Of a DNA stretch of 64,000 nt, positions 1 to 64,000 are shown piece after piece. The number at the start of each line of letters is the position of its first letter. Position 1 is the first letter of the stretch. The position numbers and the translations under genes are program-made. The notes under the pieces were generated by a model that made no database searches, was not told where the DNA came from, and saw only the letters and a program-made list of their open reading frames with translations. The stretch is from a virus, in IMG/VR virus record IMGVR_UViG_3300045988_183866. One strand, written 5' to 3'.

Positions 1-2
1 TG

Positions 3-3000
3 TCTTCTGGCGGCTCTCACGGTCCTTTCCTAAAAACTACTATCTATGGTAGTAAGTCTCTTCGTATCCGCGCAAACGGCGGTTATACTTATGAAGAGGC
101 GATGGTCAACCCTGATATCAAGCATCGTACACCGACAAACTGGCCTTACAAGTTCAGTGTAGGACAGACGATTCCTGCTGCTCTGACGCACAGTAATGGT
201 CAGGTCGCATTCGACGACATCTGGGTTCAGTATGATGGTTGTGCGTCTGATTTTACAGATGCAGGACTTGGAAAGCTGTATGAGCCAACCGTCGATGGAC
301 GCAGCGGCACCAACAACTTCTATCTGGCTGGTTCCGGCAACTTTGTTATGAACCAGATTGGTCACTTGCCTCTTATTGGAGTTGGCGGTGCAAACAAAGC
401 ATCTCCTCAGGAGATGCAGCTTTGCGTCAACACTCTGATGTGGATTTCTCAGCGCAAGCAGTGTGAAGTCTGTGCCGCTGACCAAGCCGACCAGCAGATG
501 ACGCACTTCGTTCATCGTGTCAATGCAGCAAACGCCAAGAAGATTCTGACAGCTCTCGCTAACGGCGGCAGCTACTGGTATCCTCTGAGCGATTGCTACG
601 AACTGATGGAAGACCTCGACCTGACGAAGCTGGGCTTTGATTCCACGACTTGGAAGCCCATCAAGAACTTCACAGGTCACTGGAACAGCAAATACTTCGA
701 TGTAAAAGTCCCCAAAGACGGTGCTCTGTTCGATAACACCACCGGTGATTTGGGTGCATACCGTACCGGAGACGGCAACGACTGGAACCTTGGTACTGAC
801 AGACTGAAAGGTTGGGACACTGTCTTTAAGGACAGCGGTAACAGCTCTCCGTCCGTTCGTACCACCGGTATCGCTCGTATCTACGGCAAGCTGAGCGACG
901 CAAAGTTGTTCAACGATGGTCAGGTTCACGAGGGATATACCGTTCATATCCGGTACGAGGATAACACTGCGTTGCTGCAGGAAGGCGACGATTTCAGCTG
1001 TGTAGTCAACAACGTAGACCAGTATTGCATTTCTAACCTGCCCTGTATTTACGTAGGCGGCAAAACGATTCTTCGTGCCCGCGTATATGACAAGGCTGGT
1101 AACGAAGTCACCAAATACGGTCCTATCGTTGCAAAGGTTCCTCCTCATTTCTGGAACGACTGCGAAACGGTTCCTCTGGAACTGCTGACAATCGAAGCAA
1201 CACCTATTGAGAACTACCGTTACTGGGAAGGCGAGACCACCAAGGTTCTCGAAGGTTCCGGTATCATCTACAATCAGCCCATCAGCAATGAATCCGTAAC
1301 ATGGTATTACCGCGTGGTTGACCTGCGCAATACCAGTAATGCTCTGAGCGACTGGGTCAAGATTGGTCATTACGGTCAGTTCACTACCGAAGACGGTGCC
1401 GTAACAGGTATCATCAAAACGCCGGTATTCCACGACGGCAATGATGGTGTATACAATTACCCGCACAGTTCCGTGGATGTACAGCTGCAAATGCTGGCAT
1501 ATACAGGAAACGCTATTCAGCTTCGTACAGACTACGAGGTTGAGGGTAAGACTTATTCCACCATCGACCCCGGCGTAATCACTCCGGAAGCTTCCGGTAT
1601 CATTCAAATCGAAGAGCGCCCCATGTCCATGACGCAGGCACCGAATCAGCGTGTTATGACTCAGGACGAAGCAACCTTCGTATTTGAAACAGATTACTGG
1701 AAGGGTCTTGATGATAAGGGCTACAGCTACGATGTTCAGTACAAAGACCCCTATGATGACGATTGGCAGACTCTTGCCACATCCGTCACATTCGGCGGTA
1801 CTTATACATTGAATACCGTAGATAATAGTCAGGTAAACAAGGTTGACATTGAAGCACATACGGTCGATACCCTCGCAAAGGGGAAAGAGACCGCAAGTAT
1901 GATTCATGACAACAAATGGCTGCCTGCCGATTTCTGGCGTCCTGATGGTTTCACTGACCAGCAGTGTGCTCAGAAACACACTACTATCACACTTACCCTG
2001 CACGCGGCAGATTACAACTGGTCCGGATATTATTTCCGTATCGTTGCAAGCTATCGCTTTAACGAAAAGAGAACCAAGGTCGAGAACTCCTACAGCGCAA
2101 TCGGCGATGCTGACAACGCAGGATTCGACACTTCCCGTTATGGCCTGTTGCAGGTCGATGCACCTTTCGTTTCCGCAACTATGCTGGAAGCTCGTGCATT
2201 GATGATGCAGGAGCATAACAGCGAGGGCGATGCGACTGGCGATTTTGGTCAGAATTACTGGTCTGTTGAGACAACGCAAGACCAAGTGGATAACTGGAAT
2301 GCCAGCAGAGGCGATTCCAATAACCCGTTGATTTCTGATAAGAACGTGGCCGTTTATACAACGACTATCACATTCTCTCCCAGCAAATTGACAGAATCCG
2401 GAAACCGTATCCTTATCCCTGTATTGCAGTGGGGCTTCCAAGACGACTTGAATTCGGAATCTACCGATTATAAGCCCGTCATCAACCCCATCAATATCAA
2501 CGGGTACGCTAACAACGGTAACGGTTTGACTACCGAAAACTACAAAGACTGGGCAAATATCGTCAAAACCAGATACGACATCAATACAGATGACAGTTCT
2601 GTGATGAAGCAGGTCGTGGACGCAATCGAAACTGAGCATTCCGGTTCTCCGTTCGGCAAGTTCACCGCCTACATCACCATTGATGATATCAAACCTGTTG
2701 AGGATACGATGTTGAATGGTCAGCCGTTTGACATCAACAGTGCATATGCTAAGTGGAGCATTACCACGAGCCTGCACATTGAATCCGCAACGAACCCGAT
2801 GGACTTCGGTACTGAGCACTTCTATTTCCAGTGCAAGCCGTATCTGGAATACATTCGCGGCTACAACAGCACGAAACTGAAGAGTCAGACCATCACAAAT
2901 ACCCTTGCTCATAACTTTGACTATGTGAACGGCGGTATCGATGAAGATAACACCGACACTGGTGCAGAGTTGTGGCTGGATTACAATATCAGTATCCATG

Positions 3001-6000
3001 CAAACGAGCGCAATCTTGTTAGTTGCGGCGTTGATAAGCACTCTATTTTCATGTATCCCGAACTGACAATTGAAGCGCCTAATGGACTTCGGTACATTAT
3101 GTCCCGCTATCAGATTGTGAATGAGTTCCCGTATGGCAAGCACAGAGACACTTCTCGTACTGTGTTTAACCAGAGTGACCATCTGAGCGTCAATCTCGGT
3201 ACTCAGTATCGTGGACAAATGACAACCGTTACTCGTTATGACATGAACGGCAATCCTTCTCAGATTGATGTTCAGGGCAAGACGATGGCTGACCTTGGCA
3301 TTTCCCTCGATGAACGCGGATATCTGGACAAGAACAACGAGGACTATGCGCCTTATCTGGACCACGGCTATGCATTATGGTCCGATTATTCTTACCCGAA
3401 GGAAATCTGGCAATGGTTCTGGCGCAATGCTATCCAGTATCATTGCTACGACATGGAAGAGTTTGACGGCACCAACGAACAGGTTTTCTTCTACATCGAT
3501 GAAAAGAATGTTCGTGCGGCCGACAAGTCGTTTAAAGCCAATGACGGAAACAATCCCACTTCTTCTTGGACCGCTCCGTTCGATGCAACCTATCAGATTG
3601 ACCTGTGGGGTGCTGGCGGCGGCAATGCAAGTATGACAGATGGTATCAGCGGCAACTCCGGCAGCCACACCATTATCACAGCAGACATTAAGGAAGGCAC
3701 GACCCTCTACTTTGTCGCTGGCGGTGCAGGCGGTGGCGGTTCTACCGGCAGTGGTTCCGGTGGTTCCGGTGGCTATAACGGCGGTGGTTCCGGTGGTGTC
3801 GGCGCAGTGTTCTATGACTGCTATAAAGGGGGAGGCGACCCTGACCACAGCTACCACAGCAATTCTCCCATAGGCTTTGGCGGTGGTGGTGGCGCTACCA
3901 CGGTTGCTTTTGGCCTTATCGGCGATGGACAGCTGAAAAACTACGGTGACGGCTCGCCGATGTTCGGCGTTGCTGGCGGTGGTTCCGGTGCTGCGATAAT
4001 TTCCGGCAACGGATACACCACGCGCGGTGTCGGTGGTTCCGGTTCAAACAACAGTGGTCAGCGTTATCACTGTGCATTAAAGGAAGACAAGGTCTTCAGC
4101 GACGGCTACGAATACCATCATGGCGATATCTGTGGCTGGACTTACAGTGGCACCCACAGCAGTGATATCAAAATGCAGCGAGAAGACGAGGAAGGCTACA
4201 ACAACACACTGCACGAAAACGGTGGCGGTTCTGGTTGGCAGTCTGCTTCTACCGATGGTGCATTGCGTGGTTCTTCTTATGCCGCTTCTGTTGGTACAAA
4301 CCTTGACAACGGCAACATCATCATTAAAGCAAACGTCACTGGTGCAAACCAGCTGAATGACGGTGCCGGTTCCGGTATTGGTCAGGCTGGTCGTGCAAAA
4401 ATCAAGGTCGTTGACCTGAATAAGCGTCTGTACCGCCGAGTTGGCAAGAACGCAATGGATATTGGCTTCGAGGATGCAAACGAATGCACTCCTACTCGTG
4501 CCAAGGTCATGTTGACTGTTGCTAACAAGATGTACGACGGCAACCAGTTGACTGTTACCGCACACGTTGTATGGGACGGCGATACCGATGCAGGTATCGA
4601 TGAACAGGAAATCCTGCGCGGCGTAAACATCACCTATTCGAACAACGAATCTCCCAACATCACATATCCTACAAACGCTACTACCGATAGCAAGAAGAAG
4701 CCTCTCGTTCGTACCGGTTCCTACACTGCTACGGCAACCTACACGGGCAAGTACGAAGTTACTTTCTGCTGGGAGAACACGAAGCCCGGCAAGACTTATG
4801 TAGTCCGTGGCGAAAGCACTACACCTGATGAATATGTATCCGGCAACGGTAATGTCGTATACTTCGATATTTACCCGCGCCCGCTGCATCTTTACAGCTA
4901 TGACAACAATAAGATTTACGACAATATCAGCACCGCAAAGGTATCTGATATTAAAATCAAAGCAGCAACTGCTGATTCCGGTATTGTTCACGGCGATACT
5001 GTCGCGCTGAACAGCACACTGGCTTACGGCTATTATTGCGAAAACTATGCTCCTGAGGACTTCGCAAAAACGAGTTTCAGAGAGTCCATCCATACGGGTC
5101 TGCACAGTATTAAGACCGTTACGATTCTTGAACTGATTAACAACCCGTTCGACAACTATTATATTGCAAGTGAAGATTTCACTGGTACCATCAATCCTCG
5201 TCCTCTGTATGTTCACAGTCAGTATCATGATGTGAACAAATACAAGTGGAACTACGATGGTAACTCCAATGATATCGGAAACGGCAAGTATCTGACCGAC
5301 ACGACTGTCTACGATAATCAGAATGTGACTATCGAGCAGGCATATGAAATGATTCTTGCTGGTAAACAGGAAAACATCGATATTACCCGCTATACCAAGA
5401 CCGAACAGGATAACTACCAGAACACGGTAGTGAATCCGAACAACATCAAGGTATATGATTCCTACTACAACGCCAATATCGGTGAAGAAGGACAGGGAAA
5501 TATCTATATTGATAATATCACCAACTACGATTCCGTTGAACTGAATGCTCAGACCTATGTTGGTTCTTATGCTGACAGCAATGCTGGCGAACAGCTGACC
5601 GGGTATGATGCAAACGGCGACAATGGTGTCATCAAGGAAGACCGTTACAATGGTCTTTCGACGAATACGATTCGCCATCTGCCGTATTCTGTAAAGTACA
5701 GCTACAGCACGACCACCCCGCAGGTTGGTCAGAAGATGACTGTTACGATTGCAGTTACGAACAAGGATACCGGATATGGTCTGGCCGCGCAGAATAACTA
5801 TGTTGCTCCTGTTGCTATCCAGAACCTGCGTCTCAAGAGCAGATTTGCAGGCAATGGCCCCATCACTCTGAAATCCACCAATGGCATTCGTATGAACCAG
5901 CAGGGCACAGAGTTCTACATTGACACGATTCCGGTCGGCGGTACCGTAAACATCGAATTTGAGTACACTGTACAGGATATCGATGATACGAACGCACTGG

Positions 6001-9000
6001 TACGTGACATTGAGCAGAACAACGAAATGTACCTTGTGAACAACAACTACAACGACTACTATATCGCAGACAAGACTTTCAGCGGTGGTATTTACCGTAC
6101 GACGCTGCGTGCGCAGGTCAAGAGCGTAAGCACCACTTATGGACATGGCTTCAAGAATGTCAAACTTCCGTATGCAGACGATGTCTACTACTGGAATAAG
6201 GGTTCTGATAGCTGGCTGACCATGGAAGGTCTGGTCGAAGACCATAAGACTGCTGCACAGGACGATGAAAAACTCGACCTGAAAGCGAAGAAAACAAACA
6301 ACTATCAGAGCAAGTTCGTTTACAATGTAGTGCCGAGTGAGACGACAGATGCTGGTTCTTACCCCGTATCTTACATTGGTCTGAACGAATTCAACTATGA
6401 TGTGTTGAAGAACTATGTTGTCACGGAAGACCCCGGCTCCATCGAGGTTAAGCCCCGCAAGATTATGATTTCCGTTGACGAAAGCCAGAAGATTTACGGT
6501 ACGACGAACCCGTTCTTCAACTCCACCTTCAAGGTTCTTGGCACAGATGACCAAGGCAATGAGCTGGATGTTTCGGACGAGAACAACTGGACCGTTCTGG
6601 GTGATGACGCTACCGTTGATTACAACAACATGCATCTGATTGGTAATGACACCATCGGTAATGTGGTTGAAGTCGTAAACGGCGCTTCTCGCACCGCTCT
6701 GGCATTCAAGAACGGCACTTCTAATCTGCCTTATCTGACAACCGCTACACAGAGCAGTGATGTAATCTATCAGACGGATGTTCCCGAAGAAGAATGCGCT
6801 TACTGCTTGGAGAAATACAATGAAATGCACAAGGGTCATGAGCATTATCATGACGATGACCATCCGCATACCCATGTTCCCGTAAACGGATATCCTGTAT
6901 CCGTGAACGAAAACACCGGTTACGGCAACACTCTTGGCATCAAGACCGTCACGAACAGTGAAGGACAGGTAGTTTCCAACTACGAACTCGTTTACGAGTC
7001 CAATGTTCTGAAAGTACATCCTCGTCTGATTCGCATTGCGGCTCTGGATGCAACGAAGGCATACGGCGGCACGGAACCCGCATTGAAGTGGACTGTCGAT
7101 GGCGAAATCATTAAGCCTACCAGCGAAATGCTCGGCATCAAGGCAGTTCGTGACAGCGGCGAGAATGTCCGTGACGAAGGCTATACCATCCGTATCTCTT
7201 ACGAAAAGAGCACAGCAAGCAACTATATCGTCGAAACGAACGACGCTAAGATGACCATTACGCCTGTCCCGCTGACAATCGTATTTGGTAATCAGGAGCG
7301 TTACTACGGCGAAGATAACAAAAACGACTACACGCTGACCGTTGTTGGTTTGAAGCACGGCGATACTGCTGATGTTGCTTTGAAGAATAACGATGGCGCA
7401 ACCGCAAAGGTTCTTGAAACCGCAAAGAATACTCTGAGCGATTACATCAACCTGACTTACAATAAGTACACCGATGTCGGTTCCAATTACCTGTATGGCG
7501 ATAAGAGTTACTGCGAAGAGCATACGATTCTCGTTCCTCGTGAAAACGCAGATGGCGGTTATAACTATACGATTGCGAACTACACGCCTGGTGTTCTGAC
7601 TATCAAACCTCGTCCGATGCTGCTGGAAGTCACTGGTTGGCAGAAGGAACTTGGCGATGCTGATAAGGTTCAGGACTTCACCCTGACCGATATGATTACC
7701 CATAATTCCGTAAATGGTCAGCAGAAGCTCGGCGCAGGCAGCCGTATCACGGATGCAAGCGTTGTTGTGAACCCCGATAAAGTTCCCATCGTCTTCAATC
7801 TGGTTCGTGCAGAGGGTGAAGAAGTCGGTTCTTATCCCGTCTACTCCACGCCGCAGGACCGTCAGATTGGAAACCTCGCAGCAAACGACCAGAAACAGCT
7901 TGAGCTGGATAACCCGAACTACGACTTTGAGTACCGTTACGCAAACGACCTCATTGTCAAGCGTCAGGGTCTGATGATTACCGTGGATGATAAGGTTCGC
8001 TATTACGGCGACCGTGTCAACCGCTTCTACGATGGTTCTACCGATTACACCTATCATGTGTTTAAGGTAGAAAACGGCGAGGCTGTTGAAATCACGGCAG
8101 AGGAAGCCGGTATCAACACCAATTCCTTTACCTTTACCCATCTGGATACACAGACCAGCTCCAGCGGCACTTACAAGGATTGCATCAGCCTGTCCGGTGT
8201 CCACAGCACCATCTATGATGATGATGACATCACGATTACCGCTGGCAACCTGACTATCATTCCTCGCCCCGTTTCCGTTATTGCTGAGGATAACACCAAG
8301 GTTTACGGCGACGCTGACCCCGAATTGAAGTACACGCTCCATGACGGTGTCCGTGGCGAAGATGGCAACTACTACATTGAGTACGCAAACGGTCCCGTTC
8401 TCACCGAGAAGGAAGGCGCGGATGTGCCTGTCCAGCCCGGCGACCTCGAAGGTACTGGCGTGACTCGTGAACCCGGTGAGGATGTCTGGACTGGCGAGCA
8501 TTCGTTCGGCAAGGCTTACGCCATCAATGCCAACGATATCAGCCCTGTCAGCAAGGATGGTATCACCAACTACGTTATTACCATGGAGAACGGCAACTTT
8601 ACGATTACTCCGGCTGAGCTGGTTGTTACCGTAAAGGGTGGCTATTCCAAGACCTATGGCGAAGAGAATCCCGCATTTGATGCCGATATTACCGGCTTCA
8701 AGCGTGATGACACGAAGGAAACCGTTCTGAACGGTGAACTTGGCTTCGCTACTCTGTGCTTCGACCTGTCTGACGCTGGCAAGTACATCGTAACTGCTGG
8801 CAACAACAATGAGGATGCGGTGAACCCGGATTGCGTTGTTCTGGAAGACGGTGAAGAGCATATCGGCTCCACTTTCGAAGTCAAGAGCAACACAAACTTC
8901 GAGAAGAACTATGTTATCCGCTATGTCAATGGCGATATCACTGTCAACCCGAAGGAACTGATTGTTCGTATTGACCATAAGGTCAAGACCTACGGCACTG

Positions 9001-12000
9001 CTGACCCGGCATTTACCTTCCATTACGAAGACAATGCTGGCAATGTGATTGGCCTGATTGACCCCGAAAACAGCCCGCTGAATGTTGAGTTGTACCGCAC
9101 CAAGGGTGAAAATGTTGTGCGCGGCGATGTCACTGCAGCAGATTCTCTCAATAAGTGGGGAACTACCCTCTATGATGGTGATTACCTCATTTCCGCAAAG
9201 TACGATACAAACAACAAGAACTATGCCGTTACCGTATACGATGGTTCTCTGAAAATCATCCCCGCAACGCTCACTGTTACGGTCGATGGCGGATACAAGA
9301 CCACCTACGGCGATGAGATTCCCGAATTCACTTATTCCATCACAGGTTTTGTCGGTCGTGACGTTAAGGACGAAACCGGTACCGGTATCAAGGACGATGA
9401 ATCCAAGGTCTCCGGCACTGCTACAATGTACTGCAACGATAACGCTGGCAATCCCGTAACGAATAAGACGAAAGTTGGTAATTATCCCATCAACTACGAT
9501 AGACAGCAGTTGGTTGCTGACAACAGCAATTACAAGTTTATCTATGTTGGCGGTGACCTGACGATTGGTAAGAAACCTATCCATGTGAAGGCAGATGACC
9601 AGCAGAAGGTTTACGGAGAGAAAGACCCCGACCCGCTGACTTGGACGATTACTGACCCCGAAGAGCTGGTCAATCCCGGTGACGAAGACTTCTTCGATAT
9701 CACCACAAAGCGTCCCGGTGCTGATACTGATGACGGTGAGCAGGTAGGCAAGTATCCCATCACCATTGATGGCACTGACCCGTCCGGCAACTACGAAATC
9801 ATTACCACTCCCGGAACTCTGACCATTGTTCCTGCAACCATCGTTGTTACAGTTATTGACGACGAAAAGTATTTCGGCGAAGATAACCCGACACCCAACG
9901 TAACCATTACCGGCTATAAGCGCGGTGACACCATCGATGATATCGGTGGTAAAGATGCGCTCAAGACCAAGACTGATGCAGAGAAGTGGAGCCCTGTTGG
10001 TGAATATCCTGTATCTGCCAAGGATTCTACTTTCCATAACCCGAACTACGATTTCGTTTACATCGATGGTAAGCTGACCGTTAAACCCTTGATTATTAAC
10101 ATCAAGGCAGAAGACGACCGCAAGACCTACGGTGATAACGACCCCGATAAGTTCAATGTTTCCTATACGCTCACGAACGAGAAAGATGAGCCTTACACTC
10201 CGGATAAGGACCTGCGCGATTATATCGACCGTGCCCTGAATCTGGATGCAGCTCGTGTTCCGGGTGAGAATGTTCGTACCGAGAACCCCGGCTATTCCAT
10301 TGTTCCTACCTATACCGAGGTAGATAATATTGAGATTGGCACAGTAACTCCCGGACATTTCTTCATTGACCCGCGTGAGGTAACCATTATTGCAAACTCC
10401 GCAGAAAAGGTATATGACGGCACTCCGTTGACGGAACCCGGCTATACCTACGCTCCGGAACTCGTAGATAACGACCTGCTTGGCATTCACGATAAGATGG
10501 ATTCTGTGACCGTAACCGGTTCTCAGACCGAAGTGGGTTCCAGCAAGAACGTTCCCAGCGATGCAGTTATCATCAACACCGAAGATGGCAGCGGCAGCAA
10601 TGCCAACTACATCATCAAGTATGTGGATGGTACTCTGACCGTTCGCGATAAGGAAATTGTCTCTATCGAGAAATCTGCTGACCGTGAACGCGCTACGGAT
10701 TACGATGTGATTCGCTACACGATTACCGTTACGAATGCGACCAGTCATGACCTGCACAACGTCATCGTTAAAGATACCAACAACTTCGTTGGTGTTCCTG
10801 TCCTGTCTCAGGCAAACGGTGTGACCTATGATGCAGAGAAGGGCGAGTTCGTTATCGCAGAGATTTCCCATCTGCGCGATGAAACCCATACCAATGCTGT
10901 AACGTTCACCTATACCTACACGGTAGACCCGACCGACCACGGCACCAACAACAACGATATCCTCGAAAACAACGCCAAGATTACCGATATGAAGGTAGTC
11001 GAGAGCTATACTGAGAACCCTGATGGCAGCACCACTCCGAACTATACCGAGCCTAACAAGGATTGGTTGGTTGAGACTCCTGATGTTGATGTGGAAATCA
11101 TCCGTCAGAATCTGACCATCGAAAAGAGTGCTGATAAGACTGAGGCTGGCGTAGGTGATGTCGTCACTTACACGCTGAAAGTCACCAATACGGGCAACAC
11201 GAAGCTTGAAAATGTTGTCGTAAAGGATACGAACAACTTCATGGGCGAGCCTGTCGAGAACACGAAGCTCCACTTCGGCTATCGTGTCAACGATGATGGA
11301 ACATGGACAATCACCAGCCTTGGTGTTGGAAAGTCCGTAACCATTACCTATAAGTACACGGTTGTCGCAGATGACCTCGCAAACGGCAAGCTGGATAACA
11401 TTGCTACCGCAACGATTCCTGCTCGCGAAGACCCGACTATTCCTGAAAAACCTGTCGATTCCAACGAAGTAATCGTGCCGCTGTACTACAAGCACCTGAC
11501 GATTGTCAAGTCTGCTGACCGCGACCACGCTTATCCCGGCGAAGTCGTCAAGTATCAGGTCACTGTCACGAACGACGGCACTGTCGATATGACGAATGTT
11601 ACCGTCTCCGATGACACCAATGCTCTGGGTATGTTTATCGTCTCTACCGGCGACGGATATACCTATAACCCCGAAACCAGACTGTTCACCATTCCTGCTC
11701 TGAATGTCGGCGATTCCGTTACGCTGAATTACCTGTATATTGTGCAGAACGGTGACCCCGAAACGATTATCAACGTAGCTACTGCTCACGCTCCCAAGAA
11801 TCCCGATACTGAGATTCCGGGTGACAAGGACATCGAAGAGCCTTCTAAGCCTGTTGAGGTTGATGTGCTCCGTGATGAACTGACCATCGTAAAGAACGCT
11901 GACAAGAGCTTCGTTGATATGAACGGCAATGACACGACCGTAACCTATACTCTGACCGTTAAGAACAGCGGCAACACAAAGCTGACGAATGTTATCGTTA

Positions 12001-15000
12001 CCGATACATCCAACGGCAACGGCACTGTCGAGTATACTGGCGATTTGATGTATGACGGAAACGGCAAGTGGATGATTCCTGAGTTGAACGCAGGCGAATC
12101 CGTTGAAATCACTTATATCTACACTGCTGTGGCAGAGGATATGAACCTCGATAACGGTAACATCGTGAATACGGCTGTTGCTGAGGGCAAGAACCCCGAC
12201 AACAAGACTGTTACGAGCGACCCCGATACTGAGACTGTCCATGTAGGCGAAGTGCCTGACCGCGATATTCGCGTTGTGAAGACTTCTCTTGAATCCAGTG
12301 TGATGATTGGCGATACCATTCACTACACCATTACCGTTACGAACAACGGCACAATGACTGCTCAGAATGTAGTTGTACGCGACTTCAATGACGGCATTGG
12401 TGAAATCAATGCTGCAAGTTCCGACAAGTATACCTATGACGCAGCGACTCATTCCTTCACCATCGCAGAAATTGCGGCTGGTGAGGTCGTTGAGATTCCT
12501 GTCACCTATACCGTACAGGAAGGCGACAAGGGCACCGTAAACAATGCTGCTGTCGAGATTCCGGAAATTCCCGAAATCGAGAAAAAGGCAGATAAACAGA
12601 CCGTAGTGGTTGGCGAAGTGGTGACTTACACCATTACCGTTACCAATACGACTAACGAGACCAAGACGAATGTTGAGGTCAAGGATACGAACAACTTCAC
12701 GGGCGTTATCACGCCTGCCGAAAACACTGATGTTGTAAGCTATATTGGCGACAAGGTCTGGAATATTTCTTCTATCGGCGCTGGTGAGAGCGTAGACATT
12801 GTCTACACCTACACGGTAATGAATGAAGATGCTCCCAATACCATGCTTGTCAATAACGCTGAAATGACATATGTGACGGATTCCGGCAAGGTAAAGATTC
12901 CTTCCAATGAGGTTGATATCCCTGTCATCCCCGAAACTCCCACGCCGGAACATGTCGGACCCACCGTTGTGAAACAGGCAGACAAGGCCATTGCAAACAT
13001 CGGCGATACGGTGCATTACACCGTCGTCATGCACAACAATGACACTGTTGACTATGTGAATGCAGCGCTGCACGACAAGAACAACTTCAACGGCGTTATC
13101 ACGAATGTCAAGAACGGCACTCTGGAATCTGCATCTGCCGGTTCCGCAGTCATTAAGGTTGGTACTATCCCGGCTGGCAAGACTGTCACGGTAGAATATG
13201 ATTACATTGTGCTGAACACCGATGCCGGTAAGGGTCAGGATACCTACAACGAGCTGAAGAATGTGGCTACGCTGCATTACTGGTTCGCTGACGAAAACCA
13301 GACTCCTGAGAATGAAAAGACGAAGCCTTCTAACGAGGTCACCGTCAAGGTTCCCGGCAGTGATGTACCTGTTCCTGTCAACCCGCCCGAGGGCAAGTTG
13401 AAAGTCGAGAAATTCGTAGACAAGAAGAGTGCTTCTGTTGGCGATATGCTGCATTACACCGTTAAGGTGTCTAATGTTGGCGATGGCGAACTGAAAAATA
13501 TTCTGGTCGAAGACTTCTTCGATGGACACGGTAAACTCAACTACATCCCGGCTGTCGGTGTTGTAGTGAACGGTGATGGCACTTACACCATCAACAAACT
13601 GCCTGCCGGTACATTCATGGAGCTCCGCTTCACCTATGTTATCGTGGAAGGCGATGAGCCTGAGGTCCTGAACGCCGCTGTCGTCACGACGCCGCCCGTT
13701 GACCCGCCGCTCGAACCCACCAAGACGGCTGACAAGAAGTTCGCATTTGTCGATGAAATCGTGACTTACACCATCAGCGTGTATAACCCCGATACCAAGG
13801 CAAAGACGAATGTCACTGTCAAGGATACCAATAACTTTGTTGGCAGCATCAATGCCGCCAATACAGATAAGTACACCTATAACGGCGATAGCACTTGGAC
13901 GATTCCGGAAATCGGAGCAGGGGAGACCATCGACATTACCTATACCTACACGGTACAGAGCAATGATGAGAAGCTCCTCGAGAACAAGGCTGATGTGACG
14001 TATTCCGAGAACGGCGATACCGTGAAACTTGATACGCCGACTGTCGATGTGGTCGTACCCGATAAGGGCACTGTCTCCATCCACAAGGAAGCGGACAAGA
14101 AGATGGCTAAGCCGGGTGAGGTCGTCACCTACAATGTCACCGTTACTAACAACAAGGGCTTCGATGTTCACGATGTTGTAGTAACTGATGCCAACAACTT
14201 CGCTGGCGAAATCACTGGCGTTGACGGCGCAGATTACACCTTCGAGAACGGCGAGTTCCATATCGCTGAGATTGCCGCAGGCGCTTCGGTCACTCTGACC
14301 TACACCTACACGGTTGAAATTGGTGATGTGCCTACTCAGATTCTGGAAAACATCGCTACGGCTGATGTTCCCGGCACGAACCCCGAAGACCCGAACAACC
14401 CCGGTCACGGTAAAGACCCGAACAAGCCTATCGATAACGATGAGAAGATTCCTTCGAATCCTGTCGATGTTGAGGTTCCGGGTTCCGAGACTGAAACCAA
14501 GATTCCTGACCTTGTTCTGACAAAGAGTGTGGATAAGAATGAAGCCGTTGTCGGTGATACTCTGAACTACACGATTACTGTCAAGAACAACGGCAAGGGC
14601 GATGCTGAGAATGTCACAGTCAAGGACTTCTTCGACGGCAAGGGCACACTGAACTTCGTGGCTATGGATGGCGTCACCGATAACGGTGATGACAGTTACA
14701 CGATTGCAAGCGTCAAGGCTGGCGAAAGCGTAACGCTCAACTTCACCTATGTGGTAGTTGACGGAGACGCACCTGAGGTTTTGAATGCGGCAGTCATCAC
14801 GACTCCCGAACCGCCTACGGATATTGTGAAGAGCGCAGACAAGCATATCGCTAAGGTTAATGAGATTGTTACCTACACCATTACGGTGAAGAACAATTCC
14901 AAGGACACTTTGACGAATCTGCTGGTAAGCGATACGAACAACTTCAAGGGCGAAATTGAAGGCAAGGATGGCAAGGGCTACACCTACAACGGTGATAAGA

Positions 15001-18000
15001 CTTGGACCATCGCAACGCTCGAATCCGGCAAGTCCATCGACATTACCTACACCTATACGATGCAGGCAAGCGATGAAACTGTTATTGAAAACACTGCCGA
15101 TGTGCGTTATAGCCACAACGGTACTGACTACAATATTCCGTCCAACCCGGTTGATGTTGAGAAGCCTAACGATGGTGTAGTTACCATCTTTAAGACTGCC
15201 GACAAGACCAAGGCTGAACCGAACGAGGTCGTTACCTATACAGTTACGATTCACAACGGTAAGGATTACAACATCAAGAATGTCCGTCTGACTGACGCGA
15301 ACAACTTCGCGGGCAAGATTGAGGGCGTTGACGGTGCTGGCTACAAGTTCATCAACGGCGAATTTGTCATTGACAAGATTCCTGCTGGCGGTGACGCAGT
15401 GGTTCACTACACCTACACAGTCCAGATTGCCGATGTTCCGACCAAGATTCTTGAAAATGTTGCAACGGCTCATGTCCCCGGCAAGAACCCCGGCGACCCT
15501 GACGAGGAGATTCCTTCCAACAAGGTCGATGTTGAGGTTCCCGGTGACGGCACGCACGTTGATGTGCCGGAAGGCAAGCTCGAAATCGTTAAGAGTGTAG
15601 ACAAAACGGAAGCCAAGGTTGGCGATACGCTGAACTACACGATTACGCTGACGAATGTTGGCGGACAGGCAGTCAAGAACGCTGTCGTCAAGGATTTCTT
15701 TGACGGTAACGGTGTCCTGAACTTCGTTCCGATGGACGGTGTGACGGATAACGGTGATTACACCTACACGGTTGCGAATGTGGAGAAGGGTCAGAGCATT
15801 ACGCTCCGCTTCACTTACACGGTCGTTGCCGGAGATGCGCCGATGGTCCTGAACGCTGCTGTTGTGAAAGACCCGACGCCTCCCGTTGACATCGAGAAGA
15901 CCGCAGACAAGCATGTAGCGATGGTCGATGAAGTCGTCAACTATACCATCACGGTGAAGAACACGACTGATAAGACCGTTACCGACCTGCTGGTCAGCGA
16001 CACCAACAACTTTACAGGCGCAATCACCTCTAAAGACAACGCCAAGTACACCTACAATGGCAACCATACTTGGACTATCCCCAGCATCAAGGCTGGTGAG
16101 AGCATCGATATTCTCTACACCTATACGGTGAAGACTACCGACCCCTCTACGCTGGTCAACGAAGCTGATGTTCGCTACACGACCGATGACGGCGAGTATG
16201 TCATCAAGGCAGACCCTGTTGAAGTCGTTGTCCCGAAGGATGGCGAAGTTACGATTGTCAAGAGCGGTGACAAGAAGATTGCAGAGCCCGGTGAGGTCGT
16301 GACCTACACGGTTACGATTCACAACGGTAAGGCGCATGACATCACCAATGTGGTCGTAAGCGATTCCAACAACTTTGCTGGAACGATTACCGGCACGAAT
16401 GGTGTCGGCTACAAGTTCGTTGACGGACACTTTGTAATCGATAAGATTGCTGCTGGTGCAGACGCTGTTCTGACCTACACCTACACGGTGCAGATTGCAG
16501 ATGTACCCACTCACATTCTGGAAAATGTTGCCACGGCACATGTGCCCGGCACGAATCCGGAAGACCCTGAGAATCCCGGACACGGCAAGGACCCGGATAA
16601 ACCGATTGACCCCGATACGGACATTCCGTCCAATAAGGTCGAAGTGGAAGTCCCCGGTTCCGAAGTTGAGACCGAAATTCCGGAAATCTCTATTACCAAG
16701 TCTGTAGATAAGCCTACTGCCAAGATTGGTGATACGCTAAACTACACCGTCACTGTCAAGAACGGCGGTAACGCGGATGCTGAGAATATCCTGATTAAGG
16801 ATTTCTTTGACGGAAACGGAACGCTGAACTTCAAGGCCATGGATGGCGTGACAGATAACGGAGACAACACCTACACTATTTCTACGGTCAAAGCAGGGGA
16901 GAGCGTAAAGCTTCGTTTCAGCTATGTTGTAGTTGAAGGAGACGAACCTCTCGTACTGAACGCCGCAGTAATCAAAGACCCGACACCGCCTGTTGACGTT
17001 GAGAAGGAAGCCGACAAGCACATTGCAAAGGTTGATGAGGTTGTAACCTACACGATTTCCGTGAAGAACACCACTTCTGAGCCTGTTGACAATGTAACTG
17101 TCACCGATACTAACAACTTCAAGGGCGAAATCAAGGCCGAAAACGCTGACAAGTACACTTACAATGGCAATAAGACGTGGACTATCCCGACTATTGCCGC
17201 TGGCGAGACCATCTATATCACCTACACCTATACGATGCAGGCTGAGGATGCCACCGTCATCGAAAACATTGCAAATGTGACTTACAGCAAGGATGGCACA
17301 GATTACAATATCCCCTCCAACCCCGTCGATGTCGAAAAGCCCGATGATGGTGTTGTCACCATCCGCAAGGCTGCAGATAAGACAAAGGCTGAGCCGGGTG
17401 AGGTTGTAACCTATACCGTCACGGTTCATAACGGAAAGAATCACGACATCGAAAACGCTCGTCTGACAGACACCAACAACTTTGCTGGCGAAATCGTAAG
17501 CGTTGACGGTGCAGATTACACCTTCGAGAACGGCGAATTCACAATCAATAAGATTCCCGCAGGCGGTGATGTGGTTATCCACTACACTTATACGGTTGAA
17601 ATTGCTGATGTGCCCACGCAGATTCTCGAAAACATTGCAACAATCCATGTTCCCGGCACGAATCCCGAAGACCCGAATAATCCGGGTCACGGCAAAGACC
17701 CCGAGAAACCCATTGACCCCGATACGGAGATTCCGTCCAACAAGGTTGATGTGGAAGTTCCCGGCTCTGAAACCGAAACAGAGATTCCTGTAATCGAAAT
17801 CACCAAGTCCGTTGATAAGGCAGAAGCCAAGGTTGGCGATACGCTCAACTATACGGTTACTGTCGCCAACAAGGGCAAGGTTGATGCGGAAAATGTTGTT
17901 GTCGAAGACTTCTTCGATGGCAACGGAACGCTCAACTTCGTGCCCATGGATGGCGTTGCGGATAACGGCGACAACTCCTATACCATCAGCACTGTAAAGG

Positions 18001-19646
18001 CTGGCGAGAGCGTAACGCTTAACTTCACCTATGTGGTAGTTACCGCTGATGCTCCTAAGGTCCTGAACGCTGCTGTTGTGAAAGACCCGACACCGCCTAT
18101 CGATGTTGAAAAGGATGCCGATAAGTATATTGCTAAGGTGACGGATGTTGTGACCTACACCATTACGGTGAAGAACACGACAGACGAAACCGTAAACGAT
18201 ATCACTGTCGCAGACCATAACAACTTTGCGGGTGATGTTACGGCTGAGAGTTCTAACCGCTATACCTATAACGGAGACGGTACTTGGACTATCGGTCATC
18301 TGGATGCCGGTGAGGCTCTTGATATCGTTTATACCTATACGGTAGAGACGACCGATGAGAGCGTTATGGAAAATACCGCAACCATTAAGTACACGCACGA
18401 TGGCGAGCAGTATAATATCCCGTCCAATACAGTCGATGTGAAGAAGCCTGATGATGGCGTTGTCACCATCTGGAAGTCTGCAAACAAGACTGTCGCAAAG
18501 CCGGGTGAGACTGTCACCTATACCGTAACGGTACACAATGGTAAAGACCACGATATTCAGAATGCTGCTCTGACTGATGAGAATAACTTCTCCGGAAGCA
18601 TTTTCGCAGTGGAAGGCGCTGGTTATCACTATGAGAATGGTGTATTCACCATCGACACGATTCCTGCTGGCGGCGATGTGGTTGTCCACTACGCTTATAC
18701 TGTCGGTATCGCCGATGTGACTACGCACATCCTCGAAAACGTAGCGACGATTCATGTTCCCGGTACGAACCCTGAAGACCCGGAGAATCCCGGACAGGGT
18801 AAAGACCCGACGAAACCGATTGACCCTGATACGGATATTCCGTCCAACAAGGTCGATGTGGAAGTTCCGGGTTCCGGCACGGAAACTGACATCCCGCTCG
18901 AAAAGAGCCTCACGATTGTGAAGAGTGCTGACAAGACGAAAGTCAATGTCGGTGAAACCATCAATTATCGTGTGGTAGTAACCAATACCGGTGAAGTAGA
19001 CCTTGTCAATGTAACCGTAAAGGACAACAATGATGGCGCAAGCCATATTGAAGCCCAGAACGGTGATGGATATACTTACAATAGCGCAACGACAACGTTC
19101 ACTATTGCTCGTATCCCTGTTGGCGAATCCTTCACTCTGACCTATTCTTATGTTGCCGTTGACGCGGATGCCGGACACGATGTCATTAACGTGGCTGTCG
19201 CTAAGGCTCCGGGTCAGAATCCCGAAGACCCCGAGAATCCGGGTCATGGTAAGGACCCGTCCAAGCCGATTGATGAAGATGTAGAGAAACCTTCCAACGA
19301 GGTGAAAGTCCCTGTTGTGAAACCCTCTACTCCCACAACGCCTGACGAGCCTAAGCCGACTCCGACTCCTGACAACCCGAAGCCCACTCCGACCCCTGTT
19401 CCTACTGAGAAGCCAAAGACCCCGCCGATTGGCTGGCTCGATATCTTCAAGGTAGACGGCAAGCCCTTCTCCCTCTTCTCTATCTTCACGAGCAACAAGA
19501 AGACGGGTATCGGATTTGCACAGAGCATTGTTGGTCTGGTAGCAATGGTTGGCATTGGCGTCGCTGCTCTGGTGGTAGTAAACCACAAGCGCAAGAAGGA
19601 CGAAAACGACAACAAAGATAACCATAAGGATGATTCCGCTGAATAA
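3..19646 (+). CDS. Giant repetitive cell-surface adhesin, 5'-partial (>6514 aa). The N-terminal half contains a Gly-rich segment and ~90-aa modules with a K-x-Y-G-x-x-D-P motif (MBG/YDG-like). The C-terminal half is an array of DUF11-like 'conserved repeat' domains. The C-terminus is a Pro/Thr stalk, then NKKTG, a TM helix and a Lys-rich tail.
   Basis: The frame is open from nt 3 with no stop upstream of the ATG at 102, so the gene begins outside the window. Periodic motifs TIxPRPxxV...KxYGxxDP occur through aa ~2100-3500. Repeats LTIxKSADKxxAxVGDxxxYTITVxNtGN..L.NVxVxDTNNFxG occur from nt ~10650. The protein ends ..TSNKKTGIGFAQSIVGLVAMVGIGVAALVVVNHKRKKD. Minus-strand ORFs over this span are shadows. 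Confidence 0.9.
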   Translation, partial: SSGGSHGPFLKTTIYGSKSLRIRANGGYTYEEAMVNPDIKHRTPTNWPYKFSVGQTIPAALTHSNGQVAFDDIWVQYDGCASDFTDAGLGKLYEPTVDGRSGTNNFYLAGSGNFVMNQIGHLPLIGVGGANKASPQEMQLCVNTLMWISQRKQCEVCAADQADQQMTHFVHRVNAANAKKILTALANGGSYWYPLSDCYELMEDLDLTKLGFDSTTWKPIKNFTGHWNSKYFDVKVPKDGALFDNTTGDLGAYRTGDGNDWNLGTDRLKGWDTVFKDSGNSSPSVRTTGIARIYGKLSDAKLFNDGQVHEGYTVHIRYEDNTALLQEGDDFSCVVNNVDQYCISNLPCIYVGGKTILRARVYDKAGNEVTKYGPIVAKVPPHFWNDCETVPLELLTIEATPIENYRYWEGETTKVLEGSGIIYNQPISNESVTWYYRVVDLRNTSNALSDWVKIGHYGQFTTEDGAVTGIIKTPVFHDGNDGVYNYPHSSVDVQLQMLAYTGNAIQLRTDYEVEGKTYSTIDPGVITPEASGIIQIEERPMSMTQAPNQRVMTQDEATFVFETDYWKGLDDKGYSYDVQYKDPYDDDWQTLATSVTFGGTYTLNTVDNSQVNKVDIEAHTVDTLAKGKETASMIHDNKWLPADFWRPDGFTDQQCAQKHTTITLTLHAADYNWSGYYFRIVASYRFNEKRTKVENSYSAIGDADNAGFDTSRYGLLQVDAPFVSATMLEARALMMQEHNSEGDATGDFGQNYWSVETTQDQVDNWNASRGDSNNPLISDKNVAVYTTTITFSPSKLTESGNRILIPVLQWGFQDDLNSESTDYKPVINPININGYANNGNGLTTENYKDWANIVKTRYDINTDDSSVMKQVVDAIETEHSGSPFGKFTAYITIDDIKPVEDTMLNGQPFDINSAYAKWSITTSLHIESATNPMDFGTEHFYFQCKPYLEYIRGYNSTKLKSQTITNTLAHNFDYVNGGIDEDNTDTGAELWLDYNISIHANERNLVSCGVDKHSIFMYPELTIEAPNGLRYIMSRYQIVNEFPYGKHRDTSRTVFNQSDHLSVNLGTQYRGQMTTVTRYDMNGNPSQIDVQGKTMADLGISLDERGYLDKNNEDYAPYLDHGYALWSDYSYPKEIWQWFWRNAIQYHCYDMEEFDGTNEQVFFYIDEKNVRAADKSFKANDGNNPTSSWTAPFDATYQIDLWGAGGGNASMTDGISGNSGSHTIITADIKEGTTLYFVAGGAGGGGSTGSGSGGSGGYNGGGSGGVGAVFYDCYKGGGDPDHSYHSNSPIGFGGGGGATTVAFGLIGDGQLKNYGDGSPMFGVAGGGSGAAIISGNGYTTRGVGGSGSNNSGQRYHCALKEDKVFSDGYEYHHGDICGWTYSGTHSSDIKMQREDEEGYNNTLHENGGGSGWQSASTDGALRGSSYAASVGTNLDNGNIIIKANVTGANQLNDGAGSGIGQAGRAKIKVVDLNKRLYRRVGKNAMDIGFEDANECTPTRAKVMLTVANKMYDGNQLTVTAHVVWDGDTDAGIDEQEILRGVNITYSNNESPNITYPTNATTDSKKKPLVRTGSYTATATYTGKYEVTFCWENTKPGKTYVVRGESTTPDEYVSGNGNVVYFDIYPRPLHLYSYDNNKIYDNISTAKVSDIKIKAATADSGIVHGDTVALNSTLAYGYYCENYAPEDFAKTSFRESIHTGLHSIKTVTILELINNPFDNYYIASEDFTGTINPRPLYVHSQYHDVNKYKWNYDGNSNDIGNGKYLTDTTVYDNQNVTIEQAYEMILAGKQENIDITRYTKTEQDNYQNTVVNPNNIKVYDSYYNANIGEEGQGNIYIDNITNYDSVELNAQTYVGSYADSNAGEQLTGYDANGDNGVIKEDRYNGLSTNTIRHLPYSVKYSYSTTTPQVGQKMTVTIAVTNKDTGYGLAAQNNYVAPVAIQNLRLKSRFAGNGPITLKSTNGIRMNQQGTEFYIDTIPVGGTVNIEFEYTVQDIDDTNALVRDIEQNNEMYLVNNNYNDYYIADKTFSGGIYRTTLRAQVKSVSTTYGHGFKNVKLPYADDVYYWNKGSDSWLTMEGLVEDHKTAAQDDEKLDLKAKKTNNYQSKFVYNVVPSETTDAGSYPVSYIGLNEFNYDVLKNYVVTEDPGSIEVKPRKIMISVDESQKIYGTTNPFFNSTFKVLGTDDQGNELDVSDENNWTVLGDDATVDYNNMHLIGNDTIGNVVEVVNGASRTALAFKNGTSNLPYLTTATQSSDVIYQTDVPEEECAYCLEKYNEMHKGHEHYHDDDHPHTHVPVNGYPVSVNENTGYGNTLGIKTVTNSEGQVVSNYELVYESNVLKVHPRLIRIAALDATKAYGGTEPALKWTVDGEIIKPTSEMLGIKAVRDSGENVRDEGYTIRISYEKSTASNYIVETNDAKMTITPVPLTIVFGNQERYYGEDNKNDYTLTVVGLKHGDTADVALKNNDGATAKVLETAKNTLSDYINLTYNKYTDVGSNYLYGDKSYCEEHTILVPRENADGGYNYTIANYTPGVLTIKPRPMLLEVTGWQKELGDADKVQDFTLTDMITHNSVNGQQKLGAGSRITDASVVVNPDKVPIVFNLVRAEGEEVGSYPVYSTPQDRQIGNLAANDQKQLELDNPNYDFEYRYANDLIVKRQGLMITVDDKVRYYGDRVNRFYDGSTDYTYHVFKVENGEAVEITAEEAGINTNSFTFTHLDTQTSSSGTYKDCISLSGVHSTIYDDDDITITAGNLTIIPRPVSVIAEDNTKVYGDADPELKYTLHDGVRGEDGNYYIEYANGPVLTEKEGADVPVQPGDLEGTGVTREPGEDVWTGEHSFGKAYAINANDISPVSKDGITNYVITMENGNFTITPAELVVTVKGGYSKTYGEENPAFDADITGFKRDDTKETVLNGELGFATLCFDLSDAGKYIVTAGNNNEDAVNPDCVVLEDGEEHIGSTFEVKSNTNFEKNYVIRYVNGDITVNPKELIVRIDHKVKTYGTADPAFTFHYEDNAGNVIGLIDPENSPLNVELYRTKGENVVRGDVTAADSLNKWGTTLYDGDYLISAKYDTNNKNYAVTVYDGSLKIIPATLTVTVDGGYKTTYGDEIPEFTYSITGFVGRDVKDETGTGIKDDESKVSGTATMYCNDNAGNPVTNKTKVGNYPINYDRQQLVADNSNYKFIYVGGDLTIGKKPIHVKADDQQKVYGEKDPDPLTWTITDPEELVNPGDEDFFDITTKRPGADTDDGEQVGKYPITIDGTDPSGNYEIITTPGTLTIVPATIVVTVIDDEKYFGEDNPTPNVTITGYKRGDTIDDIGGKDALKTKTDAEKWSPVGEYPVSAKDSTFHNPNYDFVYIDGKLTVKPLIINIKAEDDRKTYGDNDPDKFNVSYTLTNEKDEPYTPDKDLRDYIDRALNLDAARVPGENVRTENPGYSIVPTYTEVDNIEIGTVTPGHFFIDPREVTIIANSAEKVYDGTPLTEPGYTYAPELVDNDLLGIHDKMDSVTVTGSQTEVGSSKNVPSDAVIINTEDGSGSNANYIIKYVDGTLTVRDKEIVSIEKSADRERATDYDVIRYTITVTNATSHDLHNVIVKDTNNFVGVPVLSQANGVTYDAEKGEFVIAEISHLRDETHTNAVTFTYTYTVDPTDHGTNNNDILENNAKITDMKVVESYTENPDGSTTPNYTEPNKDWLVETPDVDVEIIRQNLTIEKSADKTEAGVGDVVTYTLKVTNTGNTKLENVVVKDTNNFMGEPVENTKLHFGYRVNDDGTWTITSLGVGKSVTITYKYTVVADDLANGKLDNIATATIPAREDPTIPEKPVDSNEVIVPLYYKHLTIVKSADRDHAYPGEVVKYQVTVTNDGTVDMTNVTVSDDTNALGMFIVSTGDGYTYNPETRLFTIPALNVGDSVTLNYLYIVQNGDPETIINVATAHAPKNPDTEIPGDKDIEEPSKPVEVDVLRDELTIVKNADKSFVDMNGNDTTVTYTLTVKNSGNTKLTNVIVTDTSNGNGTVEYTGDLMYDGNGKWMIPELNAGESVEITYIYTAVAEDMNLDNGNIVNTAVAEGKNPDNKTVTSDPDTETVHVGEVPDRDIRVVKTSLESSVMIGDTIHYTITVTNNGTMTAQNVVVRDFNDGIGEINAASSDKYTYDAATHSFTIAEIAAGEVVEIPVTYTVQEGDKGTVNNAAVEIPEIPEIEKKADKQTVVVGEVVTYTITVTNTTNETKTNVEVKDTNNFTGVITPAENTDVVSYIGDKVWNISSIGAGESVDIVYTYTVMNEDAPNTMLVNNAEMTYVTDSGKVKIPSNEVDIPVIPETPTPEHVGPTVVKQADKAIANIGDTVHYTVVMHNNDTVDYVNAALHDKNNFNGVITNVKNGTLESASAGSAVIKVGTIPAGKTVTVEYDYIVLNTDAGKGQDTYNELKNVATLHYWFADENQTPENEKTKPSNEVTVKVPGSDVPVPVNPPEGKLKVEKFVDKKSASVGDMLHYTVKVSNVGDGELKNILVEDFFDGHGKLNYIPAVGVVVNGDGTYTINKLPAGTFMELRFTYVIVEGDEPEVLNAAVVTTPPVDPPLEPTKTADKKFAFVDEIVTYTISVYNPDTKAKTNVTVKDTNNFVGSINAANTDKYTYNGDSTWTIPEIGAGETIDITYTYTVQSNDEKLLENKADVTYSENGDTVKLDTPTVDVVVPDKGTVSIHKEADKKMAKPGEVVTYNVTVTNNKGFDVHDVVVTDANNFAGEITGVDGADYTFENGEFHIAEIAAGASVTLTYTYTVEIGDVPTQILENIATADVPGTNPEDPNNPGHGKDPNKPIDNDEKIPSNPVDVEVPGSETETKIPDLVLTKSVDKNEAVVGDTLNYTITVKNNGKGDAENVTVKDFFDGKGTLNFVAMDGVTDNGDDSYTIASVKAGESVTLNFTYVVVDGDAPEVLNAAVITTPEPPTDIVKSADKHIAKVNEIVTYTITVKNNSKDTLTNLLVSDTNNFKGEIEGKDGKGYTYNGDKTWTIATLESGKSIDITYTYTMQASDETVIENTADVRYSHNGTDYNIPSNPVDVEKPNDGVVTIFKTADKTKAEPNEVVTYTVTIHNGKDYNIKNVRLTDANNFAGKIEGVDGAGYKFINGEFVIDKIPAGGDAVVHYTYTVQIADVPTKILENVATAHVPGKNPGDPDEEIPSNKVDVEVPGDGTHVDVPEGKLEIVKSVDKTEAKVGDTLNYTITLTNVGGQAVKNAVVKDFFDGNGVLNFVPMDGVTDNGDYTYTVANVEKGQSITLRFTYTVVAGDAPMVLNAAVVKDPTPPVDIEKTADKHVAMVDEVVNYTITVKNTTDKTVTDLLVSDTNNFTGAITSKDNAKYTYNGNHTWTIPSIKAGESIDILYTYTVKTTDPSTLVNEADVRYTTDDGEYVIKADPVEVVVPKDGEVTIVKSGDKKIAEPGEVVTYTVTIHNGKAHDITNVVVSDSNNFAGTITGTNGVGYKFVDGHFVIDKIAAGADAVLTYTYTVQIADVPTHILENVATAHVPGTNPEDPENPGHGKDPDKPIDPDTDIPSNKVEVEVPGSEVETEIPEISITKSVDKPTAKIGDTLNYTVTVKNGGNADAENILIKDFFDGNGTLNFKAMDGVTDNGDNTYTISTVKAGESVKLRFSYVVVEGDEPLVLNAAVIKDPTPPVDVEKEADKHIAKVDEVVTYTISVKNTTSEPVDNVTVTDTNNFKGEIKAENADKYTYNGNKTWTIPTIAAGETIYITYTYTMQAEDATVIENIANVTYSKDGTDYNIPSNPVDVEKPDDGVVTIRKAADKTKAEPGEVVTYTVTVHNGKNHDIENARLTDTNNFAGEIVSVDGADYTFENGEFTINKIPAGGDVVIHYTYTVEIADVPTQILENIATIHVPGTNPEDPNNPGHGKDPEKPIDPDTEIPSNKVDVEVPGSETETEIPVIEITKSVDKAEAKVGDTLNYTVTVANKGKVDAENVVVEDFFDGNGTLNFVPMDGVADNGDNSYTISTVKAGESVTLNFTYVVVTADAPKVLNAAVVKDPTPPIDVEKDADKYIAKVTDVVTYTITVKNTTDETVNDITVADHNNFAGDVTAESSNRYTYNGDGTWTIGHLDAGEALDIVYTYTVETTDESVMENTATIKYTHDGEQYNIPSNTVDVKKPDDGVVTIWKSANKTVAKPGETVTYTVTVHNGKDHDIQNAALTDENNFSGSIFAVEGAGYHYENGVFTIDTIPAGGDVVVHYAYTVGIADVTTHILENVATIHVPGTNPEDPENPGQGKDPTKPIDPDTDIPSNKVDVEVPGSGTETDIPLEKSLTIVKSADKTKVNVGETINYRVVVTNTGEVDLVNVTVKDNNDGASHIEAQNGDGYTYNSATTTFTIARIPVGESFTLTYSYVAVDADAGHDVINVAVAKAPGQNPEDPENPGHGKDPSKPIDEDVEKPSNEVKVPVVKPSTPTTPDEPKPTPTPDNPKPTPTPVPTEKPKTPPIGWLDIFKVDGKPFSLFSIFTSNKKTGIGFAQSIVGLVAMVGIGVAALVVVNHKRKKDENDNKDNHKDDSAE
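6440..10650 (+). repeat. In-frame array of ~90-aa MBG/YDG-like modules (KxYGxxDP motif) within the giant adhesin gene
   Basis: Recurring peptides include KIYGTTNPFFNSTFKVLG, KAYGGTEPALKWTVDG, RYYGEDNKNDYTLTVVG, KVYGDADPELKYTLHDG, KTYGEENPAFDADITGF, KTYGTADPAFTFHYED, KVYGEKDPDPLTWTITD and KTYGDNDPDKFNVSYTL. Confidence 0.7.
14370..19000 (+). repeat. Tandem coding super-repeat with ~1110-nt period and about 5 copies. Each unit holds three DUF11-like domains plus a PGTNPEDPENPGHGKDPxKPIDPDTxIPSNKVDVEVPGSETE linker.
   Basis: The near-identical linker peptide PGTNPEDP(E/N)NPGHGKDP recurs at nt ~14370, 15475 (degenerate), 16540, 17650, 18760 and 19210. Peptides between linkers align at ~75-90% identity, e.g. 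KSVDKxEAKVGDTLNYTxTV.N.G..DAENVxVKDFFDGNGTLNF. Confidence 0.85.
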
Positions 19647-19660
19647 GCGGTAAAACAATA

Positions 19661-19697
19661 GAGCGGTGGTTCGAAAGAGCCGCCGCTCTTTTTTTTG
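19661..19697 (+). terminator. Rho-independent terminator after giant adhesin gene 1
   Basis: GC hairpin gagcggtgg-ttcgaaaga-gccgccgctc followed by T9. Confidence 0.7.
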
Positions 19698-19729
19698 CGT
19701 AAAAAACTTCTAATTTTCAGAATAATTAT

Positions 19730-19760
19730 TGACCGTTGCTGCAAAGTAAGTAATATAATA
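19730..19760 (+). promoter_or_regulatory. Promoter of the conserved-spacer family (copy a): TTGACC-gTTGCTGCAAAGTAag-TAATAT
   Basis: Matches a 7-member family with -35 TTGCAA/TTGACA, a 16-17 nt spacer containing TTGCTGCAAAGTAG, and a TAtAAT -10. It lies upstream of giant adhesin gene 2. Confidence 0.55.
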
Positions 19761-20073
19761 GATATAAATACAGCATCAAATTTCTCAGAACAAATAATAG
19801 CTATAGTCAAGCAGGTTTTGCGTTAATGTTTCAACCATCCATGTCCATACGAAATATGAGAATGCGTTCATGGGTGGCATTTTTGTGCCAAATTTTTTGA
19901 TTGACTTTTCTGTCTTTTTGTGGCATATTGTAAATATGCAATTTGATTGCTTGTGTTTTGATATACTTTCTTATCTACAATCGAGGCTGCACACTAGGGA
20001 GTAGGTAAGGGTGTATATAAATCCGGCTGTGGTAAAACCACAGAACACTCACATTATTAGGAGGGCAACTAAC

Positions 20074-23000
20074 ATGCAGAAACCTCGTAAGCGGTTTTTG
20101 AGTGCGATTGTCGCCGTAGCAATGTGCCTGTCTCAGTTTGCTCCTGTCACTGCTTATGCAGTGGAGAGCGCGAGTGGAATCACGCAGAGTGAAGAAGCTC
20201 CGAAGGAAACTGATGCGCTCAGCACTACGACAACAAACTCCGACTCTTCCGCTACTACTCCCGCGCCGAAAAGCGATGTTACCGACACAGCAAGTTCCGC
20301 GTCCAGCGACACTTCTGTGACGAGCGATGTTTCTTCTGAGGCTACAAGTCAGGCGGGGTCTGAAACGACCACTGCCTACGCAAACAGTGCTGCCTCTGAT
20401 ACTGGTGCAAGCACCAGCACTTCCAGCGAAGCTTCTACCACTGGCAGCATCAGTGAAGCAGCACAGGCATTTATCGATGCGGCTAACGCCCTTGTAAGCC
20501 GTAAAGATGAAATTCTGACTGCTGCAAACAACTTCGGTCTTGCAAGCAAGGCATGGCAGGCTGACAAGGAAAACGCGGTTCTTGATGCGATGGTCACGCG
20601 TCGCACTGAGGAACTGGATGCAGTTTATGACTGGGAGCCCATTGAAGACATGTATTATTCTCTGAGCGAGGATGAGCAGGTCGCCGAGCCCGTCATGAAT
20701 GCATACCTTGACATGTCTGACCTGTATCTGCAGGTTTGCGACCGTCAGGAAAACCCCGTAGACAACAGCGGTGCCAGCGCGTTTGATGGCGGCGGTTCTA
20801 CGACTGTCATCGGGGACTATCAGGCAATCACCGCTGCTGAGACTGGTAAGCAGATTGCCGCAGGCACTGGTATTCAGTATACCAAGATTAGCGGTCAGGA
20901 GAATGTTATTCGCATTCTGCCTCAGACTGTTACCTACACCTACGGTGACTCCTTCAAGTCTAAGGGTCTGACCATCGAATACAGCACTGCTGATTCCCGT
21001 ACTCCTCAGGAAGTCCAGAAGGATATTCAGGCAGCTATCGACGGTCTGAGCTTCATCATGTACGCTCCTGCTGATGGTGACGGCCAGAATCCTACAGACA
21101 TTCATTGCAATCACGGTACTTATCCGACTTATGTTGATACGGGTGCCACAAGCGTTACTGTGAATGGTCTAAATTACACCATCATTGACGGTTCCAACTT
21201 GGATTCTTCCAAGAACATCCGCAATGACACGGGCGTGACTATCAACAAGCGTCAGATTTTCATTGTCCCTCATACCACTTATGTTACGAAGGGCAATACC
21301 ATCAGCCAGATTAACTACACCGTTATGGATACCAATGGTGGTCTGGTTGACGGCGACCTGCTTCCTGCGGATGTTCTGACCACAGAGAACTTTGATAAGG
21401 ACACTACCGGTTCTTACAAAATCATCTTAGGTTCCTCTGCGAAGAGCAACACGAACTACAACGTCGACATCCAGCCTAACACCGGCGATGTGTATGTTGT
21501 CGTTTCCGAAAAGACTCTGACCCTGACTCCCGTATTTGTCTTTAAGGGCAATGATGGCGTACAGACGACTGGCAGCAAAGCCACTCGTCAGTATGGTCAG
21601 CAGAACCCTCAGGTTGACTTCGTGATTACCGGCTGGTCTGATACTGATAAGACGAATTTCGAGTATAAGACCAATAATGAACACAAGTCCAATGCGGTTG
21701 CTCTGAAAGAAATGCTTGGTCTGAGCGGTGAACCCACCGTTGTTCTGCCCAGCATCACCTCTGCTCCCGGTGGCTATACTGTTACAATCGGCAATATCCA
21801 GACGAATGCGCCTATCAATGGTTATAACATCAACCTTGCTACCGCAACGTTTGAAATTACCAAGCGTAATGTAACCATCACCAACAATCAAATTGATGCC
21901 ATCTATGGTGAGGCTGAAAAGGGCAAGAATTCCACCATCACCTTGGACGCTGTTGCTTATAACGGTGCTGCTCAGGCAGTATCTTCTGAAGCACGTATTG
22001 TTACCGGTAAAGACATCACCGCCGATGACGGTGTGAATAAACTGGTCAGCATGGTTCTGACAACTCAGCGTCAGGATATTGACAACAAGAATGTTGGCGA
22101 ATATCCGATGACCGTTGAAGTTCCTCCTGCATGTACTGCTTACTATGACGTCAAGGTCATCAACAGCAAGTACATCATCCATCCTGCAATGCTGACTGTC
22201 ACTCTCGATGACCTGTCTGCAATGTATGGTGCTGCTCGTTCCGGCAAGATTAAATCCATCGAAGGTTTCAAGCTGAACGATACACAGGCAAGCATCGGCT
22301 TGACCGAGGACAAGCTTGGCTTTACTATGGTAGATGCGGCTGGCAACAGCGGCATTCCTACAACTGCCAATGTCGGCGAGTACAATGTTACCGCAAGCGT
22401 TATGGGCGCTTCTCAGGAGCGTTGGTCTCCTGATTGGGACATGAAAGCCGATGGTAAGGACTATGACCGTTTCGACAACTACCTCGTTCGCTTCGTTGAC
22501 AGCAAGCTGACCATCACCAAGCGTCCTATCGCCATCAATGTGATGGGTGGTCAGACGAAGGTTTACGGCGACAGTGATGCCAAGGGCGGCGTTGCCTTTA
22601 CTCTTGACCCCGTCAATGGCAAGGGTGGCCGTGTTGGTTCCGACTTTGCTGGCTGCGTTGTGACTCGTGAGGTCGGCGAGACTGTTGGCTCTTACGCTTA
22701 CAGCGATGCTCAGTTCCAGACTGCTGAAATCGCCAAGAACTACGACATCACCTTCAATGCTCCCGATAAGTACACTATCACCAAGCGTACTCTGACCATC
22801 ACCGTTCCGAACCGTGAGCGTCTGTATGGCGCAGAGAATCCCAGCGATGCCGACATTACCGGCGCACTGGAATACAAGAACTTCGCAAGCAACGATGAAA
22901 TTGGCATCCATGATACTGTCGCTTCTCTGGGCGGCACTGTCACCATCAAGTATGGCGTTGATAATACCGTTGGTAAGCTGACTGGTGTCGGTACCTATCC

Positions 23001-26000
23001 TATTGTTGTTTCCGGTTACACCAACCCCAACTACAACATCGTTTATACCGGTACTTACAGCGATGGTACAAGCGGTACGCTGACTATCAATGCACTGCCT
23101 GTCACCATCAAGGGTACTACCAACAGCGTCCGTAAGTACGGCGTTGCCGGTAAGAACACCCCCAGCTATGCGCTGTATGACGAGACCGGTTCTCAGGCTA
23201 TCAATGTGGTTGACCCGCAGGGCAGCCCGCTGAACATCCACATCGACCTGACCAAGTGGGAAGACCCCACCACGGTTGTTGGTAACTATGAGGCTACCAT
23301 CTCCTATGATGAGAACCCCAACTACATCGTAACGATTGCTCCGCAGGCTACGTTCCAAGTCACCGAGGCTGATGTCTCTGTCACCTTCAACGCACTGCAG
23401 ACTACTTACGGTGAGAAGAAGCCCGATACCATCGCCAAGGAAGTTTCCGTCAATGTGAATACCTCCGACGGCACTCAGATTTACCATGATGGCGAAACCG
23501 TCAACATCAAGATGGACGGCAAGGATGTTTCTCTGGGCGTTGTTCGTATCGCCGTTGAGGCTACTGCGAACGCTTCTGGTTTGTACGATGCAGGTTCTTA
23601 CAACCTGACCTTCCGTCTGGATAACCAGCCCGCAAACAGCGTTAAGCTGTCTGAGCCCGATGGCAAGAACATGCTGATTGTTCATCAGATGCCCCTGACC
23701 ATCACTCCTCGCTATGGCCTGTCCAAGACTTACGGCGAGACTGACCCCAGCTTTGCAGTCAACGATACTTATGTCATCTTCGACTACAACACCACCAGCT
23801 TCGCAGAGCCCAAGGCCGACTTCGCACAGGCTCGTCTGAGCCGTGAAGCAGGCGAGAACGCTGGCACTTATCCGATTTACAGCGGTAACATCTATGAGCA
23901 GACGATGGCAAAGAACTATCGTATCAGCTTCACCAATGATGTTCGCTTCACCATCAATAAGCGTACTGCCGTTATCAACCTGCTCGAAACCGAAAAGACC
24001 TATGGTGAGACCCTCACTTCTATGAACGTGAAGGATTACATCAAGGGCGGCACTGGTCTGCTGACTACTACTGATGTTCAGGCAGCAGAAGCCGAAAAGA
24101 TTCTTAAGGGCATTACCCTGACTTCCGGTGCAACTTCTGCTTCCGCAAGCGTTGGCACTTATGCTCTGAAAGCTATCTACGCACAGCCTGCCAACTACGA
24201 CCTGACGGTGATTGATTCTACCATCACCATCACTCCTCGTCCCATCACCCTGACTTTCTCCAACTACGAGAAGGATTACGGCGATGCAGACCCCGCATTC
24301 TCTTACAGCGAGATTTCCGGCAACATTTCCAACGATGGTCTGAAGAAGAATACGCTGGAACTGACTACTGGTGCTCTGAGCGGCTCTGTTACTCGCAAAG
24401 CCGGTGAGGATGTCGGTGAATACCCCATCAGCTCTACTCTGTACAACAAGTACGGCAACTACGCAATCACCATCGTGACTGGCTCCGGCACTTCCGTCGA
24501 CGTTGGTTCTTCCACCACTGAGCCCGAGGCTCTGGAAGTTGCTACTCTGACCATCAAGCCCGTTAAGGTCACCTTTACCGTGGCTGGCGGTTACTCCATG
24601 ATTTATGGCGGCACCGTTCCCACGTTCAGCTACACCGTTACTGGCTTGAAGAACAATGACACCGTTGCTTCCGCATTCACTGGCTCGGTTGTCTACAACA
24701 TCAAGAATGCTGACGGTTCTCTGTCCGAGATTCCTGCTCGTCCTGCTGCTGGCGATTATGTCATCACCATGAGTGGTCTGGAAAACAAGGGCGCAAAGAA
24801 CTATGACCCCATCGTCTTTGTTGATGGTTCTCTGCATGTCGATAAGCGCGATGTAATCGTGGTTGTTGACGAAGGCCAGAAGAAGGTCTACGGCGAGGCT
24901 GACCCCGAACTGACTTGGACTGCAACTGGCGACGGCGCTTACTATGTAAGCGAAGATGCAGGTGACCTTGCAAACCTGAAGGTTGTTCGTCCTGACGCTG
25001 GCACCGATGCTGGTGAGGATGTCGGCAAGCACCCGATGATTATCGAGGGCGATGATGTCAACTTCAACATCACCCGCGTAAACAACACCTTCGAAATCAC
25101 TCCTGCTACGCTGAATGTTACTCTGGCTCCCCAGAGCAAGATTTACGGCGATGAGAACCCTGTTCTCTCCGGCGACGACCTGATTTTCGATGGATTCGTT
25201 GTGAAACCCGTCAAGGGCAACACTACTCCTGATGACGCTGGTGTTCTGAGCATTGCAAACCTGACCTTCAACTTTACCGATGCTGAGGGAGCTCCCGCAA
25301 CGGTAGCTTCTCACGCTGGTACCGGCAAGGTCGTTCCTGCAAATGTTGAGAATGCCGCAGCAAACAACTACACCTTTGTTTACGCTCCCGTTGATTTTGT
25401 TATCGACAAGCGTCCCATCACTGTCACTGCTAAACCCCAGACTTCTATCTATGGCGACGATGTTGCTGTTGAAGATTGGTCTGATTACGGCACCGTGAAC
25501 GTTCTGGAATACACTGGTGACACTGCCAAGGCAGCTCTGGTCAATGGTGATATTCTGGAAGGCACGAACCTGTGCCTCGTCACTTCTGCAAGCCATGTCG
25601 GAGGCTATGACATTGTTCCTTCCTTCTCCGGTCTGGCTCACCGCGTCGGTCAGGCTTCTTATCAGGATTATCTGGTAACTGCTATGAACGGCACTTACAC
25701 GGTCACTCAGCGTCCTCTGACTTGGACCATCGGCACTGTTGGTTCTGTCTACGGCAATGAAATGGCCGAACTGAGCAATACCCTTACCTATACTGGTGAT
25801 GCCGATAAGAAGACCATCGTTAATGGCGATGACCTGAAAGCTATTATCAGCATCACTCAGAAGGATGTTGAGAACGCGGTTGCCGAAAAGATTTCCATGA
25901 AGTCTGCTGATGGTGCTGCTTCTCTGGTTGCGGAGAGCGTGCCCGAATCTGTCAAGAATTACGGTGCATACGACATGGTCGGTTCTTACGACAATGATGA

Positions 26001-28017
26001 TTACCTGATTACGATTGTTAATGGCGTTTATACCATTGGCGAGCGTCTGGTCGAAGTCACTGTCACCGAGCCCAAGGATATCGTCTATGGCGATACCACT
26101 AACCCCGACTTTACCGTAAATGCTGTTGCCACCAATGGCGATGGTACGCACGGTGCAGCTGTCAAACCTGATTCTCTGGGCCTGAAGATGGCACTTGTTT
26201 ATACTCCTTTCGAGAACGACAAGACCACCGACAATGCACAGACTGCTCCCTTGACTGCTGATGCAAAGGCGACTCTGACTCCTGATATCGCCAGCGGCGA
26301 TGACGGCGTGGAGAGCGACAGCCAGTTCAAGACCGAGAATGTCAAGAACGCTGGTACTTACACCTACACCGTTACCTCTGATTACGATGCTGCTGTTGAG
26401 CAGAATTACGCAGTAACAATCAATGTCGTCGATGCTGATAAGAACGAAGCCGATGGTCAGTTCGTTATCGCTCGCAAAGACCTGACGGTTACTCTCGACC
26501 CGAACCCCGTCGTCAAGCTGTATGGCACCAAGACGGAGATTCCCGAAATCAAGACCAGCGGTTACGCTTTCGACGAGACTGCTGAAACCGTTAAGCTGCC
26601 TTCCTTCGAACTCATTGTTGCTTCCAGCATCGATGGTATCTTCGGTAATGTTGGCTTGACGAAGGACGCTTTCAAGTATGTTGGCGGCGCTTACGACAAC
26701 TACAATTACCTGCCGACCACAGGAGACATCGAAGTTCAGCGTCTGCATCTTGCCGATGTAGAACCTGCAACTATCGTTGGTACTGTGGCTGACGAAAAGA
26801 CCGGTAAGCCTGTTGAGGTTACCAAGAAGACGACTGATGACCTGAGTGGCCTGTACTTCAACTCTAAGGTTGAAGTTATCGCTCCTAAGGGTTACGCAAT
26901 CGGAACCAGCGATTCCCTGACCGATGCTGAGTGGGCCGAGAAGATGGTCATTTCCGCTAATAGTGAGAAGGTTACTTCTACCTATTACCTGATTGACCTG
27001 AAGACAGGTGCCATTACCGAGATGGGAACTATCACCACATCTGTTGATACCGAAGCTCCTGTCGTTGCTTCTGCTTTCGCTGCCGATAAGGTTGATTCCA
27101 CCAATAAGACCGATTTGCTGAACGAGAAGTTCGTCAAGTTCGAGAGCACCATCAATGTGTTCATTACTGGTGAAGAGACCGGCAAGGCACCTGAGAAGGA
27201 AGACGACAAGAAGGACGATACCGATAAGAAGGAAGATTCCGACAAGAAGGATGAAACCGAATCCGGTACCGAGGAGAAAGTTCCCAGCGAGTCCGAGAAG
27301 ACCGAAACAACCGATGACAAGACCGAAGCCACTACGCTTCGTATTGCTCATGGTAAGCCCGCTCTCTTCACAACCGGCGACGAGACCGGTGATGAAAACG
27401 GTAACGATGTCGTTGCTACTCCCGACGAAAACGGTGGCAAGGATGATACCGAAGACCCCGACTTCGTGCCTGTTGTAAAGGTCAAGGATTCCGTTCCTGC
27501 TATCTCCGCTCTGGATGGCGAGTACAACTCCGGTGTCGCTAAGATTCAGTATTACAAGGTCAATGGTTCTGCTATTGCCAAGAGTGCTGAGGGCGATTAC
27601 ACCTTCGACGAAACCAAGTTCGAGACTGTCAATGTTACAAACATTGATAAGGACAACGGTTACGTTACCTTCAAGCTGAGCCCCGATTGGACTGGTTACA
27701 TTGTGACCCGTACAGTCGATAAGGCAGGCAACTACGGTGATGTTCGGGTAGCAAGTGTTAAGCTGGAGAATCCTCCGGAAGAAAGCAGACCGACTCCGAC
27801 TCCTGTAGTCAAGAATGAACCTGTTCCCACTCCGGCACCTGTTGTAGTCAACTACAAGACTGGCGTTGGTTTTGGCGCAGACATCATCGTTCCTGTTATC
27901 GTTGTTGTTGCTCTGATTGGCGTTGGCGCATTTGTCATCGTTAAGAAGAAGAAGGGCGATAGCGAAGATAAAGCTGCTGAAAAGACCGAGGATAAAACCG
28001 AGGAAAAGAAGCAGTAA
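20074..28017 (+). CDS. Giant cell-surface adhesin 2 (2647 aa). It has a signal peptide, a Ser/Thr-rich N-terminal region and at least 12 MBG/YDG-like KxYGxxDP modules. An acidic K/D/E region and a Pro/Thr stalk precede NYKTG, a TM helix and a Lys-rich tail.
   Basis: The RBS aggagg sits 7 nt before the ATG at 20074 (MQKPRKRFLSAIVAVAMCLSQFAPVTAYA|VESASG). The in-frame ATG at 20011 is a less likely start because it has no RBS. Motifs include RQYGQQNPQVDFVITGW, KVYGDSDAKGG, RLYGAENPSDADITG, KTYGETDPSFAV, KDYGDADPAFSYSEISG, KVYGEADPELTWTATG, KIYGDENPVLSGDD. The C-terminus is ..VVNYKTGVGFGADIIVPVIVVVALIGVGAFVIVKKKKGDSEDK.. Confidence 0.9.
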   Translation: MQKPRKRFLSAIVAVAMCLSQFAPVTAYAVESASGITQSEEAPKETDALSTTTTNSDSSATTPAPKSDVTDTASSASSDTSVTSDVSSEATSQAGSETTTAYANSAASDTGASTSTSSEASTTGSISEAAQAFIDAANALVSRKDEILTAANNFGLASKAWQADKENAVLDAMVTRRTEELDAVYDWEPIEDMYYSLSEDEQVAEPVMNAYLDMSDLYLQVCDRQENPVDNSGASAFDGGGSTTVIGDYQAITAAETGKQIAAGTGIQYTKISGQENVIRILPQTVTYTYGDSFKSKGLTIEYSTADSRTPQEVQKDIQAAIDGLSFIMYAPADGDGQNPTDIHCNHGTYPTYVDTGATSVTVNGLNYTIIDGSNLDSSKNIRNDTGVTINKRQIFIVPHTTYVTKGNTISQINYTVMDTNGGLVDGDLLPADVLTTENFDKDTTGSYKIILGSSAKSNTNYNVDIQPNTGDVYVVVSEKTLTLTPVFVFKGNDGVQTTGSKATRQYGQQNPQVDFVITGWSDTDKTNFEYKTNNEHKSNAVALKEMLGLSGEPTVVLPSITSAPGGYTVTIGNIQTNAPINGYNINLATATFEITKRNVTITNNQIDAIYGEAEKGKNSTITLDAVAYNGAAQAVSSEARIVTGKDITADDGVNKLVSMVLTTQRQDIDNKNVGEYPMTVEVPPACTAYYDVKVINSKYIIHPAMLTVTLDDLSAMYGAARSGKIKSIEGFKLNDTQASIGLTEDKLGFTMVDAAGNSGIPTTANVGEYNVTASVMGASQERWSPDWDMKADGKDYDRFDNYLVRFVDSKLTITKRPIAINVMGGQTKVYGDSDAKGGVAFTLDPVNGKGGRVGSDFAGCVVTREVGETVGSYAYSDAQFQTAEIAKNYDITFNAPDKYTITKRTLTITVPNRERLYGAENPSDADITGALEYKNFASNDEIGIHDTVASLGGTVTIKYGVDNTVGKLTGVGTYPIVVSGYTNPNYNIVYTGTYSDGTSGTLTINALPVTIKGTTNSVRKYGVAGKNTPSYALYDETGSQAINVVDPQGSPLNIHIDLTKWEDPTTVVGNYEATISYDENPNYIVTIAPQATFQVTEADVSVTFNALQTTYGEKKPDTIAKEVSVNVNTSDGTQIYHDGETVNIKMDGKDVSLGVVRIAVEATANASGLYDAGSYNLTFRLDNQPANSVKLSEPDGKNMLIVHQMPLTITPRYGLSKTYGETDPSFAVNDTYVIFDYNTTSFAEPKADFAQARLSREAGENAGTYPIYSGNIYEQTMAKNYRISFTNDVRFTINKRTAVINLLETEKTYGETLTSMNVKDYIKGGTGLLTTTDVQAAEAEKILKGITLTSGATSASASVGTYALKAIYAQPANYDLTVIDSTITITPRPITLTFSNYEKDYGDADPAFSYSEISGNISNDGLKKNTLELTTGALSGSVTRKAGEDVGEYPISSTLYNKYGNYAITIVTGSGTSVDVGSSTTEPEALEVATLTIKPVKVTFTVAGGYSMIYGGTVPTFSYTVTGLKNNDTVASAFTGSVVYNIKNADGSLSEIPARPAAGDYVITMSGLENKGAKNYDPIVFVDGSLHVDKRDVIVVVDEGQKKVYGEADPELTWTATGDGAYYVSEDAGDLANLKVVRPDAGTDAGEDVGKHPMIIEGDDVNFNITRVNNTFEITPATLNVTLAPQSKIYGDENPVLSGDDLIFDGFVVKPVKGNTTPDDAGVLSIANLTFNFTDAEGAPATVASHAGTGKVVPANVENAAANNYTFVYAPVDFVIDKRPITVTAKPQTSIYGDDVAVEDWSDYGTVNVLEYTGDTAKAALVNGDILEGTNLCLVTSASHVGGYDIVPSFSGLAHRVGQASYQDYLVTAMNGTYTVTQRPLTWTIGTVGSVYGNEMAELSNTLTYTGDADKKTIVNGDDLKAIISITQKDVENAVAEKISMKSADGAASLVAESVPESVKNYGAYDMVGSYDNDDYLITIVNGVYTIGERLVEVTVTEPKDIVYGDTTNPDFTVNAVATNGDGTHGAAVKPDSLGLKMALVYTPFENDKTTDNAQTAPLTADAKATLTPDIASGDDGVESDSQFKTENVKNAGTYTYTVTSDYDAAVEQNYAVTINVVDADKNEADGQFVIARKDLTVTLDPNPVVKLYGTKTEIPEIKTSGYAFDETAETVKLPSFELIVASSIDGIFGNVGLTKDAFKYVGGAYDNYNYLPTTGDIEVQRLHLADVEPATIVGTVADEKTGKPVEVTKKTTDDLSGLYFNSKVEVIAPKGYAIGTSDSLTDAEWAEKMVISANSEKVTSTYYLIDLKTGAITEMGTITTSVDTEAPVVASAFAADKVDSTNKTDLLNEKFVKFESTINVFITGEETGKAPEKEDDKKDDTDKKEDSDKKDETESGTEEKVPSESEKTETTDDKTEATTLRIAHGKPALFTTGDETGDENGNDVVATPDENGGKDDTEDPDFVPVVKVKDSVPAISALDGEYNSGVAKIQYYKVNGSAIAKSAEGDYTFDETKFETVNVTNIDKDNGYVTFKLSPDWTGYIVTRTVDKAGNYGDVRVASVKLENPPEESRPTPTPVVKNEPVPTPAPVVVNYKTGVGFGADIIVPVIVVVALIGVGAFVIVKKKKGDSEDKAAEKTEDKTEEKKQ

Positions 28018-28057
28018 CCAACTGAAATAATCTCTACTCCGCGTAAGAGATAACATA

Positions 28058-28096
28058 TAGCGCTCCGCAGGTAAATCTGTGGGGCGCTATTCTTTG
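28058..28096 (+). terminator. Putative intrinsic terminator after adhesin gene 2
   Basis: Hairpin tagcgctccgcag-gtaaatc-tgtggggcgcta followed by ttctttg. Confidence 0.5.
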
Positions 28097-28130
28097 TTGA
28101 CTATTTATGCTTTTGGTGGTATAATATAAG
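28097..28130 (+). promoter_or_regulatory. Sigma-A type promoter with extended -10 (TTGACT-N14-TtGGTATAATATA), family 1 copy
   Basis: One of 6 near-identical copies of the TGTGGTATAATATA family. Confidence 0.65.
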
Positions 28131-28193
28131 CATAGTGCATGAAGCTTGTTTATGCACATCAAACAAACACACATGAAAAAGGAGAAGTTACTC

Positions 28194-28853
28194 ATGCAGA
28201 AGGTTAACAAGAGTTCTGTAAAGAAGGGTGCTGCGCTGTGTCTCGCTATGGCAATGGCCTGCACTGCATTTGTTGGTTGTGGCAAGAAGGATGATGCTGC
28301 CAGTGCAAGCGGCGCGACCAGTGAGTCCGCAGTTGAGGTTCTGGATAACAGCAAGCTGACTGAGATGCCCGATGGTGTTTCTCTGAGTGAGGACCAGATG
28401 AAGACCACCATGAACGCTTATGCCGCTTATATGACCGAGGCTCTGGCAAGCGATGGCTATACCGTCACCGTTCGCTATGACGAGGATGGCAGCGTTCATT
28501 TCGACGGTACCAAGACCGCTGATGACGGTTCTACTGTTGAGGTTCCTGACCTGTCCAAGTTCGACAATCTGAGCGCCGCGTTCGCATATCTGTACAACTG
28601 TGGTCAGGCTGATGCCGAGGGCAATCTGCTGGTGGCTACCTCCGTGCCTGCTGAGGAAGCGGCCGCATCCGAGGCTGAGAGCACTGCTGAATCTGAAGCT
28701 GCTGACAGTGAGGCTTCTGACAGCGAGGCTGAAAGCGCCGAGACTGATGGCGATGCCGCCGAATCCACTGAGGAGGCTTCCTCTGAGGATACTGCCGAGG
28801 CTGATTCTGCTGCTGAGTCCGAGGCCCCTGCTGACGAAACCGCAGTAGGCTAA
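28194..28853 (+). CDS. Lipoprotein with an acidic low-complexity C-terminal tail
   Basis: The RBS aaaaggaga precedes the ATG at 28194. The signal MQKVNKSSVKKGAALCLAMAMACTAFVGC carries a lipobox, and the C-terminus is a run of AESEAADSEASDSEAE repeats. Confidence 0.7.
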   Translation: MQKVNKSSVKKGAALCLAMAMACTAFVGCGKKDDAASASGATSESAVEVLDNSKLTEMPDGVSLSEDQMKTTMNAYAAYMTEALASDGYTVTVRYDEDGSVHFDGTKTADDGSTVEVPDLSKFDNLSAAFAYLYNCGQADAEGNLLVATSVPAEEAAASEAESTAESEAADSEASDSEAESAETDGDAAESTEEASSEDTAEADSAAESEAPADETAVG

Positions 28854-29004
28854 AAGACGCCTTGTGAGGCTGGCACATAAACTCGATTATTTTCTCAAAG
28901 TGTGATGCAGGATGTATAGACCTGCGGTTGGCGAGCAACGATAAAACCAGTCATCAGGAAAGCAGAACAGTGTTTAGGCACTGAATGTGGACCTCAAATC
29001 TTCA

Positions 29005-29040
29005 GATAGCCGCTCAGAAATGGGTGGCTATCTTTTTTTG
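29005..29040 (+). terminator. Rho-independent terminator
   Basis: Hairpin agatagccgctc-agaaat-gggtggctatct followed by T7. Confidence 0.8.
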
Positions 29041-29051
29041 TATTATACAAG

Positions 29052-29083
29052 TTGACCATTAAGGCAAAATGTGGTATAATATA
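29052..29083 (+). promoter_or_regulatory. Promoter TTGACC-N12-TGTGGTATAATATA, family 1 copy
   Basis: Conserved extended -10 element 13 nt upstream of the RBS gaggagg. Confidence 0.65.
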
Positions 29084-29096
29084 GAAAAGAGGAGGA

Positions 29097-29657
29097 ATGA
29101 AAATGCCGATTATTCTTTATTTAGGATTGACTTTACATCTTTGTACGAAGGGGCTTGGCTTCTTACACTTCATTGCTAATCTGCTGACTACCGTAACACT
29201 TCTTTTTATTTTTGTTTGTGTTATGAAAATGTCCTATAAGGCATATAAGAAGGGAGCTTCTCCGCTCATTTTCGCCTATGGTACCTATGGCGTGTATCCG
29301 CTGGTATACGGTGTAGGCTCTATCATTCAGTGTGTTCCGTCTTGGCTTTGGGTATGGTATTTTATGAACCATGTTGAGTTGGGAACTGGATTTACAATGT
29401 TCCAGTTCGATTCCATTGCTTACACTCTTGCATTGTCTGCTTATTGCTGGTTCTTCTACAAGAAACTGGCAAAAGCGTTTGATAAGGATGAAGCATTTGC
29501 CAAGAAGCTGTTTTTTGCCTATCCGTTAGCATTAAAGGAACTTGCGTTTGGCGATAGTGAATATGTACTCAAATGTCGTTGTGAGCCCACACCTAAGTAC
29601 ATTCCGAAAGAGGAACGAGTAAACACGACTGTCAACGAAGACGTCGATGAAGATTGA
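29097..29657 (+). CDS. Hypothetical polytopic membrane protein
   Basis: Several hydrophobic helices, for example LLTTVTLLFIFVCV and YGVYPLVYGVGSIIQCVPSWLWVWYF. The RBS gaggagg is present. Confidence 0.6.
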   Translation: MKMPIILYLGLTLHLCTKGLGFLHFIANLLTTVTLLFIFVCVMKMSYKAYKKGASPLIFAYGTYGVYPLVYGVGSIIQCVPSWLWVWYFMNHVELGTGFTMFQFDSIAYTLALSAYCWFFYKKLAKAFDKDEAFAKKLFFAYPLALKELAFGDSEYVLKCRCEPTPKYIPKEERVNTTVNEDVDED

Positions 29658-29671
29658 TATGTGATGGGGAT

Positions 29672-29704
29672 GCCGAGCGGTGATAAGCCGCTCGGCTTTT
29701 TTCT
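29672..29704 (+). terminator. Rho-independent terminator
   Basis: Hairpin gccgagcgg-tgataa-gccgctcggc followed by T6. Confidence 0.8.
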
Positions 29705-29733
29705 TTGCTATTTGCTGCAAAGTAGATACAATA
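29704..29733 (+). promoter_or_regulatory. Promoter of the conserved-spacer family (copy b): tTTGCT-aTTTGCTGCAAAGTAGA-TACAAT
   Basis: Conserved motif TTGCTGCAAAGTAGATACAAT about 65 nt upstream of the lipoprotein gene at 29798. Confidence 0.5.
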
Positions 29734-29797
29734 AAAGGAGAATTCGAAAGGAGGCGGCGTACAGGCAGACAAGCTGCTAAGACGCCAAAAAAAAGCT

Positions 29798-30877
29798 ATG
29801 AAAAATATAATGAGAGTGCTTGCTTTTGTAAGTGCGCTGCTTTGTGTAGGATGTATTTCTACACAAGCGTTGACTTCTCTTGGTGATATTGATATTGATA
29901 TCACTCGTGAGTTCAATTACAAGGACCAAGAAGAAGCCGATGCCAATCCTCTTCCGAAGGAAATTGAGGAGAACGGTAATACCTATGTCCTCGACGAAGA
30001 CAGCGTAGATTATCAGCAAAGGGAACTCAATACCAAGTATCAAGAAACCGTAGAATATACGGATTTGACTGTAAAAGAAGTTCCTCAGACCTATACTGTA
30101 ACGCTGGGCGGAGAACAGTATGAATTGCCGCTCGAAGATGTTCAGTACACGGAAGAGCAAGCCGATATTCCCACAGAAATGACAGTAGAGTATAAGGGCG
30201 AAGACAAGAAACCGAACGCCCCGCAAAACAAGACCTTCACTCTTGATGATGGTACGGAAGTTGAAGGCGTTCTGAAAGAGGTCAATGAAGTCGAGGACAC
30301 CGATACATGGGTCGATTTCACGATTGATGGACAAGTCGTAATTCCGGAAGGTGCCACCGCATATGTCTATCTCGGAAAAGTCCACACATACAATCCCGCC
30401 ACACCGCTTTGGGATGGTTATAAGAGCGATTTGATGTCTGCCATCGGTCTGAACAGTGATTCCTATAAAATCACAGGCGGTAAGTGGACAAGCGACCCAG
30501 TAGCGAGGGCAGAAGGCGGATTCTACCGCACACTGTCTATCTACGGTCAAAAGAATACCGGCAAGAGTTATGTAGCTGTATATGAAACCGCTGCACCTAT
30601 CGAAATCAAGTATGTAGCCAGCGCAACCTATTCCATGTCGCTGCTCAGCATCGGTCTTGATGAATCGTTCGGTAACGCTTCTGAACTTACGATTTGCGCG
30701 ATTGCACACTATGTATTGGAACAGGTAGCTAACGCCAATTTCATTGTAGGCGCTGTATATCGAAACAGACTCATCATGCCCGTCATGGCAGTAATCTTTG
30801 GAATTTCTGCAGGCGCATGCGGTTTTGTTGGGTTCTCTAAGGATAGTCGCAAAGAAGAAGACAGCGAAGAAGCCTAA
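29798..30877 (+). CDS. Lipoprotein / secreted protein with a C-terminal hydrophobic segment and an acidic tail
   Basis: The N-terminus MKNIMRVLAFVSALLCVGC carries a lipobox. The C-terminus ..LIMPVMAVIFGISAGACGFVGFSKDSRKEEDSEEA has a hydrophobic stretch. Confidence 0.6.
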   Translation: MKNIMRVLAFVSALLCVGCISTQALTSLGDIDIDITREFNYKDQEEADANPLPKEIEENGNTYVLDEDSVDYQQRELNTKYQETVEYTDLTVKEVPQTYTVTLGGEQYELPLEDVQYTEEQADIPTEMTVEYKGEDKKPNAPQNKTFTLDDGTEVEGVLKEVNEVEDTDTWVDFTIDGQVVIPEGATAYVYLGKVHTYNPATPLWDGYKSDLMSAIGLNSDSYKITGGKWTSDPVARAEGGFYRTLSIYGQKNTGKSYVAVYETAAPIEIKYVASATYSMSLLSIGLDESFGNASELTICAIAHYVLEQVANANFIVGAVYRNRLIMPVMAVIFGISAGACGFVGFSKDSRKEEDSEEA

Positions 30878-30928
30878 CAACACAAAAGAGCAGAAGGCGA
30901 GTGAGAAGTATCTTGCTCGTCTTTTTGA

Positions 30929-30960
30929 TTGATTCGTTTGCTTATTTGTGGTATAATATA
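30929..30960 (+). promoter_or_regulatory. Promoter TTGATT-N16-TGTGGTATAATATA, family 1 copy
   Basis: Conserved extended -10 family, upstream of the small Cys-rich protein and flotillin operon. Confidence 0.6.
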
Positions 30961-30995
30961 ATATATCGATTGGAAAGACAGGGGGAATTCCATTT

Positions 30996-31226
30996 ATGAC
31001 ATCGAACAGCAATACTGGAAGTGCGAGCGAACACGACATTTTTAGAACCTGTTATCAATGCCCACATCGCAAAGCTGGATGTCATTCCGTATGCGAAGGC
31101 TATTCGGCTCGTGTTGCCAAACAGCAGGAGATATATAAAATGCGTTTGGCACAATGTGATGAATATGCATTCAAGAAAGAGGTCGCCAGCAAAGTGTCAA
31201 AGTATTGCAAATCCCATTGCAGATAA
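30996..31226 (+). CDS. Small Cys-rich protein, probably zinc-binding (76 aa)
   Basis: The RBS aggggga precedes the ATG. The sequence contains CYQCPHRKAGCHSVCEGY...CDEY...CKSHC. Confidence 0.5.
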   Translation: MTSNSNTGSASEHDIFRTCYQCPHRKAGCHSVCEGYSARVAKQQEIYKMRLAQCDEYAFKKEVASKVSKYCKSHCR

Positions 31227-31241
31227 GAAAAGGAGTATACC

Positions 31242-32777
31242 ATGTTTTTAGGAATCGTCATTGTCGTATTGTTTGTTTTGTTCGCATTCACATGCTACAA
31301 AAAAGCGCCTCCCACAGCAGCCATCGTTGTGACTGGATTTGGCTTGAAAAAGCCCAAGGTCGTTTGTGGAAAGGGTACATTCGTCATACCTGTGCTGCAG
31401 CGTGCAGATAAGCTGAATATGCGTCTTCTGAAAATTGATGTCAAAACCCCTGAGACGGGTGTCAAGACAAAAGAAGGTGTATCGCTCTGGATTGATTCTG
31501 TTGTAACGATTCAGGTATACAGCGATAATTCTACTGTTCTCGACTCTGAGGTTCAGGCATCTGGTGCAAAGGATGTCAAGGAATATATTACGGGTCGTCA
31601 GCAGTCGGCTATTTCGAACTTCCTTGGCATGGACGAAAAAGGCATCAATGACAAAGTAAATGATGTCTTGCAAGGCAACCTGCGCGAAATCGTTTCGGAT
31701 ATGACGGTTGACCAGATTCTCACAAATCGTAAACAAATGGCGCTGTCAGTAATCGAAAATGCCCGTCCTGACCTTGCAAAGATGGGCCTTGAAGTTGTAA
31801 CCTTCAATGTGCAGGATGTAAAAGACGCCGTCGATGCGCAGGGTCACAATCACGGTGTCATTGAGGCTATTGGTATTGAGCAGGAAGAAGCCGTTAAGAA
31901 ACGTGCAGAGATTGCTCGTGCCGAAGCCGCTCGTGATATTGCTCGCGCAAAGGCTGACGCTGAAATGGCAGCCAATGAAAAGGAAGTTGAAGCCCAGACT
32001 GCTATTGCACAGCGCAACAATGAATTGCAGCTGGCAAAGGCCAAATTGAAGGCCGAGGCTGACAAGGCTGCTGCTGATGCCAACGCTGCAGGACAGATTC
32101 AGACAAATCTTCGCGCCAAGGAAATCAAGGAAGCCGAAGCTGATGCGGAAATTGCAAAGCAGAAGAAGATGGTCGACCTTGCTGCACAGGAAGCCGAGGT
32201 GCAGAAGAGAAAACTGGATGCAGAGGTTCGCAAAGCTGCGGATGCCGAATTGTATAAACGCCAAAAAGAAGCAGAAGCAAAAAAATACGAAGCCGAACGC
32301 GCTGCTGAGGCTCAGAAATTTGCAAAGCAGCAGGAAGCCGAAGGTATTGCCCTTGTAGGTAAGGCAGAAGCTGAGGCTATCCGTCAGAAGGGTATTGCTG
32401 AAGCCGAAGCTATGAAGCAAAAGGCGGAAGCTTACAAGCAGTACAACGATGCCGCTGTCGCTGAAATGCTTATCAAGGTCCTGCCTGATATTGCTAAGAA
32501 TGTGGCTCAGCCCTTGTCCGCAATCGATAAGGTATCTATCATCGGCGGCGATGCATCTGGCGTGTCCGGCGTGTCTGGGAATGTCCCCGTGCTGATGGCA
32601 CAGACTATGCAGACTGTCAAGGAAGCTACCGGTATTGATATGGCCGATATCGTTCGTGCGAACAGTATCAATGCTAAGACCGACCGCAATATCAACATTC
32701 ACGGTTTGCCTGCAATCGAGAAGGCTGATGACAATGCACACATCGAACCTGACGAAAGCGCAAGCGATATAAAATAA
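31242..32777 (+). CDS. floT: Flotillin-like SPFH/band-7 domain protein (FloT/YuaG-like)
   Basis: It has an N-terminal TM helix and an SPFH-like region. A long Ala/Glu/Lys-rich coiled coil follows (AEIARAEAARDIARAKADAEMAANEKEVEAQTAIAQR...), typical of flotillin repeats. Confidence 0.75.
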   Translation: MFLGIVIVVLFVLFAFTCYKKAPPTAAIVVTGFGLKKPKVVCGKGTFVIPVLQRADKLNMRLLKIDVKTPETGVKTKEGVSLWIDSVVTIQVYSDNSTVLDSEVQASGAKDVKEYITGRQQSAISNFLGMDEKGINDKVNDVLQGNLREIVSDMTVDQILTNRKQMALSVIENARPDLAKMGLEVVTFNVQDVKDAVDAQGHNHGVIEAIGIEQEEAVKKRAEIARAEAARDIARAKADAEMAANEKEVEAQTAIAQRNNELQLAKAKLKAEADKAAADANAAGQIQTNLRAKEIKEAEADAEIAKQKKMVDLAAQEAEVQKRKLDAEVRKAADAELYKRQKEAEAKKYEAERAAEAQKFAKQQEAEGIALVGKAEAEAIRQKGIAEAEAMKQKAEAYKQYNDAAVAEMLIKVLPDIAKNVAQPLSAIDKVSIIGGDASGVSGVSGNVPVLMAQTMQTVKEATGIDMADIVRANSINAKTDRNINIHGLPAIEKADDNAHIEPDESASDIK

Positions 32778-32802
32778 TTTGCTCAAAAAAATATAACTTC
32801 AG

Positions 32803-32842
32803 CCGTCGTAAATGCGAAAACTAACATTTGCGACGGTTTTTG
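32803..32842 (+). terminator. Rho-independent terminator
   Basis: Hairpin ccgtcgtaaatg-cgaaaactaa-catttgcgacgg followed by T5. Confidence 0.7.
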
Positions 32843-32845
32843 TCG

Positions 32846-32877
32846 TTGACTACCTTGTTTTAATGTGGTATAATATA
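32846..32877 (+). promoter_or_regulatory. Promoter TTGACT-N12-TGTGGTATAATATA, family 1 copy
   Basis: Conserved extended -10 family. Confidence 0.65.
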
Positions 32878-33038
32878 GATATGTTCAAGATGAACAGGGA
32901 ATATCGGTGATATTTCTATGGTGGAACAGCGCAGAAGAACATCTGTGCGATTTTTTACGCAGTTTTTTGATGTTGACTATATTAGAATAAATAGGCAATA
33001 TCATACGAATCAACAAGCAAACACGGGGGACAGATTCA

Positions 33039-33758
33039 ATGGTAGAAAAACGTTATGTAGCAAAGAAAAGAATTCCGGAGTATTGCCCTTTCGGGTCAGT
33101 TATGTCCCTGAAAGTAGAAAGTGAAAACGATGCGCCTGCATGTTTTGGCCGTGTCGTTGGCTATCAGTACGAGGGTTCTGACGAAGTCGTTTCAACGATT
33201 GAGGGCGACAATCTGAAAGCCAAGGGCGAGAGAATTATTGACCGTCTTATGTACGACGGCTATCTCGTCAAACATCAGACTGTCAAGAAGATTGACAATC
33301 TCGGCACCGTCAACGTTACACAGTACGGAATCATGTACGAGGCAGAGAGTGCAGCGCAGCACAAGGGAACTCCTACGCACGGAATTCCGTCACCGACAGC
33401 GGGACAGTTCATCTGTACCTTTGAACTTCTGATGGTTACGGAAATCAACGGAGAGCTTTACGAGCGGTACATCACCATCCGTAAGAAAACGCCTCCGGTA
33501 TTCCGGTTCACTACAACCGATTTCTTCTGCAACATGGGTAGTTATATTACCACGATGCTGTGCAGAGGAGAGAGTGGATTCAAAATGCTGGATACCGATG
33601 ACAATCCGAATCGCTGCTCTGCTCAGTTCTATGATACCTTTGGCGAGAAGAAGAACATCATCTTCAATAGCACCAAAGACCTGCTTGCTACCATTGTTTC
33701 TGTAAGGCTTGTTGATGTAAAGCCATTCGAGGTTGCTGAAAGCAGCATCGCAGGATAA
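33039..33758 (+). CDS. Hypothetical protein (239 aa)
   Basis: The RBS gggggac precedes the ATG, and the ORF has coding periodicity. No family was recognised. Confidence 0.5.
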   Translation: MVEKRYVAKKRIPEYCPFGSVMSLKVESENDAPACFGRVVGYQYEGSDEVVSTIEGDNLKAKGERIIDRLMYDGYLVKHQTVKKIDNLGTVNVTQYGIMYEAESAAQHKGTPTHGIPSPTAGQFICTFELLMVTEINGELYERYITIRKKTPPVFRFTTTDFFCNMGSYITTMLCRGESGFKMLDTDDNPNRCSAQFYDTFGEKKNIIFNSTKDLLATIVSVRLVDVKPFEVAESSIAG

Positions 33759-33777
33759 GCAGAAACGGTGGTAGACC

Positions 33778-34416
33778 ATGAGCAAAAAGAAATTCTACGT
33801 ACTTCAAAGCGACGCAGATACTCTCCCCGCAGAGATGAAGGGAATTTATACAGGAGATGAGTTCCCTGAATATAAGGGTGCGGAAACAATCACCTTTAAC
33901 AACAAGACTTACATCAACGGATTGGATTATCAAACCGTTAAGTCCGGAAAACATGTCCGAATCGAAGAATGCCCTATTTGCAATAGGCTTTCTATCATAT
34001 ATGCGCGGGGTGTATGCAAAGCCTGTGCGCAACGAACATTGTACAGGCACAGAAGAGATAAGACCGGCGATGTCATGACAGAACGGAATATCCGCGAAGC
34101 AAACATTGCCTTCCGTAAGGGTTGGCCCGTGAATATCATTTGCGGGCTGGACGGGGTCAGGTATAACATCGACGATTATCCTTATTCGAAAAAAGAAGAA
34201 GCGAAAATTGTCGATGCTATTCTTTCAATCAGAGATACGACTGTTACGGATTATCTCTTGAAGCATTACAAAGACGGCATCAAGTATTCTGATATGGCTT
34301 ATGCCGAAAACAAAAGTAAGCAGAATGCACATGGCTTTGGCAGAAGACGCCTTGCATATGTGCGGAACATTCTCAGAACCAAGGGGCTTTTAAAAGGCCC
34401 AAAAACCACGAAATAA
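33778..34416 (+). CDS. Hypothetical protein with a zinc-ribbon (CPICN...CKAC)
   Basis: CxxC-N13-CxxC motif, with no other recognisable domain. Confidence 0.5.
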   Translation: MSKKKFYVLQSDADTLPAEMKGIYTGDEFPEYKGAETITFNNKTYINGLDYQTVKSGKHVRIEECPICNRLSIIYARGVCKACAQRTLYRHRRDKTGDVMTERNIREANIAFRKGWPVNIICGLDGVRYNIDDYPYSKKEEAKIVDAILSIRDTTVTDYLLKHYKDGIKYSDMAYAENKSKQNAHGFGRRRLAYVRNILRTKGLLKGPKTTK

Positions 34417-34445
34417 ACATCATCAATCGTAAGGGGAAGATTGCC

Positions 34446-34964
34446 ATGAACAGCGTAGAAACGAAAACAACGGATAAGACTTATGCAGTCAAGAATACTC
34501 ACAAACAGGAATGGGAGACGCCTCAGGGGCTTTTCGATGACCTGAACAAGGAATATGGTTTCACTCTGGATGCGGCTGCATCGGACAAAAATCATAAATG
34601 CAAGAAATATTACACGGAGCGTGTCGATGGTCTCTTGCAGGACTGGAAAGGTGAAACAGTATTTTGTAATCCCCCGACAGGGCACAAGTCCTTTAAGTTG
34701 TGGGTGCGCAAGGCGTACGAGGAGTCAAGGAAAAGGAATACCACGGTCGTCATGCTTTTACCCGTTTCTACGGACTCTGACTGGTTCCAGAGATACATTT
34801 ATGGACAGCAGGGAGTAAGGGTAAAGTTTCTGCCTGCCAGAATCAAGATGACGAACCCTTATCTGTTCATTGACTCTGAGAATCGGAAAGAGACTATCGG
34901 CAGTCGTCGTCCTTCTATGATTGTTGAGTTCACAAACAAAAAGCGTAAGTTCTCGATTATTTAA
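34446..34964 (+). CDS. Phage-type DNA N6-adenine methyltransferase (Dam, PF05869-like)
   Basis: EWETPQGLFDDLNKEYGFTLDAAASDKNHKCKKYYTERVDGLLQDWKGETVFCNPPTGH...VVMLLPVSTDSDWFQRYIY..VKFLPARIKM matches the phage Dam family pattern (WxTPxxLF..L...FxLDxAA..N.....YYT...DGL...W...vF.NPPY). Here the motif reads NPPT rather than NPPY. Confidence 0.75.
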   Translation: MNSVETKTTDKTYAVKNTHKQEWETPQGLFDDLNKEYGFTLDAAASDKNHKCKKYYTERVDGLLQDWKGETVFCNPPTGHKSFKLWVRKAYEESRKRNTTVVMLLPVSTDSDWFQRYIYGQQGVRVKFLPARIKMTNPYLFIDSENRKETIGSRRPSMIVEFTNKKRKFSII

Positions 34965-35048
34965 GCGAGGCAAACAGGCCATACCGCCATTTCTTATAGG
35001 AAATAGAGCGCATGGCCTTTTTGCCGTATTTAGAGTGAGGGTTAAATC

Positions 35049-35330
35049 ATGTACGGAAAATTTGGCTGTGGCGTAACACATGAACAGGCTGTAGAGGAAT
35101 TCAACGGAGGAAAAACGGTCGTTCAGATTGCCAGAAAGTATGGTATCACAACAAAGGAAGTAAAGACCATTCTTCGGGAAGGCGAAATCGAAAAGAAGAA
35201 AGAAGAGAAGAAAACCGTCAAAGCCCAACACGGTGTTATTTGCAGTCGGGCGCACTGCGAGTGGGGCAATAACACATACGGCGTCTGTTGCCTTCCTTGT
35301 TGTATGAAAAATAAAGTCCATCGAACTTAA
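35049..35330 (+). CDS. Small protein with a possible HTH and a Cys-rich C-terminus
   Basis: TVVQIARKYGITTKEVKTIL is HTH-like. The C-terminus is CSRAHCEWGNNTYGVCCLPCC. Confidence 0.4.
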   Translation: MYGKFGCGVTHEQAVEEFNGGKTVVQIARKYGITTKEVKTILREGEIEKKKEEKKTVKAQHGVICSRAHCEWGNNTYGVCCLPCCMKNKVHRT

Positions 35331-35354
35331 ACTGCCGGTGAAGGAGTTGATAAC

Positions 35355-37025
35355 TTGGTTACACAGAATGTGATTAACGGCTTTGTGATTCCTGATGATA
35401 TTGCTGAAATCAGGGATTTCCCGCGAGAATTTAAAATCAGCACCGTTGATTTCGTGTATCAGCGAATTGCTTTTCTAATCGAGTGCTTTCCTCTGAGGAA
35501 GGAAATCATTGAACTGGCTCAGTCAGACAATGATTGCCAGAAGATGAAAAGGAAAATCCTTAAAGGCGAAAATGACCTTACCATCATTCTTGCAGGGAAT
35601 GATGGATTGACAGATACGGCACTTGACATCCTTTCGTATCTGGTCATCAAAGCCGATAAGACGAATCCCACGCTGTACCAGATTGTAAAGAAAATCGACG
35701 GCGAATCGGATAAGCTATTCGAAAAGATGTTCCACGAGAATGATTTGAGTAAGAGAACCATTACGCGTGGATTTAAGGCTGCATTGGACATTTTTCAGGC
35801 AGCATCCGTAAAGGACGGAGACAGTATCAGGAAAATCGTCAAAGATTTCGATAACTCCTTCTCTGACAGCGGCACGGAAGCGATGATGGCCTTTGTGAAA
35901 GAAGCAGTGTCCGATATCTGGGATGTCGCTACACTCGGCGATATGATTTATGCGCTGCGATACGACAGTGACTGTAACAGCTGGGATATGCCGGAAATGG
36001 CGGATTTCTTTACGCAAGCCGTCAAGAATGGCGTCGCTCCTGCACCTCCGTTAAATGTGTCCAGTCGTCCGCGTATCGATATGTGTATGAGTTCTTTCCG
36101 GATTTCCACCAGTATTGGTGTCAATCATCATTCGCTTTATAAGTTCCCTATCACGGAGAAAATGAAAGAGCGAATTTGCGCAATTATGGCAATGAGCTGC
36201 ACAGTAGACCCGAGAAAGATGGTACATAGAGCGTCTATCGACAGAGGAATTCGTGATGCTTATATTGCTCTTGTCTGGCAATATGTTGTTTCTTCTTTTG
36301 GAGAAAAGCAGCAAAAGAATGCAATTCTCGAAAAGAGCACTACAATCTATAACCAGAGAAAACTGAGAAAACGCGAACTCGAAAACAAAAAATACGAGGA
36401 GCAGCTAAAGCAAAAGGCTTCCGAAGTCAAAAAGGAAGTGGCTGAGGCAAGCACAAACGCCAAACTGGAAAAGGTCAAGAAAGAACTTTACGATTTCAAG
36501 GCCACATCCATGAAACGAGAAACGGCTTTGCGCAAAAAGAACGATGATGCCGAGAGTAGAATCCATGAACTGGAAAAGCTGTTGGCGAACGCAGAGCGAA
36601 AGCTCATTCAGCTTCGGCCAGAAACTTCCGAGTTTGATGACTTTGATGATTCCGATGCAGGTATCTGTGAACAGGAAACAGAAGTCATAGACTATCATAA
36701 AGAGCTGAATCAGATGGCAAAGAACAAGAAAATTGTTTTCTGCGGTGGACAGCAGAACTTTGTCAACATGCTTCGTAATGCACAGCCGGACATCTCGTAT
36801 GTTGACCAGTGTAATCTGGCTACCTGCGATGCGCTTATCGCAAACAGTGACATTGTTATTTTCCGTGTTACACAGATGAGTCATTCTTTGTACGGAAAGG
36901 CGAAGCAGATTTGTAAGGCTCGTGGTATTCGATTCGAGCATCTGCCAAATGTTACATCTATTCCTCTTACAGAGGAGTTAATCTATACACTCATCACGAA
37001 AAAGGAGGCAACCGGTAATGAGTAA
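35355..37025 (+). CDS. Hypothetical protein (556 aa) with a central coiled coil
   Basis: A TTG start sits 8 nt after the RBS aaggag. The coiled-coil segment is KLRKRELENKKYEEQLKQKASEVKKEVAEAS... Confidence 0.5.
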   Translation: MVTQNVINGFVIPDDIAEIRDFPREFKISTVDFVYQRIAFLIECFPLRKEIIELAQSDNDCQKMKRKILKGENDLTIILAGNDGLTDTALDILSYLVIKADKTNPTLYQIVKKIDGESDKLFEKMFHENDLSKRTITRGFKAALDIFQAASVKDGDSIRKIVKDFDNSFSDSGTEAMMAFVKEAVSDIWDVATLGDMIYALRYDSDCNSWDMPEMADFFTQAVKNGVAPAPPLNVSSRPRIDMCMSSFRISTSIGVNHHSLYKFPITEKMKERICAIMAMSCTVDPRKMVHRASIDRGIRDAYIALVWQYVVSSFGEKQQKNAILEKSTTIYNQRKLRKRELENKKYEEQLKQKASEVKKEVAEASTNAKLEKVKKELYDFKATSMKRETALRKKNDDAESRIHELEKLLANAERKLIQLRPETSEFDDFDDSDAGICEQETEVIDYHKELNQMAKNKKIVFCGGQQNFVNMLRNAQPDISYVDQCNLATCDALIANSDIVIFRVTQMSHSLYGKAKQICKARGIRFEHLPNVTSIPLTEELIYTLITKKEATGNE

Positions 37026-38367
37026 GGAGTCTTATATCGCCGAGTCTGAGGCGTTGAATAAGCTGTTCAACAATATGACACAGCGCAAAGTTGATGCCGC
37101 AGAAAAGGAAAAACTCAAGAAGGAGGAGAATAAGGGGGAACAGGTGGAAGCAAAGAAGCCTCTGCAGGCAGCTCCCACGACATCTCGTCCGATTCACTCT
37201 GAGTATCTCGAAAAGAAAAAGAAAGAAGAAGAAGAAGCAAAGCGCATTGAGGAGGCTCGCCGCGCAAAGATGCGCAAGCAAATTGAAAAGGAAGAAGCCG
37301 AAAAGGCAGAGCAGGAACGTAAGCTTGCGGAAGAACGCAAGAAGCAGGAAGCTGAAAGGAAGAAGAAAGAGGAAGAACGTCTCGCAAATCTTTTCGGTGT
37401 CACCGCTAAGAAAGAGCCAAAACCGCAATCAAATCCCGTCGTCAAGCCTGCAACAAAGGATGAACCCGTAAAAGAAGAATCTCTTCCTGTAAAGGACGAA
37501 TCCAAGAATGAGGCTACCGAGTCTAAAACGAAGGAAGCGCTCCATGTTTTTGAAACGGTTCTGAACAAAACGGAAGAAAACGAACAAGGGCCGAAAGATG
37601 CCGAACCGGAACAGAAGAAGGTTGCTCCGGTGATTGCAAAGCCTTCTGTTTCCGAACAGATTTCGGAACAGCCTAAGCCTCCTGTCATTCCGGTTAAGGA
37701 TAAAAAGCCCGTGACAGATAAGACGGCTTCTGCACCGGAAATGAAGTCAGAGGCGAAACCCGTTCAGAAGCCTGTTTCACAGCCTGCACAGCGCACAGAA
37801 TCTTCTCAGAAAGGGAATAGTGCAATCATGGCTCGTGGACAGTCCGGTATGCAGATGGAGAAGCCTAAGACAGACAAGCTTTCTATTACCGGCATTGTTC
37901 CGATGAAGAGCGACCGTGGTTCAAAATATGATTCCGCCATGAAGGCTTCGAATGCATTCCGTACGAATGTATTCCTCACTTGCGTTTACAACGACGAGAC
38001 GCGTGAAGGCGCTTACGGTATCGTGGTAGATATGGGAGACAAGCGAATCATCCACGGTATGTGTGGACACACGAGCGATGAATGGGAGTACGGCTTTGCC
38101 GGAGCTATCGAGGCTATGCGTATCTGCACGGAAAACAACGTGAAGGAAATCATGTTTGTTGTACTGGACCCGCTTTGCGAAATTCTACAGCAAAACGCCG
38201 ATGGTCTTCGTTGGGGGTATTCGTACACCCGTTCTCAGTTTACGAAGGCTATCGACGTTTTGAAGAGGGAAGCTGCTATCGGTTTTATCCCGGAGCACGT
38301 TGAGAGCGAGTTTCAAGACCTTGCTGAGACAATCGCTAAGACGCTGGTTTTTCCGGTAAACGATTAA
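37018..38367 (+). CDS. Lys/Glu-rich protein with a C-terminal RNase H-like (RVT_3-like) domain
   Basis: C-terminal EGAYGIVVDMGDKRIIHGMCGHTSDEWEYGFAGAIEAMRICTENNVKEIMFVVLDPL fits an RNase H-like fold pattern. The N-terminal half is highly charged and low-complexity. Confidence 0.45.
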   Translation: MSKESYIAESEALNKLFNNMTQRKVDAAEKEKLKKEENKGEQVEAKKPLQAAPTTSRPIHSEYLEKKKKEEEEAKRIEEARRAKMRKQIEKEEAEKAEQERKLAEERKKQEAERKKKEEERLANLFGVTAKKEPKPQSNPVVKPATKDEPVKEESLPVKDESKNEATESKTKEALHVFETVLNKTEENEQGPKDAEPEQKKVAPVIAKPSVSEQISEQPKPPVIPVKDKKPVTDKTASAPEMKSEAKPVQKPVSQPAQRTESSQKGNSAIMARGQSGMQMEKPKTDKLSITGIVPMKSDRGSKYDSAMKASNAFRTNVFLTCVYNDETREGAYGIVVDMGDKRIIHGMCGHTSDEWEYGFAGAIEAMRICTENNVKEIMFVVLDPLCEILQQNADGLRWGYSYTRSQFTKAIDVLKREAAIGFIPEHVESEFQDLAETIAKTLVFPVND

Positions 38368-38594
38368 CCGTTCCTGTCATTGGAAATACCAAGCAGCCAG
38401 TCAGACGAAACATGTAAGGCTTTTGCTAAATTGCATAGCATTTGTGCTCGCGGCATCGTCTTTCCTGACTCCCATTTTTGGATGCAGCGATAGGAACAAT
38501 TCGTGCTTGCCGCCAACTGTTCTTGGCTGTAATTGATTTCCATTCGTTGCTTTTTGATTCGCTTTCCTACCATGGTATCAAAGGTGGATGGCAT
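38364..38594 (-). CDS. XRE-family helix-turn-helix transcriptional regulator (Cro/CI-like, 76 aa)
   Basis: MVGKRIKKQRMEINYSQEQLAASTNCSYRCIQKWESGKTMPRAQMLCNLAKAL is a canonical XRE HTH. It is one of only two minus-strand genes in the island and is divergent from the par genes. Confidence 0.8.
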   Translation of the reverse strand: MPSTFDTMVGKRIKKQRMEINYSQEQLAASTNCSYRCIQKWESGKTMPRAQMLCNLAKALHVSSDWLLGISNDRNG

Positions 38595-38832
38595 AAATAA
38601 CTCCTTTCTTTTTTGTTGTCTATGCGAACAAAAGTTCGTTGCTGGACAACTGCATGTGTGGTATCATGATAACAACAGGCAGTTGTATATTAGTTGTTCT
38701 TTCCGTTTTAACAACCGCTATACATCAGTCAGTGAGTCCCATTGTTATCTGGTAGACACTTATATTTTATCACGCAGAGTATCCCAAAATTCGTACTTTC
38801 AACTATATTGCGACTCGTTCGGAGGATTTTTT

Positions 38833-39792
38833 ATGGAGATTATTGGAGTAGATACCGGAAACAAAGCAATGAAGACGCCTGGCTGTGAGCCGTTTCCCAC
38901 TGGTCTTGTTCGTCACGGTACGACTGAACCAGCTATCAAGGGAGAGACGATGTGCTACATGGGGAAGTATTATTCCCTCAATGACAGCCGCACGCCTTAT
39001 CAGCAGGATAAGACGAAGGATGATACTTACTTTTTGCTGACGCTGATTGCCGTAGCAAAGAACCTTATAAAGAAGTATCCCAATCAGAAATTCTACAAAT
39101 ACGATGTATGCCTCGCGATGGGCTTGCCCCCGCAGCATATGTCCCTGAAAGCGAAGTATGATGAGTATTTCGGCAAAAGCGGGAAACTCATCAATTTCAT
39201 GTACAAAGATATCCCGTTTGAGATTACTGTCAAGCATGTCTTTGTCTATCCTCAGGGCTTTTCTATTACGGCAGCAGGCGAGATTCAGAAGGAAATCAAG
39301 CGCTATCCTCGTTCTTATGTTGTAGACATCGGCGGGTATACCACGGATGTGATTCGTTTCTCTGGTCGTGGCAACACTTATGCTCCGGACCTTTCTTTCT
39401 GCGAAAGCTATGACCGTGGAGTCATTGAACTCCTGAGCACTGTCGAGAGCGAGCTGCGCGTCCATTGTTCCTTGTCGGTCGATGACTACATGGCTGAGGC
39501 AATCCTTGCAGGAAACAACAACATGCTGGTCGATGAAAACGCCGTGAAGATTGCCAAGGAAACCGCAGACAATTATGCAACAGCATTGATTCGCACGATT
39601 TCCGAAAAAATCAAGGACGATTTCAAAACATCCTATTTCATCTTTATGGGCGGTGGTTCTGCTATGATGCGCGAAAGCATCGAGCGAGCCATTGACACCA
39701 AGAACCTTTTCTTCTTGACGGATGTAACCGCGAATGCAAAAGGATATGAAATCATGGCTCGTGCAAAGCTGACCATGAGCGGTGAAATTTAA
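38833..39792 (+). CDS. parM: Actin-like segregation ATPase (ParM/StbA/Alp family)
   Basis: The RBS ggagg sits 8 nt before the ATG at 38833. MEIIGVDTGNKAMK is phosphate-1, VVDIGGYTTDVI is phosphate-2 and IFMGGGSAM is the adenosine motif. Length is ~320 aa. The upstream in-frame extension from 38533 is rejected. Confidence 0.75.
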   Translation: MEIIGVDTGNKAMKTPGCEPFPTGLVRHGTTEPAIKGETMCYMGKYYSLNDSRTPYQQDKTKDDTYFLLTLIAVAKNLIKKYPNQKFYKYDVCLAMGLPPQHMSLKAKYDEYFGKSGKLINFMYKDIPFEITVKHVFVYPQGFSITAAGEIQKEIKRYPRSYVVDIGGYTTDVIRFSGRGNTYAPDLSFCESYDRGVIELLSTVESELRVHCSLSVDDYMAEAILAGNNNMLVDENAVKIAKETADNYATALIRTISEKIKDDFKTSYFIFMGGGSAMMRESIERAIDTKNLFFLTDVTANAKGYEIMARAKLTMSGEI

Positions 39793-39825
39793 GAGCACCG
39801 GTTTTGAAAGCGTGGTGAGCACTGA

Positions 39826-40290
39826 ATGCCGCGTGGACGTCCCAAAAAGAATGAAGCAGAAAAAGAGACCGTTGGCACGACGGTACGAACCACACTTGTT
39901 TTTGATTTAAGCAAAGACAATCATGTACTTGTATATGATTATCTGAATAGTTTGCAACGCGGCGGAAAAACCGATGCGGTTGTAAATGCTATAATCGACA
40001 AGGCTACAAAACAACATGAGATGCAAGAAGCGCAGTCCATCTTAAAAGAGGAATTGCAAAACACAATAGCAGAAGAAATCAGAAGCTGTATTCCTCAGAT
40101 TGTAGATGCAGTGACAAGCAGCATTCAGAAAAACGGGATTGCGGTAGCTGCGCCAGCTTCAAATTACTCCCCCCAAAACATTACAGACACACAAACCATC
40201 AACACAACTCCCAAAACAGAAGAAGCACCGCCTCCTATTTCAGAAGAAGCGATGCTTGCATTACAGTTAGCCGATATGTTTGGCGGCTAA
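39826..40290 (+). CDS. Small basic DNA-binding protein, candidate ParR-like adaptor
   Basis: The N-terminus MPRGRPKKNEAEKETVGTTVRTTLVFDL is AT-hook/RHH-like. It lies immediately downstream of parM. Confidence 0.4.
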   Translation: MPRGRPKKNEAEKETVGTTVRTTLVFDLSKDNHVLVYDYLNSLQRGGKTDAVVNAIIDKATKQHEMQEAQSILKEELQNTIAEEIRSCIPQIVDAVTSSIQKNGIAVAAPASNYSPQNITDTQTINTTPKTEEAPPPISEEAMLALQLADMFGG

Positions 40291-40953
40291 TCATTTGTCG
40301 TGATTGGCTTTCTCTATTTTATCGAGACGCTTAATCTTATTCTCAGCGTTATCTAATCTGTTGCGGTACTGAACTTCATTGGGTAACGCTTCACCATCAT
40401 TACCATAGAAGTATTTCTTTGCCTTTGAAAGTATTTGAGAACTTGTTTTTCTTAAATTCGGGTCAAGGTATTCGGCACCGACCAATGTTCTTGAAATATC
40501 ATCCATTGCATCGGGGCCAAGAGAAATCAGAAAAGAAGCCAGTTCCAAAGAGTATAGGTCTGCCACTGTTTGCGGAGCAGACACGGAATCAGGAATTGAC
40601 AAATTATAGCCAAACAGATAGCAAAACTGAACCACATAAGGAAATACTACAGTTCCAAAATTTGCATTTGGTTGCATGAATGTCTTGTTGTAAGCGGCAG
40701 TGCTGCTGTATCCCAACATTGCTGCAAATTCATCAGCGGTAAACCCATAACGGAGTCTCGTCCGTTCCATCAGAACATTCAGATATTTCACGGTATTCTC
40801 CGTGTCAACAAAGCAAGATTTTGCCTGTTCCATAAAGGTATCTACAATTTTTGCTCGTTCTTGCTTGGAAGCAGTGTTCATTTTGCCTCCCATCAAGAAA
40901 GCATTGAAGATATTCTCTACCGATTCGTGGTTGTTGTTGATATTGTTACTCAT
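40291..40953 (-). CDS. Putative HTH transcriptional regulator (221 aa)
   Basis: The RBS aggaggg precedes an ATG (plus-strand cat at 40951-40953). YGFTADEFAAMLGYSSTAAYNKTF is HTH-like. It is divergent from the gene at 41108. Confidence 0.45.
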   Translation of the reverse strand: MSNNINNNHESVENIFNAFLMGGKMNTASKQERAKIVDTFMEQAKSCFVDTENTVKYLNVLMERTRLRYGFTADEFAAMLGYSSTAAYNKTFMQPNANFGTVVFPYVVQFCYLFGYNLSIPDSVSAPQTVADLYSLELASFLISLGPDAMDDISRTLVGAEYLDPNLRKTSSQILSKAKKYFYGNDGEALPNEVQYRNRLDNAENKIKRLDKIEKANHDK

Positions 40954-41107
40954 AATTTCCCTCCTGCTTGGTTTAACAGACAAGTTTATATAATTACCGA
41001 AAACAACAATTTTTGTAACCGGTAATATAAATTATACCTTTACTGCACTTATATAATACCACAAAAACGTGAAAAAGTCAATTACTGTACATTAGGGGGA
41101 GCGATTT

Positions 41108-41563
41108 ATGGCCGCTATTATTTATCTTGATATCGTCAAAACGCCGGAACTGAATGGGGAGGTGTGCGTTCACAGTTTTGTCGTAAATCCTTCCGCCAAG
41201 TCGGATAGACAGAAGGATACTTATTTTATGGCTACTCCAATTGGTTATACAAGGCTGAAATTGGCAGAGCTCTGCCGCATTATCGAGAACATCGGTTTAC
41301 CAACAGGGTCTCAGATTGTCGTATTCAGCAGCGATAATGCGATTGCGCGTACTGGTGCTTCTTTTGGCGTAGAGGACGGCGATACTGAGCCCAGTCATAA
41401 CAAAGACCTTTGGGCGCGACTTAAATATGCCTGTAGCGCAAAGAAGTACAAGGTCATGTTCCATTATAGTGGCCTTTTGTCCGAAACCGTACATGATAAC
41501 ACGCATATTCATATTGAAACGAATCTTGCGAAAGGAGGGAAGGCAAATTGTCCGAAGCATTGA
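41108..41563 (+). CDS. Ribonuclease H-like protein (RNase HI family-like)
   Basis: AAIIYLDIV...YTRLKLAELCRIIENIGLPTGSQIVVFSSDNAIA...DLWARLKYACSAKKYKVMFHYSGLL..NTHIHIETNLA resembles the RNase HI layout (iYtDGs...ELlA.i.aL.......v.l.sDS.y...lW.rL......v.w.wvkGH.g...N...D.LA). Confidence 0.5.
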   Translation: MAAIIYLDIVKTPELNGEVCVHSFVVNPSAKSDRQKDTYFMATPIGYTRLKLAELCRIIENIGLPTGSQIVVFSSDNAIARTGASFGVEDGDTEPSHNKDLWARLKYACSAKKYKVMFHYSGLLSETVHDNTHIHIETNLAKGGKANCPKH

Positions 41564-42609
41564 ATAAAGCCCAAGAACAGCAGCTTTACGCATTGCTCGA
41601 TGCTATTATGCAGGACAACATTGTTCTGCGTAGAAGTTTTGGCGGAGACATCCCCAATTCTTATGTGCTGACAAAGTGCGTAAACCGTGTTGTGGAAGAG
41701 CGGCCGGAACTGAAAGAAGCGGCTGTTCTGATGATATTGTATCCGGCACTCAAATGGATGATGCAGGCACAAGACCTTGATGTCATGATGCAGAACTGTG
41801 AAAACGTTCACGACGATGAGATGTGCGATGTCGAAGCCATTTCCCGTCTGCGCCGTATTCAAAGCTGGCTGGCTCCGAACATTGAGGAAGAGTCTTTGCA
41901 TTTCAGGAAACGCAAAGAATACTTCGAAAGTTGTCAGATGCTTCTTGACGCCATTGAGGAGTCGCGGTTAGAACTCTTGTACGAAGTCGATTATTGTTCC
42001 AGCATGCGGGAGGTGTTTGATTGCTTTTTGAATCCCGCCGTTCTTCCGAAGAATGGACGCATCAAAATCATGAAGTATTGCGAGCGGTGCATTGAATCCG
42101 TTTACAATACAGCAGGTAGTGTTATCAAGGAATATTATAAAATCCTGATGACAAGCAGTGATGTGGACGGGGTAGAAGAAGCAAGCCTTTATCATAATGT
42201 TCCACTGCTCCTTACGGAATACACGCGTATTCTGTATCGTGCCTCACGGTCAAAGGACCCCGCCATGAAGCTGCTTGGGTCTTCTTCGTACGAAGATTTG
42301 AGTAAAATCAAAGTTTCTGATAAAAACAGAAGCGATGCCTATCTCATTGTGGAGTATGTGAAACTCATACGAGGGGCTATCGAAATCATGAAACAGTTCC
42401 CGCTTGGTCAACGTTATTATGACGTTATCCTTGCAATGATTGAGGGGAAAAAGTACAACTGGACAGATGAGCAGATTGCCGGGCATCTTGGTGTTACGGC
42501 AGGAACATTCTCTACCAGAAAAGGACATGCCATTGGTGTGTTCGGATGCTTATTGTTTGGCTGTGACGCGAACGGGCTGCTGAATTGCCTGATTGACGCT
42601 CGCGTTTAA
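41548..42609 (+). CDS. Putative transcription factor with a sigma-70 region-4-like C-terminal HTH
   Basis: C-terminal KKYNWTDEQIAGHLGVTAGTFSTRKGHAIGVF resembles sigma region 4 (L.deEIAe.lg.s.gtV.sr..rA). Confidence 0.4.
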   Translation: MSEALNKAQEQQLYALLDAIMQDNIVLRRSFGGDIPNSYVLTKCVNRVVEERPELKEAAVLMILYPALKWMMQAQDLDVMMQNCENVHDDEMCDVEAISRLRRIQSWLAPNIEEESLHFRKRKEYFESCQMLLDAIEESRLELLYEVDYCSSMREVFDCFLNPAVLPKNGRIKIMKYCERCIESVYNTAGSVIKEYYKILMTSSDVDGVEEASLYHNVPLLLTEYTRILYRASRSKDPAMKLLGSSSYEDLSKIKVSDKNRSDAYLIVEYVKLIRGAIEIMKQFPLGQRYYDVILAMIEGKKYNWTDEQIAGHLGVTAGTFSTRKGHAIGVFGCLLFGCDANGLLNCLIDARV

Positions 42610-42625
42610 ATAAGAGGTACAGATT

Positions 42626-43120
42626 ATGGCTCGGAATCATTGTACTTCTGAAAACAGCAACCATACAGAAACCCAAAAACAAAGTACAACTCCTAAAACC
42701 ATAACGTACGAACGCAAATGCAAGGAATGCGGCAGAATTTTTTATTCTACCGCCAAAAACACTCAATATTGCAAGTCCTGCAGTACCCTAAGAAGAGAAA
42801 CTCAGGTAAAGAAGAACACAGAAACGAGGCGAATGAAGATAGGACAGACAAGAAATAAAATCACTACGGGACATGCTTACAATCTGGACGGGAAAAGGGT
42901 TGTAATCCCGAATGATTATATGCTGAATGCTGTCAGCATATTCGCCAGTTATCTCGGTGTTTCATACGGCAAATTCGATTCATGGAAAGAGAAAAATATG
43001 GACGAATACCTTGAATGGGAACGTCAGATGCTCATTGATTATGTTGAGCAGAGTAAAAAGTGCAAGATGTGCGGTCCGAGAGCTCCTTCGCGCAAGGTGT
43101 TCGAAAAGTACAAGAGATAA
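42626..43120 (+). CDS. Zinc-ribbon protein (CKECG..CKSC; CKMCG)
   Basis: CxxC pairs at the N- and C-termini. Confidence 0.45.
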   Translation: MARNHCTSENSNHTETQKQSTTPKTITYERKCKECGRIFYSTAKNTQYCKSCSTLRRETQVKKNTETRRMKIGQTRNKITTGHAYNLDGKRVVIPNDYMLNAVSIFASYLGVSYGKFDSWKEKNMDEYLEWERQMLIDYVEQSKKCKMCGPRAPSRKVFEKYKR

Positions 43121-43134
43121 GGGGTGTGATAAAC

Positions 43135-44121
43135 ATGAATGAGCATTATGTTATCGGTCAGGTACGCGCCATGTATGAAGGCAAGGAACGTGTTTTCGAT
43201 GTCTATGATGATGGTACGGTAATTCTGCCTAACGGGGAACAGATGACGCTTGACGATTCCGTTGTGGAAACGCTTCGCGCCGAATACAACAACGCAAAGT
43301 CTGCCAACAACAATGGCGCAAAAGGGCTGAATGTGAATGTCGGCCATAGAGAGACCAAAGCTTACGAAGTGCTTACAAAGACAAGCGATACACTGGATGA
43401 AGCAAACCAGACGCTTAAAGATACTAAGCATGCCAGTAAGGAAATCCTAGAACAGGCACAAATCATCAAAAACAATAACAAGCGTAATATCGGTATCGCA
43501 ATGTTCATTGTTGCCGTTGTCGCCATCGCTATTGGCTTCTTCGTATACACAAACTGGGTCCAAATCAGCGGGCAGCTTACCGGAGAATATAAAGTTGCTG
43601 TCGTAAATGTGGATATTCCTTCTGGGGATACCATCGAGGATTCAGAACTCAGCTATAAGACTTTGAGTGTCAACGAATACGAATCCTTATGCGGTTCGCA
43701 TTTTGTAGATGGCGACGGGAAGATGCAGCAGGATACCCCCGTGTTCTTTGTGGATAGAACAGGTTCCATCGTAAACAAGTTTGCGACCTCTGATATGAAG
43801 GCCGGAGATATTGTTATGACGTCTTCTGTATCTGCACAAAAAGCGTCACAGGATATGTATGTGGTTGAGACCGAAGATAAGGATGGAAATCGTCAGAAGC
43901 AAACAATAGATGGCGCATTGCTTGCGGGGGATACGACCATTCAATATATCGCACGGGTAACTACTTCGTCTGGGGAGTCTTACGATGTTGTTTTGTCCAG
44001 TATTAAACTACGCGACAAGACAATCGAGGACGTTTTGAATGAGCAGGGTGCAAGTATTTTACAGTCTGCCAGTACGACAAACAGCGCAGATAAAGATTCT
44101 AACGTAGAAGGCGGTGAATAA
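43135..44121 (+). CDS. Hypothetical single-pass membrane protein
   Basis: The RBS aaggggtg precedes the ATG at 43135. TM helix IGIAMFIVAVVAIAIGFFVY. Confidence 0.5.
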   Translation: MNEHYVIGQVRAMYEGKERVFDVYDDGTVILPNGEQMTLDDSVVETLRAEYNNAKSANNNGAKGLNVNVGHRETKAYEVLTKTSDTLDEANQTLKDTKHASKEILEQAQIIKNNNKRNIGIAMFIVAVVAIAIGFFVYTNWVQISGQLTGEYKVAVVNVDIPSGDTIEDSELSYKTLSVNEYESLCGSHFVDGDGKMQQDTPVFFVDRTGSIVNKFATSDMKAGDIVMTSSVSAQKASQDMYVVETEDKDGNRQKQTIDGALLAGDTTIQYIARVTTSSGESYDVVLSSIKLRDKTIEDVLNEQGASILQSASTTNSADKDSNVEGGE

Positions 44122-44797
44122 AATGTCTAAGATTTATCATCCGGATTGCAAATCCCTTATCACATCTATGTATGTGAAGAATGGGCTTATCGCTATTCTG
44201 TTCTTGATTGCTTCTATTTTCGGTGTTGTTGTAATGCAGGAGTGGAAGATTCTTCTCATCGGCTTGATGTGCGCCGCTTATTTTATTTTTCAAATTTATG
44301 AGATTCATAATGATGAAAAAAATGAACGGTATAAGACTGTTAAGGGAATTGTTGTATCCGATGAGTCCAGCAAAAATATGATTCGCCAGCAGATTTCAAC
44401 CTATCGAATCATCCCTGTCAATGAGGATGGAGAGTTTATCGACAAAAACGGAAAATACGATTTTTTCCTCAGCGTCAACGAATCAAAGAAAAACGTTAAA
44501 AACTCTTTCTTCGTTGGTGCTATGTATGATTTTATTTTTAAATCAAATGAGGATGGCGTAACTGCGTTTAATGACAGAAATCTCGTAACCTGCAGTCGTG
44601 TAACGACAGCCGTCAAAAACGATGATACTATCGTCCCTGCTGATACGCAGAAATCAGTACCTTCCATGAGCCCGTTGGAAGCGTACGATAAAGTCAAACA
44701 AGAAGCTGAAAAAGAAGTTATTGAACAAAAAAAGAAACACACAAAAGAAAATCTTGTCTTTTTGGACGGATTTGGCGAAGGCGGTGATTCAAAGTGA
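44114..44797 (+). CDS. Hypothetical membrane protein
   Basis: Two N-terminal TM helices. It overlaps the upstream stop. Confidence 0.45.
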
Positions 44798-46218
44798 ATA
44801 GCTTTGTATCATTCGTCTTGCTGATGCTCGTTCCGTATATTTTTTCTTTAAGCATTATCTCCATAAATGTTAAGTACCTTACATTGCTTATTATTGCTGC
44901 GTATTGCATGGTAAACACATGGTACTCTGAAAACTCCTTTACTTTTATGGGAAGGCGTGTTCATAAGCGCGGTATATTGGTGCGCGGTATTGTGCAGAAC
45001 GTATGGCGCGGTGAAGATGATACCTATGTAGTAGATATTGCCGCAAAAGATTCTGACGGCATCGAAACGATTATTGTTCCTGCGCGGTCTGTTGGAAATG
45101 AATTCTTACGTGCATTCTTGGCATCACAGAAGAATGGTGAGTATTTTGATATTGCTGTAATTCAGTACACAGACAGCTTAGGAGAAAAGACTTACGAGAT
45201 ACCTTGTGATTGGGCAACGAACGGTTTGTCAAGTGGTTTGTCTTATCACCCGCAGAAGGGGAGAGACAGTTTTATGCAAAACCGAAAAGACCAAGGAGAT
45301 AAAACAGTATTTATCATGCGCGGTATCTGCGAGCTGCTGATTCCGGTGTCGTTTATCTGTTTTATTTTTGATGCAGGACTTGCTATTGTTTTACTGGTTG
45401 TTTCTCTGTGCGGTATTGTATGCTTTGTGCCGAGCCGCAAGTTGTCAAACCACAAATTTTGTGGTATAATATTAGTAGAAAGAACGATTGCTACTATTGA
45501 GAAGTGGTGGAATTCGAAATCTGACATGAATGTGCCTGCTGAGATAAAGGAAAGCGAAAATACCGCATCAGCAGAAAAAGAAAAGAAAGAAAAAACCGAG
45601 GCGATTCGCCGTGCAGTACAGAAGGCGGAGTCCGAAGAAAAGAAGTCTGAGGCCGTTGTAGCAATCGACGGTCTTTTGCAGAAGGGAACTGCTAAGATTC
45701 CAGTAAAGGAAGAATCTGTTGTGCAAGAAGAACAAGGTTCAAACGCACAAGAGTCTTCTGCTTTGGAATCAAAACAATCCGACAAAGATGATTTATCAAA
45801 AAACAAAAAGGTTCAGGAACCCGTCACAGAAACAAACAAGGATAAGGCTTCAGCGGATGCGGTTGCTGATTCAAACACAGCAAGTGCAAAAACAAGCGAT
45901 GGTGGTTCCAATGAACCTGTAAAGTCAAAAAGAACTTCCAAAAAACGCCAAACAACCAAGAAAAGAGAAAAGAAACCAGCGTCCTCAAATTCTCAGTTGA
46001 CATTTGATTTGCTTTCAGATGTTGCAAAAGAGGATGCACAAATCACCAATCCATCGGATAAGGTTCAGAATGAAAAAGACGATGATTCCTCTGACGAAAT
46101 CGAAAAAGTGGAGGATACCGACATCGAGGTCATTGAACCGCCGAAAGAACATGTAAATCGATTCGGGGACTCTTTGATAAAGAAGAAACCCGATGATAAC
46201 ATCGTGGCAGAATATTGA
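44794..46218 (+). CDS. Membrane protein with a long K/E/S-rich low-complexity C-terminal half. It contains an internal consensus promoter.
   Basis: The N-terminal half has TM helices. Nt 45442-45474 encode [13 protein letters not shown] but also form a perfect family-1 promoter. Confidence 0.45.
45442..45474 (+). promoter_or_regulatory. Family-1 promoter (TTGTCA-aaCCACAAATTTTGTGG-TATAATAT) located inside the CDS 44794..46218
   Basis: Best match to the -35/-10 consensus in the window. The spacer contains a perfect inverted repeat, CCACAAA/TTTGTGG. Confidence 0.5.
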
Positions 46219-46249
46219 TTCTGTCACTCCTTCCAAAGGAGGAGCCTGT

Positions 46250-46903
46250 ATGCCGAAGAAGTCTAATGCAGAAAAAGTATGGTCCAATAAACTCCCTAAG
46301 ATACTCAAACCTGTTGGCTGTTCGTTTTCTGATGATGAATGGAACGACTTTTCCAGCTTTTTTCCTGTAAACGGATGGGATGCGTATCCTCCTGAACCCG
46401 ATAAGACCGGTGAAATCATAAAAAAGCTATTAGAGAACAAGGCTAATAAGTACAAGAATATTGTTTCTCAAAATAAATGCCTTTTGTGCGGTGAAGTCAC
46501 AGATGGTCTCTCTTCTCACTACCGCAAAGATTTAGGCTTATGCGTTGCCTGCTGCCAAAGCGTGTTCTATGTGCGCCGCTGTAAGCGCAACCGCCTTGTA
46601 ATAGACCCGGAAAACGGAAAAGAAATAAAGGAATGGGATAGAGATAAGACGCATGCAAAATGCGCCGTCTGCGGGAATGAAGGCATTTCTAATGTCGCGC
46701 TTTGCTTATGCAAGAAATGTTCTTCTCGCGCATCGAATCAACGTATCAGAAAGACCGCAGCAGATATCAAACCGGAAGAACTCGGCGTAAAGTATGTTAC
46801 GAAACGCTATCAGGATTATGCTAAAGAGATGTTCCCCGATAGTCTGAAAAACACTTCAGAAATAAAACTCGTACGACAAGATATGGGGTACGGTATTCGA
46901 TAA
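46250..46903 (+). CDS. Cys-rich zinc-finger protein (217 aa)
   Basis: The RBS aaaggagg precedes the ATG at 46250. Multiple CxxC motifs (CLLCGE, CVACC, CAVCGN, CLCKKC). Confidence 0.5.
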   Translation: MPKKSNAEKVWSNKLPKILKPVGCSFSDDEWNDFSSFFPVNGWDAYPPEPDKTGEIIKKLLENKANKYKNIVSQNKCLLCGEVTDGLSSHYRKDLGLCVACCQSVFYVRRCKRNRLVIDPENGKEIKEWDRDKTHAKCAVCGNEGISNVALCLCKKCSSRASNQRIRKTAADIKPEELGVKYVTKRYQDYAKEMFPDSLKNTSEIKLVRQDMGYGIR

Positions 46904-46921
46904 GGCACTTCTGATATTTCA

Positions 46922-46952
46922 CATGCCCTGCTTCGGCGGGGCATTTTTTTAT
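46922..46952 (+). terminator. Rho-independent terminator
   Basis: Hairpin atgccctgc-ttcg-gcggggcat followed by T7. Confidence 0.7.
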
Positions 46953-46964
46953 TCGCAATTTGTA

Positions 46965-46997
46965 TTGACCACATTATATTTATGTGGTATAATATAA
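46965..46997 (+). promoter_or_regulatory. Promoter TTGACC-ACATtatatttATGTGG-TATAATATA, family 1 copy
   Basis: Conserved extended -10 family. The spacer carries a CCACAT..ATGTGG inverted repeat. Confidence 0.65.
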
Positions 46998-47040
46998 ATA
47001 TTCCAAGCAAAACATTGCTTTTTAGTCAAAGGAGAAATTT

Positions 47041-47556
47041 ATGAAGAAGAACATTCTGTCCGTTATTGGTGCCGCCACCGTTGCAGCCGTTGCCCTGAAA
47101 CTCACGACCAAGTATGTGAAGAACGAGGTCATCAAAGAGTTGGAGGATGACGGTTATCTTTATGATGACGACGATTGTGATGACTGTGATGAGTGCTGCG
47201 GTTGTGATGAGCGCATCGATGACATTCATCACGCGCCCGTGGCTGCCGTTCATGTCATCCGCGTAGAACGCAAGCATGATGAGACGAAAAAGGATACTGA
47301 TAAAGCAACCGAGGCGAATCCTGATGCCGGTAAGGATGAATCCGGCAAGGTGGATTCCGATAGTGCGTCCGAGGTCACTGAGGCCAAGGATGAATCCGCA
47401 GAGAAGCCTGTTGAAGAAAAGGCGGCGGAGAAAAAGAAGAATGAGCCTGATATCGTTGTTCCTGTAAAACAGCCCGCCAAGAAAGATGATGACAAGTCCG
47501 ACTTGAACGTCCACGTTGATGAAATTATCGATTCTTTTTCTGGCCCCAACGCCTAA
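47041..47556 (+). CDS. Acidic protein with an N-terminal signal/anchor and a Cys cluster (CDDCDECCGCDE)
   Basis: The signal MKKNILSVIGAATVAAVALKL is followed by D/E/K-rich low complexity. Confidence 0.45.
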   Translation: MKKNILSVIGAATVAAVALKLTTKYVKNEVIKELEDDGYLYDDDDCDDCDECCGCDERIDDIHHAPVAAVHVIRVERKHDETKKDTDKATEANPDAGKDESGKVDSDSASEVTEAKDESAEKPVEEKAAEKKKNEPDIVVPVKQPAKKDDDKSDLNVHVDEIIDSFSGPNA

Positions 47557-47599
47557 TCAATCATTATTTTAATTTTTTACCATAAAGGAGACTTAAACC

Positions 47600-48289
47600 A
47601 TGAAAGATGCAGCAAAGAAATTCCGCAAGACCTGTGAGAAGTGCAACAAGCCGTTCAGCACCGCCAATGAGAGCGAGGTGCTGTGCCGCGAGTGTCGTAT
47701 GCGTGACGATTTCGCAAAGCGCCGCGCAGAGGATGAAGCTCGCAAGGAAGCTGATGCAAAGAGCAATGAGGTGTTTGAGACCCGCAAGTGCGTTGACTGC
47801 GGTCATGAATTCGACATCACCAATCGTGACCGCGATTTCTTCGAGAGTCACGGTTATTCTCTGCCGAACCGCTGCCCGGAATGCCGCAAAATTCATCGCG
47901 ACTTCGTGAAGCGCGGGCTGGATAACATCGGTCTGGAAGACACCTGCGCAGATTGCGGTCAGAAGCTGCAGTTTACCAATCGCGAGCTGTACTGGTATGT
48001 CGTCCATGACTACAAGCTCCCCACCCGCTGCAAGGCTTGCCGTGAAAAGCGCAATGAGCACTTCGCAAAAATCGCAGCAAAGAAAGTGACTGCTGATGGA
48101 GTCAAGGATGCGGTTATTGAAGCGCCCATCAATGAGTCGGTCGCAGAAGATGCCAATGTCCCCGCAATCACCGGGGATATTACTTCTCCCGCAGAGACTG
48201 TCACGGAAACTCCGGTAGAGGCCGCTGCCGAGACGGTTGCCGAGACCGCCTCCAATACGACTCCTGACGCCAACGGCGCATCCGCTTAA
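47600..48289 (+). CDS. Protein with three tandem zinc-ribbon modules
   Basis: The RBS aaaggaga precedes the ATG. Repeats are CEKCNKPF..CRECR, CVDCGHEFDITNRDRDFFESHGYSLPNRCPECR and CADCGQKLQFTNRELYWYVVHDYKLPTRCKACR. Confidence 0.5.
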   Translation: MKDAAKKFRKTCEKCNKPFSTANESEVLCRECRMRDDFAKRRAEDEARKEADAKSNEVFETRKCVDCGHEFDITNRDRDFFESHGYSLPNRCPECRKIHRDFVKRGLDNIGLEDTCADCGQKLQFTNRELYWYVVHDYKLPTRCKACREKRNEHFAKIAAKKVTADGVKDAVIEAPINESVAEDANVPAITGDITSPAETVTETPVEAAAETVAETASNTTPDANGASA

Positions 48290-48588
48290 TGTCGTCTTTG
48301 CACAGTTTCTGTATCGAGCTTCTAATTGTATACGGATTCTGTATTGCAACATGGGCTTTGTTTCGAACTTTGTTTGTGCTTAATCGCAACAAAATCAAGA
48401 AAAACCATGTTGACGGGGATTGCGACAGTAACAAAAAAGATGCTGCCGCAACAAATGTATTTGACGAAGGTATCGACAAACTCGATTGGTTCATGTGGCT
48501 TGCAACGAAGTTGGCCGTTGTAGCCTTTCTGATGCGAATCATCGTTGCTTTCTTTGCTCGATAATCTCAGTCGCGGAAGGAGTAAGCA

Positions 48589-49929
48589 TTGGACAACATT
48601 AAAAATCCGGCGAAAAAGCCGAAACTCAAAAAGTCTTATTCGAACAGCACTATCTTTCAGAAGCTGATGGTGGATGATGTTCGCAACAAGATTCTCTTCA
48701 CCATCCTTTGTCTTCTGATTTATCGTCTGGGTTGCGGTATTACGATTCCGTTCGTAAACACCGCTGCGCTTCAGACTATGTTCGGAAGCACCTCTGTACT
48801 GGATTATTACAATCTGGTTTCCGGTGGCGCACTTTCTCAGTGTGCGGTATTTGCGATTGGCGTATCTGCATACATCAACGCAAGCATCATTATCCAGCTT
48901 TTGACTGTTGCGATTCCGAAACTGGAAGAAATCAGCAAGGACATCGGCGGGCAGAAGCAAATCAATAAAATCACGCAGTATGTTGGTTGTGGTTTGGCGG
49001 TCGTAACAGCTATCGGGTACTTCTTTATTATGAAGAACTACGGTGCGATGAAATACACTTCCGGCATTTCGCAGGTTGTGGAAGCCATTACTGTTATTGC
49101 CATTCTGACTGCTGGCTCTCAAATCGTCATCTGGCTTGGATGGCTGATTGACGAAAAAGGTATTGGCAACGGTATTTCCCTTATCATCTTTACCGGTATC
49201 ATTTCCAGATGGGATGCTGTCATCTCGTTGTTCCAGAACTCTATTGCAATGGGCAAAGAAAATGGATGGTGGTATTATCTGATGATTCCCGGCATCATCC
49301 TCTTTGTTTTGGCGGCCACCTTCTATGTCGTTTTCGCAAGCGATGCAGAGCGCCGCGTTCCTGTTCAGTATGCCGGTAAAAATGTAGGGAACAAAGCATC
49401 CACTGGTCAGTCCAGTTATATCCCCATCAAACTGATTATGTCGGGTGTTATGCCTATTATTTTCTCGTCCACCATTTGCAGTATGCCGTCCCTCGTGACG
49501 ATGTTCCTCGATTACAACAAGCACCCCAGCCTGTATATGGCGCTGGCATCTTGGAATTCGCGGAATTGGATTTATGATGTTGCGTATGTAGCCCTGATTT
49601 TCGCATTCAACTTATTCTACATCGACATCACATTCGACCCCATCGAAATGGCAAACAACCTGCGCAAGAACGGCGGCAGTATCCCCGGTATTCGAGCAGG
49701 CAAAGCTACCAGTGATTATCTGCGCAATGCTTGCCATTCTCTCGCCGGTTCGGGAGCATTTGTTCTTTCGGTTATTGCATGTGTGCCTATCTTGGCAACT
49801 GCGGTTACAGGTCTGAACATGCACTTTGGCGGTACCAGTCTGTTGATTGTCACAGGTGTTACGCTTGAAGTTATCGATTCTCTTAACAGCCATTTGGTGG
49901 TTCGCCATCACAAGGGTTTCTTGAATTGA
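48589..49929 (+). CDS. secY2: Divergent SecY-family protein-conducting channel subunit (accessory SecY2-like)
   Basis: A TTG start sits 7 nt after the RBS ggaaggag. SecY hallmarks are present. GGALSQCAVFAIGVSAYINASIIIQLL matches LGImPYItASIIiQLL. KDIGGQKQINKITQYVGCGLAVVTAIGY matches KEGexGRrKIsqyTRY. GNGISLIIFTGI is present. C-terminal GGTSLLIVTGVTLEVIDSL matches GGTSLLIvVGVaLdt. About 10 TM segments. It is not in a ribosomal-protein/adk context. Confidence 0.85.
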   Translation: MDNIKNPAKKPKLKKSYSNSTIFQKLMVDDVRNKILFTILCLLIYRLGCGITIPFVNTAALQTMFGSTSVLDYYNLVSGGALSQCAVFAIGVSAYINASIIIQLLTVAIPKLEEISKDIGGQKQINKITQYVGCGLAVVTAIGYFFIMKNYGAMKYTSGISQVVEAITVIAILTAGSQIVIWLGWLIDEKGIGNGISLIIFTGIISRWDAVISLFQNSIAMGKENGWWYYLMIPGIILFVLAATFYVVFASDAERRVPVQYAGKNVGNKASTGQSSYIPIKLIMSGVMPIIFSSTICSMPSLVTMFLDYNKHPSLYMALASWNSRNWIYDVAYVALIFAFNLFYIDITFDPIEMANNLRKNGGSIPGIRAGKATSDYLRNACHSLAGSGAFVLSVIACVPILATAVTGLNMHFGGTSLLIVTGVTLEVIDSLNSHLVVRHHKGFLN

Positions 49930-49944
49930 CGGGAGGGCAACACA

Positions 49945-50199
49945 ATGGCAATTTATGAAATCATTCTGTGCATCTTGATTCTGTTGGTTTCTGTTCTGGT
50001 TTGTGCGGTTACGCTTTCCATGGATAAGGCCGACAAGAACAGTCTTAGTGTTATCACCGGAATCAGTGATACAATGCGCTCGAATGCTAAAGACAGCACG
50101 AAAACGTCCGCAAATAAACTGGTTGCTGTATGTACAGCTATTCTGCTTGTTATCGCAATCATCATGTTCGTAGTAACCGGAGTAGGAGGTGCGGCATGA
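49945..50199 (+). CDS. SecG-like small two-TM membrane protein (Asp5/SecG-like)
   Basis: 84 aa. TM1 IILCILILLVSVLVCAV, a polar loop DKADKNSLSVITGISDTMRSNAKD (cf. SecG KSAGLSGAISGGAEQLFG) and TM2 AVCTAILLVIAIIMFVV. It sits directly after secY2. Confidence 0.55.
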   Translation: MAIYEIILCILILLVSVLVCAVTLSMDKADKNSLSVITGISDTMRSNAKDSTKTSANKLVAVCTAILLVIAIIMFVVTGVGGAA

Positions 50200-50447
50200 A
50201 AGATAAACTGAAAAAGGTAGGAACGACTATTGCGAATTTCGTGAAGGCAATTCCTTCTTTCGTCAAGAGCACGCCTAAGAAGCTTCACAATTTGGTTGCA
50301 CCCAAAAATGTGACTTGGCCGAGTATGCACAACACGCTCCATCGAACCGGAGCAGTTCTTGTTGTGAGTGCTGTATCCGCCGTTATTATTGGCATTATGG
50401 ATGCGGCATACGCTCTGTTGCTTCACGTTCCGTTCCTGTTCGTTTAA
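50196..50447 (+). CDS. SecE-like small membrane protein (Asp4/SecE-like)
   Basis: The ATG overlaps the upstream stop (ATGA), and the RBS aggaggtg is present. KKLHNLVAPKNVTWPSMHNTLHRTGAVLVVSAVSAVIIGIMDAAYALL matches the SecE signature (kkVtWPsrkE + single TM). Confidence 0.55.
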   Translation: MKDKLKKVGTTIANFVKAIPSFVKSTPKKLHNLVAPKNVTWPSMHNTLHRTGAVLVVSAVSAVIIGIMDAAYALLLHVPFLFV

Positions 50448-50461
50448 AATACTGCCCCGGT

Positions 50462-50498
50462 AGGCAACCTGTCTGCCGGGGTCTTTTTTATAAAGGAG
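50462..50498 (+). terminator. Rho-independent terminator ending the secY2-secG-secE-like operon
   Basis: Hairpin ccccggtagg-caacctgtct-gccgggg followed by T6. Confidence 0.6.
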
Positions 50499-50505
50499 TT
50501 TTTTT

Positions 50506-51669
50506 ATGAAAAAAAATGCAAAAGAGATTTTGGCAGTCATCAGTGCCGCATGTATTGCATTGACCGCGTGTGGCAAAAACGTGACCGATGCAAGTACATC
50601 TGAGACTGCGGAAACAGCCACCTCCGAAACGGCGACCGCTATTGAGTATGACCTCGGTCTTGATGATGATGGGTATTTTCGCAATGTGACTGCATCCAAG
50701 TACATAAAAATGCCCAAGGATTATAAGGAGTATACGGTCAGCAAAGATGTATACGCCGTTACAGACGAGGAGATTCAAAATGAGTTGGATTATTTTCAGT
50801 CCAATTACAAGCTGACGACAGAGGTAACAGACCGCGCCGCACAGGAAGGCGATGTTGTGAACATTGACTATGAGGGTACGGTTGATGGTGTTGCTTTTAC
50901 CGGTGGAACAACAGAAGACTACGATTTGGAACTCGGTTCCAATACATTTATTGACGGATTTGAAGACCAAATCGTCGGGCATAACACGGGGGATTCGTTT
51001 GACGTCACAGTAACATTCCCTGATGGATATAGCAGTACAACAGATAGAACTACAGGCGAGCAGACTATCGAACTCGCCAACAAGGAAGCTGTTTTCCATG
51101 TAACGCTTAATAAAATTTCTCAATATAGCATGACAGATGCTGATGTTGCCGGTATCATGAGTGGCTACAAGCTGCAAGACGGTACTGCTGTAACCACAGT
51201 AGCTCTGCTTCGTGAATATGTTGAAGAGAATCTTCGGATGAATAAGATTCAGAATGAGATTGAACAGTATTTCATTGACAATGTAAAACTCAAAAAGGAT
51301 ACGACAGACCTTGTCAATCTGAGTCTTGAAACTAACTTGAAGTATGTCGAAAACGAAGCAACTGCCTACAATATGGACTTGGAGACATTCGTTCAGACAT
51401 ACAGCAATTATAAGACCTCGGAGGAGTATTCAGAAAGTCTTCGTAGTCAGACGGAAGAAAATGTTTTACTGAGCCTTGTTGCGCAGTATCTGGCAGAGGA
51501 ACAGGACTATAAACCGTCTGTCGATGAAGTGAAAGCTTATATTGGCAGTAACTACGATAACGCCGTTGATACCTATGGAGCAGGTCCTTTGGCACAGGAG
51601 TGTATGTATAACAAGATTATGGGCAACTACTGCATTGATGTGTACGAGCGGTCTGCCGCAGCTGAGTAA
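50506..51669 (+). CDS. Trigger-factor-like lipoprotein (FKBP-type PPIase domain plus TF C-terminal domain, with a lipoprotein signal replacing the ribosome-binding domain)
   Basis: The RBS aaggag precedes the ATG. MKKNAKEILAVISAACIALTACGK is a signal II / lipobox. AVTDEEIQNELDYFQSNYKLTTEVTDRAAQEGDVVNIDYEGTVDGVAFTGGTTEDYDLELGSNTFIDGFEDQIVGHNTGDSFDVTVTFPDGY closely parallels the trigger-factor PPIase domain (..GDrVtIDFtGsvDGeeFeGGkaedf.L.lGsg.mIpGFEdgi.Ghk.Ge.f.idVtFPe.Y). A TF-like C-terminal helical domain follows. Confidence 0.75.
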   Translation: MKKNAKEILAVISAACIALTACGKNVTDASTSETAETATSETATAIEYDLGLDDDGYFRNVTASKYIKMPKDYKEYTVSKDVYAVTDEEIQNELDYFQSNYKLTTEVTDRAAQEGDVVNIDYEGTVDGVAFTGGTTEDYDLELGSNTFIDGFEDQIVGHNTGDSFDVTVTFPDGYSSTTDRTTGEQTIELANKEAVFHVTLNKISQYSMTDADVAGIMSGYKLQDGTAVTTVALLREYVEENLRMNKIQNEIEQYFIDNVKLKKDTTDLVNLSLETNLKYVENEATAYNMDLETFVQTYSNYKTSEEYSESLRSQTEENVLLSLVAQYLAEEQDYKPSVDEVKAYIGSNYDNAVDTYGAGPLAQECMYNKIMGNYCIDVYERSAAAE

Positions 51670-51680
51670 GGTGATGTATT

Positions 51681-52652
51681 ATGGCAAAAACACCTATTAT
51701 TCCACCACTGCCCAAAGAAGAATATTTCGAGCAGGAACTTGGTGCGTACAATTACATTCCAAATGATGAGGATGATGGAACTGGTGAAAACTTCCCTCAT
51801 CAAAAGGCAAGCCATGACGAGGATGACAATGAATCGATGGATGCGATGGACGTGTCAGAGGGCAAAGAGAAACGGCGATTTTCCATCTGGACAGTTTTGT
51901 TGGTCGTAATTTGCATCGTTCTTATTGCCATGATTGGCTATATTGGATGGAAGGCGTATGATTACTATCATATTCCTGCATATGAAACAGGAGACATCTC
52001 CGACGATGTAGAAGAACCCGTTTCTACCCCCTCGATTCTTATCCCGTCTTCTAATTCAAGTGAGAGTGATTCAGAACCGGAACCGACACCAAAGCCAGCG
52101 TATTCCAAAAACACCGTTGGTTACTTAACCGTTCCCGGCGTTGATGTTACAGATGAGCCCATTTTGCAGCATCCCACAGACGATGATTATTACCTGACTC
52201 ACAATGAGTTCGATAGGGAAAGTATCTGGGGCGCTTATTTTGTTCCTTCCGAATGGAATGTCAGCAATGTTGACGATATGTACAGAGTAACTGTTATTTT
52301 TGGACATAGCAACGGAAATAGTATGCACAAGAAATTCAGTGTTTTGAAATACTTTCGCGATGTCAACTTTGCAAAGGAACATCGGTATATTTATCTTACC
52401 TTGGGTGAACAGCAGACACGATGGAAAATCTTTGCTGTTGCCGATTATCCTATTGACCCAAGTTATACCATTGCGAATCCGGATGATTCGTATTTCCTGA
52501 CAGAGATTGCAAGTATGAAAGCTTACTCTTACAATCAGTATGCCACAGAAGTTGGATTGAATGATAAGGTTTTGATTTTGTCCACCTGTTCAGGCAGTGA
52601 TAATTACGATACTCGTTTTATTGTATGTGCAAAACTTGACGAAGTCTTCTGA
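51681..52652 (+). CDS. srtB: Class B sortase (SrtB family) with an N-terminal cytoplasmic segment and a TM anchor
   Basis: TVGYLTVPGVDVTDEPILQHPTDDDYYLTHNEFDRESIWGAYFV matches SrtB (ivGWikl.gT.lnYPVlqg.dndyYL..dF.re....GsiFmD). VTVIFGHSNGNSMH is the catalytic His. VLILSTCSGSDNYDTRFIVCAKL is the TLSTC catalytic Cys plus the conserved Arg. TM helix WTVLLVVICIVLIAMIGYIGW. Confidence 0.9.
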   Translation: MAKTPIIPPLPKEEYFEQELGAYNYIPNDEDDGTGENFPHQKASHDEDDNESMDAMDVSEGKEKRRFSIWTVLLVVICIVLIAMIGYIGWKAYDYYHIPAYETGDISDDVEEPVSTPSILIPSSNSSESDSEPEPTPKPAYSKNTVGYLTVPGVDVTDEPILQHPTDDDYYLTHNEFDRESIWGAYFVPSEWNVSNVDDMYRVTVIFGHSNGNSMHKKFSVLKYFRDVNFAKEHRYIYLTLGEQQTRWKIFAVADYPIDPSYTIANPDDSYFLTEIASMKAYSYNQYATEVGLNDKVLILSTCSGSDNYDTRFIVCAKLDEVF

Positions 52653-52660
52653 AAAAGCTC

Positions 52661-52776
52661 TTGCATTATGCTGCGAAGTTAATATAATTGAGACATAACA
52701 TAAATCAAATGATTTAACTGTATTATTGCAATCGGCAACTGAGCCGCCAGTGGATTGTCCCATTGGCGGCTTTTTG
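52661..52776 (+). promoter_or_regulatory. Conserved-spacer promoter (copy g: TTGCAT-tATGCTGCgAAGTtaa-TATAAT) followed by a GC hairpin + T-run leader element
   Basis: -35 at 52661, -10 at 52683, then gacataacataaatcaaatg. Hairpin gccgccagtgg-attgtcc-cattggcggc followed by T5 at 52744-52775. The architecture matches copies c-f. Confidence 0.55.
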
Positions 52777-52830
52777 CTGTTTATATAGATGTCCGAACAT
52801 TAACCTATTTAAAACATGGAGGTATTCGCT

Positions 52831-53145
52831 ATGTTAAACTTCTTTGATGCTGTTGCATCTATTGCTGCTTTGGTTTGGGCTCTCGCTGTGGGGGCTTGTA
52901 TCTTCCTTGCCATCGATTGGGATGGTTTATTTGAGGCTAAATACATCAAAGTTTTTCTCGTTGTCGCCATCATTGCGCAAGCCACGCTGTTCATCATCAA
53001 AAAAATTGGTGCTGTTCTGTATTGCGGTATGTTCGCCAGCCTTACAATTTCAGTTCTTGGAATGATTGAGAACTTGTATTTGTACGCATATTTGGCGATT
53101 ATGATTGCAGCTATGTTTGGCATGACAAAGCGCTATCACAGATAA
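52831..53145 (+). CDS. Small 3-TM membrane protein (paralogue A)
   Basis: The RBS ggaggt precedes the ATG at 52831. MLNFFDAVASIAALVWALAVGACIFLAIDWDGLFEAK...MFGMTKRYHR. Confidence 0.5.
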   Translation: MLNFFDAVASIAALVWALAVGACIFLAIDWDGLFEAKYIKVFLVVAIIAQATLFIIKKIGAVLYCGMFASLTISVLGMIENLYLYAYLAIMIAAMFGMTKRYHR

Positions 53146-53200
53146 TGCGATTCGATGTCCATAAACCCGTAAACCATCAGTAATTTTGGAGGTAACTGAT

Positions 53201-53518
53201 ATGAGTAACTTTTTTGACACAGCAACCCTTATTTTCGCTTTTGTTTGGGTCATCTGCATGGGAGCCAGCTTCATTGCTGTTCTTGACTGGGACGGAATCA
53301 TTGAGGCCAAGCGTCTCAAGCTTCTTGTTCCTGCGGCAGTCGTTGCCCAGATGTTGATGTTTTTGGTCGATAAACTTGGTGCCGCTTTTTATTGTGGTGC
53401 TTTTTCGAGCTTTACCATCGTGATTCTGAACATGATTGAAAAGGGATACACTTACATCTACCTTGCATTGGCGCTTGCGGCTATGTTCGGTATGATGCAA
53501 CGCTATCACAGAGATTAA
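53201..53518 (+). CDS. Small 3-TM membrane protein (paralogue B, tandem duplicate of the gene at 52831)
   Basis: The RBS ggaggt precedes the ATG at 53201. MSNFFDTATLIFAFVWVICMGASFIAVLDWDGIIEAK...MFGMMQRYHRD is about 45-50% identical to paralogue A. Confidence 0.5.
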   Translation: MSNFFDTATLIFAFVWVICMGASFIAVLDWDGIIEAKRLKLLVPAAVVAQMLMFLVDKLGAAFYCGAFSSFTIVILNMIEKGYTYIYLALALAAMFGMMQRYHRD

Positions 53519-53563
53519 AACGATTTACAACTAAATCGTCCACACGAAAGGAAAGGTAAAAAA

Positions 53564-54163
53564 ATGGAAAAGATTCTCAATGTAAAAATTCACAATCAGA
53601 CCGAGGAAGTCGCCAGTAAGGCAAAGAACGAGGCTCGCAACACTGCCAAGAATCCCCACATGGCAATGTTCGTCTTGTTTGCCGTCCTGTTCAACATTCT
53701 GGCGTTCGTCGTTCCCGCCAACGCAAATGACCTGTGGGGTTCTCGCATGAGTGCCTATAAGGTCGGCTGCGGCATCGGGTGTGCTGTTTTGGCGTGGTGC
53801 CTGCTGCATCTGCGCGACATTATTCGTGAACCAAGTCTTATCGGGGCTTATCAGATGTCCTACGATAAGCAGCGCACATTTAAAAAGCGCGGCATCATTG
53901 CAAGTATTGGTACTGTTCTGAATAGTGTTGTGTATGCGGCACTTACGGTAACGATTGCTTCGCTGCCAACGCTTGGCGCTCTCGCAGTCAGTTCTATTTA
54001 TTGCAAAAGTTTCGCAGGATTTGAGACGCTTGATGTTGGTATCATGATTAGCGGAATCATTCTTTATCTTGGCGCAATGCTTCTTAATCGTTTCGGCCGA
54101 ACGATTGATGCTTTCGTTGAGAAGAAGAAGTCTCCGAAAATTTCTTCGGATAACAAAGAATAA
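53564..54163 (+). CDS. Hypothetical polytopic membrane protein
   Basis: The RBS aaaggaaaggt is present. About 4 TM helices. Confidence 0.5.
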   Translation: MEKILNVKIHNQTEEVASKAKNEARNTAKNPHMAMFVLFAVLFNILAFVVPANANDLWGSRMSAYKVGCGIGCAVLAWCLLHLRDIIREPSLIGAYQMSYDKQRTFKKRGIIASIGTVLNSVVYAALTVTIASLPTLGALAVSSIYCKSFAGFETLDVGIMISGIILYLGAMLLNRFGRTIDAFVEKKKSPKISSDNKE

Positions 54164-54174
54164 ATAACACTAAG

Positions 54175-54207
54175 GCGCTTCCCCGTAATACGGGAGGCGC
54201 TTTTTAT
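54175..54207 (+). terminator. Rho-independent terminator
   Basis: Hairpin gcgcttccccg-taata-cgggaggcgc followed by T5. Confidence 0.75.
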
Positions 54208-54219
54208 TGTATCCTGTAC

Positions 54220-54376
54220 TTGCAAATTGCTGCAAAGTTAATAATATATAGTTATCCGATAAATAAAATCACACAATGCATCGTACCAGAGTTTTGTGGG
54301 CGTGCATGATTGAATTATCGCCAATCACAATGTACTAAAGGTAGCTATTTTTGAGAAAATAGCTGCCTTTTTTATT
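54220..54376 (+). promoter_or_regulatory. Conserved-spacer promoter (copy c: TTGCAA-aTTGCTGCAAAGTTaa-TAATAT) with a downstream hairpin + T-run leader
   Basis: Hairpin aggtagctatttt-tgag-aaaatagctgcct followed by T-rich sequence at 54337-54375, about 95 nt after the -10. The gene at 54411 follows. Confidence 0.55.
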
Positions 54377-54410
54377 TAGAAAAATAATATATTACGGAGG
54401 ATATGTGAAC

Positions 54411-54662
54411 ATGAAAACTTTTAACGAGTATGTCGCGGAGACTACTGCTCCTATCATTATGGACGCTGTTCGTATGCAGAAGTACGAAAAGCGCATTCGT
54501 TCTGCACGCATCGAAAAGAGAAAGCGTACCATGCGCAGCGACAAGAGCATTTCTATTGTTAAGAACACGCTGAAAAAGCGTGGCTACTACAGTGAGAAGA
54601 CCAAGGGTGTTCCCGCGCGTTCTATCAACAGCGATGTCGAAAAGTATTTCGAGGTGGCGTGA
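54411..54662 (+). CDS. Small basic protein (84 aa)
   Basis: The RBS ggagg precedes the ATG at 54411. The protein is K/R-rich. Confidence 0.4.
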   Translation: MKTFNEYVAETTAPIIMDAVRMQKYEKRIRSARIEKRKRTMRSDKSISIVKNTLKKRGYYSEKTKGVPARSINSDVEKYFEVA

Positions 54663-54674
54663 TAGGAGGACACT

Positions 54675-54971
54675 ATGAGTTACGAGACTGTGATGACGGC
54701 AGCAAAAATCATTGCCACTGCGCATCCTATCGCACGAGGGGTTTGTAAGTGCGATACGCCTGCAGACGTATCTTTCAAGGATGTTGCCAGTACGCTTCTC
54801 GATTCCGGATGGGAAAGCGTTCTTATTGCCGATAAAAATCTGTTGATTGCGAACACCGATGTCGCAAGAAACGATTATGTGAATGCTCATCCCAAGAGCA
54901 AATTCACGATTTATCGACGGAAAATCGACAAGCACGGCATCCCTCGGAAAGTCACCGAAGTGTGGGGGTGA
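54675..54971 (+). CDS. Hypothetical protein (98 aa)
   Basis: The RBS taggagga is present. Moderate coding signal. Confidence 0.4.
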   Translation: MSYETVMTAAKIIATAHPIARGVCKCDTPADVSFKDVASTLLDSGWESVLIADKNLLIANTDVARNDYVNAHPKSKFTIYRRKIDKHGIPRKVTEVWG

Positions 54972-55645
54972 AATGTGTGAGCTGCACTCGAACCGTTTGG
55001 CTGATTGACACTGAGAATATCCCTAAAAAATGGGTAAAGACAGTGTATTTCAAGACCAAAAGAGATAAACTAATTATCTTTCTCGGTCCAGAGGCCACCT
55101 GTATGTCACTCAAAGAGTTGCAGGTATTCCTGACAAAATATCCAGCTAACCAAGTTGAGTTCTGCAATTCCAATGCAGGAAAAAACAGCATGGATTTTCA
55201 CATTGCGGCCAAGCTTGGAAGCCTTTGCACAACAGGGAAGAAAAGCCATTATATCATCGTATCGGGAGATAAAGGATATGATGGGCTTATTCAGACCATG
55301 TGCGAAAATGGATTTTGTGTTAGTCGAATGACTTGTGATGCAGCACCCGCACAAAAAGAATCACCGGAAACGGTGAAAAGTATTTCTGCTATCACTGATA
55401 GCAAAAGCAAGGAAGTTTTTTGCGCACGACTTCGAGAATTGTGTATTCAGCAAAAAATTAACACTGAAAACACAAACAAGATTATCGATGCTGCAAAGAA
55501 AATTTCTTCTCCTTACAAAAAGAATTTCATCACGCATGTCAATCCTAAGATTTCTCATGCCGGTGCCGGAAATGCACAAAACGCAGCGCATGCTGCAGCA
55601 CTGATGAGAGCTGTAAAGAAAGAAATATATCCTTTGCTTGCATAA
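54962..55645 (+). CDS. NYN/LabA-like domain protein (putative nuclease)
   Basis: VWLIDTENIP...KDKLIIFLG...GKNSMDFHIAAKLG...HYIIVSGDKGYDGLIQTMCENGFCV fits the NYN pattern (iDgeN..........GKNaaDial..d.....vlvSgDsDF.plv..l.e.G..V). The start is uncertain (GTG). Confidence 0.5.
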   Translation: MGVKCVSCTRTVWLIDTENIPKKWVKTVYFKTKRDKLIIFLGPEATCMSLKELQVFLTKYPANQVEFCNSNAGKNSMDFHIAAKLGSLCTTGKKSHYIIVSGDKGYDGLIQTMCENGFCVSRMTCDAAPAQKESPETVKSISAITDSKSKEVFCARLRELCIQQKINTENTNKIIDAAKKISSPYKKNFITHVNPKISHAGAGNAQNAAHAAALMRAVKKEIYPLLA

Positions 55646-55655
55646 TTCAAAACCC

Positions 55656-55688
55656 AACCGCTTACCTTTTCGGGTGAGCGGTTTTTAT
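55656..55688 (+). terminator. Rho-independent terminator
   Basis: Hairpin aaccgcttacc-ttttcg-ggtgagcggtt followed by T5. Confidence 0.7.
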
Positions 55689-55712
55689 TAAAAAGTATAA
55701 GAAAGGAATATA

Positions 55713-56060
55713 ATGCTTAAAGATATTACAATTCAGCATGGTGATTTTGGGACTGTTCAGCCGGAGATTATTCATATCTCTGTCAAGGGAAAGTCTCTCG
55801 GCACTGGTTCTTTTTTTGGTATGTTGTTAAGGCATATTGAAAAAGAAAAGGGAACTGATAGCGGAATGGCTGCATTTTCTCTTGCGATGTTGGCTGATAA
55901 GCCTGCTGTTATCTATGTTGATGATGTTATGGCGGCCGCCGATGACACTTTGCTGAATCCCGGCGCACTTATCAGCTACGGTGTGGATATCGCCAAGAAC
56001 GCATCGCCCAAATGGACAGTCATTATTACGAAGAGTATTGATACCGCACTTTGTAAATGA
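55713..56060 (+). CDS. Hypothetical protein (115 aa)
   Basis: RBS aaggaatat; coding periodicity. Confidence 0.4.
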   Translation: MLKDITIQHGDFGTVQPEIIHISVKGKSLGTGSFFGMLLRHIEKEKGTDSGMAAFSLAMLADKPAVIYVDDVMAAADDTLLNPGALISYGVDIAKNASPKWTVIITKSIDTALCK

Positions 56061-56076
56061 GGAGGGCATAATCGAT

Positions 56077-56616
56077 ATGAAATATAGTTGGAACGCTAAA
56101 ACGCCTATGACTTCTCCTGATATGGTTGCGAAACCTATCAAGTGGAATCCGATGAGTGAGGACTGGAAAAAACGAGTGGAGGCAATGCAGCTGTACAACG
56201 AGGACGCTACCGCGCCTTGGCTCACAAACGAAATGAAAAAGACTTTGCGTGCTCTGCGTGATAGAATTTTAACTTTCGGCGGTGATGAGGTTTTGCTCAA
56301 TACCCGTGATGAGGATGCGGAAAAAGTTTTGGAACGAGGACAGTTCTTCTATGGCTCCAAGTACATGAAGAAGGGCGAAGATTGTCGTTGCCATCAGAAC
56401 GCTGCTTATCTGTGGGATGCAAATCGTGGCAGATGTCAGATTGCGACCGGATATGCCCTGAGCGAAGATGGCCTTTGGCGACAGCATTCGTGGGTCGTTC
56501 AGCCTATGACGCGTACCGTTAAGGTGTGGGAAACCACCGTCAAGCGTGTTGCCTACTTTGGTGTTGTGTTGAACGATGAGGAATGTCAGGAGTTCTTTGA
56601 CATCGTGACATATTAA
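56077..56616 (+). CDS. Hypothetical protein (179 aa)
   Basis: The RBS gaggaggg precedes the ATG at 56077. Confidence 0.45.
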   Translation: MKYSWNAKTPMTSPDMVAKPIKWNPMSEDWKKRVEAMQLYNEDATAPWLTNEMKKTLRALRDRILTFGGDEVLLNTRDEDAEKVLERGQFFYGSKYMKKGEDCRCHQNAAYLWDANRGRCQIATGYALSEDGLWRQHSWVVQPMTRTVKVWETTVKRVAYFGVVLNDEECQEFFDIVTY

Positions 56617-56632
56617 GAAGCGAGGTACATTT

Positions 56633-56854
56633 ATGACTTTCCCAAATCGAGAAATCGTCGCTGCGCTCCGTGCCGAATATCCAGCTGGGACACGCGTGAA
56701 ACTGCTGAAAATGGATGATATTCAGGCTCCGCCTATTGGAACACTCGGCACAGTTTCAGGTATAGACGATACCGGCAGTATCATGGTTTGCTGGGATAAC
56801 GGCTCTGGTCTGTTCGTGGTTTACGGTGAAGATGTCGTTGAAAAAGTACCGTGA
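56633..56854 (+). CDS. Small hypothetical protein (73 aa)
   Basis: The RBS agcgaggt precedes the ATG. Confidence 0.4.
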   Translation: MTFPNREIVAALRAEYPAGTRVKLLKMDDIQAPPIGTLGTVSGIDDTGSIMVCWDNGSGLFVVYGEDVVEKVP

Positions 56855-56885
56855 ATACGATGTTGCATTCCTGTTGTGGCTATCT

Positions 56886-57010
56886 TGTCAATTGCTGCAA
56901 AGTAGATATAATTAAGGAACTAAGATAAATCAAAGTATCAATTCCTTGACTTGTTTTAGTTCAAAATCTGTTCGTGCAGCCATCTCAATCGAGATGGCTG
57001 TTTTTTTTGT
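56886..57010 (+). promoter_or_regulatory. Conserved-spacer promoter (copy d: TTGTCA-aTTGCTGCAAAGTAGA-TATAAT) with a conserved leader ACTAAGATAAATCAAAG and a hairpin + T-run
   Basis: Hairpin gcagccatctc-aatc-gagatggctg followed by T8 at 56978-57009. The RBS aaggagg and the gene at 57032 follow. Confidence 0.6.
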
Positions 57011-57031
57011 TGTGTTAAGGAGGAAATTGAA

Positions 57032-57229
57032 ATGTTTACAATTAACGTAAAAGAAAACAACGCCGTCAAGAAGTATATCTGCAGCTCCGCAAAAGCCGTG
57101 GCAGCAAAAATGTCTGAGCTTGCTCTGTGGACGAAGGATGTGCAAATCAGTTGGGGGGATGATGTCTACGGCACCGCTTACGATGCCCAGCGACAGATTC
57201 CGGCCAACGATTTTCTGGCTTTTGTTTGA
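57032..57229 (+). CDS. Small hypothetical protein (65 aa)
   Basis: The RBS aaggagga precedes the ATG. Confidence 0.4.
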   Translation: MFTINVKENNAVKKYICSSAKAVAAKMSELALWTKDVQISWGDDVYGTAYDAQRQIPANDFLAFV

Positions 57230-57250
57230 TTGAGAAGGGAGATAAGTGCT

Positions 57251-57991
57251 ATGTTTAAGATTTGTAATGATAAGACTTATTATGTTGTTCAGACCACCTC
57301 TGAAGATGTAGTTGTCGAAATCTATACCAAAAAAGACGGACGAGGTAGTGGCATTAGTCTTCATGAAATGCATCTCGACCTGTGCCGTGCTATCCGAAAG
57401 CTACAGCATGATGGCTATACAATCATGAAGGTTTATCCTGCTATGGGTGACCGAAGAGAGAGTATTGATGTGCTGTCTATGCCGGAATTCATCCAGTCTG
57501 CGAAACGCCCCGACAACGATGTTGAGGAAGCGGTTGTCTTTTCTTACTTCGAGTCCGGAGCAACATTCCAGTTGCCTTGCAAGGTAAACAAGGAAACGCA
57601 CGAAATTTTCGATGTCACCTGTGCAGCAATGCCGTGTGACGACGACTGTTTCAGTTATGCAGAAGTGGTAATCAACGGCAAGGATTATCCTGTCAATTTT
57701 ATTGACGATATTCTTATCGAAAACAATGTTGATGATGCGCTGGATGAGTTTTATAGAATTCAGCAGACAGGCGAGTATTGGCAGCCTGATGGTAACAAAA
57801 CGCTGGATGATGCCATTCACGAATGCCGTTGGGCGATTCTGAAAGACGCCTTGATGCAACGCGGTCATGATGCCGTTGCTGATTTTATTGGCACTGATGT
57901 TTCCAGTGATTCTTACGAAAGACTGTTGGATGAAACGGAAGCACAGATGCCGAACGAGGAATTCGAAAAGTTCTGGGAGAGATACATTTGA
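57251..57991 (+). CDS. Hypothetical protein (246 aa)
   Basis: The RBS gaagggag precedes the ATG at 57251. Its 3' end is duplicated at 58483-58560. Confidence 0.45.
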   Translation: MFKICNDKTYYVVQTTSEDVVVEIYTKKDGRGSGISLHEMHLDLCRAIRKLQHDGYTIMKVYPAMGDRRESIDVLSMPEFIQSAKRPDNDVEEAVVFSYFESGATFQLPCKVNKETHEIFDVTCAAMPCDDDCFSYAEVVINGKDYPVNFIDDILIENNVDDALDEFYRIQQTGEYWQPDGNKTLDDAIHECRWAILKDALMQRGHDAVADFIGTDVSSDSYERLLDETEAQMPNEEFEKFWERYI

Positions 57992-58108
57992 GGAGGACTT
58001 ATTTTGGAAAATATGTATGTGTTGAGCCGTAAAGCGTAAGAGCGATACTACCAACATTAACGTGTTCCAAAAAGTCATCGCTGAAGACAAAAAGAAGGAG
58101 ATGGAAGC

Positions 58109-58450
58109 ATGATATCCTATTATCCGGGTGACCTACCTCAGATTACGGGTAATCCAGACGATATTTTCCTTTGTGACCCTATTAAAGAGGCAGCATCTGA
58201 ATACTTGCAGTCGGAAGCTAAGCGTCGAAAGGAAATCATCGCTCAAATCGAAAAAGCTGATGCCATTACATATCAGTTAAACACTGGTATTTACATTATT
58301 GTAAGCCCATCATTTGAGCCAGATTATGCCTACCGAGTCACTTATATGGATTCGCAAGGGCCATATGCTCACCACGATTTTGCAACAGCATCAAAAGTTG
58401 CTGATGAAATTGGGTCTGGTGCTGTAGCATTGGAAGCCGTTATCATTTGA
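58109..58450 (+). CDS. Hypothetical protein (113 aa)
   Basis: The RBS agaaggag precedes the ATG. Confidence 0.4.
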   Translation: MISYYPGDLPQITGNPDDIFLCDPIKEAASEYLQSEAKRRKEIIAQIEKADAITYQLNTGIYIIVSPSFEPDYAYRVTYMDSQGPYAHHDFATASKVADEIGSGAVALEAVII

Positions 58451-58587
58451 CGAAAATAAATACCCTAATAAGGAAAGGAAATGTTTCCAGCGATTCCTAC
58501 AAAAGACTGTTGGATGAAGTGGAAGCACAAATGCCGAGCGAGGAATTCGAGAAGTTCTGAGAGAAGTATATTTGAGGAGGACTTATT

Positions 58588-58776
58588 TTGGAAAATATGT
58601 ATGCGCTAAGCCGTAAAGACCCGTTTTTTGGAGATGTGCGTTTTTACGTAGAGTGTAAGAGTGATACTGCCAACATTAACGAAGCGACGCGGGTCAGCTT
58701 GGATGAGGCGATGAAGCGGGCAAAGTTCCTGAATTGTGGAGCTTGCCACTATTCTTGCGTACGCGTACCCGCGTAA
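58588..58776 (+). CDS. Small hypothetical protein (62 aa). A truncated paralogue lies at 58001-58037.
   Basis: The RBS gaggagg precedes a TTG start. The same RBS and start context at 58001 yields only LENMYVLSRKA*. Confidence 0.35.
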   Translation: MENMYALSRKDPFFGDVRFYVECKSDTANINEATRVSLDEAMKRAKFLNCGACHYSCVRVPA

Positions 58777-58793
58777 GACAAAGGAGAAAATAA

Positions 58794-59591
58794 ATGGCAA
58801 ACAATATCATGAATATCATGTCTGTTTCTTTCAATTCTCAGGCAGAGTTGGAGGATTTTCTGAATTGTGTCAAGGGAAAAGACGATGATGGCGAAAAAGA
58901 TTTTTCGCTTCAGTCTGTTGTTCCTATGCCGGAATCACTGCAAATCGTATCGCCATGTGACAGGATGCTCGCATGGGCGGCCGTAAATAAATACGGAATT
59001 GACCCGGAGAAGTATCCGGAAAACGTAAGAAAGGCTATTTGCAGAGAAACTTTTCTCCTGCACAGGAAGGAAAAACTTACTGCATCAGATATGGTTGGTG
59101 TTTGCAAGGAAGCTGCGGAAGCTCGCTCCAAACTGGAACACGTGAAAGATAGCAAACTCATCAACCTGAAACGTATCCCCTATAATGTCGAAGAGTTCGA
59201 TACTGTAGCGGAGCGTGCTTTGGAAAATGCCGTAAAATATGGATATGCTTCATGGTATTATTGGCGTGTCGCAAACTGGGGCGTAAAGTGGGATGTTTTT
59301 GATGTGAATATCCGTAGAATAAATGATACGGAAATTGCCATCAATTTTAAAACCCCTTGGAATACACCTGCATGCGCCATTGTCGAACTGAGCCGTAAAT
59401 TTCCACACGCCAATATTCGTGTAAAATATGCGGATGAGGATATCGGAAGTAATTGTGGCTGGTATGCGCTTTGCAAAGGAGATTTTGTTGACGACGGTTA
59501 TCCCAGCAAAGGTAACGCAGCAATCGATTTTGCTTGTAATATCTGGGGCTACGACGCCAATACGTATCGTGCAGAGATGAGTTTGCTGTAA
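58794..59591 (+). CDS. Hypothetical protein (265 aa)
   Basis: The RBS aaaggaga precedes the ATG. Confidence 0.45.
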   Translation: MANNIMNIMSVSFNSQAELEDFLNCVKGKDDDGEKDFSLQSVVPMPESLQIVSPCDRMLAWAAVNKYGIDPEKYPENVRKAICRETFLLHRKEKLTASDMVGVCKEAAEARSKLEHVKDSKLINLKRIPYNVEEFDTVAERALENAVKYGYASWYYWRVANWGVKWDVFDVNIRRINDTEIAINFKTPWNTPACAIVELSRKFPHANIRVKYADEDIGSNCGWYALCKGDFVDDGYPSKGNAAIDFACNIWGYDANTYRAEMSLL

Positions 59592-59648
59592 GTAAAGCGA
59601 AAAAATAAAACCCCCGGAAAAAGTTGAAGCGCCACTAAATAGCTGCGC

Positions 59649-59756
59649 TTGCAAATTGCTGCAAAATCGATATACTAAGTATATTCGATAGATAAAATAC
59701 AATTACAATTCAAAATCAACATACCGCTATCTCGTAAGAGGTGGCGGTATTTTTTG
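59649..59756 (+). promoter_or_regulatory. Conserved-spacer promoter (copy e: TTGCAA-aTTGCTGCAAAaTcga-TATACT) with a hairpin + T-run leader
   Basis: Hairpin accgctatctc-gtaa-gaggtggcggt followed by T7 at 59721-59755. Confidence 0.55.
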
Positions 59757-59784
59757 TTATCGCCGAAAGGATGATGAAGAAAAA

Positions 59785-60240
59785 TTGATAAAAAAGACAA
59801 AAAGCTGTTTATCAAGTCAGGAGTTTCCCGGCAAAAATATCGTTTGTGTTTTTTGTGATAGCAGTGGTGTTTTCAAAAACGAATCTATTGAAAGCATGTT
59901 TCCGGATGCCAAGGTACGGTATGACAAATCTGAACATCACTTGGGACATGTTGTGAACTGCTATGGTAATAAAAGGACCGTAATAGCAGATATGATTTGT
60001 CTTGAAAATAACAAGGTGAATTACGGATACTTATACGGTTGTTTCCTACAAGTGGTCATGAAAGCAAAGCTGGCCGAAGCAAATATTCTGCTTATGAGCC
60101 CCGGCTGTAAAATCACAGAAAATCAATGGCACAAAATCAAGCCAATCCTTGAAGGTGCTCTTGAGAAAGAGGGACCGGATGTGGACGTGATTGTTTGCTT
60201 GTCGAATGATGATAATGTCATTCGCGTTCGTTGTGCCTGA
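59785..60240 (+). CDS. Hypothetical Cys-containing protein (151 aa)
   Basis: TTG start from the ORF track. The RBS is weak, so the start is uncertain. Confidence 0.35.
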   Translation: MIKKTKSCLSSQEFPGKNIVCVFCDSSGVFKNESIESMFPDAKVRYDKSEHHLGHVVNCYGNKRTVIADMICLENNKVNYGYLYGCFLQVVMKAKLAEANILLMSPGCKITENQWHKIKPILEGALEKEGPDVDVIVCLSNDDNVIRVRCA

Positions 60241-60262
60241 CTGTTTATTGAGGAGGATTACT

Positions 60263-60571
60263 ATGACAAAGGTTTTTACAATTGTTGCTAATGAGATTGT
60301 TGACCGTGCAGTGGAATGCACACTGATTCAGTTTAGCTATAATCCGGAGCAAATCCATGACCCGGAAAGCGTCCTGCGCGGCGCAATCAAAGATTATCTC
60401 AAGACGGACGAAGGCAAACGACAGCTTGAAATCAACTGTGGTTGCTGGAACTGGGGCGATGTCGATGACATTCCCGGCTCGTTCTTCTTGAATTACGGTC
60501 TGGGTAAAATTACACCACTTGATGTGGATATCATCGTTGACCGCAATGAGAGCTTTGCGGACGAGAATTGA
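60263..60571 (+). CDS. Hypothetical protein (102 aa)
   Basis: The RBS gaggagga precedes the ATG at 60263. Confidence 0.45.
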   Translation: MTKVFTIVANEIVDRAVECTLIQFSYNPEQIHDPESVLRGAIKDYLKTDEGKRQLEINCGCWNWGDVDDIPGSFFLNYGLGKITPLDVDIIVDRNESFADEN

Positions 60572-60588
60572 TGAAAGGAGTAAATAGA

Positions 60589-61353
60589 ATGTATATTTCG
60601 AGTGCATGTGATGTGGTAATTGAGATTACCCGTCGCTGTAATATGTGCTGTGCGCATTGTTTGCGTGGTGATGCGGAGGCGGTCGATATTCAGGAAAGAT
60701 ATATCGATGCGTTTCTTGACAGTTTTGCTAATGCAGGATACATCAGTTCCTTGACCTTTACGGGTGGAGAAATTTCTTTGAACATTCCTGCTATTCGCTA
60801 TACTTTGAACGCCGTAAGAGAGCGAAACATTTCCGTTGGGAGTTTTTATATGGTAACCAACGGGAAAGCCGTCGATAAGATGGTAGAACTCGCTTTGGCG
60901 AGCCTCGAATGGTGGAATTATTGCGATGACAAGGATGACTATTCGTGTGGTCTTTGTATCAGCAGCGATGATTTTCATGAAGAAATTCCCCGCGAAAGTG
61001 CGAGTATTCTTAGCGGTTTGAGATATAATCGTAATGATAAAGTAACGGATTTTCGCAAGCAATATCTCATTAACGAGGGTCGTGCCAAAACTATCAGCGC
61101 AAATCAGATTCTAAAGAGAGAACCTATAGTTTCGGAACTTGTGATTGAATATGAGAGAGATTGTAAACCGGGAAATGAAGCCGGAATCAATATCACTGAT
61201 GGAGAACTGTATCTGAATGCCATCGGTGATGTTGTCGTCGGTTGTGACTGGTCCTATGAATCCCAGAGGAAGTATCGTATTGGCAATGTTATGGATGAAA
61301 AATGGTTGGAAAACATTCGTAGCAGCGAATTGTGCATCGAAGAAAATAGCTAA
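60589..61353 (+). CDS. Radical SAM domain protein
   Basis: The RBS aaaggag precedes the ATG at 60589. ITRRCNMCCAHCL is a CxxxCxxC cluster motif. LTFTGGEISL matches the GGEP-type SAM-binding motif. Confidence 0.55.
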   Translation: MYISSACDVVIEITRRCNMCCAHCLRGDAEAVDIQERYIDAFLDSFANAGYISSLTFTGGEISLNIPAIRYTLNAVRERNISVGSFYMVTNGKAVDKMVELALASLEWWNYCDDKDDYSCGLCISSDDFHEEIPRESASILSGLRYNRNDKVTDFRKQYLINEGRAKTISANQILKREPIVSELVIEYERDCKPGNEAGINITDGELYLNAIGDVVVGCDWSYESQRKYRIGNVMDEKWLENIRSSELCIEENS

Positions 61354-61382
61354 AAAATAATAAAAACAGAAAGGAAGAAATT

Positions 61383-62408
61383 ATGACTATCAATTTAACT
61401 CGTGAGGATTTTGAGCAGGCTATCAAATCCGGCGCATCCGTGTTCGAAGGCAACACAATTCCCGATACCGGAAAACCGTCCGGGCGCTACTACCGTTTCA
61501 TTCGTGTTCCGCTCGCCAATGGCGAACACAAGGTAGATGCCTTGTACGGGCAGCGGTTTTATGGAACCTTGGAAAAGAAACCCGTAACATTCAACCAAGA
61601 GATACGCTTCCTTTGCCTCGTTGTCGACAATGCCAAAACCGTCAATGAAACACAGGACTTCAAAACGATTTTCTGCCGTTCTTCTTTTACCTCGGATTCT
61701 GTCATAGAGGAAATGGCACAGAAGCTGTTCGATATGTTCCGAGAGAATGTGACGGAAGAAGACAAGAAGAAAATTCTCAAGGGCGGTTATTACGACAAGA
61801 TAGCACGACAGAACGCTTTCTGTCGCATAATAAAGGGGTATAAGAATTATCGCAGCCCTATTGACAGCATTGTCGATGAGATTGGAAATGGGTCTTGCTT
61901 TGGCCTGACATCCACAAATGCCGATGAACTGGTAGTGGATTATCTTGCTAATCCCACCGGCTGGGCTGAACGGACGATGGAGAAAATCAAAAAGGCAAAT
62001 TCCGGGCGGTCTGGACGCCTATACGGGATTACATTGGCTGTGGTGGAAGAGTTGACGGAAGAGTATATGAGAAAGTACAATAGTCCGAACACTCAGGAAA
62101 TCATGTTCAGGCTTCTTGTGGAACTTGCTAAGCAATACGAAACCGTTCGCCTTGTCCTGAACATCAACGGTAAAACGACCGAAGTAAAGTATCCGGTCAA
62201 AGGTATGATGAACAGTGATATCCTGTACGGTGGAGGTTTTTCGACTTGCAACATCACCCCGCGCAGTGAAGAAAATCGCATCGAGGAGTTTATCGCGAAC
62301 AACGATTCGCAACTCGAAGACAATCGCAGAATTCCCATCAAGTACATTCCCGAAGTCTATTACGGGAATAAGTTGATTTGGAAGAATCCGAATTTTGCAA
62401 ACACCTGA
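61383..62408 (+). CDS. Hypothetical protein (341 aa)
   Basis: The RBS aaaggaag precedes the ATG. Confidence 0.45.
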   Translation: MTINLTREDFEQAIKSGASVFEGNTIPDTGKPSGRYYRFIRVPLANGEHKVDALYGQRFYGTLEKKPVTFNQEIRFLCLVVDNAKTVNETQDFKTIFCRSSFTSDSVIEEMAQKLFDMFRENVTEEDKKKILKGGYYDKIARQNAFCRIIKGYKNYRSPIDSIVDEIGNGSCFGLTSTNADELVVDYLANPTGWAERTMEKIKKANSGRSGRLYGITLAVVEELTEEYMRKYNSPNTQEIMFRLLVELAKQYETVRLVLNINGKTTEVKYPVKGMMNSDILYGGGFSTCNITPRSEENRIEEFIANNDSQLEDNRRIPIKYIPEVYYGNKLIWKNPNFANT

Positions 62409-62434
62409 TTCCCAAAAAGGAGGAAATCGAAAAT

Positions 62435-63841
62435 ATGATTGCCAAAATTGGTAAAATGATGACCAAAAGGGAAGATAAATCGTTTTCCTACGAAGAACTT
62501 GCCGCAATGCTGAAAACCAGCCCTGATGCCCTCAAAACATTCGAGGACACCTACAAGAAACAGGTGCTGGACAGCGGGGCATTATCCGAGAACTTTTTAC
62601 AGTGGGATACCGCTACTGTCAAAGCTATGTTTGACAAGAGGGTGCCGTTTACGCGGGACCTTGAAACACTCATTGACCGTATCGTAGGTGAGTTAACAGA
62701 TGGTACTCGCCTGTACATCTACAATGATAAACGCGGCGGATATTATGTAAACTATGCAGCATCTCGATACGCTGTGCCGGTAACGAACAATGACCTGAAA
62801 AAATACCCGGAAGAGCTCAGACCTCAGCTGACAGGAAATCTCGTGAAGGTCGATATTTCGGAGCCGTCGTATAAGATTCTGCTTCAGAATTACGCCGAGT
62901 ACAAGGATGTACGCGATGACCGCATGAAAAAGTTCTACTACAACCAGTTCCGTCAGGGTCTTGATATTCTTGACCTCGACGACTTCACCTACCAGATGCT
63001 CGAAATGAATCCCAACACGATGGGATTCTGGCTTCCGCCGCTGGCAAAAGCGTTGTACGGGAACAAATTCTTCAGGATTCCTGATACCAAGATTTTGCGT
63101 GTTCCGCTGCCGATGCTGCAGCTCACTCGCCTTGGTTTTGAAACCCTGAATCCCGTAACCAAGGAAATCGTGAACCGTTATTGCAAGCGGATATTCAAGC
63201 TGGATGAGCACGAGGATTACTTCATCAAGACCGGAACTTATTCTTCCAAGTATGAGTTTCGCAACGCTCATATCCATGACCCAAAGGAAATCAATGAGAT
63301 GGGCGAGTATTTCCTGTTTCTGAATCATCTGACCTGTTCTATGGCTTCGCCGTTGAATAATGCCTGCTTCTATGGTGCTAATACAACAAACGAGTGGGTG
63401 CTCAGGGAATATGTCAAGGACAAGGAACACAACCCGACCATCTACAACGGTTTGCCGCTGCATACTGAGTACCGCGTATTCGTCGATTTCGACGCTGATG
63501 AGGTGCTGGGTATCAGTCCTTATTGGCGTGCCGATGTGATGAAGGGTAAGTTCAAGAACGCAAGTACGCCGCAGGAACGCCACGACTATGTTATCTATCA
63601 GATGCACGAGGATATCCTGCAATCTCGATACGATGACAGTGCTAGGATGATTTTGGATGAAATCAAGAAGATTCTTCCCGCTGTCGAATTGGTAGGGCAG
63701 TGGAGTATTGATGTAATGCGCAATGGTGATGATTATTACATCATCGACATGGCGCTTGCTGAAAACTCCGCTCTGAACGATTGCGTGCCACGCAACAAAC
63801 TTCGAGCCTACCCGCAGCAGTGGTTGCCTGAACATGCTTAA
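62435..63841 (+). CDS. ATP-grasp-like hypothetical protein (468 aa)
   Basis: The RBS aaaggagg precedes the ATG at 62435. YFIKTGTYSSKYEF, EYRVFVDFDADEVLGISPYW and GDDYYIIDMALAENSAL resemble an ATP-grasp fold. Confidence 0.35.
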   Translation: MIAKIGKMMTKREDKSFSYEELAAMLKTSPDALKTFEDTYKKQVLDSGALSENFLQWDTATVKAMFDKRVPFTRDLETLIDRIVGELTDGTRLYIYNDKRGGYYVNYAASRYAVPVTNNDLKKYPEELRPQLTGNLVKVDISEPSYKILLQNYAEYKDVRDDRMKKFYYNQFRQGLDILDLDDFTYQMLEMNPNTMGFWLPPLAKALYGNKFFRIPDTKILRVPLPMLQLTRLGFETLNPVTKEIVNRYCKRIFKLDEHEDYFIKTGTYSSKYEFRNAHIHDPKEINEMGEYFLFLNHLTCSMASPLNNACFYGANTTNEWVLREYVKDKEHNPTIYNGLPLHTEYRVFVDFDADEVLGISPYWRADVMKGKFKNASTPQERHDYVIYQMHEDILQSRYDDSARMILDEIKKILPAVELVGQWSIDVMRNGDDYYIIDMALAENSALNDCVPRNKLRAYPQQWLPEHA

Positions 63842-63857
63842 GAAGACGACACCGTTC

Positions 63858-63990
63858 TTGCAAACTGCTGCAAAGTAGCTACAATAAAAGCACTAAGATA
63901 AATAAAAAGCGCTATTTGTTAGCTTCTATTATCTTAATTTAAAATCAAGTTACATTGCGACCATCTCGTCAGAGATGGCCGCTATTTTTT
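63858..63990 (+). promoter_or_regulatory. Conserved-spacer promoter (copy f: TTGCAA-aCTGCTGCAAAGTAGc-TACAAT) with the conserved leader CACTAAGATAAAT and a hairpin + T-run
   Basis: Hairpin gcgaccatctc-gtca-gagatggccgc followed by T6 at 63957-63990. The downstream gene lies beyond the window. Confidence 0.55.
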
Positions 63991-64000
63991 GCGAAAGGAA

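Follow-up and report, generated by a model that had tools for sequence, protein, structure and literature searches.

A 64,000-nucleotide stretch of DNA filed as virus record IMGVR_UViG_3300045988_183866 (the window) carries several similar promoters, and we asked whether these form a genuine family and what their conserved spacer, and the leader with a GC hairpin and T-run that follows most of them, may be for. The window comes from a conjugative megaplasmid of the "Hodor" type, which is carried by Bacillota of the human gut (preprint PMC12934698); the words promoter, terminator and intergenic are absent from that preprint. VirD4/TraG was found, in keeping with a conjugative plasmid. Searches with TTGCTGCAAAGTAG allowing up to two mismatches gave six matches in the window against 0.46 expected, and none of 100 shuffles reached six; a seventh copy, copy c, has the variant TGCTGCGAAGT. 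A profile HMM trained on 85 copies of the family found exactly seven sites (E values 3e-11 to 1.4e-5; next match E 2.6), and the seven-copy promoter family of the original prediction was confirmed by both searches. The -35 TTG of copies a to g starts at 19729, 29705, 52661, 54220, 56885, 59649 and 63858, respectively; all seven lie on the + strand in intergenic DNA and share a fixed geometry of TTGc, a spacer (tTTGCTGCAAAGTnaa) and TAtAaT. The spacer had been given as 16-17 nt with a conserved sequence; the conserved sequence was found again, and the length is 16 nt in every copy. The array runs past the window end, with two further cassettes 3.0 and 4.2 kb on in the overlapping contig L050.

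Copies c to g were each followed by a conserved A-rich leader, a hairpin with a T-run, an RBS and a gene, in that order, and the A-rich box and five terminator-like hairpins predicted there were all located (fold z-scores -3.4 to -6.7). Cassette c (52661-52780, +) has its promoter at 52661-52688, a predicted start at A 52695, a small 5' hairpin in the leader and a terminator at 52741-52772 with a T-run, followed by an RBS and an ATG at 52831. Cassette d (54220-54378, +; promoter 54220-54247, predicted start 54254) has a 124-nt leader with the box CCGATAAATAAAA, a terminator at 54337-54370 with a T-run and a gene start at 54411, and a separate terminator (54172-54203) lies just 5' of its promoter. 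Cassette e (56885-57009, +; promoter 56885-56912, predicted start 56919) belongs to class II, its leader consisting of a 5'-terminal hairpin at 56919-56960, the single-stranded linker GTTCAAAATCTG and a terminator at 56976-57001 with T8, ahead of an ATG at 57032. Cassette f (59649-59757, +; promoter 59649-59676, predicted start 59683) belongs to class I and has an unstructured leader running from ATTCGATAGATAAAA to AATTCAAAATC, a terminator at 59721-59750 with a T-run and the next gene within 59785-60240. Cassette g (63858-63992, +; promoter 63858-63885, predicted start 63892), again class II, has a 5' hairpin, the linker TTTAAAATCAAG and a terminator at 63957-63982 with a T-run, the hairpin itself being placed at 63961-63978, and its gene starts just beyond the window end (L050 position 5313). 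The stem CCATCTC..GAGATGG, said to be shared by several copies, was found in cassettes e and g, while cassette f has CTATCTC..GAGGTGG.

The two remaining copies are atypical. Promoter a (19729-19756, +; TTGACC, 16-nt spacer GTTGCTGCAAAGTAAG, and TAATAT or, 3 nt further on, TATAAT; HMM E 1.4e-5) lies behind a terminator at 19660-19690 and 5' of the gene for a 2647-aa surface protein (ATG 20075), and its 310-nt leader holds just a weak hairpin and T-run near 19832-19897. Promoter b (29705-29732, +; TTGCTA, spacer, TACAAT) lies directly 3' of a terminator at 29672-29696 and is without a leader terminator; the gene behind it encodes a 359-aa exported protein and has its ATG at 29798.

Comparison of 85 distinct copies showed that the spacer is invariant and the geometry fixed while the flanking positions are free to vary, and a search anchored independently in the leader returned the same invariant spacer and fixed geometry. 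The invariant element of the window's plasmid group is tTTGCTGCAAAGT, which contains the hexamer TGCAAA, and its core, TTTGC-T-GCAAA, forms a perfect palindrome of 11 bp. This core is unchanged in more than 100 copies whose leaders and neighbouring promoter positions have diverged widely, which argues for selection and not recent descent. These comparisons support the view of the copies as one family of sigma-A-type promoters with strong selection on the spacer sequence. The A-rich initially transcribed region is conserved as well (GATAAATA / GATAGATA). The motif was absent from 185,579 species genomes save for one Hodor-like fragment, and the reader of the spacer is therefore probably plasmid-encoded. 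That reader might be a plasmid-encoded sigma factor, or an activator that appropriates sigma as do MotA/AsiA of T4, with the spacer motif forming part of promoter recognition; the invariant sequence between the hexamers, the plasmid specificity of the motif and the sub-optimal 16-nt spacer, which lacks the TG extension of the element's other promoters, would fit. We regard this as very improbable, since all the promoters retain TTG and TAnnnT at sigma-A spacing, searches of the window turned up no sigma-family protein and the leader terminators would be left unexplained. The protein at 41548, originally described as sigma-like, had no sigma family match in Pfam, PHROGs or PDB sequences, and its role as a sigma factor was not supported.

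A leader terminator was identified in 75 of the 85 copies by script and in about 80 by eye (~94%). The stems differ in sequence while their pairing is kept through compensatory changes: 98% of cells are paired, 8 of 12 pairs have changed on both sides, and none of 500 shuffles reached the observed values. About 20 of the 85 copies have a terminator of their own 5' of the -35 too, indicating that the leader terminator is not simply that of the upstream operon, and the leader-terminator unit never occurred apart from the promoter. In most copies the start codon follows 21-40 nt 3' of the stem, leaving no room for another promoter, so that the genes behind the cassettes, having no promoter of their own, can be expressed by read-through only. 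A promoter-less terminator at 55656-55683, within a cassette-driven operon, means that read-through is required there as well. The element's five canonical promoters (28097, 29052, 32846, 45442 and 46965), which are TG-extended with a 17-nt spacer, are arranged in the order terminator, promoter, and no leader terminator was seen behind them on reading of the sequence. One related contig contains at least 37 cassettes and another at least 30, in each case all on the same strand, with a median spacing of 2.1 kb. The copies are a control cassette of 110-150 bp present in dozens per plasmid in a very common giant human-gut plasmid family, and the cassette was shown to be an obligate unit, used dozens of times per plasmid and always oriented with the genes.

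A homologous cassette was found in 120 distinct copies, 116 of them with a terminator, in a sister lineage of plasmids that is probably the second Hodor group. Its core is different and equally fixed, TGCGAA occupying spacer nt 6-11 where the window's group has TGCAAA. A covariance model made from the sister lineage alone had cassettes f, g, e and d as its top four matches in the window. The two lineages have RNA boxes in common: GAUAAAUA/GAUAGAUA close to the 5' end, and AAUUCA(A/C)AAU ahead of the terminator. The reading of the cassette as an attenuator-like or antitermination-like leader gains strength from the terminator retention, the stem covariation, the leader-terminator unit that does not occur apart from its promoter, and this homologous cassette. 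Judged from conservation and covariation, selection was shown to maintain the spacer element and the terminator alike.

The commonest leaders, as in class I, are unstructured over about 40 nt and give no support to the switchable antiterminator fold first considered; in class II the 5'-terminal hairpin is supported by covariation. The alternative that the cassettes are small RNA genes, whose terminated transcripts of 75-125 nt act as regulators or decoys with read-through being incidental, would agree with the RNA-level boxes conserved in both lineages, with the class II hairpin and with the sRNA-like arrangement in which a hairpin is followed by a single-stranded linker and then a terminator. 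The short distance from hairpin to start codon makes free-standing sRNA genes less likely than cis-acting leaders, and the genes without another promoter also point to 5' leaders. The leaders vary in a short, low-complexity middle part, none matched an Rfam family even at E < 5, and dozens of near-redundant sRNAs per plasmid lack an obvious target. This part of the original prediction was weakened and is held to be unlikely.

The reading that we prefer, tentatively, is that the cassettes are promoter-proximal antitermination sites of the Q/AlpA type. Each consists of a host sigma-A-type promoter (TTGc, 16-nt spacer, TAnAnT), an A-rich start region, a leader of 40-80 nt, an intrinsic terminator, an RBS and a start codon, and would act like lambda qut or the Pseudomonas PalpB site. 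A plasmid-encoded DNA-binding factor would read the spacer element and load onto RNA polymerase at a promoter-proximal pause, and the loaded polymerase would resist both the leader terminator and later terminators within the operon; without the factor only the 75-125-nt RNAs would be made and the accessory genes would be silent. The many-copy use probably serves the joint switch-on of accessory genes by one plasmid-made factor. In lambda pR'/qut and in Pseudomonas aeruginosa PalpB/tB, an element between -35 and -10 likewise binds the factor, an intrinsic terminator follows shortly downstream and the genes behind it need read-through. AlpA binds between -35 and -10, and the -10-like CACGAT and a terminator follow downstream (PMC9371919); lambda pR' has AACGAT at +1 to +6 (PMC4005639). 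A similar nACGAT is present in the initially transcribed region of the sister-lineage cassette as TACGAT at about +2 to +7, although this hexamer was part of the search anchor.

Several observations count against Q/AlpA-type antitermination. In the window's group, -10-like hexamers starting at -1 to +8 occur in 59 of 85 copies against 34 expected, which speaks in its favour, but enrichment over the wider -2 to +22 is weak (71/85 versus 57/85 in shuffles), and the pause element is absent from window copies a, b, d and f. The palindromic core looks more like the operator of a dimeric repressor than like known Q/AlpA sites, and the dyads of the two plasmid lineages have centres about 4-5 bp apart. 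Known Q/AlpA systems have one or two such promoters per genome, whereas dozens occur per replicon here, in a Gram-positive host and on a megaplasmid rather than a phage or prophage. Scans of the window and of related sequence, covering part of each 350-kb plasmid, yielded no homologue of Q, AlpA or another antiterminator; Q-like proteins differ greatly from one another. The LoaP/NusG-paralogue antitermination proposed originally was not upheld, no NusG or KOW protein being found among the window ORFs and 116 small ORFs of related loci.

The main alternative, somewhat less probable, is that a plasmid-encoded dimeric HTH or RHH repressor on TTTGC-T-GCAAA silences all the cassettes in an established host and lets them fire briefly after transfer to a naive cell, the leader terminators being leaky attenuators that lower and insulate expression. 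The palindrome overlaps the RNA polymerase footprint, a repressor would tolerate a dyad whose position differs between the lineages, a silenced 350-kb plasmid would cost its host less, and the plasmid itself is conjugative (PMC12934698). Shared-operator regulons of establishment genes are known on conjugative Bacillota plasmids (PMC6294495). In the Reg576 regulon of the conjugative Bacillota plasmid p576, a short operator motif recurs at several sigma-A promoters, in some instances within the spacer, and expression after transfer is coordinated and transient. Unlike the cassettes, with their fixed geometry and nearly constant terminator, p576 has four promoters with variably arranged heptamer repeats and no leader terminators, its leader hairpins being reported to raise expression, probably through transcript stabilisation. 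CUP/ArdK of pKM101 is a parallel to such a regulon, and KorA/KorB of RK2 to a plasmid-wide repressor. A repressor would leave unexplained the self-stopping terminator at ~94% of cassette promoters and at none of the canonical ones, and its retention where another terminator already lies 5' of the promoter; it gives no role to the initially transcribed and linker boxes that both lineages conserve, and the genes examined behind cassettes yielded no autoregulated repressor.

Antitermination has a further parallel in conAn2 and canT, where terminators also lie within long co-directional operons of conjugative elements and are passed only by polymerase from the proper promoter, spurious transcription being suppressed. 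Those are single large RNA elements occurring once per element (canT activity needs 341-452 nt), whereas the commonest cassette leader, of about 40 nt, is unstructured and repeated dozens of times.

The cassettes also resemble PeSLs (promoter-early stem-loops) of T4-like phages, which are conserved units of about 100 bp with a sigma-70-type promoter and a terminator stem-loop, repeated many times in the same orientation, flanking orphan genes, ending at the RBS and tied to gene shuffling (PMC2839356, PMC4122927). The cassettes could accordingly be mobile units only, a strong promoter and stem-loop spread with accessory genes by homologous recombination, with no dedicated factor and a spacer conserved through recent common descent or for the sake of promoter strength. 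This is held to be unlikely, given that the core is invariant amid diverged surroundings and that the sister lineage holds another fixed core. The PeSL stem-loop, moreover, lies between -35 and -10 or overlaps the -10 and stops upstream transcription only, whereas that of the cassettes comes 40-100 nt after the start site and halts their own transcripts; PeSLs have neither a conserved spacer element nor leader boxes, and host and replicon type differ. Cassettes are probably also portable linkers in accessory-gene shuffling. A mobile unit would fit the mostly orphan genes beside them, about 30 of 45 first-gene families having no Pfam match, and the breakpoints of homology between related contigs, of which 18 of 124 are located within cassettes against 6.5 expected, an excess of about three times; plasmid variants also differ in gene content between cassettes.

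A profile built from 85 members of the promoter family returned exactly seven sites when searched against the 64-kb window (E 3e-11 to 1.4e-5; next match E 2.6), and the seven-copy family put forward in the original prediction is therefore real. The copies, named a to g, have their -35 elements starting at 19729, 29705, 52661, 54220, 56885, 59649 and 63858, and all are intergenic and on the + strand. The 14-mer TTGCTGCAAAGTAG was found six times in the window at two or fewer mismatches as compared to 0.46 expected, while the seventh copy, c, has TGCTGCGAAGT instead. A match to TTGCTGCAAAT at 40720, considered as an operator, lies within the coding sequence of a minus-strand gene and was rejected as a chance match.

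Each of the copies c to g is followed by a strong hairpin and T-run, directly behind which lie an RBS and a start codon; promoter, leader, terminator and gene start together are referred to as a cassette. The c to g hairpins rank high among the 36 sites of a terminator scan of the window (16.5 expected) and fold far better than shuffled controls. Copy b is devoid of a leader terminator and the leader of copy a is long and atypical. A class of ordinary promoters (TTGACn, 17 nt with a TG extension, TATAAT) was located at 28097, 29052, 32846, 45442 and 46965. Those at 28097, 29052 and 46965 lie directly behind a terminator, and reading of the sequence at the five sites indicated that none has a leader terminator. 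Since the ordinary promoters keep the order terminator-promoter, the order promoter-leader-terminator is specific to the special class, and the element therefore uses two distinct promoter types.

Analysis of the gene content revealed a surface module (102-28017 and 48589-52652) composed of two giant surface proteins, Sec genes, a PPIase and a 323-aa protein. The first surface protein, of more than 6514 aa and cut by the window start, harbors MBG_2, DUF11, DUF7507 and CARDB repeats, and the second has 2647 aa and MBG_2. The module further encodes a plasmid-borne SecY (48589-49929), small ORFs of which one is SecE-like (49945-50447), a trigger-factor-like PPIase (50506-51669) and the 323-aa protein (51681-52652), which has no Pfam match and whose position fits the class B sortase gene of PMC12934698. 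A flotillin-like protein, a Dam methylase, a ParM/Alp7A-like segregation protein and a long array of small orphan genes are also present in the window, and further genes on related contigs are those for VirD4/TraG, a Pol III alpha subunit, NrdD, ThyX, LigA, a topoisomerase, PARG, NADAR and GmrSD. According to the 2026 preprint PMC12934698, 'Hodor' elements are conjugative megaplasmids of human-gut Bacillota that encode a protein above 7300 aa, another of about 2642 aa, ParM, SecY/G/E together with a trigger factor and a class B sortase, and a T4SS. The phage identity implied by the IMG/VR filing was thus rejected, since VirD4/TraG, ParM, SecY, trigger factor and the surface proteins of >6500 and 2647 aa fit the published Hodor megaplasmids instead. 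Hodor-related reads were reported in 9349 samples (PMC12934698), and the 65-aa protein encoded behind cassette e is listed for 9131 blocks of the assembly collection, the contigs reaching 372 kb. The Hodor element is extremely common, and Hodor megaplasmids rank with the most widespread of the large mobile elements in the human gut. The words promoter, terminator and intergenic are absent from the text of PMC12934698.

A pattern scan of IMG/VR, where Hodor-type plasmids are filed as viruses, revealed many contigs with multiple matches. Together with the window, the IMG/VR contigs provided 118 promoter instances, 85 of them distinct. At least 37 cassettes were counted in the examined third of a 346-kb contig and at least 30 in a 241-kb contig, on one strand only in both, and the median spacing between cassettes was 2.1 kb. 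The first genes behind the cassettes belong to 46 families, most without a Pfam match; those annotated include NrdD, ThyX, an Ig-domain surface protein, an anti-repressor-like protein, an esterase and a nucleotidase. To our knowledge nothing has been published on the control of Hodor's approximately 350 kb of mostly orphan genes. The cassette is an undescribed, highly repeated regulatory unit of a plasmid family that is very prevalent and was described only recently, and its motif is a searchable mark of co-regulated genes, which provides a concrete regulon and a testable mechanism.

The geometry of the cassette was derived from an alignment and a position table over the 85 distinct copies. 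The -35 is TTGc, the spacer has 16 nt and reads nn-tTTGCTGCAAAGT-naa, and the -10 is TAtA(a/c)T. A conserved A located 7 nt past the -10 in 74 of the 85 copies is the likely start site, and an A-rich box, aaAAtaaAAa, lies at about +6 to +16. The hexamer TGCAAA occupies spacer nucleotides 6-11 in 82-85 of the 85 copies while the flanks are variable, and the dyad TTTGC-T-GCAAA is present in every copy. A terminator hairpin with a T-run, at 40-130 nt from the -10, was identified by script in 75 of the 85 copies, and about five more were recognised by eye; the hairpin begins 13-188 nt past the -10 (mostly 43-93), downstream of the predicted start site, and the distance from stem to start codon is usually 21-40 nt. 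This fixed short distance disfavours the reading of the leaders as free-standing sRNAs, which we consider unlikely.

Terminator stems covary both in the group of the window, the Hodor-type megaplasmids with spacer TGCAAA, and in a sister lineage of related plasmids with spacer TGCGAA. About 20 of the 85 copies carry an additional canonical terminator abutting the -35, which argues that the leader terminator acts on the cassette's own transcripts. A search for obligate units anchored independently in the leader (TTCAAAATC plus hairpin) found the exact promoter core upstream of every genuine leader-terminator unit and no orphan leader-terminator units. At the level of sequence these arrangements establish that genes behind a cassette would be transcribable only via read-through of a bona fide terminator, and that this terminator would be retained by selection together with a promoter bearing a specific spacer element.

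The leaders fall into two main classes. In class I (about 76 nt; cassette f and two copies past the window end) the leader is A/C-rich, unstructured and about 40 nt long, its 5' end is less paired than shuffled controls, and the order is AUCC(G/A)AUA(A/G)AUAAAA, a short variable stretch, AUUCAAAAUCGAUAU and the terminator. In class II (95-115 nt; cassettes e and g) a hairpin with compensatory changes UA/CG/AU begins at +2 and is followed by the single-stranded linker UUCAAAAUCUG and a covarying terminator. A hairpin acting as a general 5'-end stabiliser was rejected, as it holds for class II only, the 5' ends of class I being unpaired. Reading of the leader sequences found neither an ATG in any leader nor an alternative antiterminator fold in class I, so that class I offers none of the alternative antiterminator structures suggested at first. 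Against Rfam nothing reached the gathering threshold, and the sole matches at E < 5 were weak, terminator-like and far beneath it. Neither a self-sensing riboswitch nor a peptide-dependent attenuator is thus likely; leader peptide, T-box and riboswitch were rejected because the leaders as read are without ATG, too short and too variable. A type III toxin-antitoxin system of the ToxIN kind was also rejected, since no tandem repeats occur in the leaders and the genes behind them come from 46 unrelated families. The search for tRNA genes found none.

Class I cassettes carry a 13-15-nt stretch, CAAA(G/A)TCGATATAC, twice, once across the -10 and once directly before the terminator stem, for example at 59663-59676 and 59709-59724 of the window and at 9516-9640 of L050, a sequence that overlaps the window and continues past its end. 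Cassette e (window 57001-57009) was compared across ten plasmid variants from different metagenomes (L210-L219). The cassette is the same in all of them but for the T-run of its terminator, which has 6, 7 or 8 T, and for a single variant in which a SNP changes GATAAAT of the A-rich box to GACAAAT. The length of the T-run could tune termination, or it could be an assembly artefact.

A sortase homologue of 75% identity led to further contigs, the largest of 389 kb, that probably represent the other Hodor group. Unbiased k-mer counting exposed a cassette in this sister lineage with the promoter cTTGCCa, a 16-nt spacer aaatGTGCGAAccGca, TAnAAT, 8 nt and TACGATAGATAcCAU, followed by a 5' hairpin (GUACGA..UCGUAC), the linker AAUUCACAAUUUCGC, a terminator, an RBS and ATG. 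The terminator is present in 116 of 120 distinct genuine copies, the predicted RNAs are of 86-112 nt, and the terminator helix has 98% of its cells paired and compensatory changes in 8 of 12 pairs, with no shuffle as extreme. A covariance model made from the sister RNAs alone gave f, g, e and d as its best four window matches (E 0.004-0.008), so the two families of cassettes are homologous. Spacer length, terminator and RBS distance are common to both lineages. The -35 is TTGc in the group of the window and TTGCC in the sister lineage, spacer nucleotides 6-11 are TGCAAA and TGCGAA (the latter in 90-118 of the 120 sister copies, with variable flanks), the initially transcribed box is GAUA(A/G)AUA and GAUAGAUA, and the linker is AAUUCAAAAU and AAUUCACAAU, respectively. 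The core is thus invariant yet lineage-specific, which argues for a sequence-specific reader that co-diverged with its sites, and the two lineages form a natural pair of orthogonal promoter codes. In four sister-lineage sequences (L223, IMGVR_UViG_3300045988_181067, at about 4900-5300, and L224-L226) a degenerate CRISPR-like array with a repeat close to ATTTCAATCTTATGCAGTCAYRCAGACTGC lies behind the sortase gene in the place of cassette c; the degraded type I-C array to which PMC12934698 refers is probably this one.

The symmetry of the core also differs, TTTGC-T-GCAAA being a perfect 11-bp palindrome centred near -23 while the sister TGCG-AAC-CGCA has a weaker right arm and a centre about 4-5 bp further downstream. 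Both the palindrome and the shifted dyad would fit a dimeric repressor, with the terminators being merely leaky attenuators. Reg576 and KorA/KorB are precedents for this reading, and cassettes share with plasmid regulons of this type a dyad operator common to several promoters. Why promoter and terminator are so tightly coupled, and why the transcribed boxes are conserved, would be left unexplained, and we regard this main rival as possible but rather doubtful. If true, the regulon would be among the larger plasmid-borne operator regulons known to us.

In the anatomy of Q/AlpA-type sites the binding element sits between -35 and -10, the first bases to be transcribed contain a -10-like hexamer that leads to a sigma-dependent pause, and an intrinsic terminator follows downstream (PMC9371919, PMC4005639). 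Cassettes contain an element between -35 and -10 (TGCAAA or TGCGAA, nucleotides 6-11) and a terminator between promoter and genes, in 75-80 of 85 copies of the group of the window and 116 of 120 of the sister lineage. All sister copies have TACGAT at about +2 to +7, which was part of the search anchor, comparable to AACGAT at +1 to +6 of lambda pR' and CACGAT of PalpB. In the group of the window a -10-like hexamer starts at -1 to +8 in 59 of 85 copies versus 34 expected, the enrichment being weak over the wider interval -2 to +22; in the window itself only c, e and g have it. Because the spacer element and the retained downstream terminator match this anatomy, we tentatively prefer the cassette as a factor-gated, qut-like antitermination site, a reading by analogy that we hold to be plausible, though short of probable. 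The attenuation or antitermination leaders of the original prediction are the best-supported class of interpretation, its own specific leads having proved wrong.

Within about 25-30 nt of two strong intrinsic terminators, 50454-50482 and 55656-55683, the RBS and start codon of a gene follow (the trigger-factor gene at 50506 and a gene at 55713), and no promoter is recognisable in either gap. Read-through thus seems to be a plasmid-wide design and not one of cassettes alone. The promoter-less terminator 55656-55683 lies inside the cassette-d operon and would also need read-through, as processive antitermination provides. More speculatively, one Hodor factor may read the lineage-specific spacer hexamer at several dozen promoters per plasmid and produce terminator-resistant polymerase, a regulon of 'licensed transcription'. 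Most accessory genes would then be silent, giving short leader RNAs only, until the factor appears, and factor and site specificity would have diverged between the two plasmid lineages. If the Q/AlpA-like reading is true, promoter-embedded antitermination would move from a one-promoter phage switch to genome-scale control, here in Gram-positive gut bacteria, and promoter, leader and terminator would be compact portable parts for engineering gut Bacillota. The cassette is a variant of kinds already known, namely qut-like sites, PeSL-like cassettes and plasmid operator regulons. The cis-acting antiterminator RNAs put, EAR, conAn2 and canT lie upstream of the terminators and are structured, with sizes from about 70 to over 300 nt, whereas the class I leader is unstructured and has about 40 nt.

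The reader of the spacer is probably plasmid-encoded, since matches in a pattern scan of 185,579 species genomes were about as many as expected by chance and the motif was absent apart from one Hodor-like fragment; a host regulon is unlikely for the same reason. This only related sequence (L005, CAAETY010000143.1, 1731 bp) is from a Peptococcaceae MAG bin and is the sole hint of a host taxon in that collection. Its first 163 bp correspond to window 807-969, inside the giant gene, with 90% identity, and behind them lie a cassette promoter, the gene for a zinc-ribbon repeat protein and another cassette, which is complete; the contig is either a rearranged Hodor variant or chimeric. BLAST of the 24-kb region and of cassette f against PLSDB and INPHARED gave no real match.

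Pfam searches of the window ORFs and of the scanned related proteins, which cover part of each plasmid, gave no Q, AlpA or HTH_17 match, Q families being diverse in sequence. The LoaP/NusG paralogue proposed earlier did not turn up, as no scanned ORF of the window or related loci had a NusG/KOW match. A plasmid sigma factor is the least likely reading and a highly improbable one: no sigma homologue was found in the window or the related sequence scanned, and the supposedly 'sigma-like' protein at 41548 has no sigma match in Pfam, PHROGs or PDB sequences. No gene immediately downstream of a cassette was identified as encoding a DNA-binding protein, and regulator genes behind terminator-less cassettes were rejected, the products there being membrane, surface or unknown proteins.

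Two genes for putative DNA-binding proteins lie behind promoters of other kinds, with different inverted repeats wherever these are visible. A 73-aa Cro/CI-type HTH_3 protein is encoded at 3666-3887 of the related sequence L109 (IMGVR_UViG_3300045988_182990) behind a canonical TG-extended promoter and terminator (3300-3890), and is followed by an apparent tRNA gene cluster recognised by eye. The sole convincing minus-strand gene of the window (40291-40953; RBS GGAGGG) encodes a product with an HTH-like stretch, GFTADEFAAMLGYSSTAAYNK, seen by eye and without a Pfam match. It is divergent from the 41108 operon, and the 150-bp gap harbors promoter-like sites and the inverted repeat TTATATAATTACCG / CGGTAATATAAA; the region 40291-41107 thus has a cI/cro-like switch layout, unrelated to the cassette motif.

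Cassettes resemble PeSLs in being repeated sigma-70-type promoters with a stem-loop terminator that lie beside orphan genes and end at an RBS. The PeSL stem-loop, however, lies between or over the promoter hexamers and acts on upstream transcription only, while the cassette hairpin is downstream of the start site. Homology breakpoints fell inside cassettes in 18 of 124 cases versus 6.5 expected, an approximately 3-fold enrichment, although the variable leader alone could break BLAST alignments. Gene content between cassettes differs among plasmid variants, and together with the breakpoints this makes a shuffling role beside regulation plausible. A purely PeSL-like shuffling cassette is improbable, given a core that is invariant and lineage-specific.

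Tandem paralogous small membrane proteins of about 105 aa are encoded directly behind cassette c (52831-53145 and 53201-53518). A duplication at 57901-58065 and 58484-58690 comprises the 3' end of the gene for a 246-aa protein and the RBS and start of the next ORF, with an insertion. Metagenome variants have the 113-aa gene, the 62-aa gene, both or neither between the duplicated stretches, and several short-read assemblies break at the duplication.
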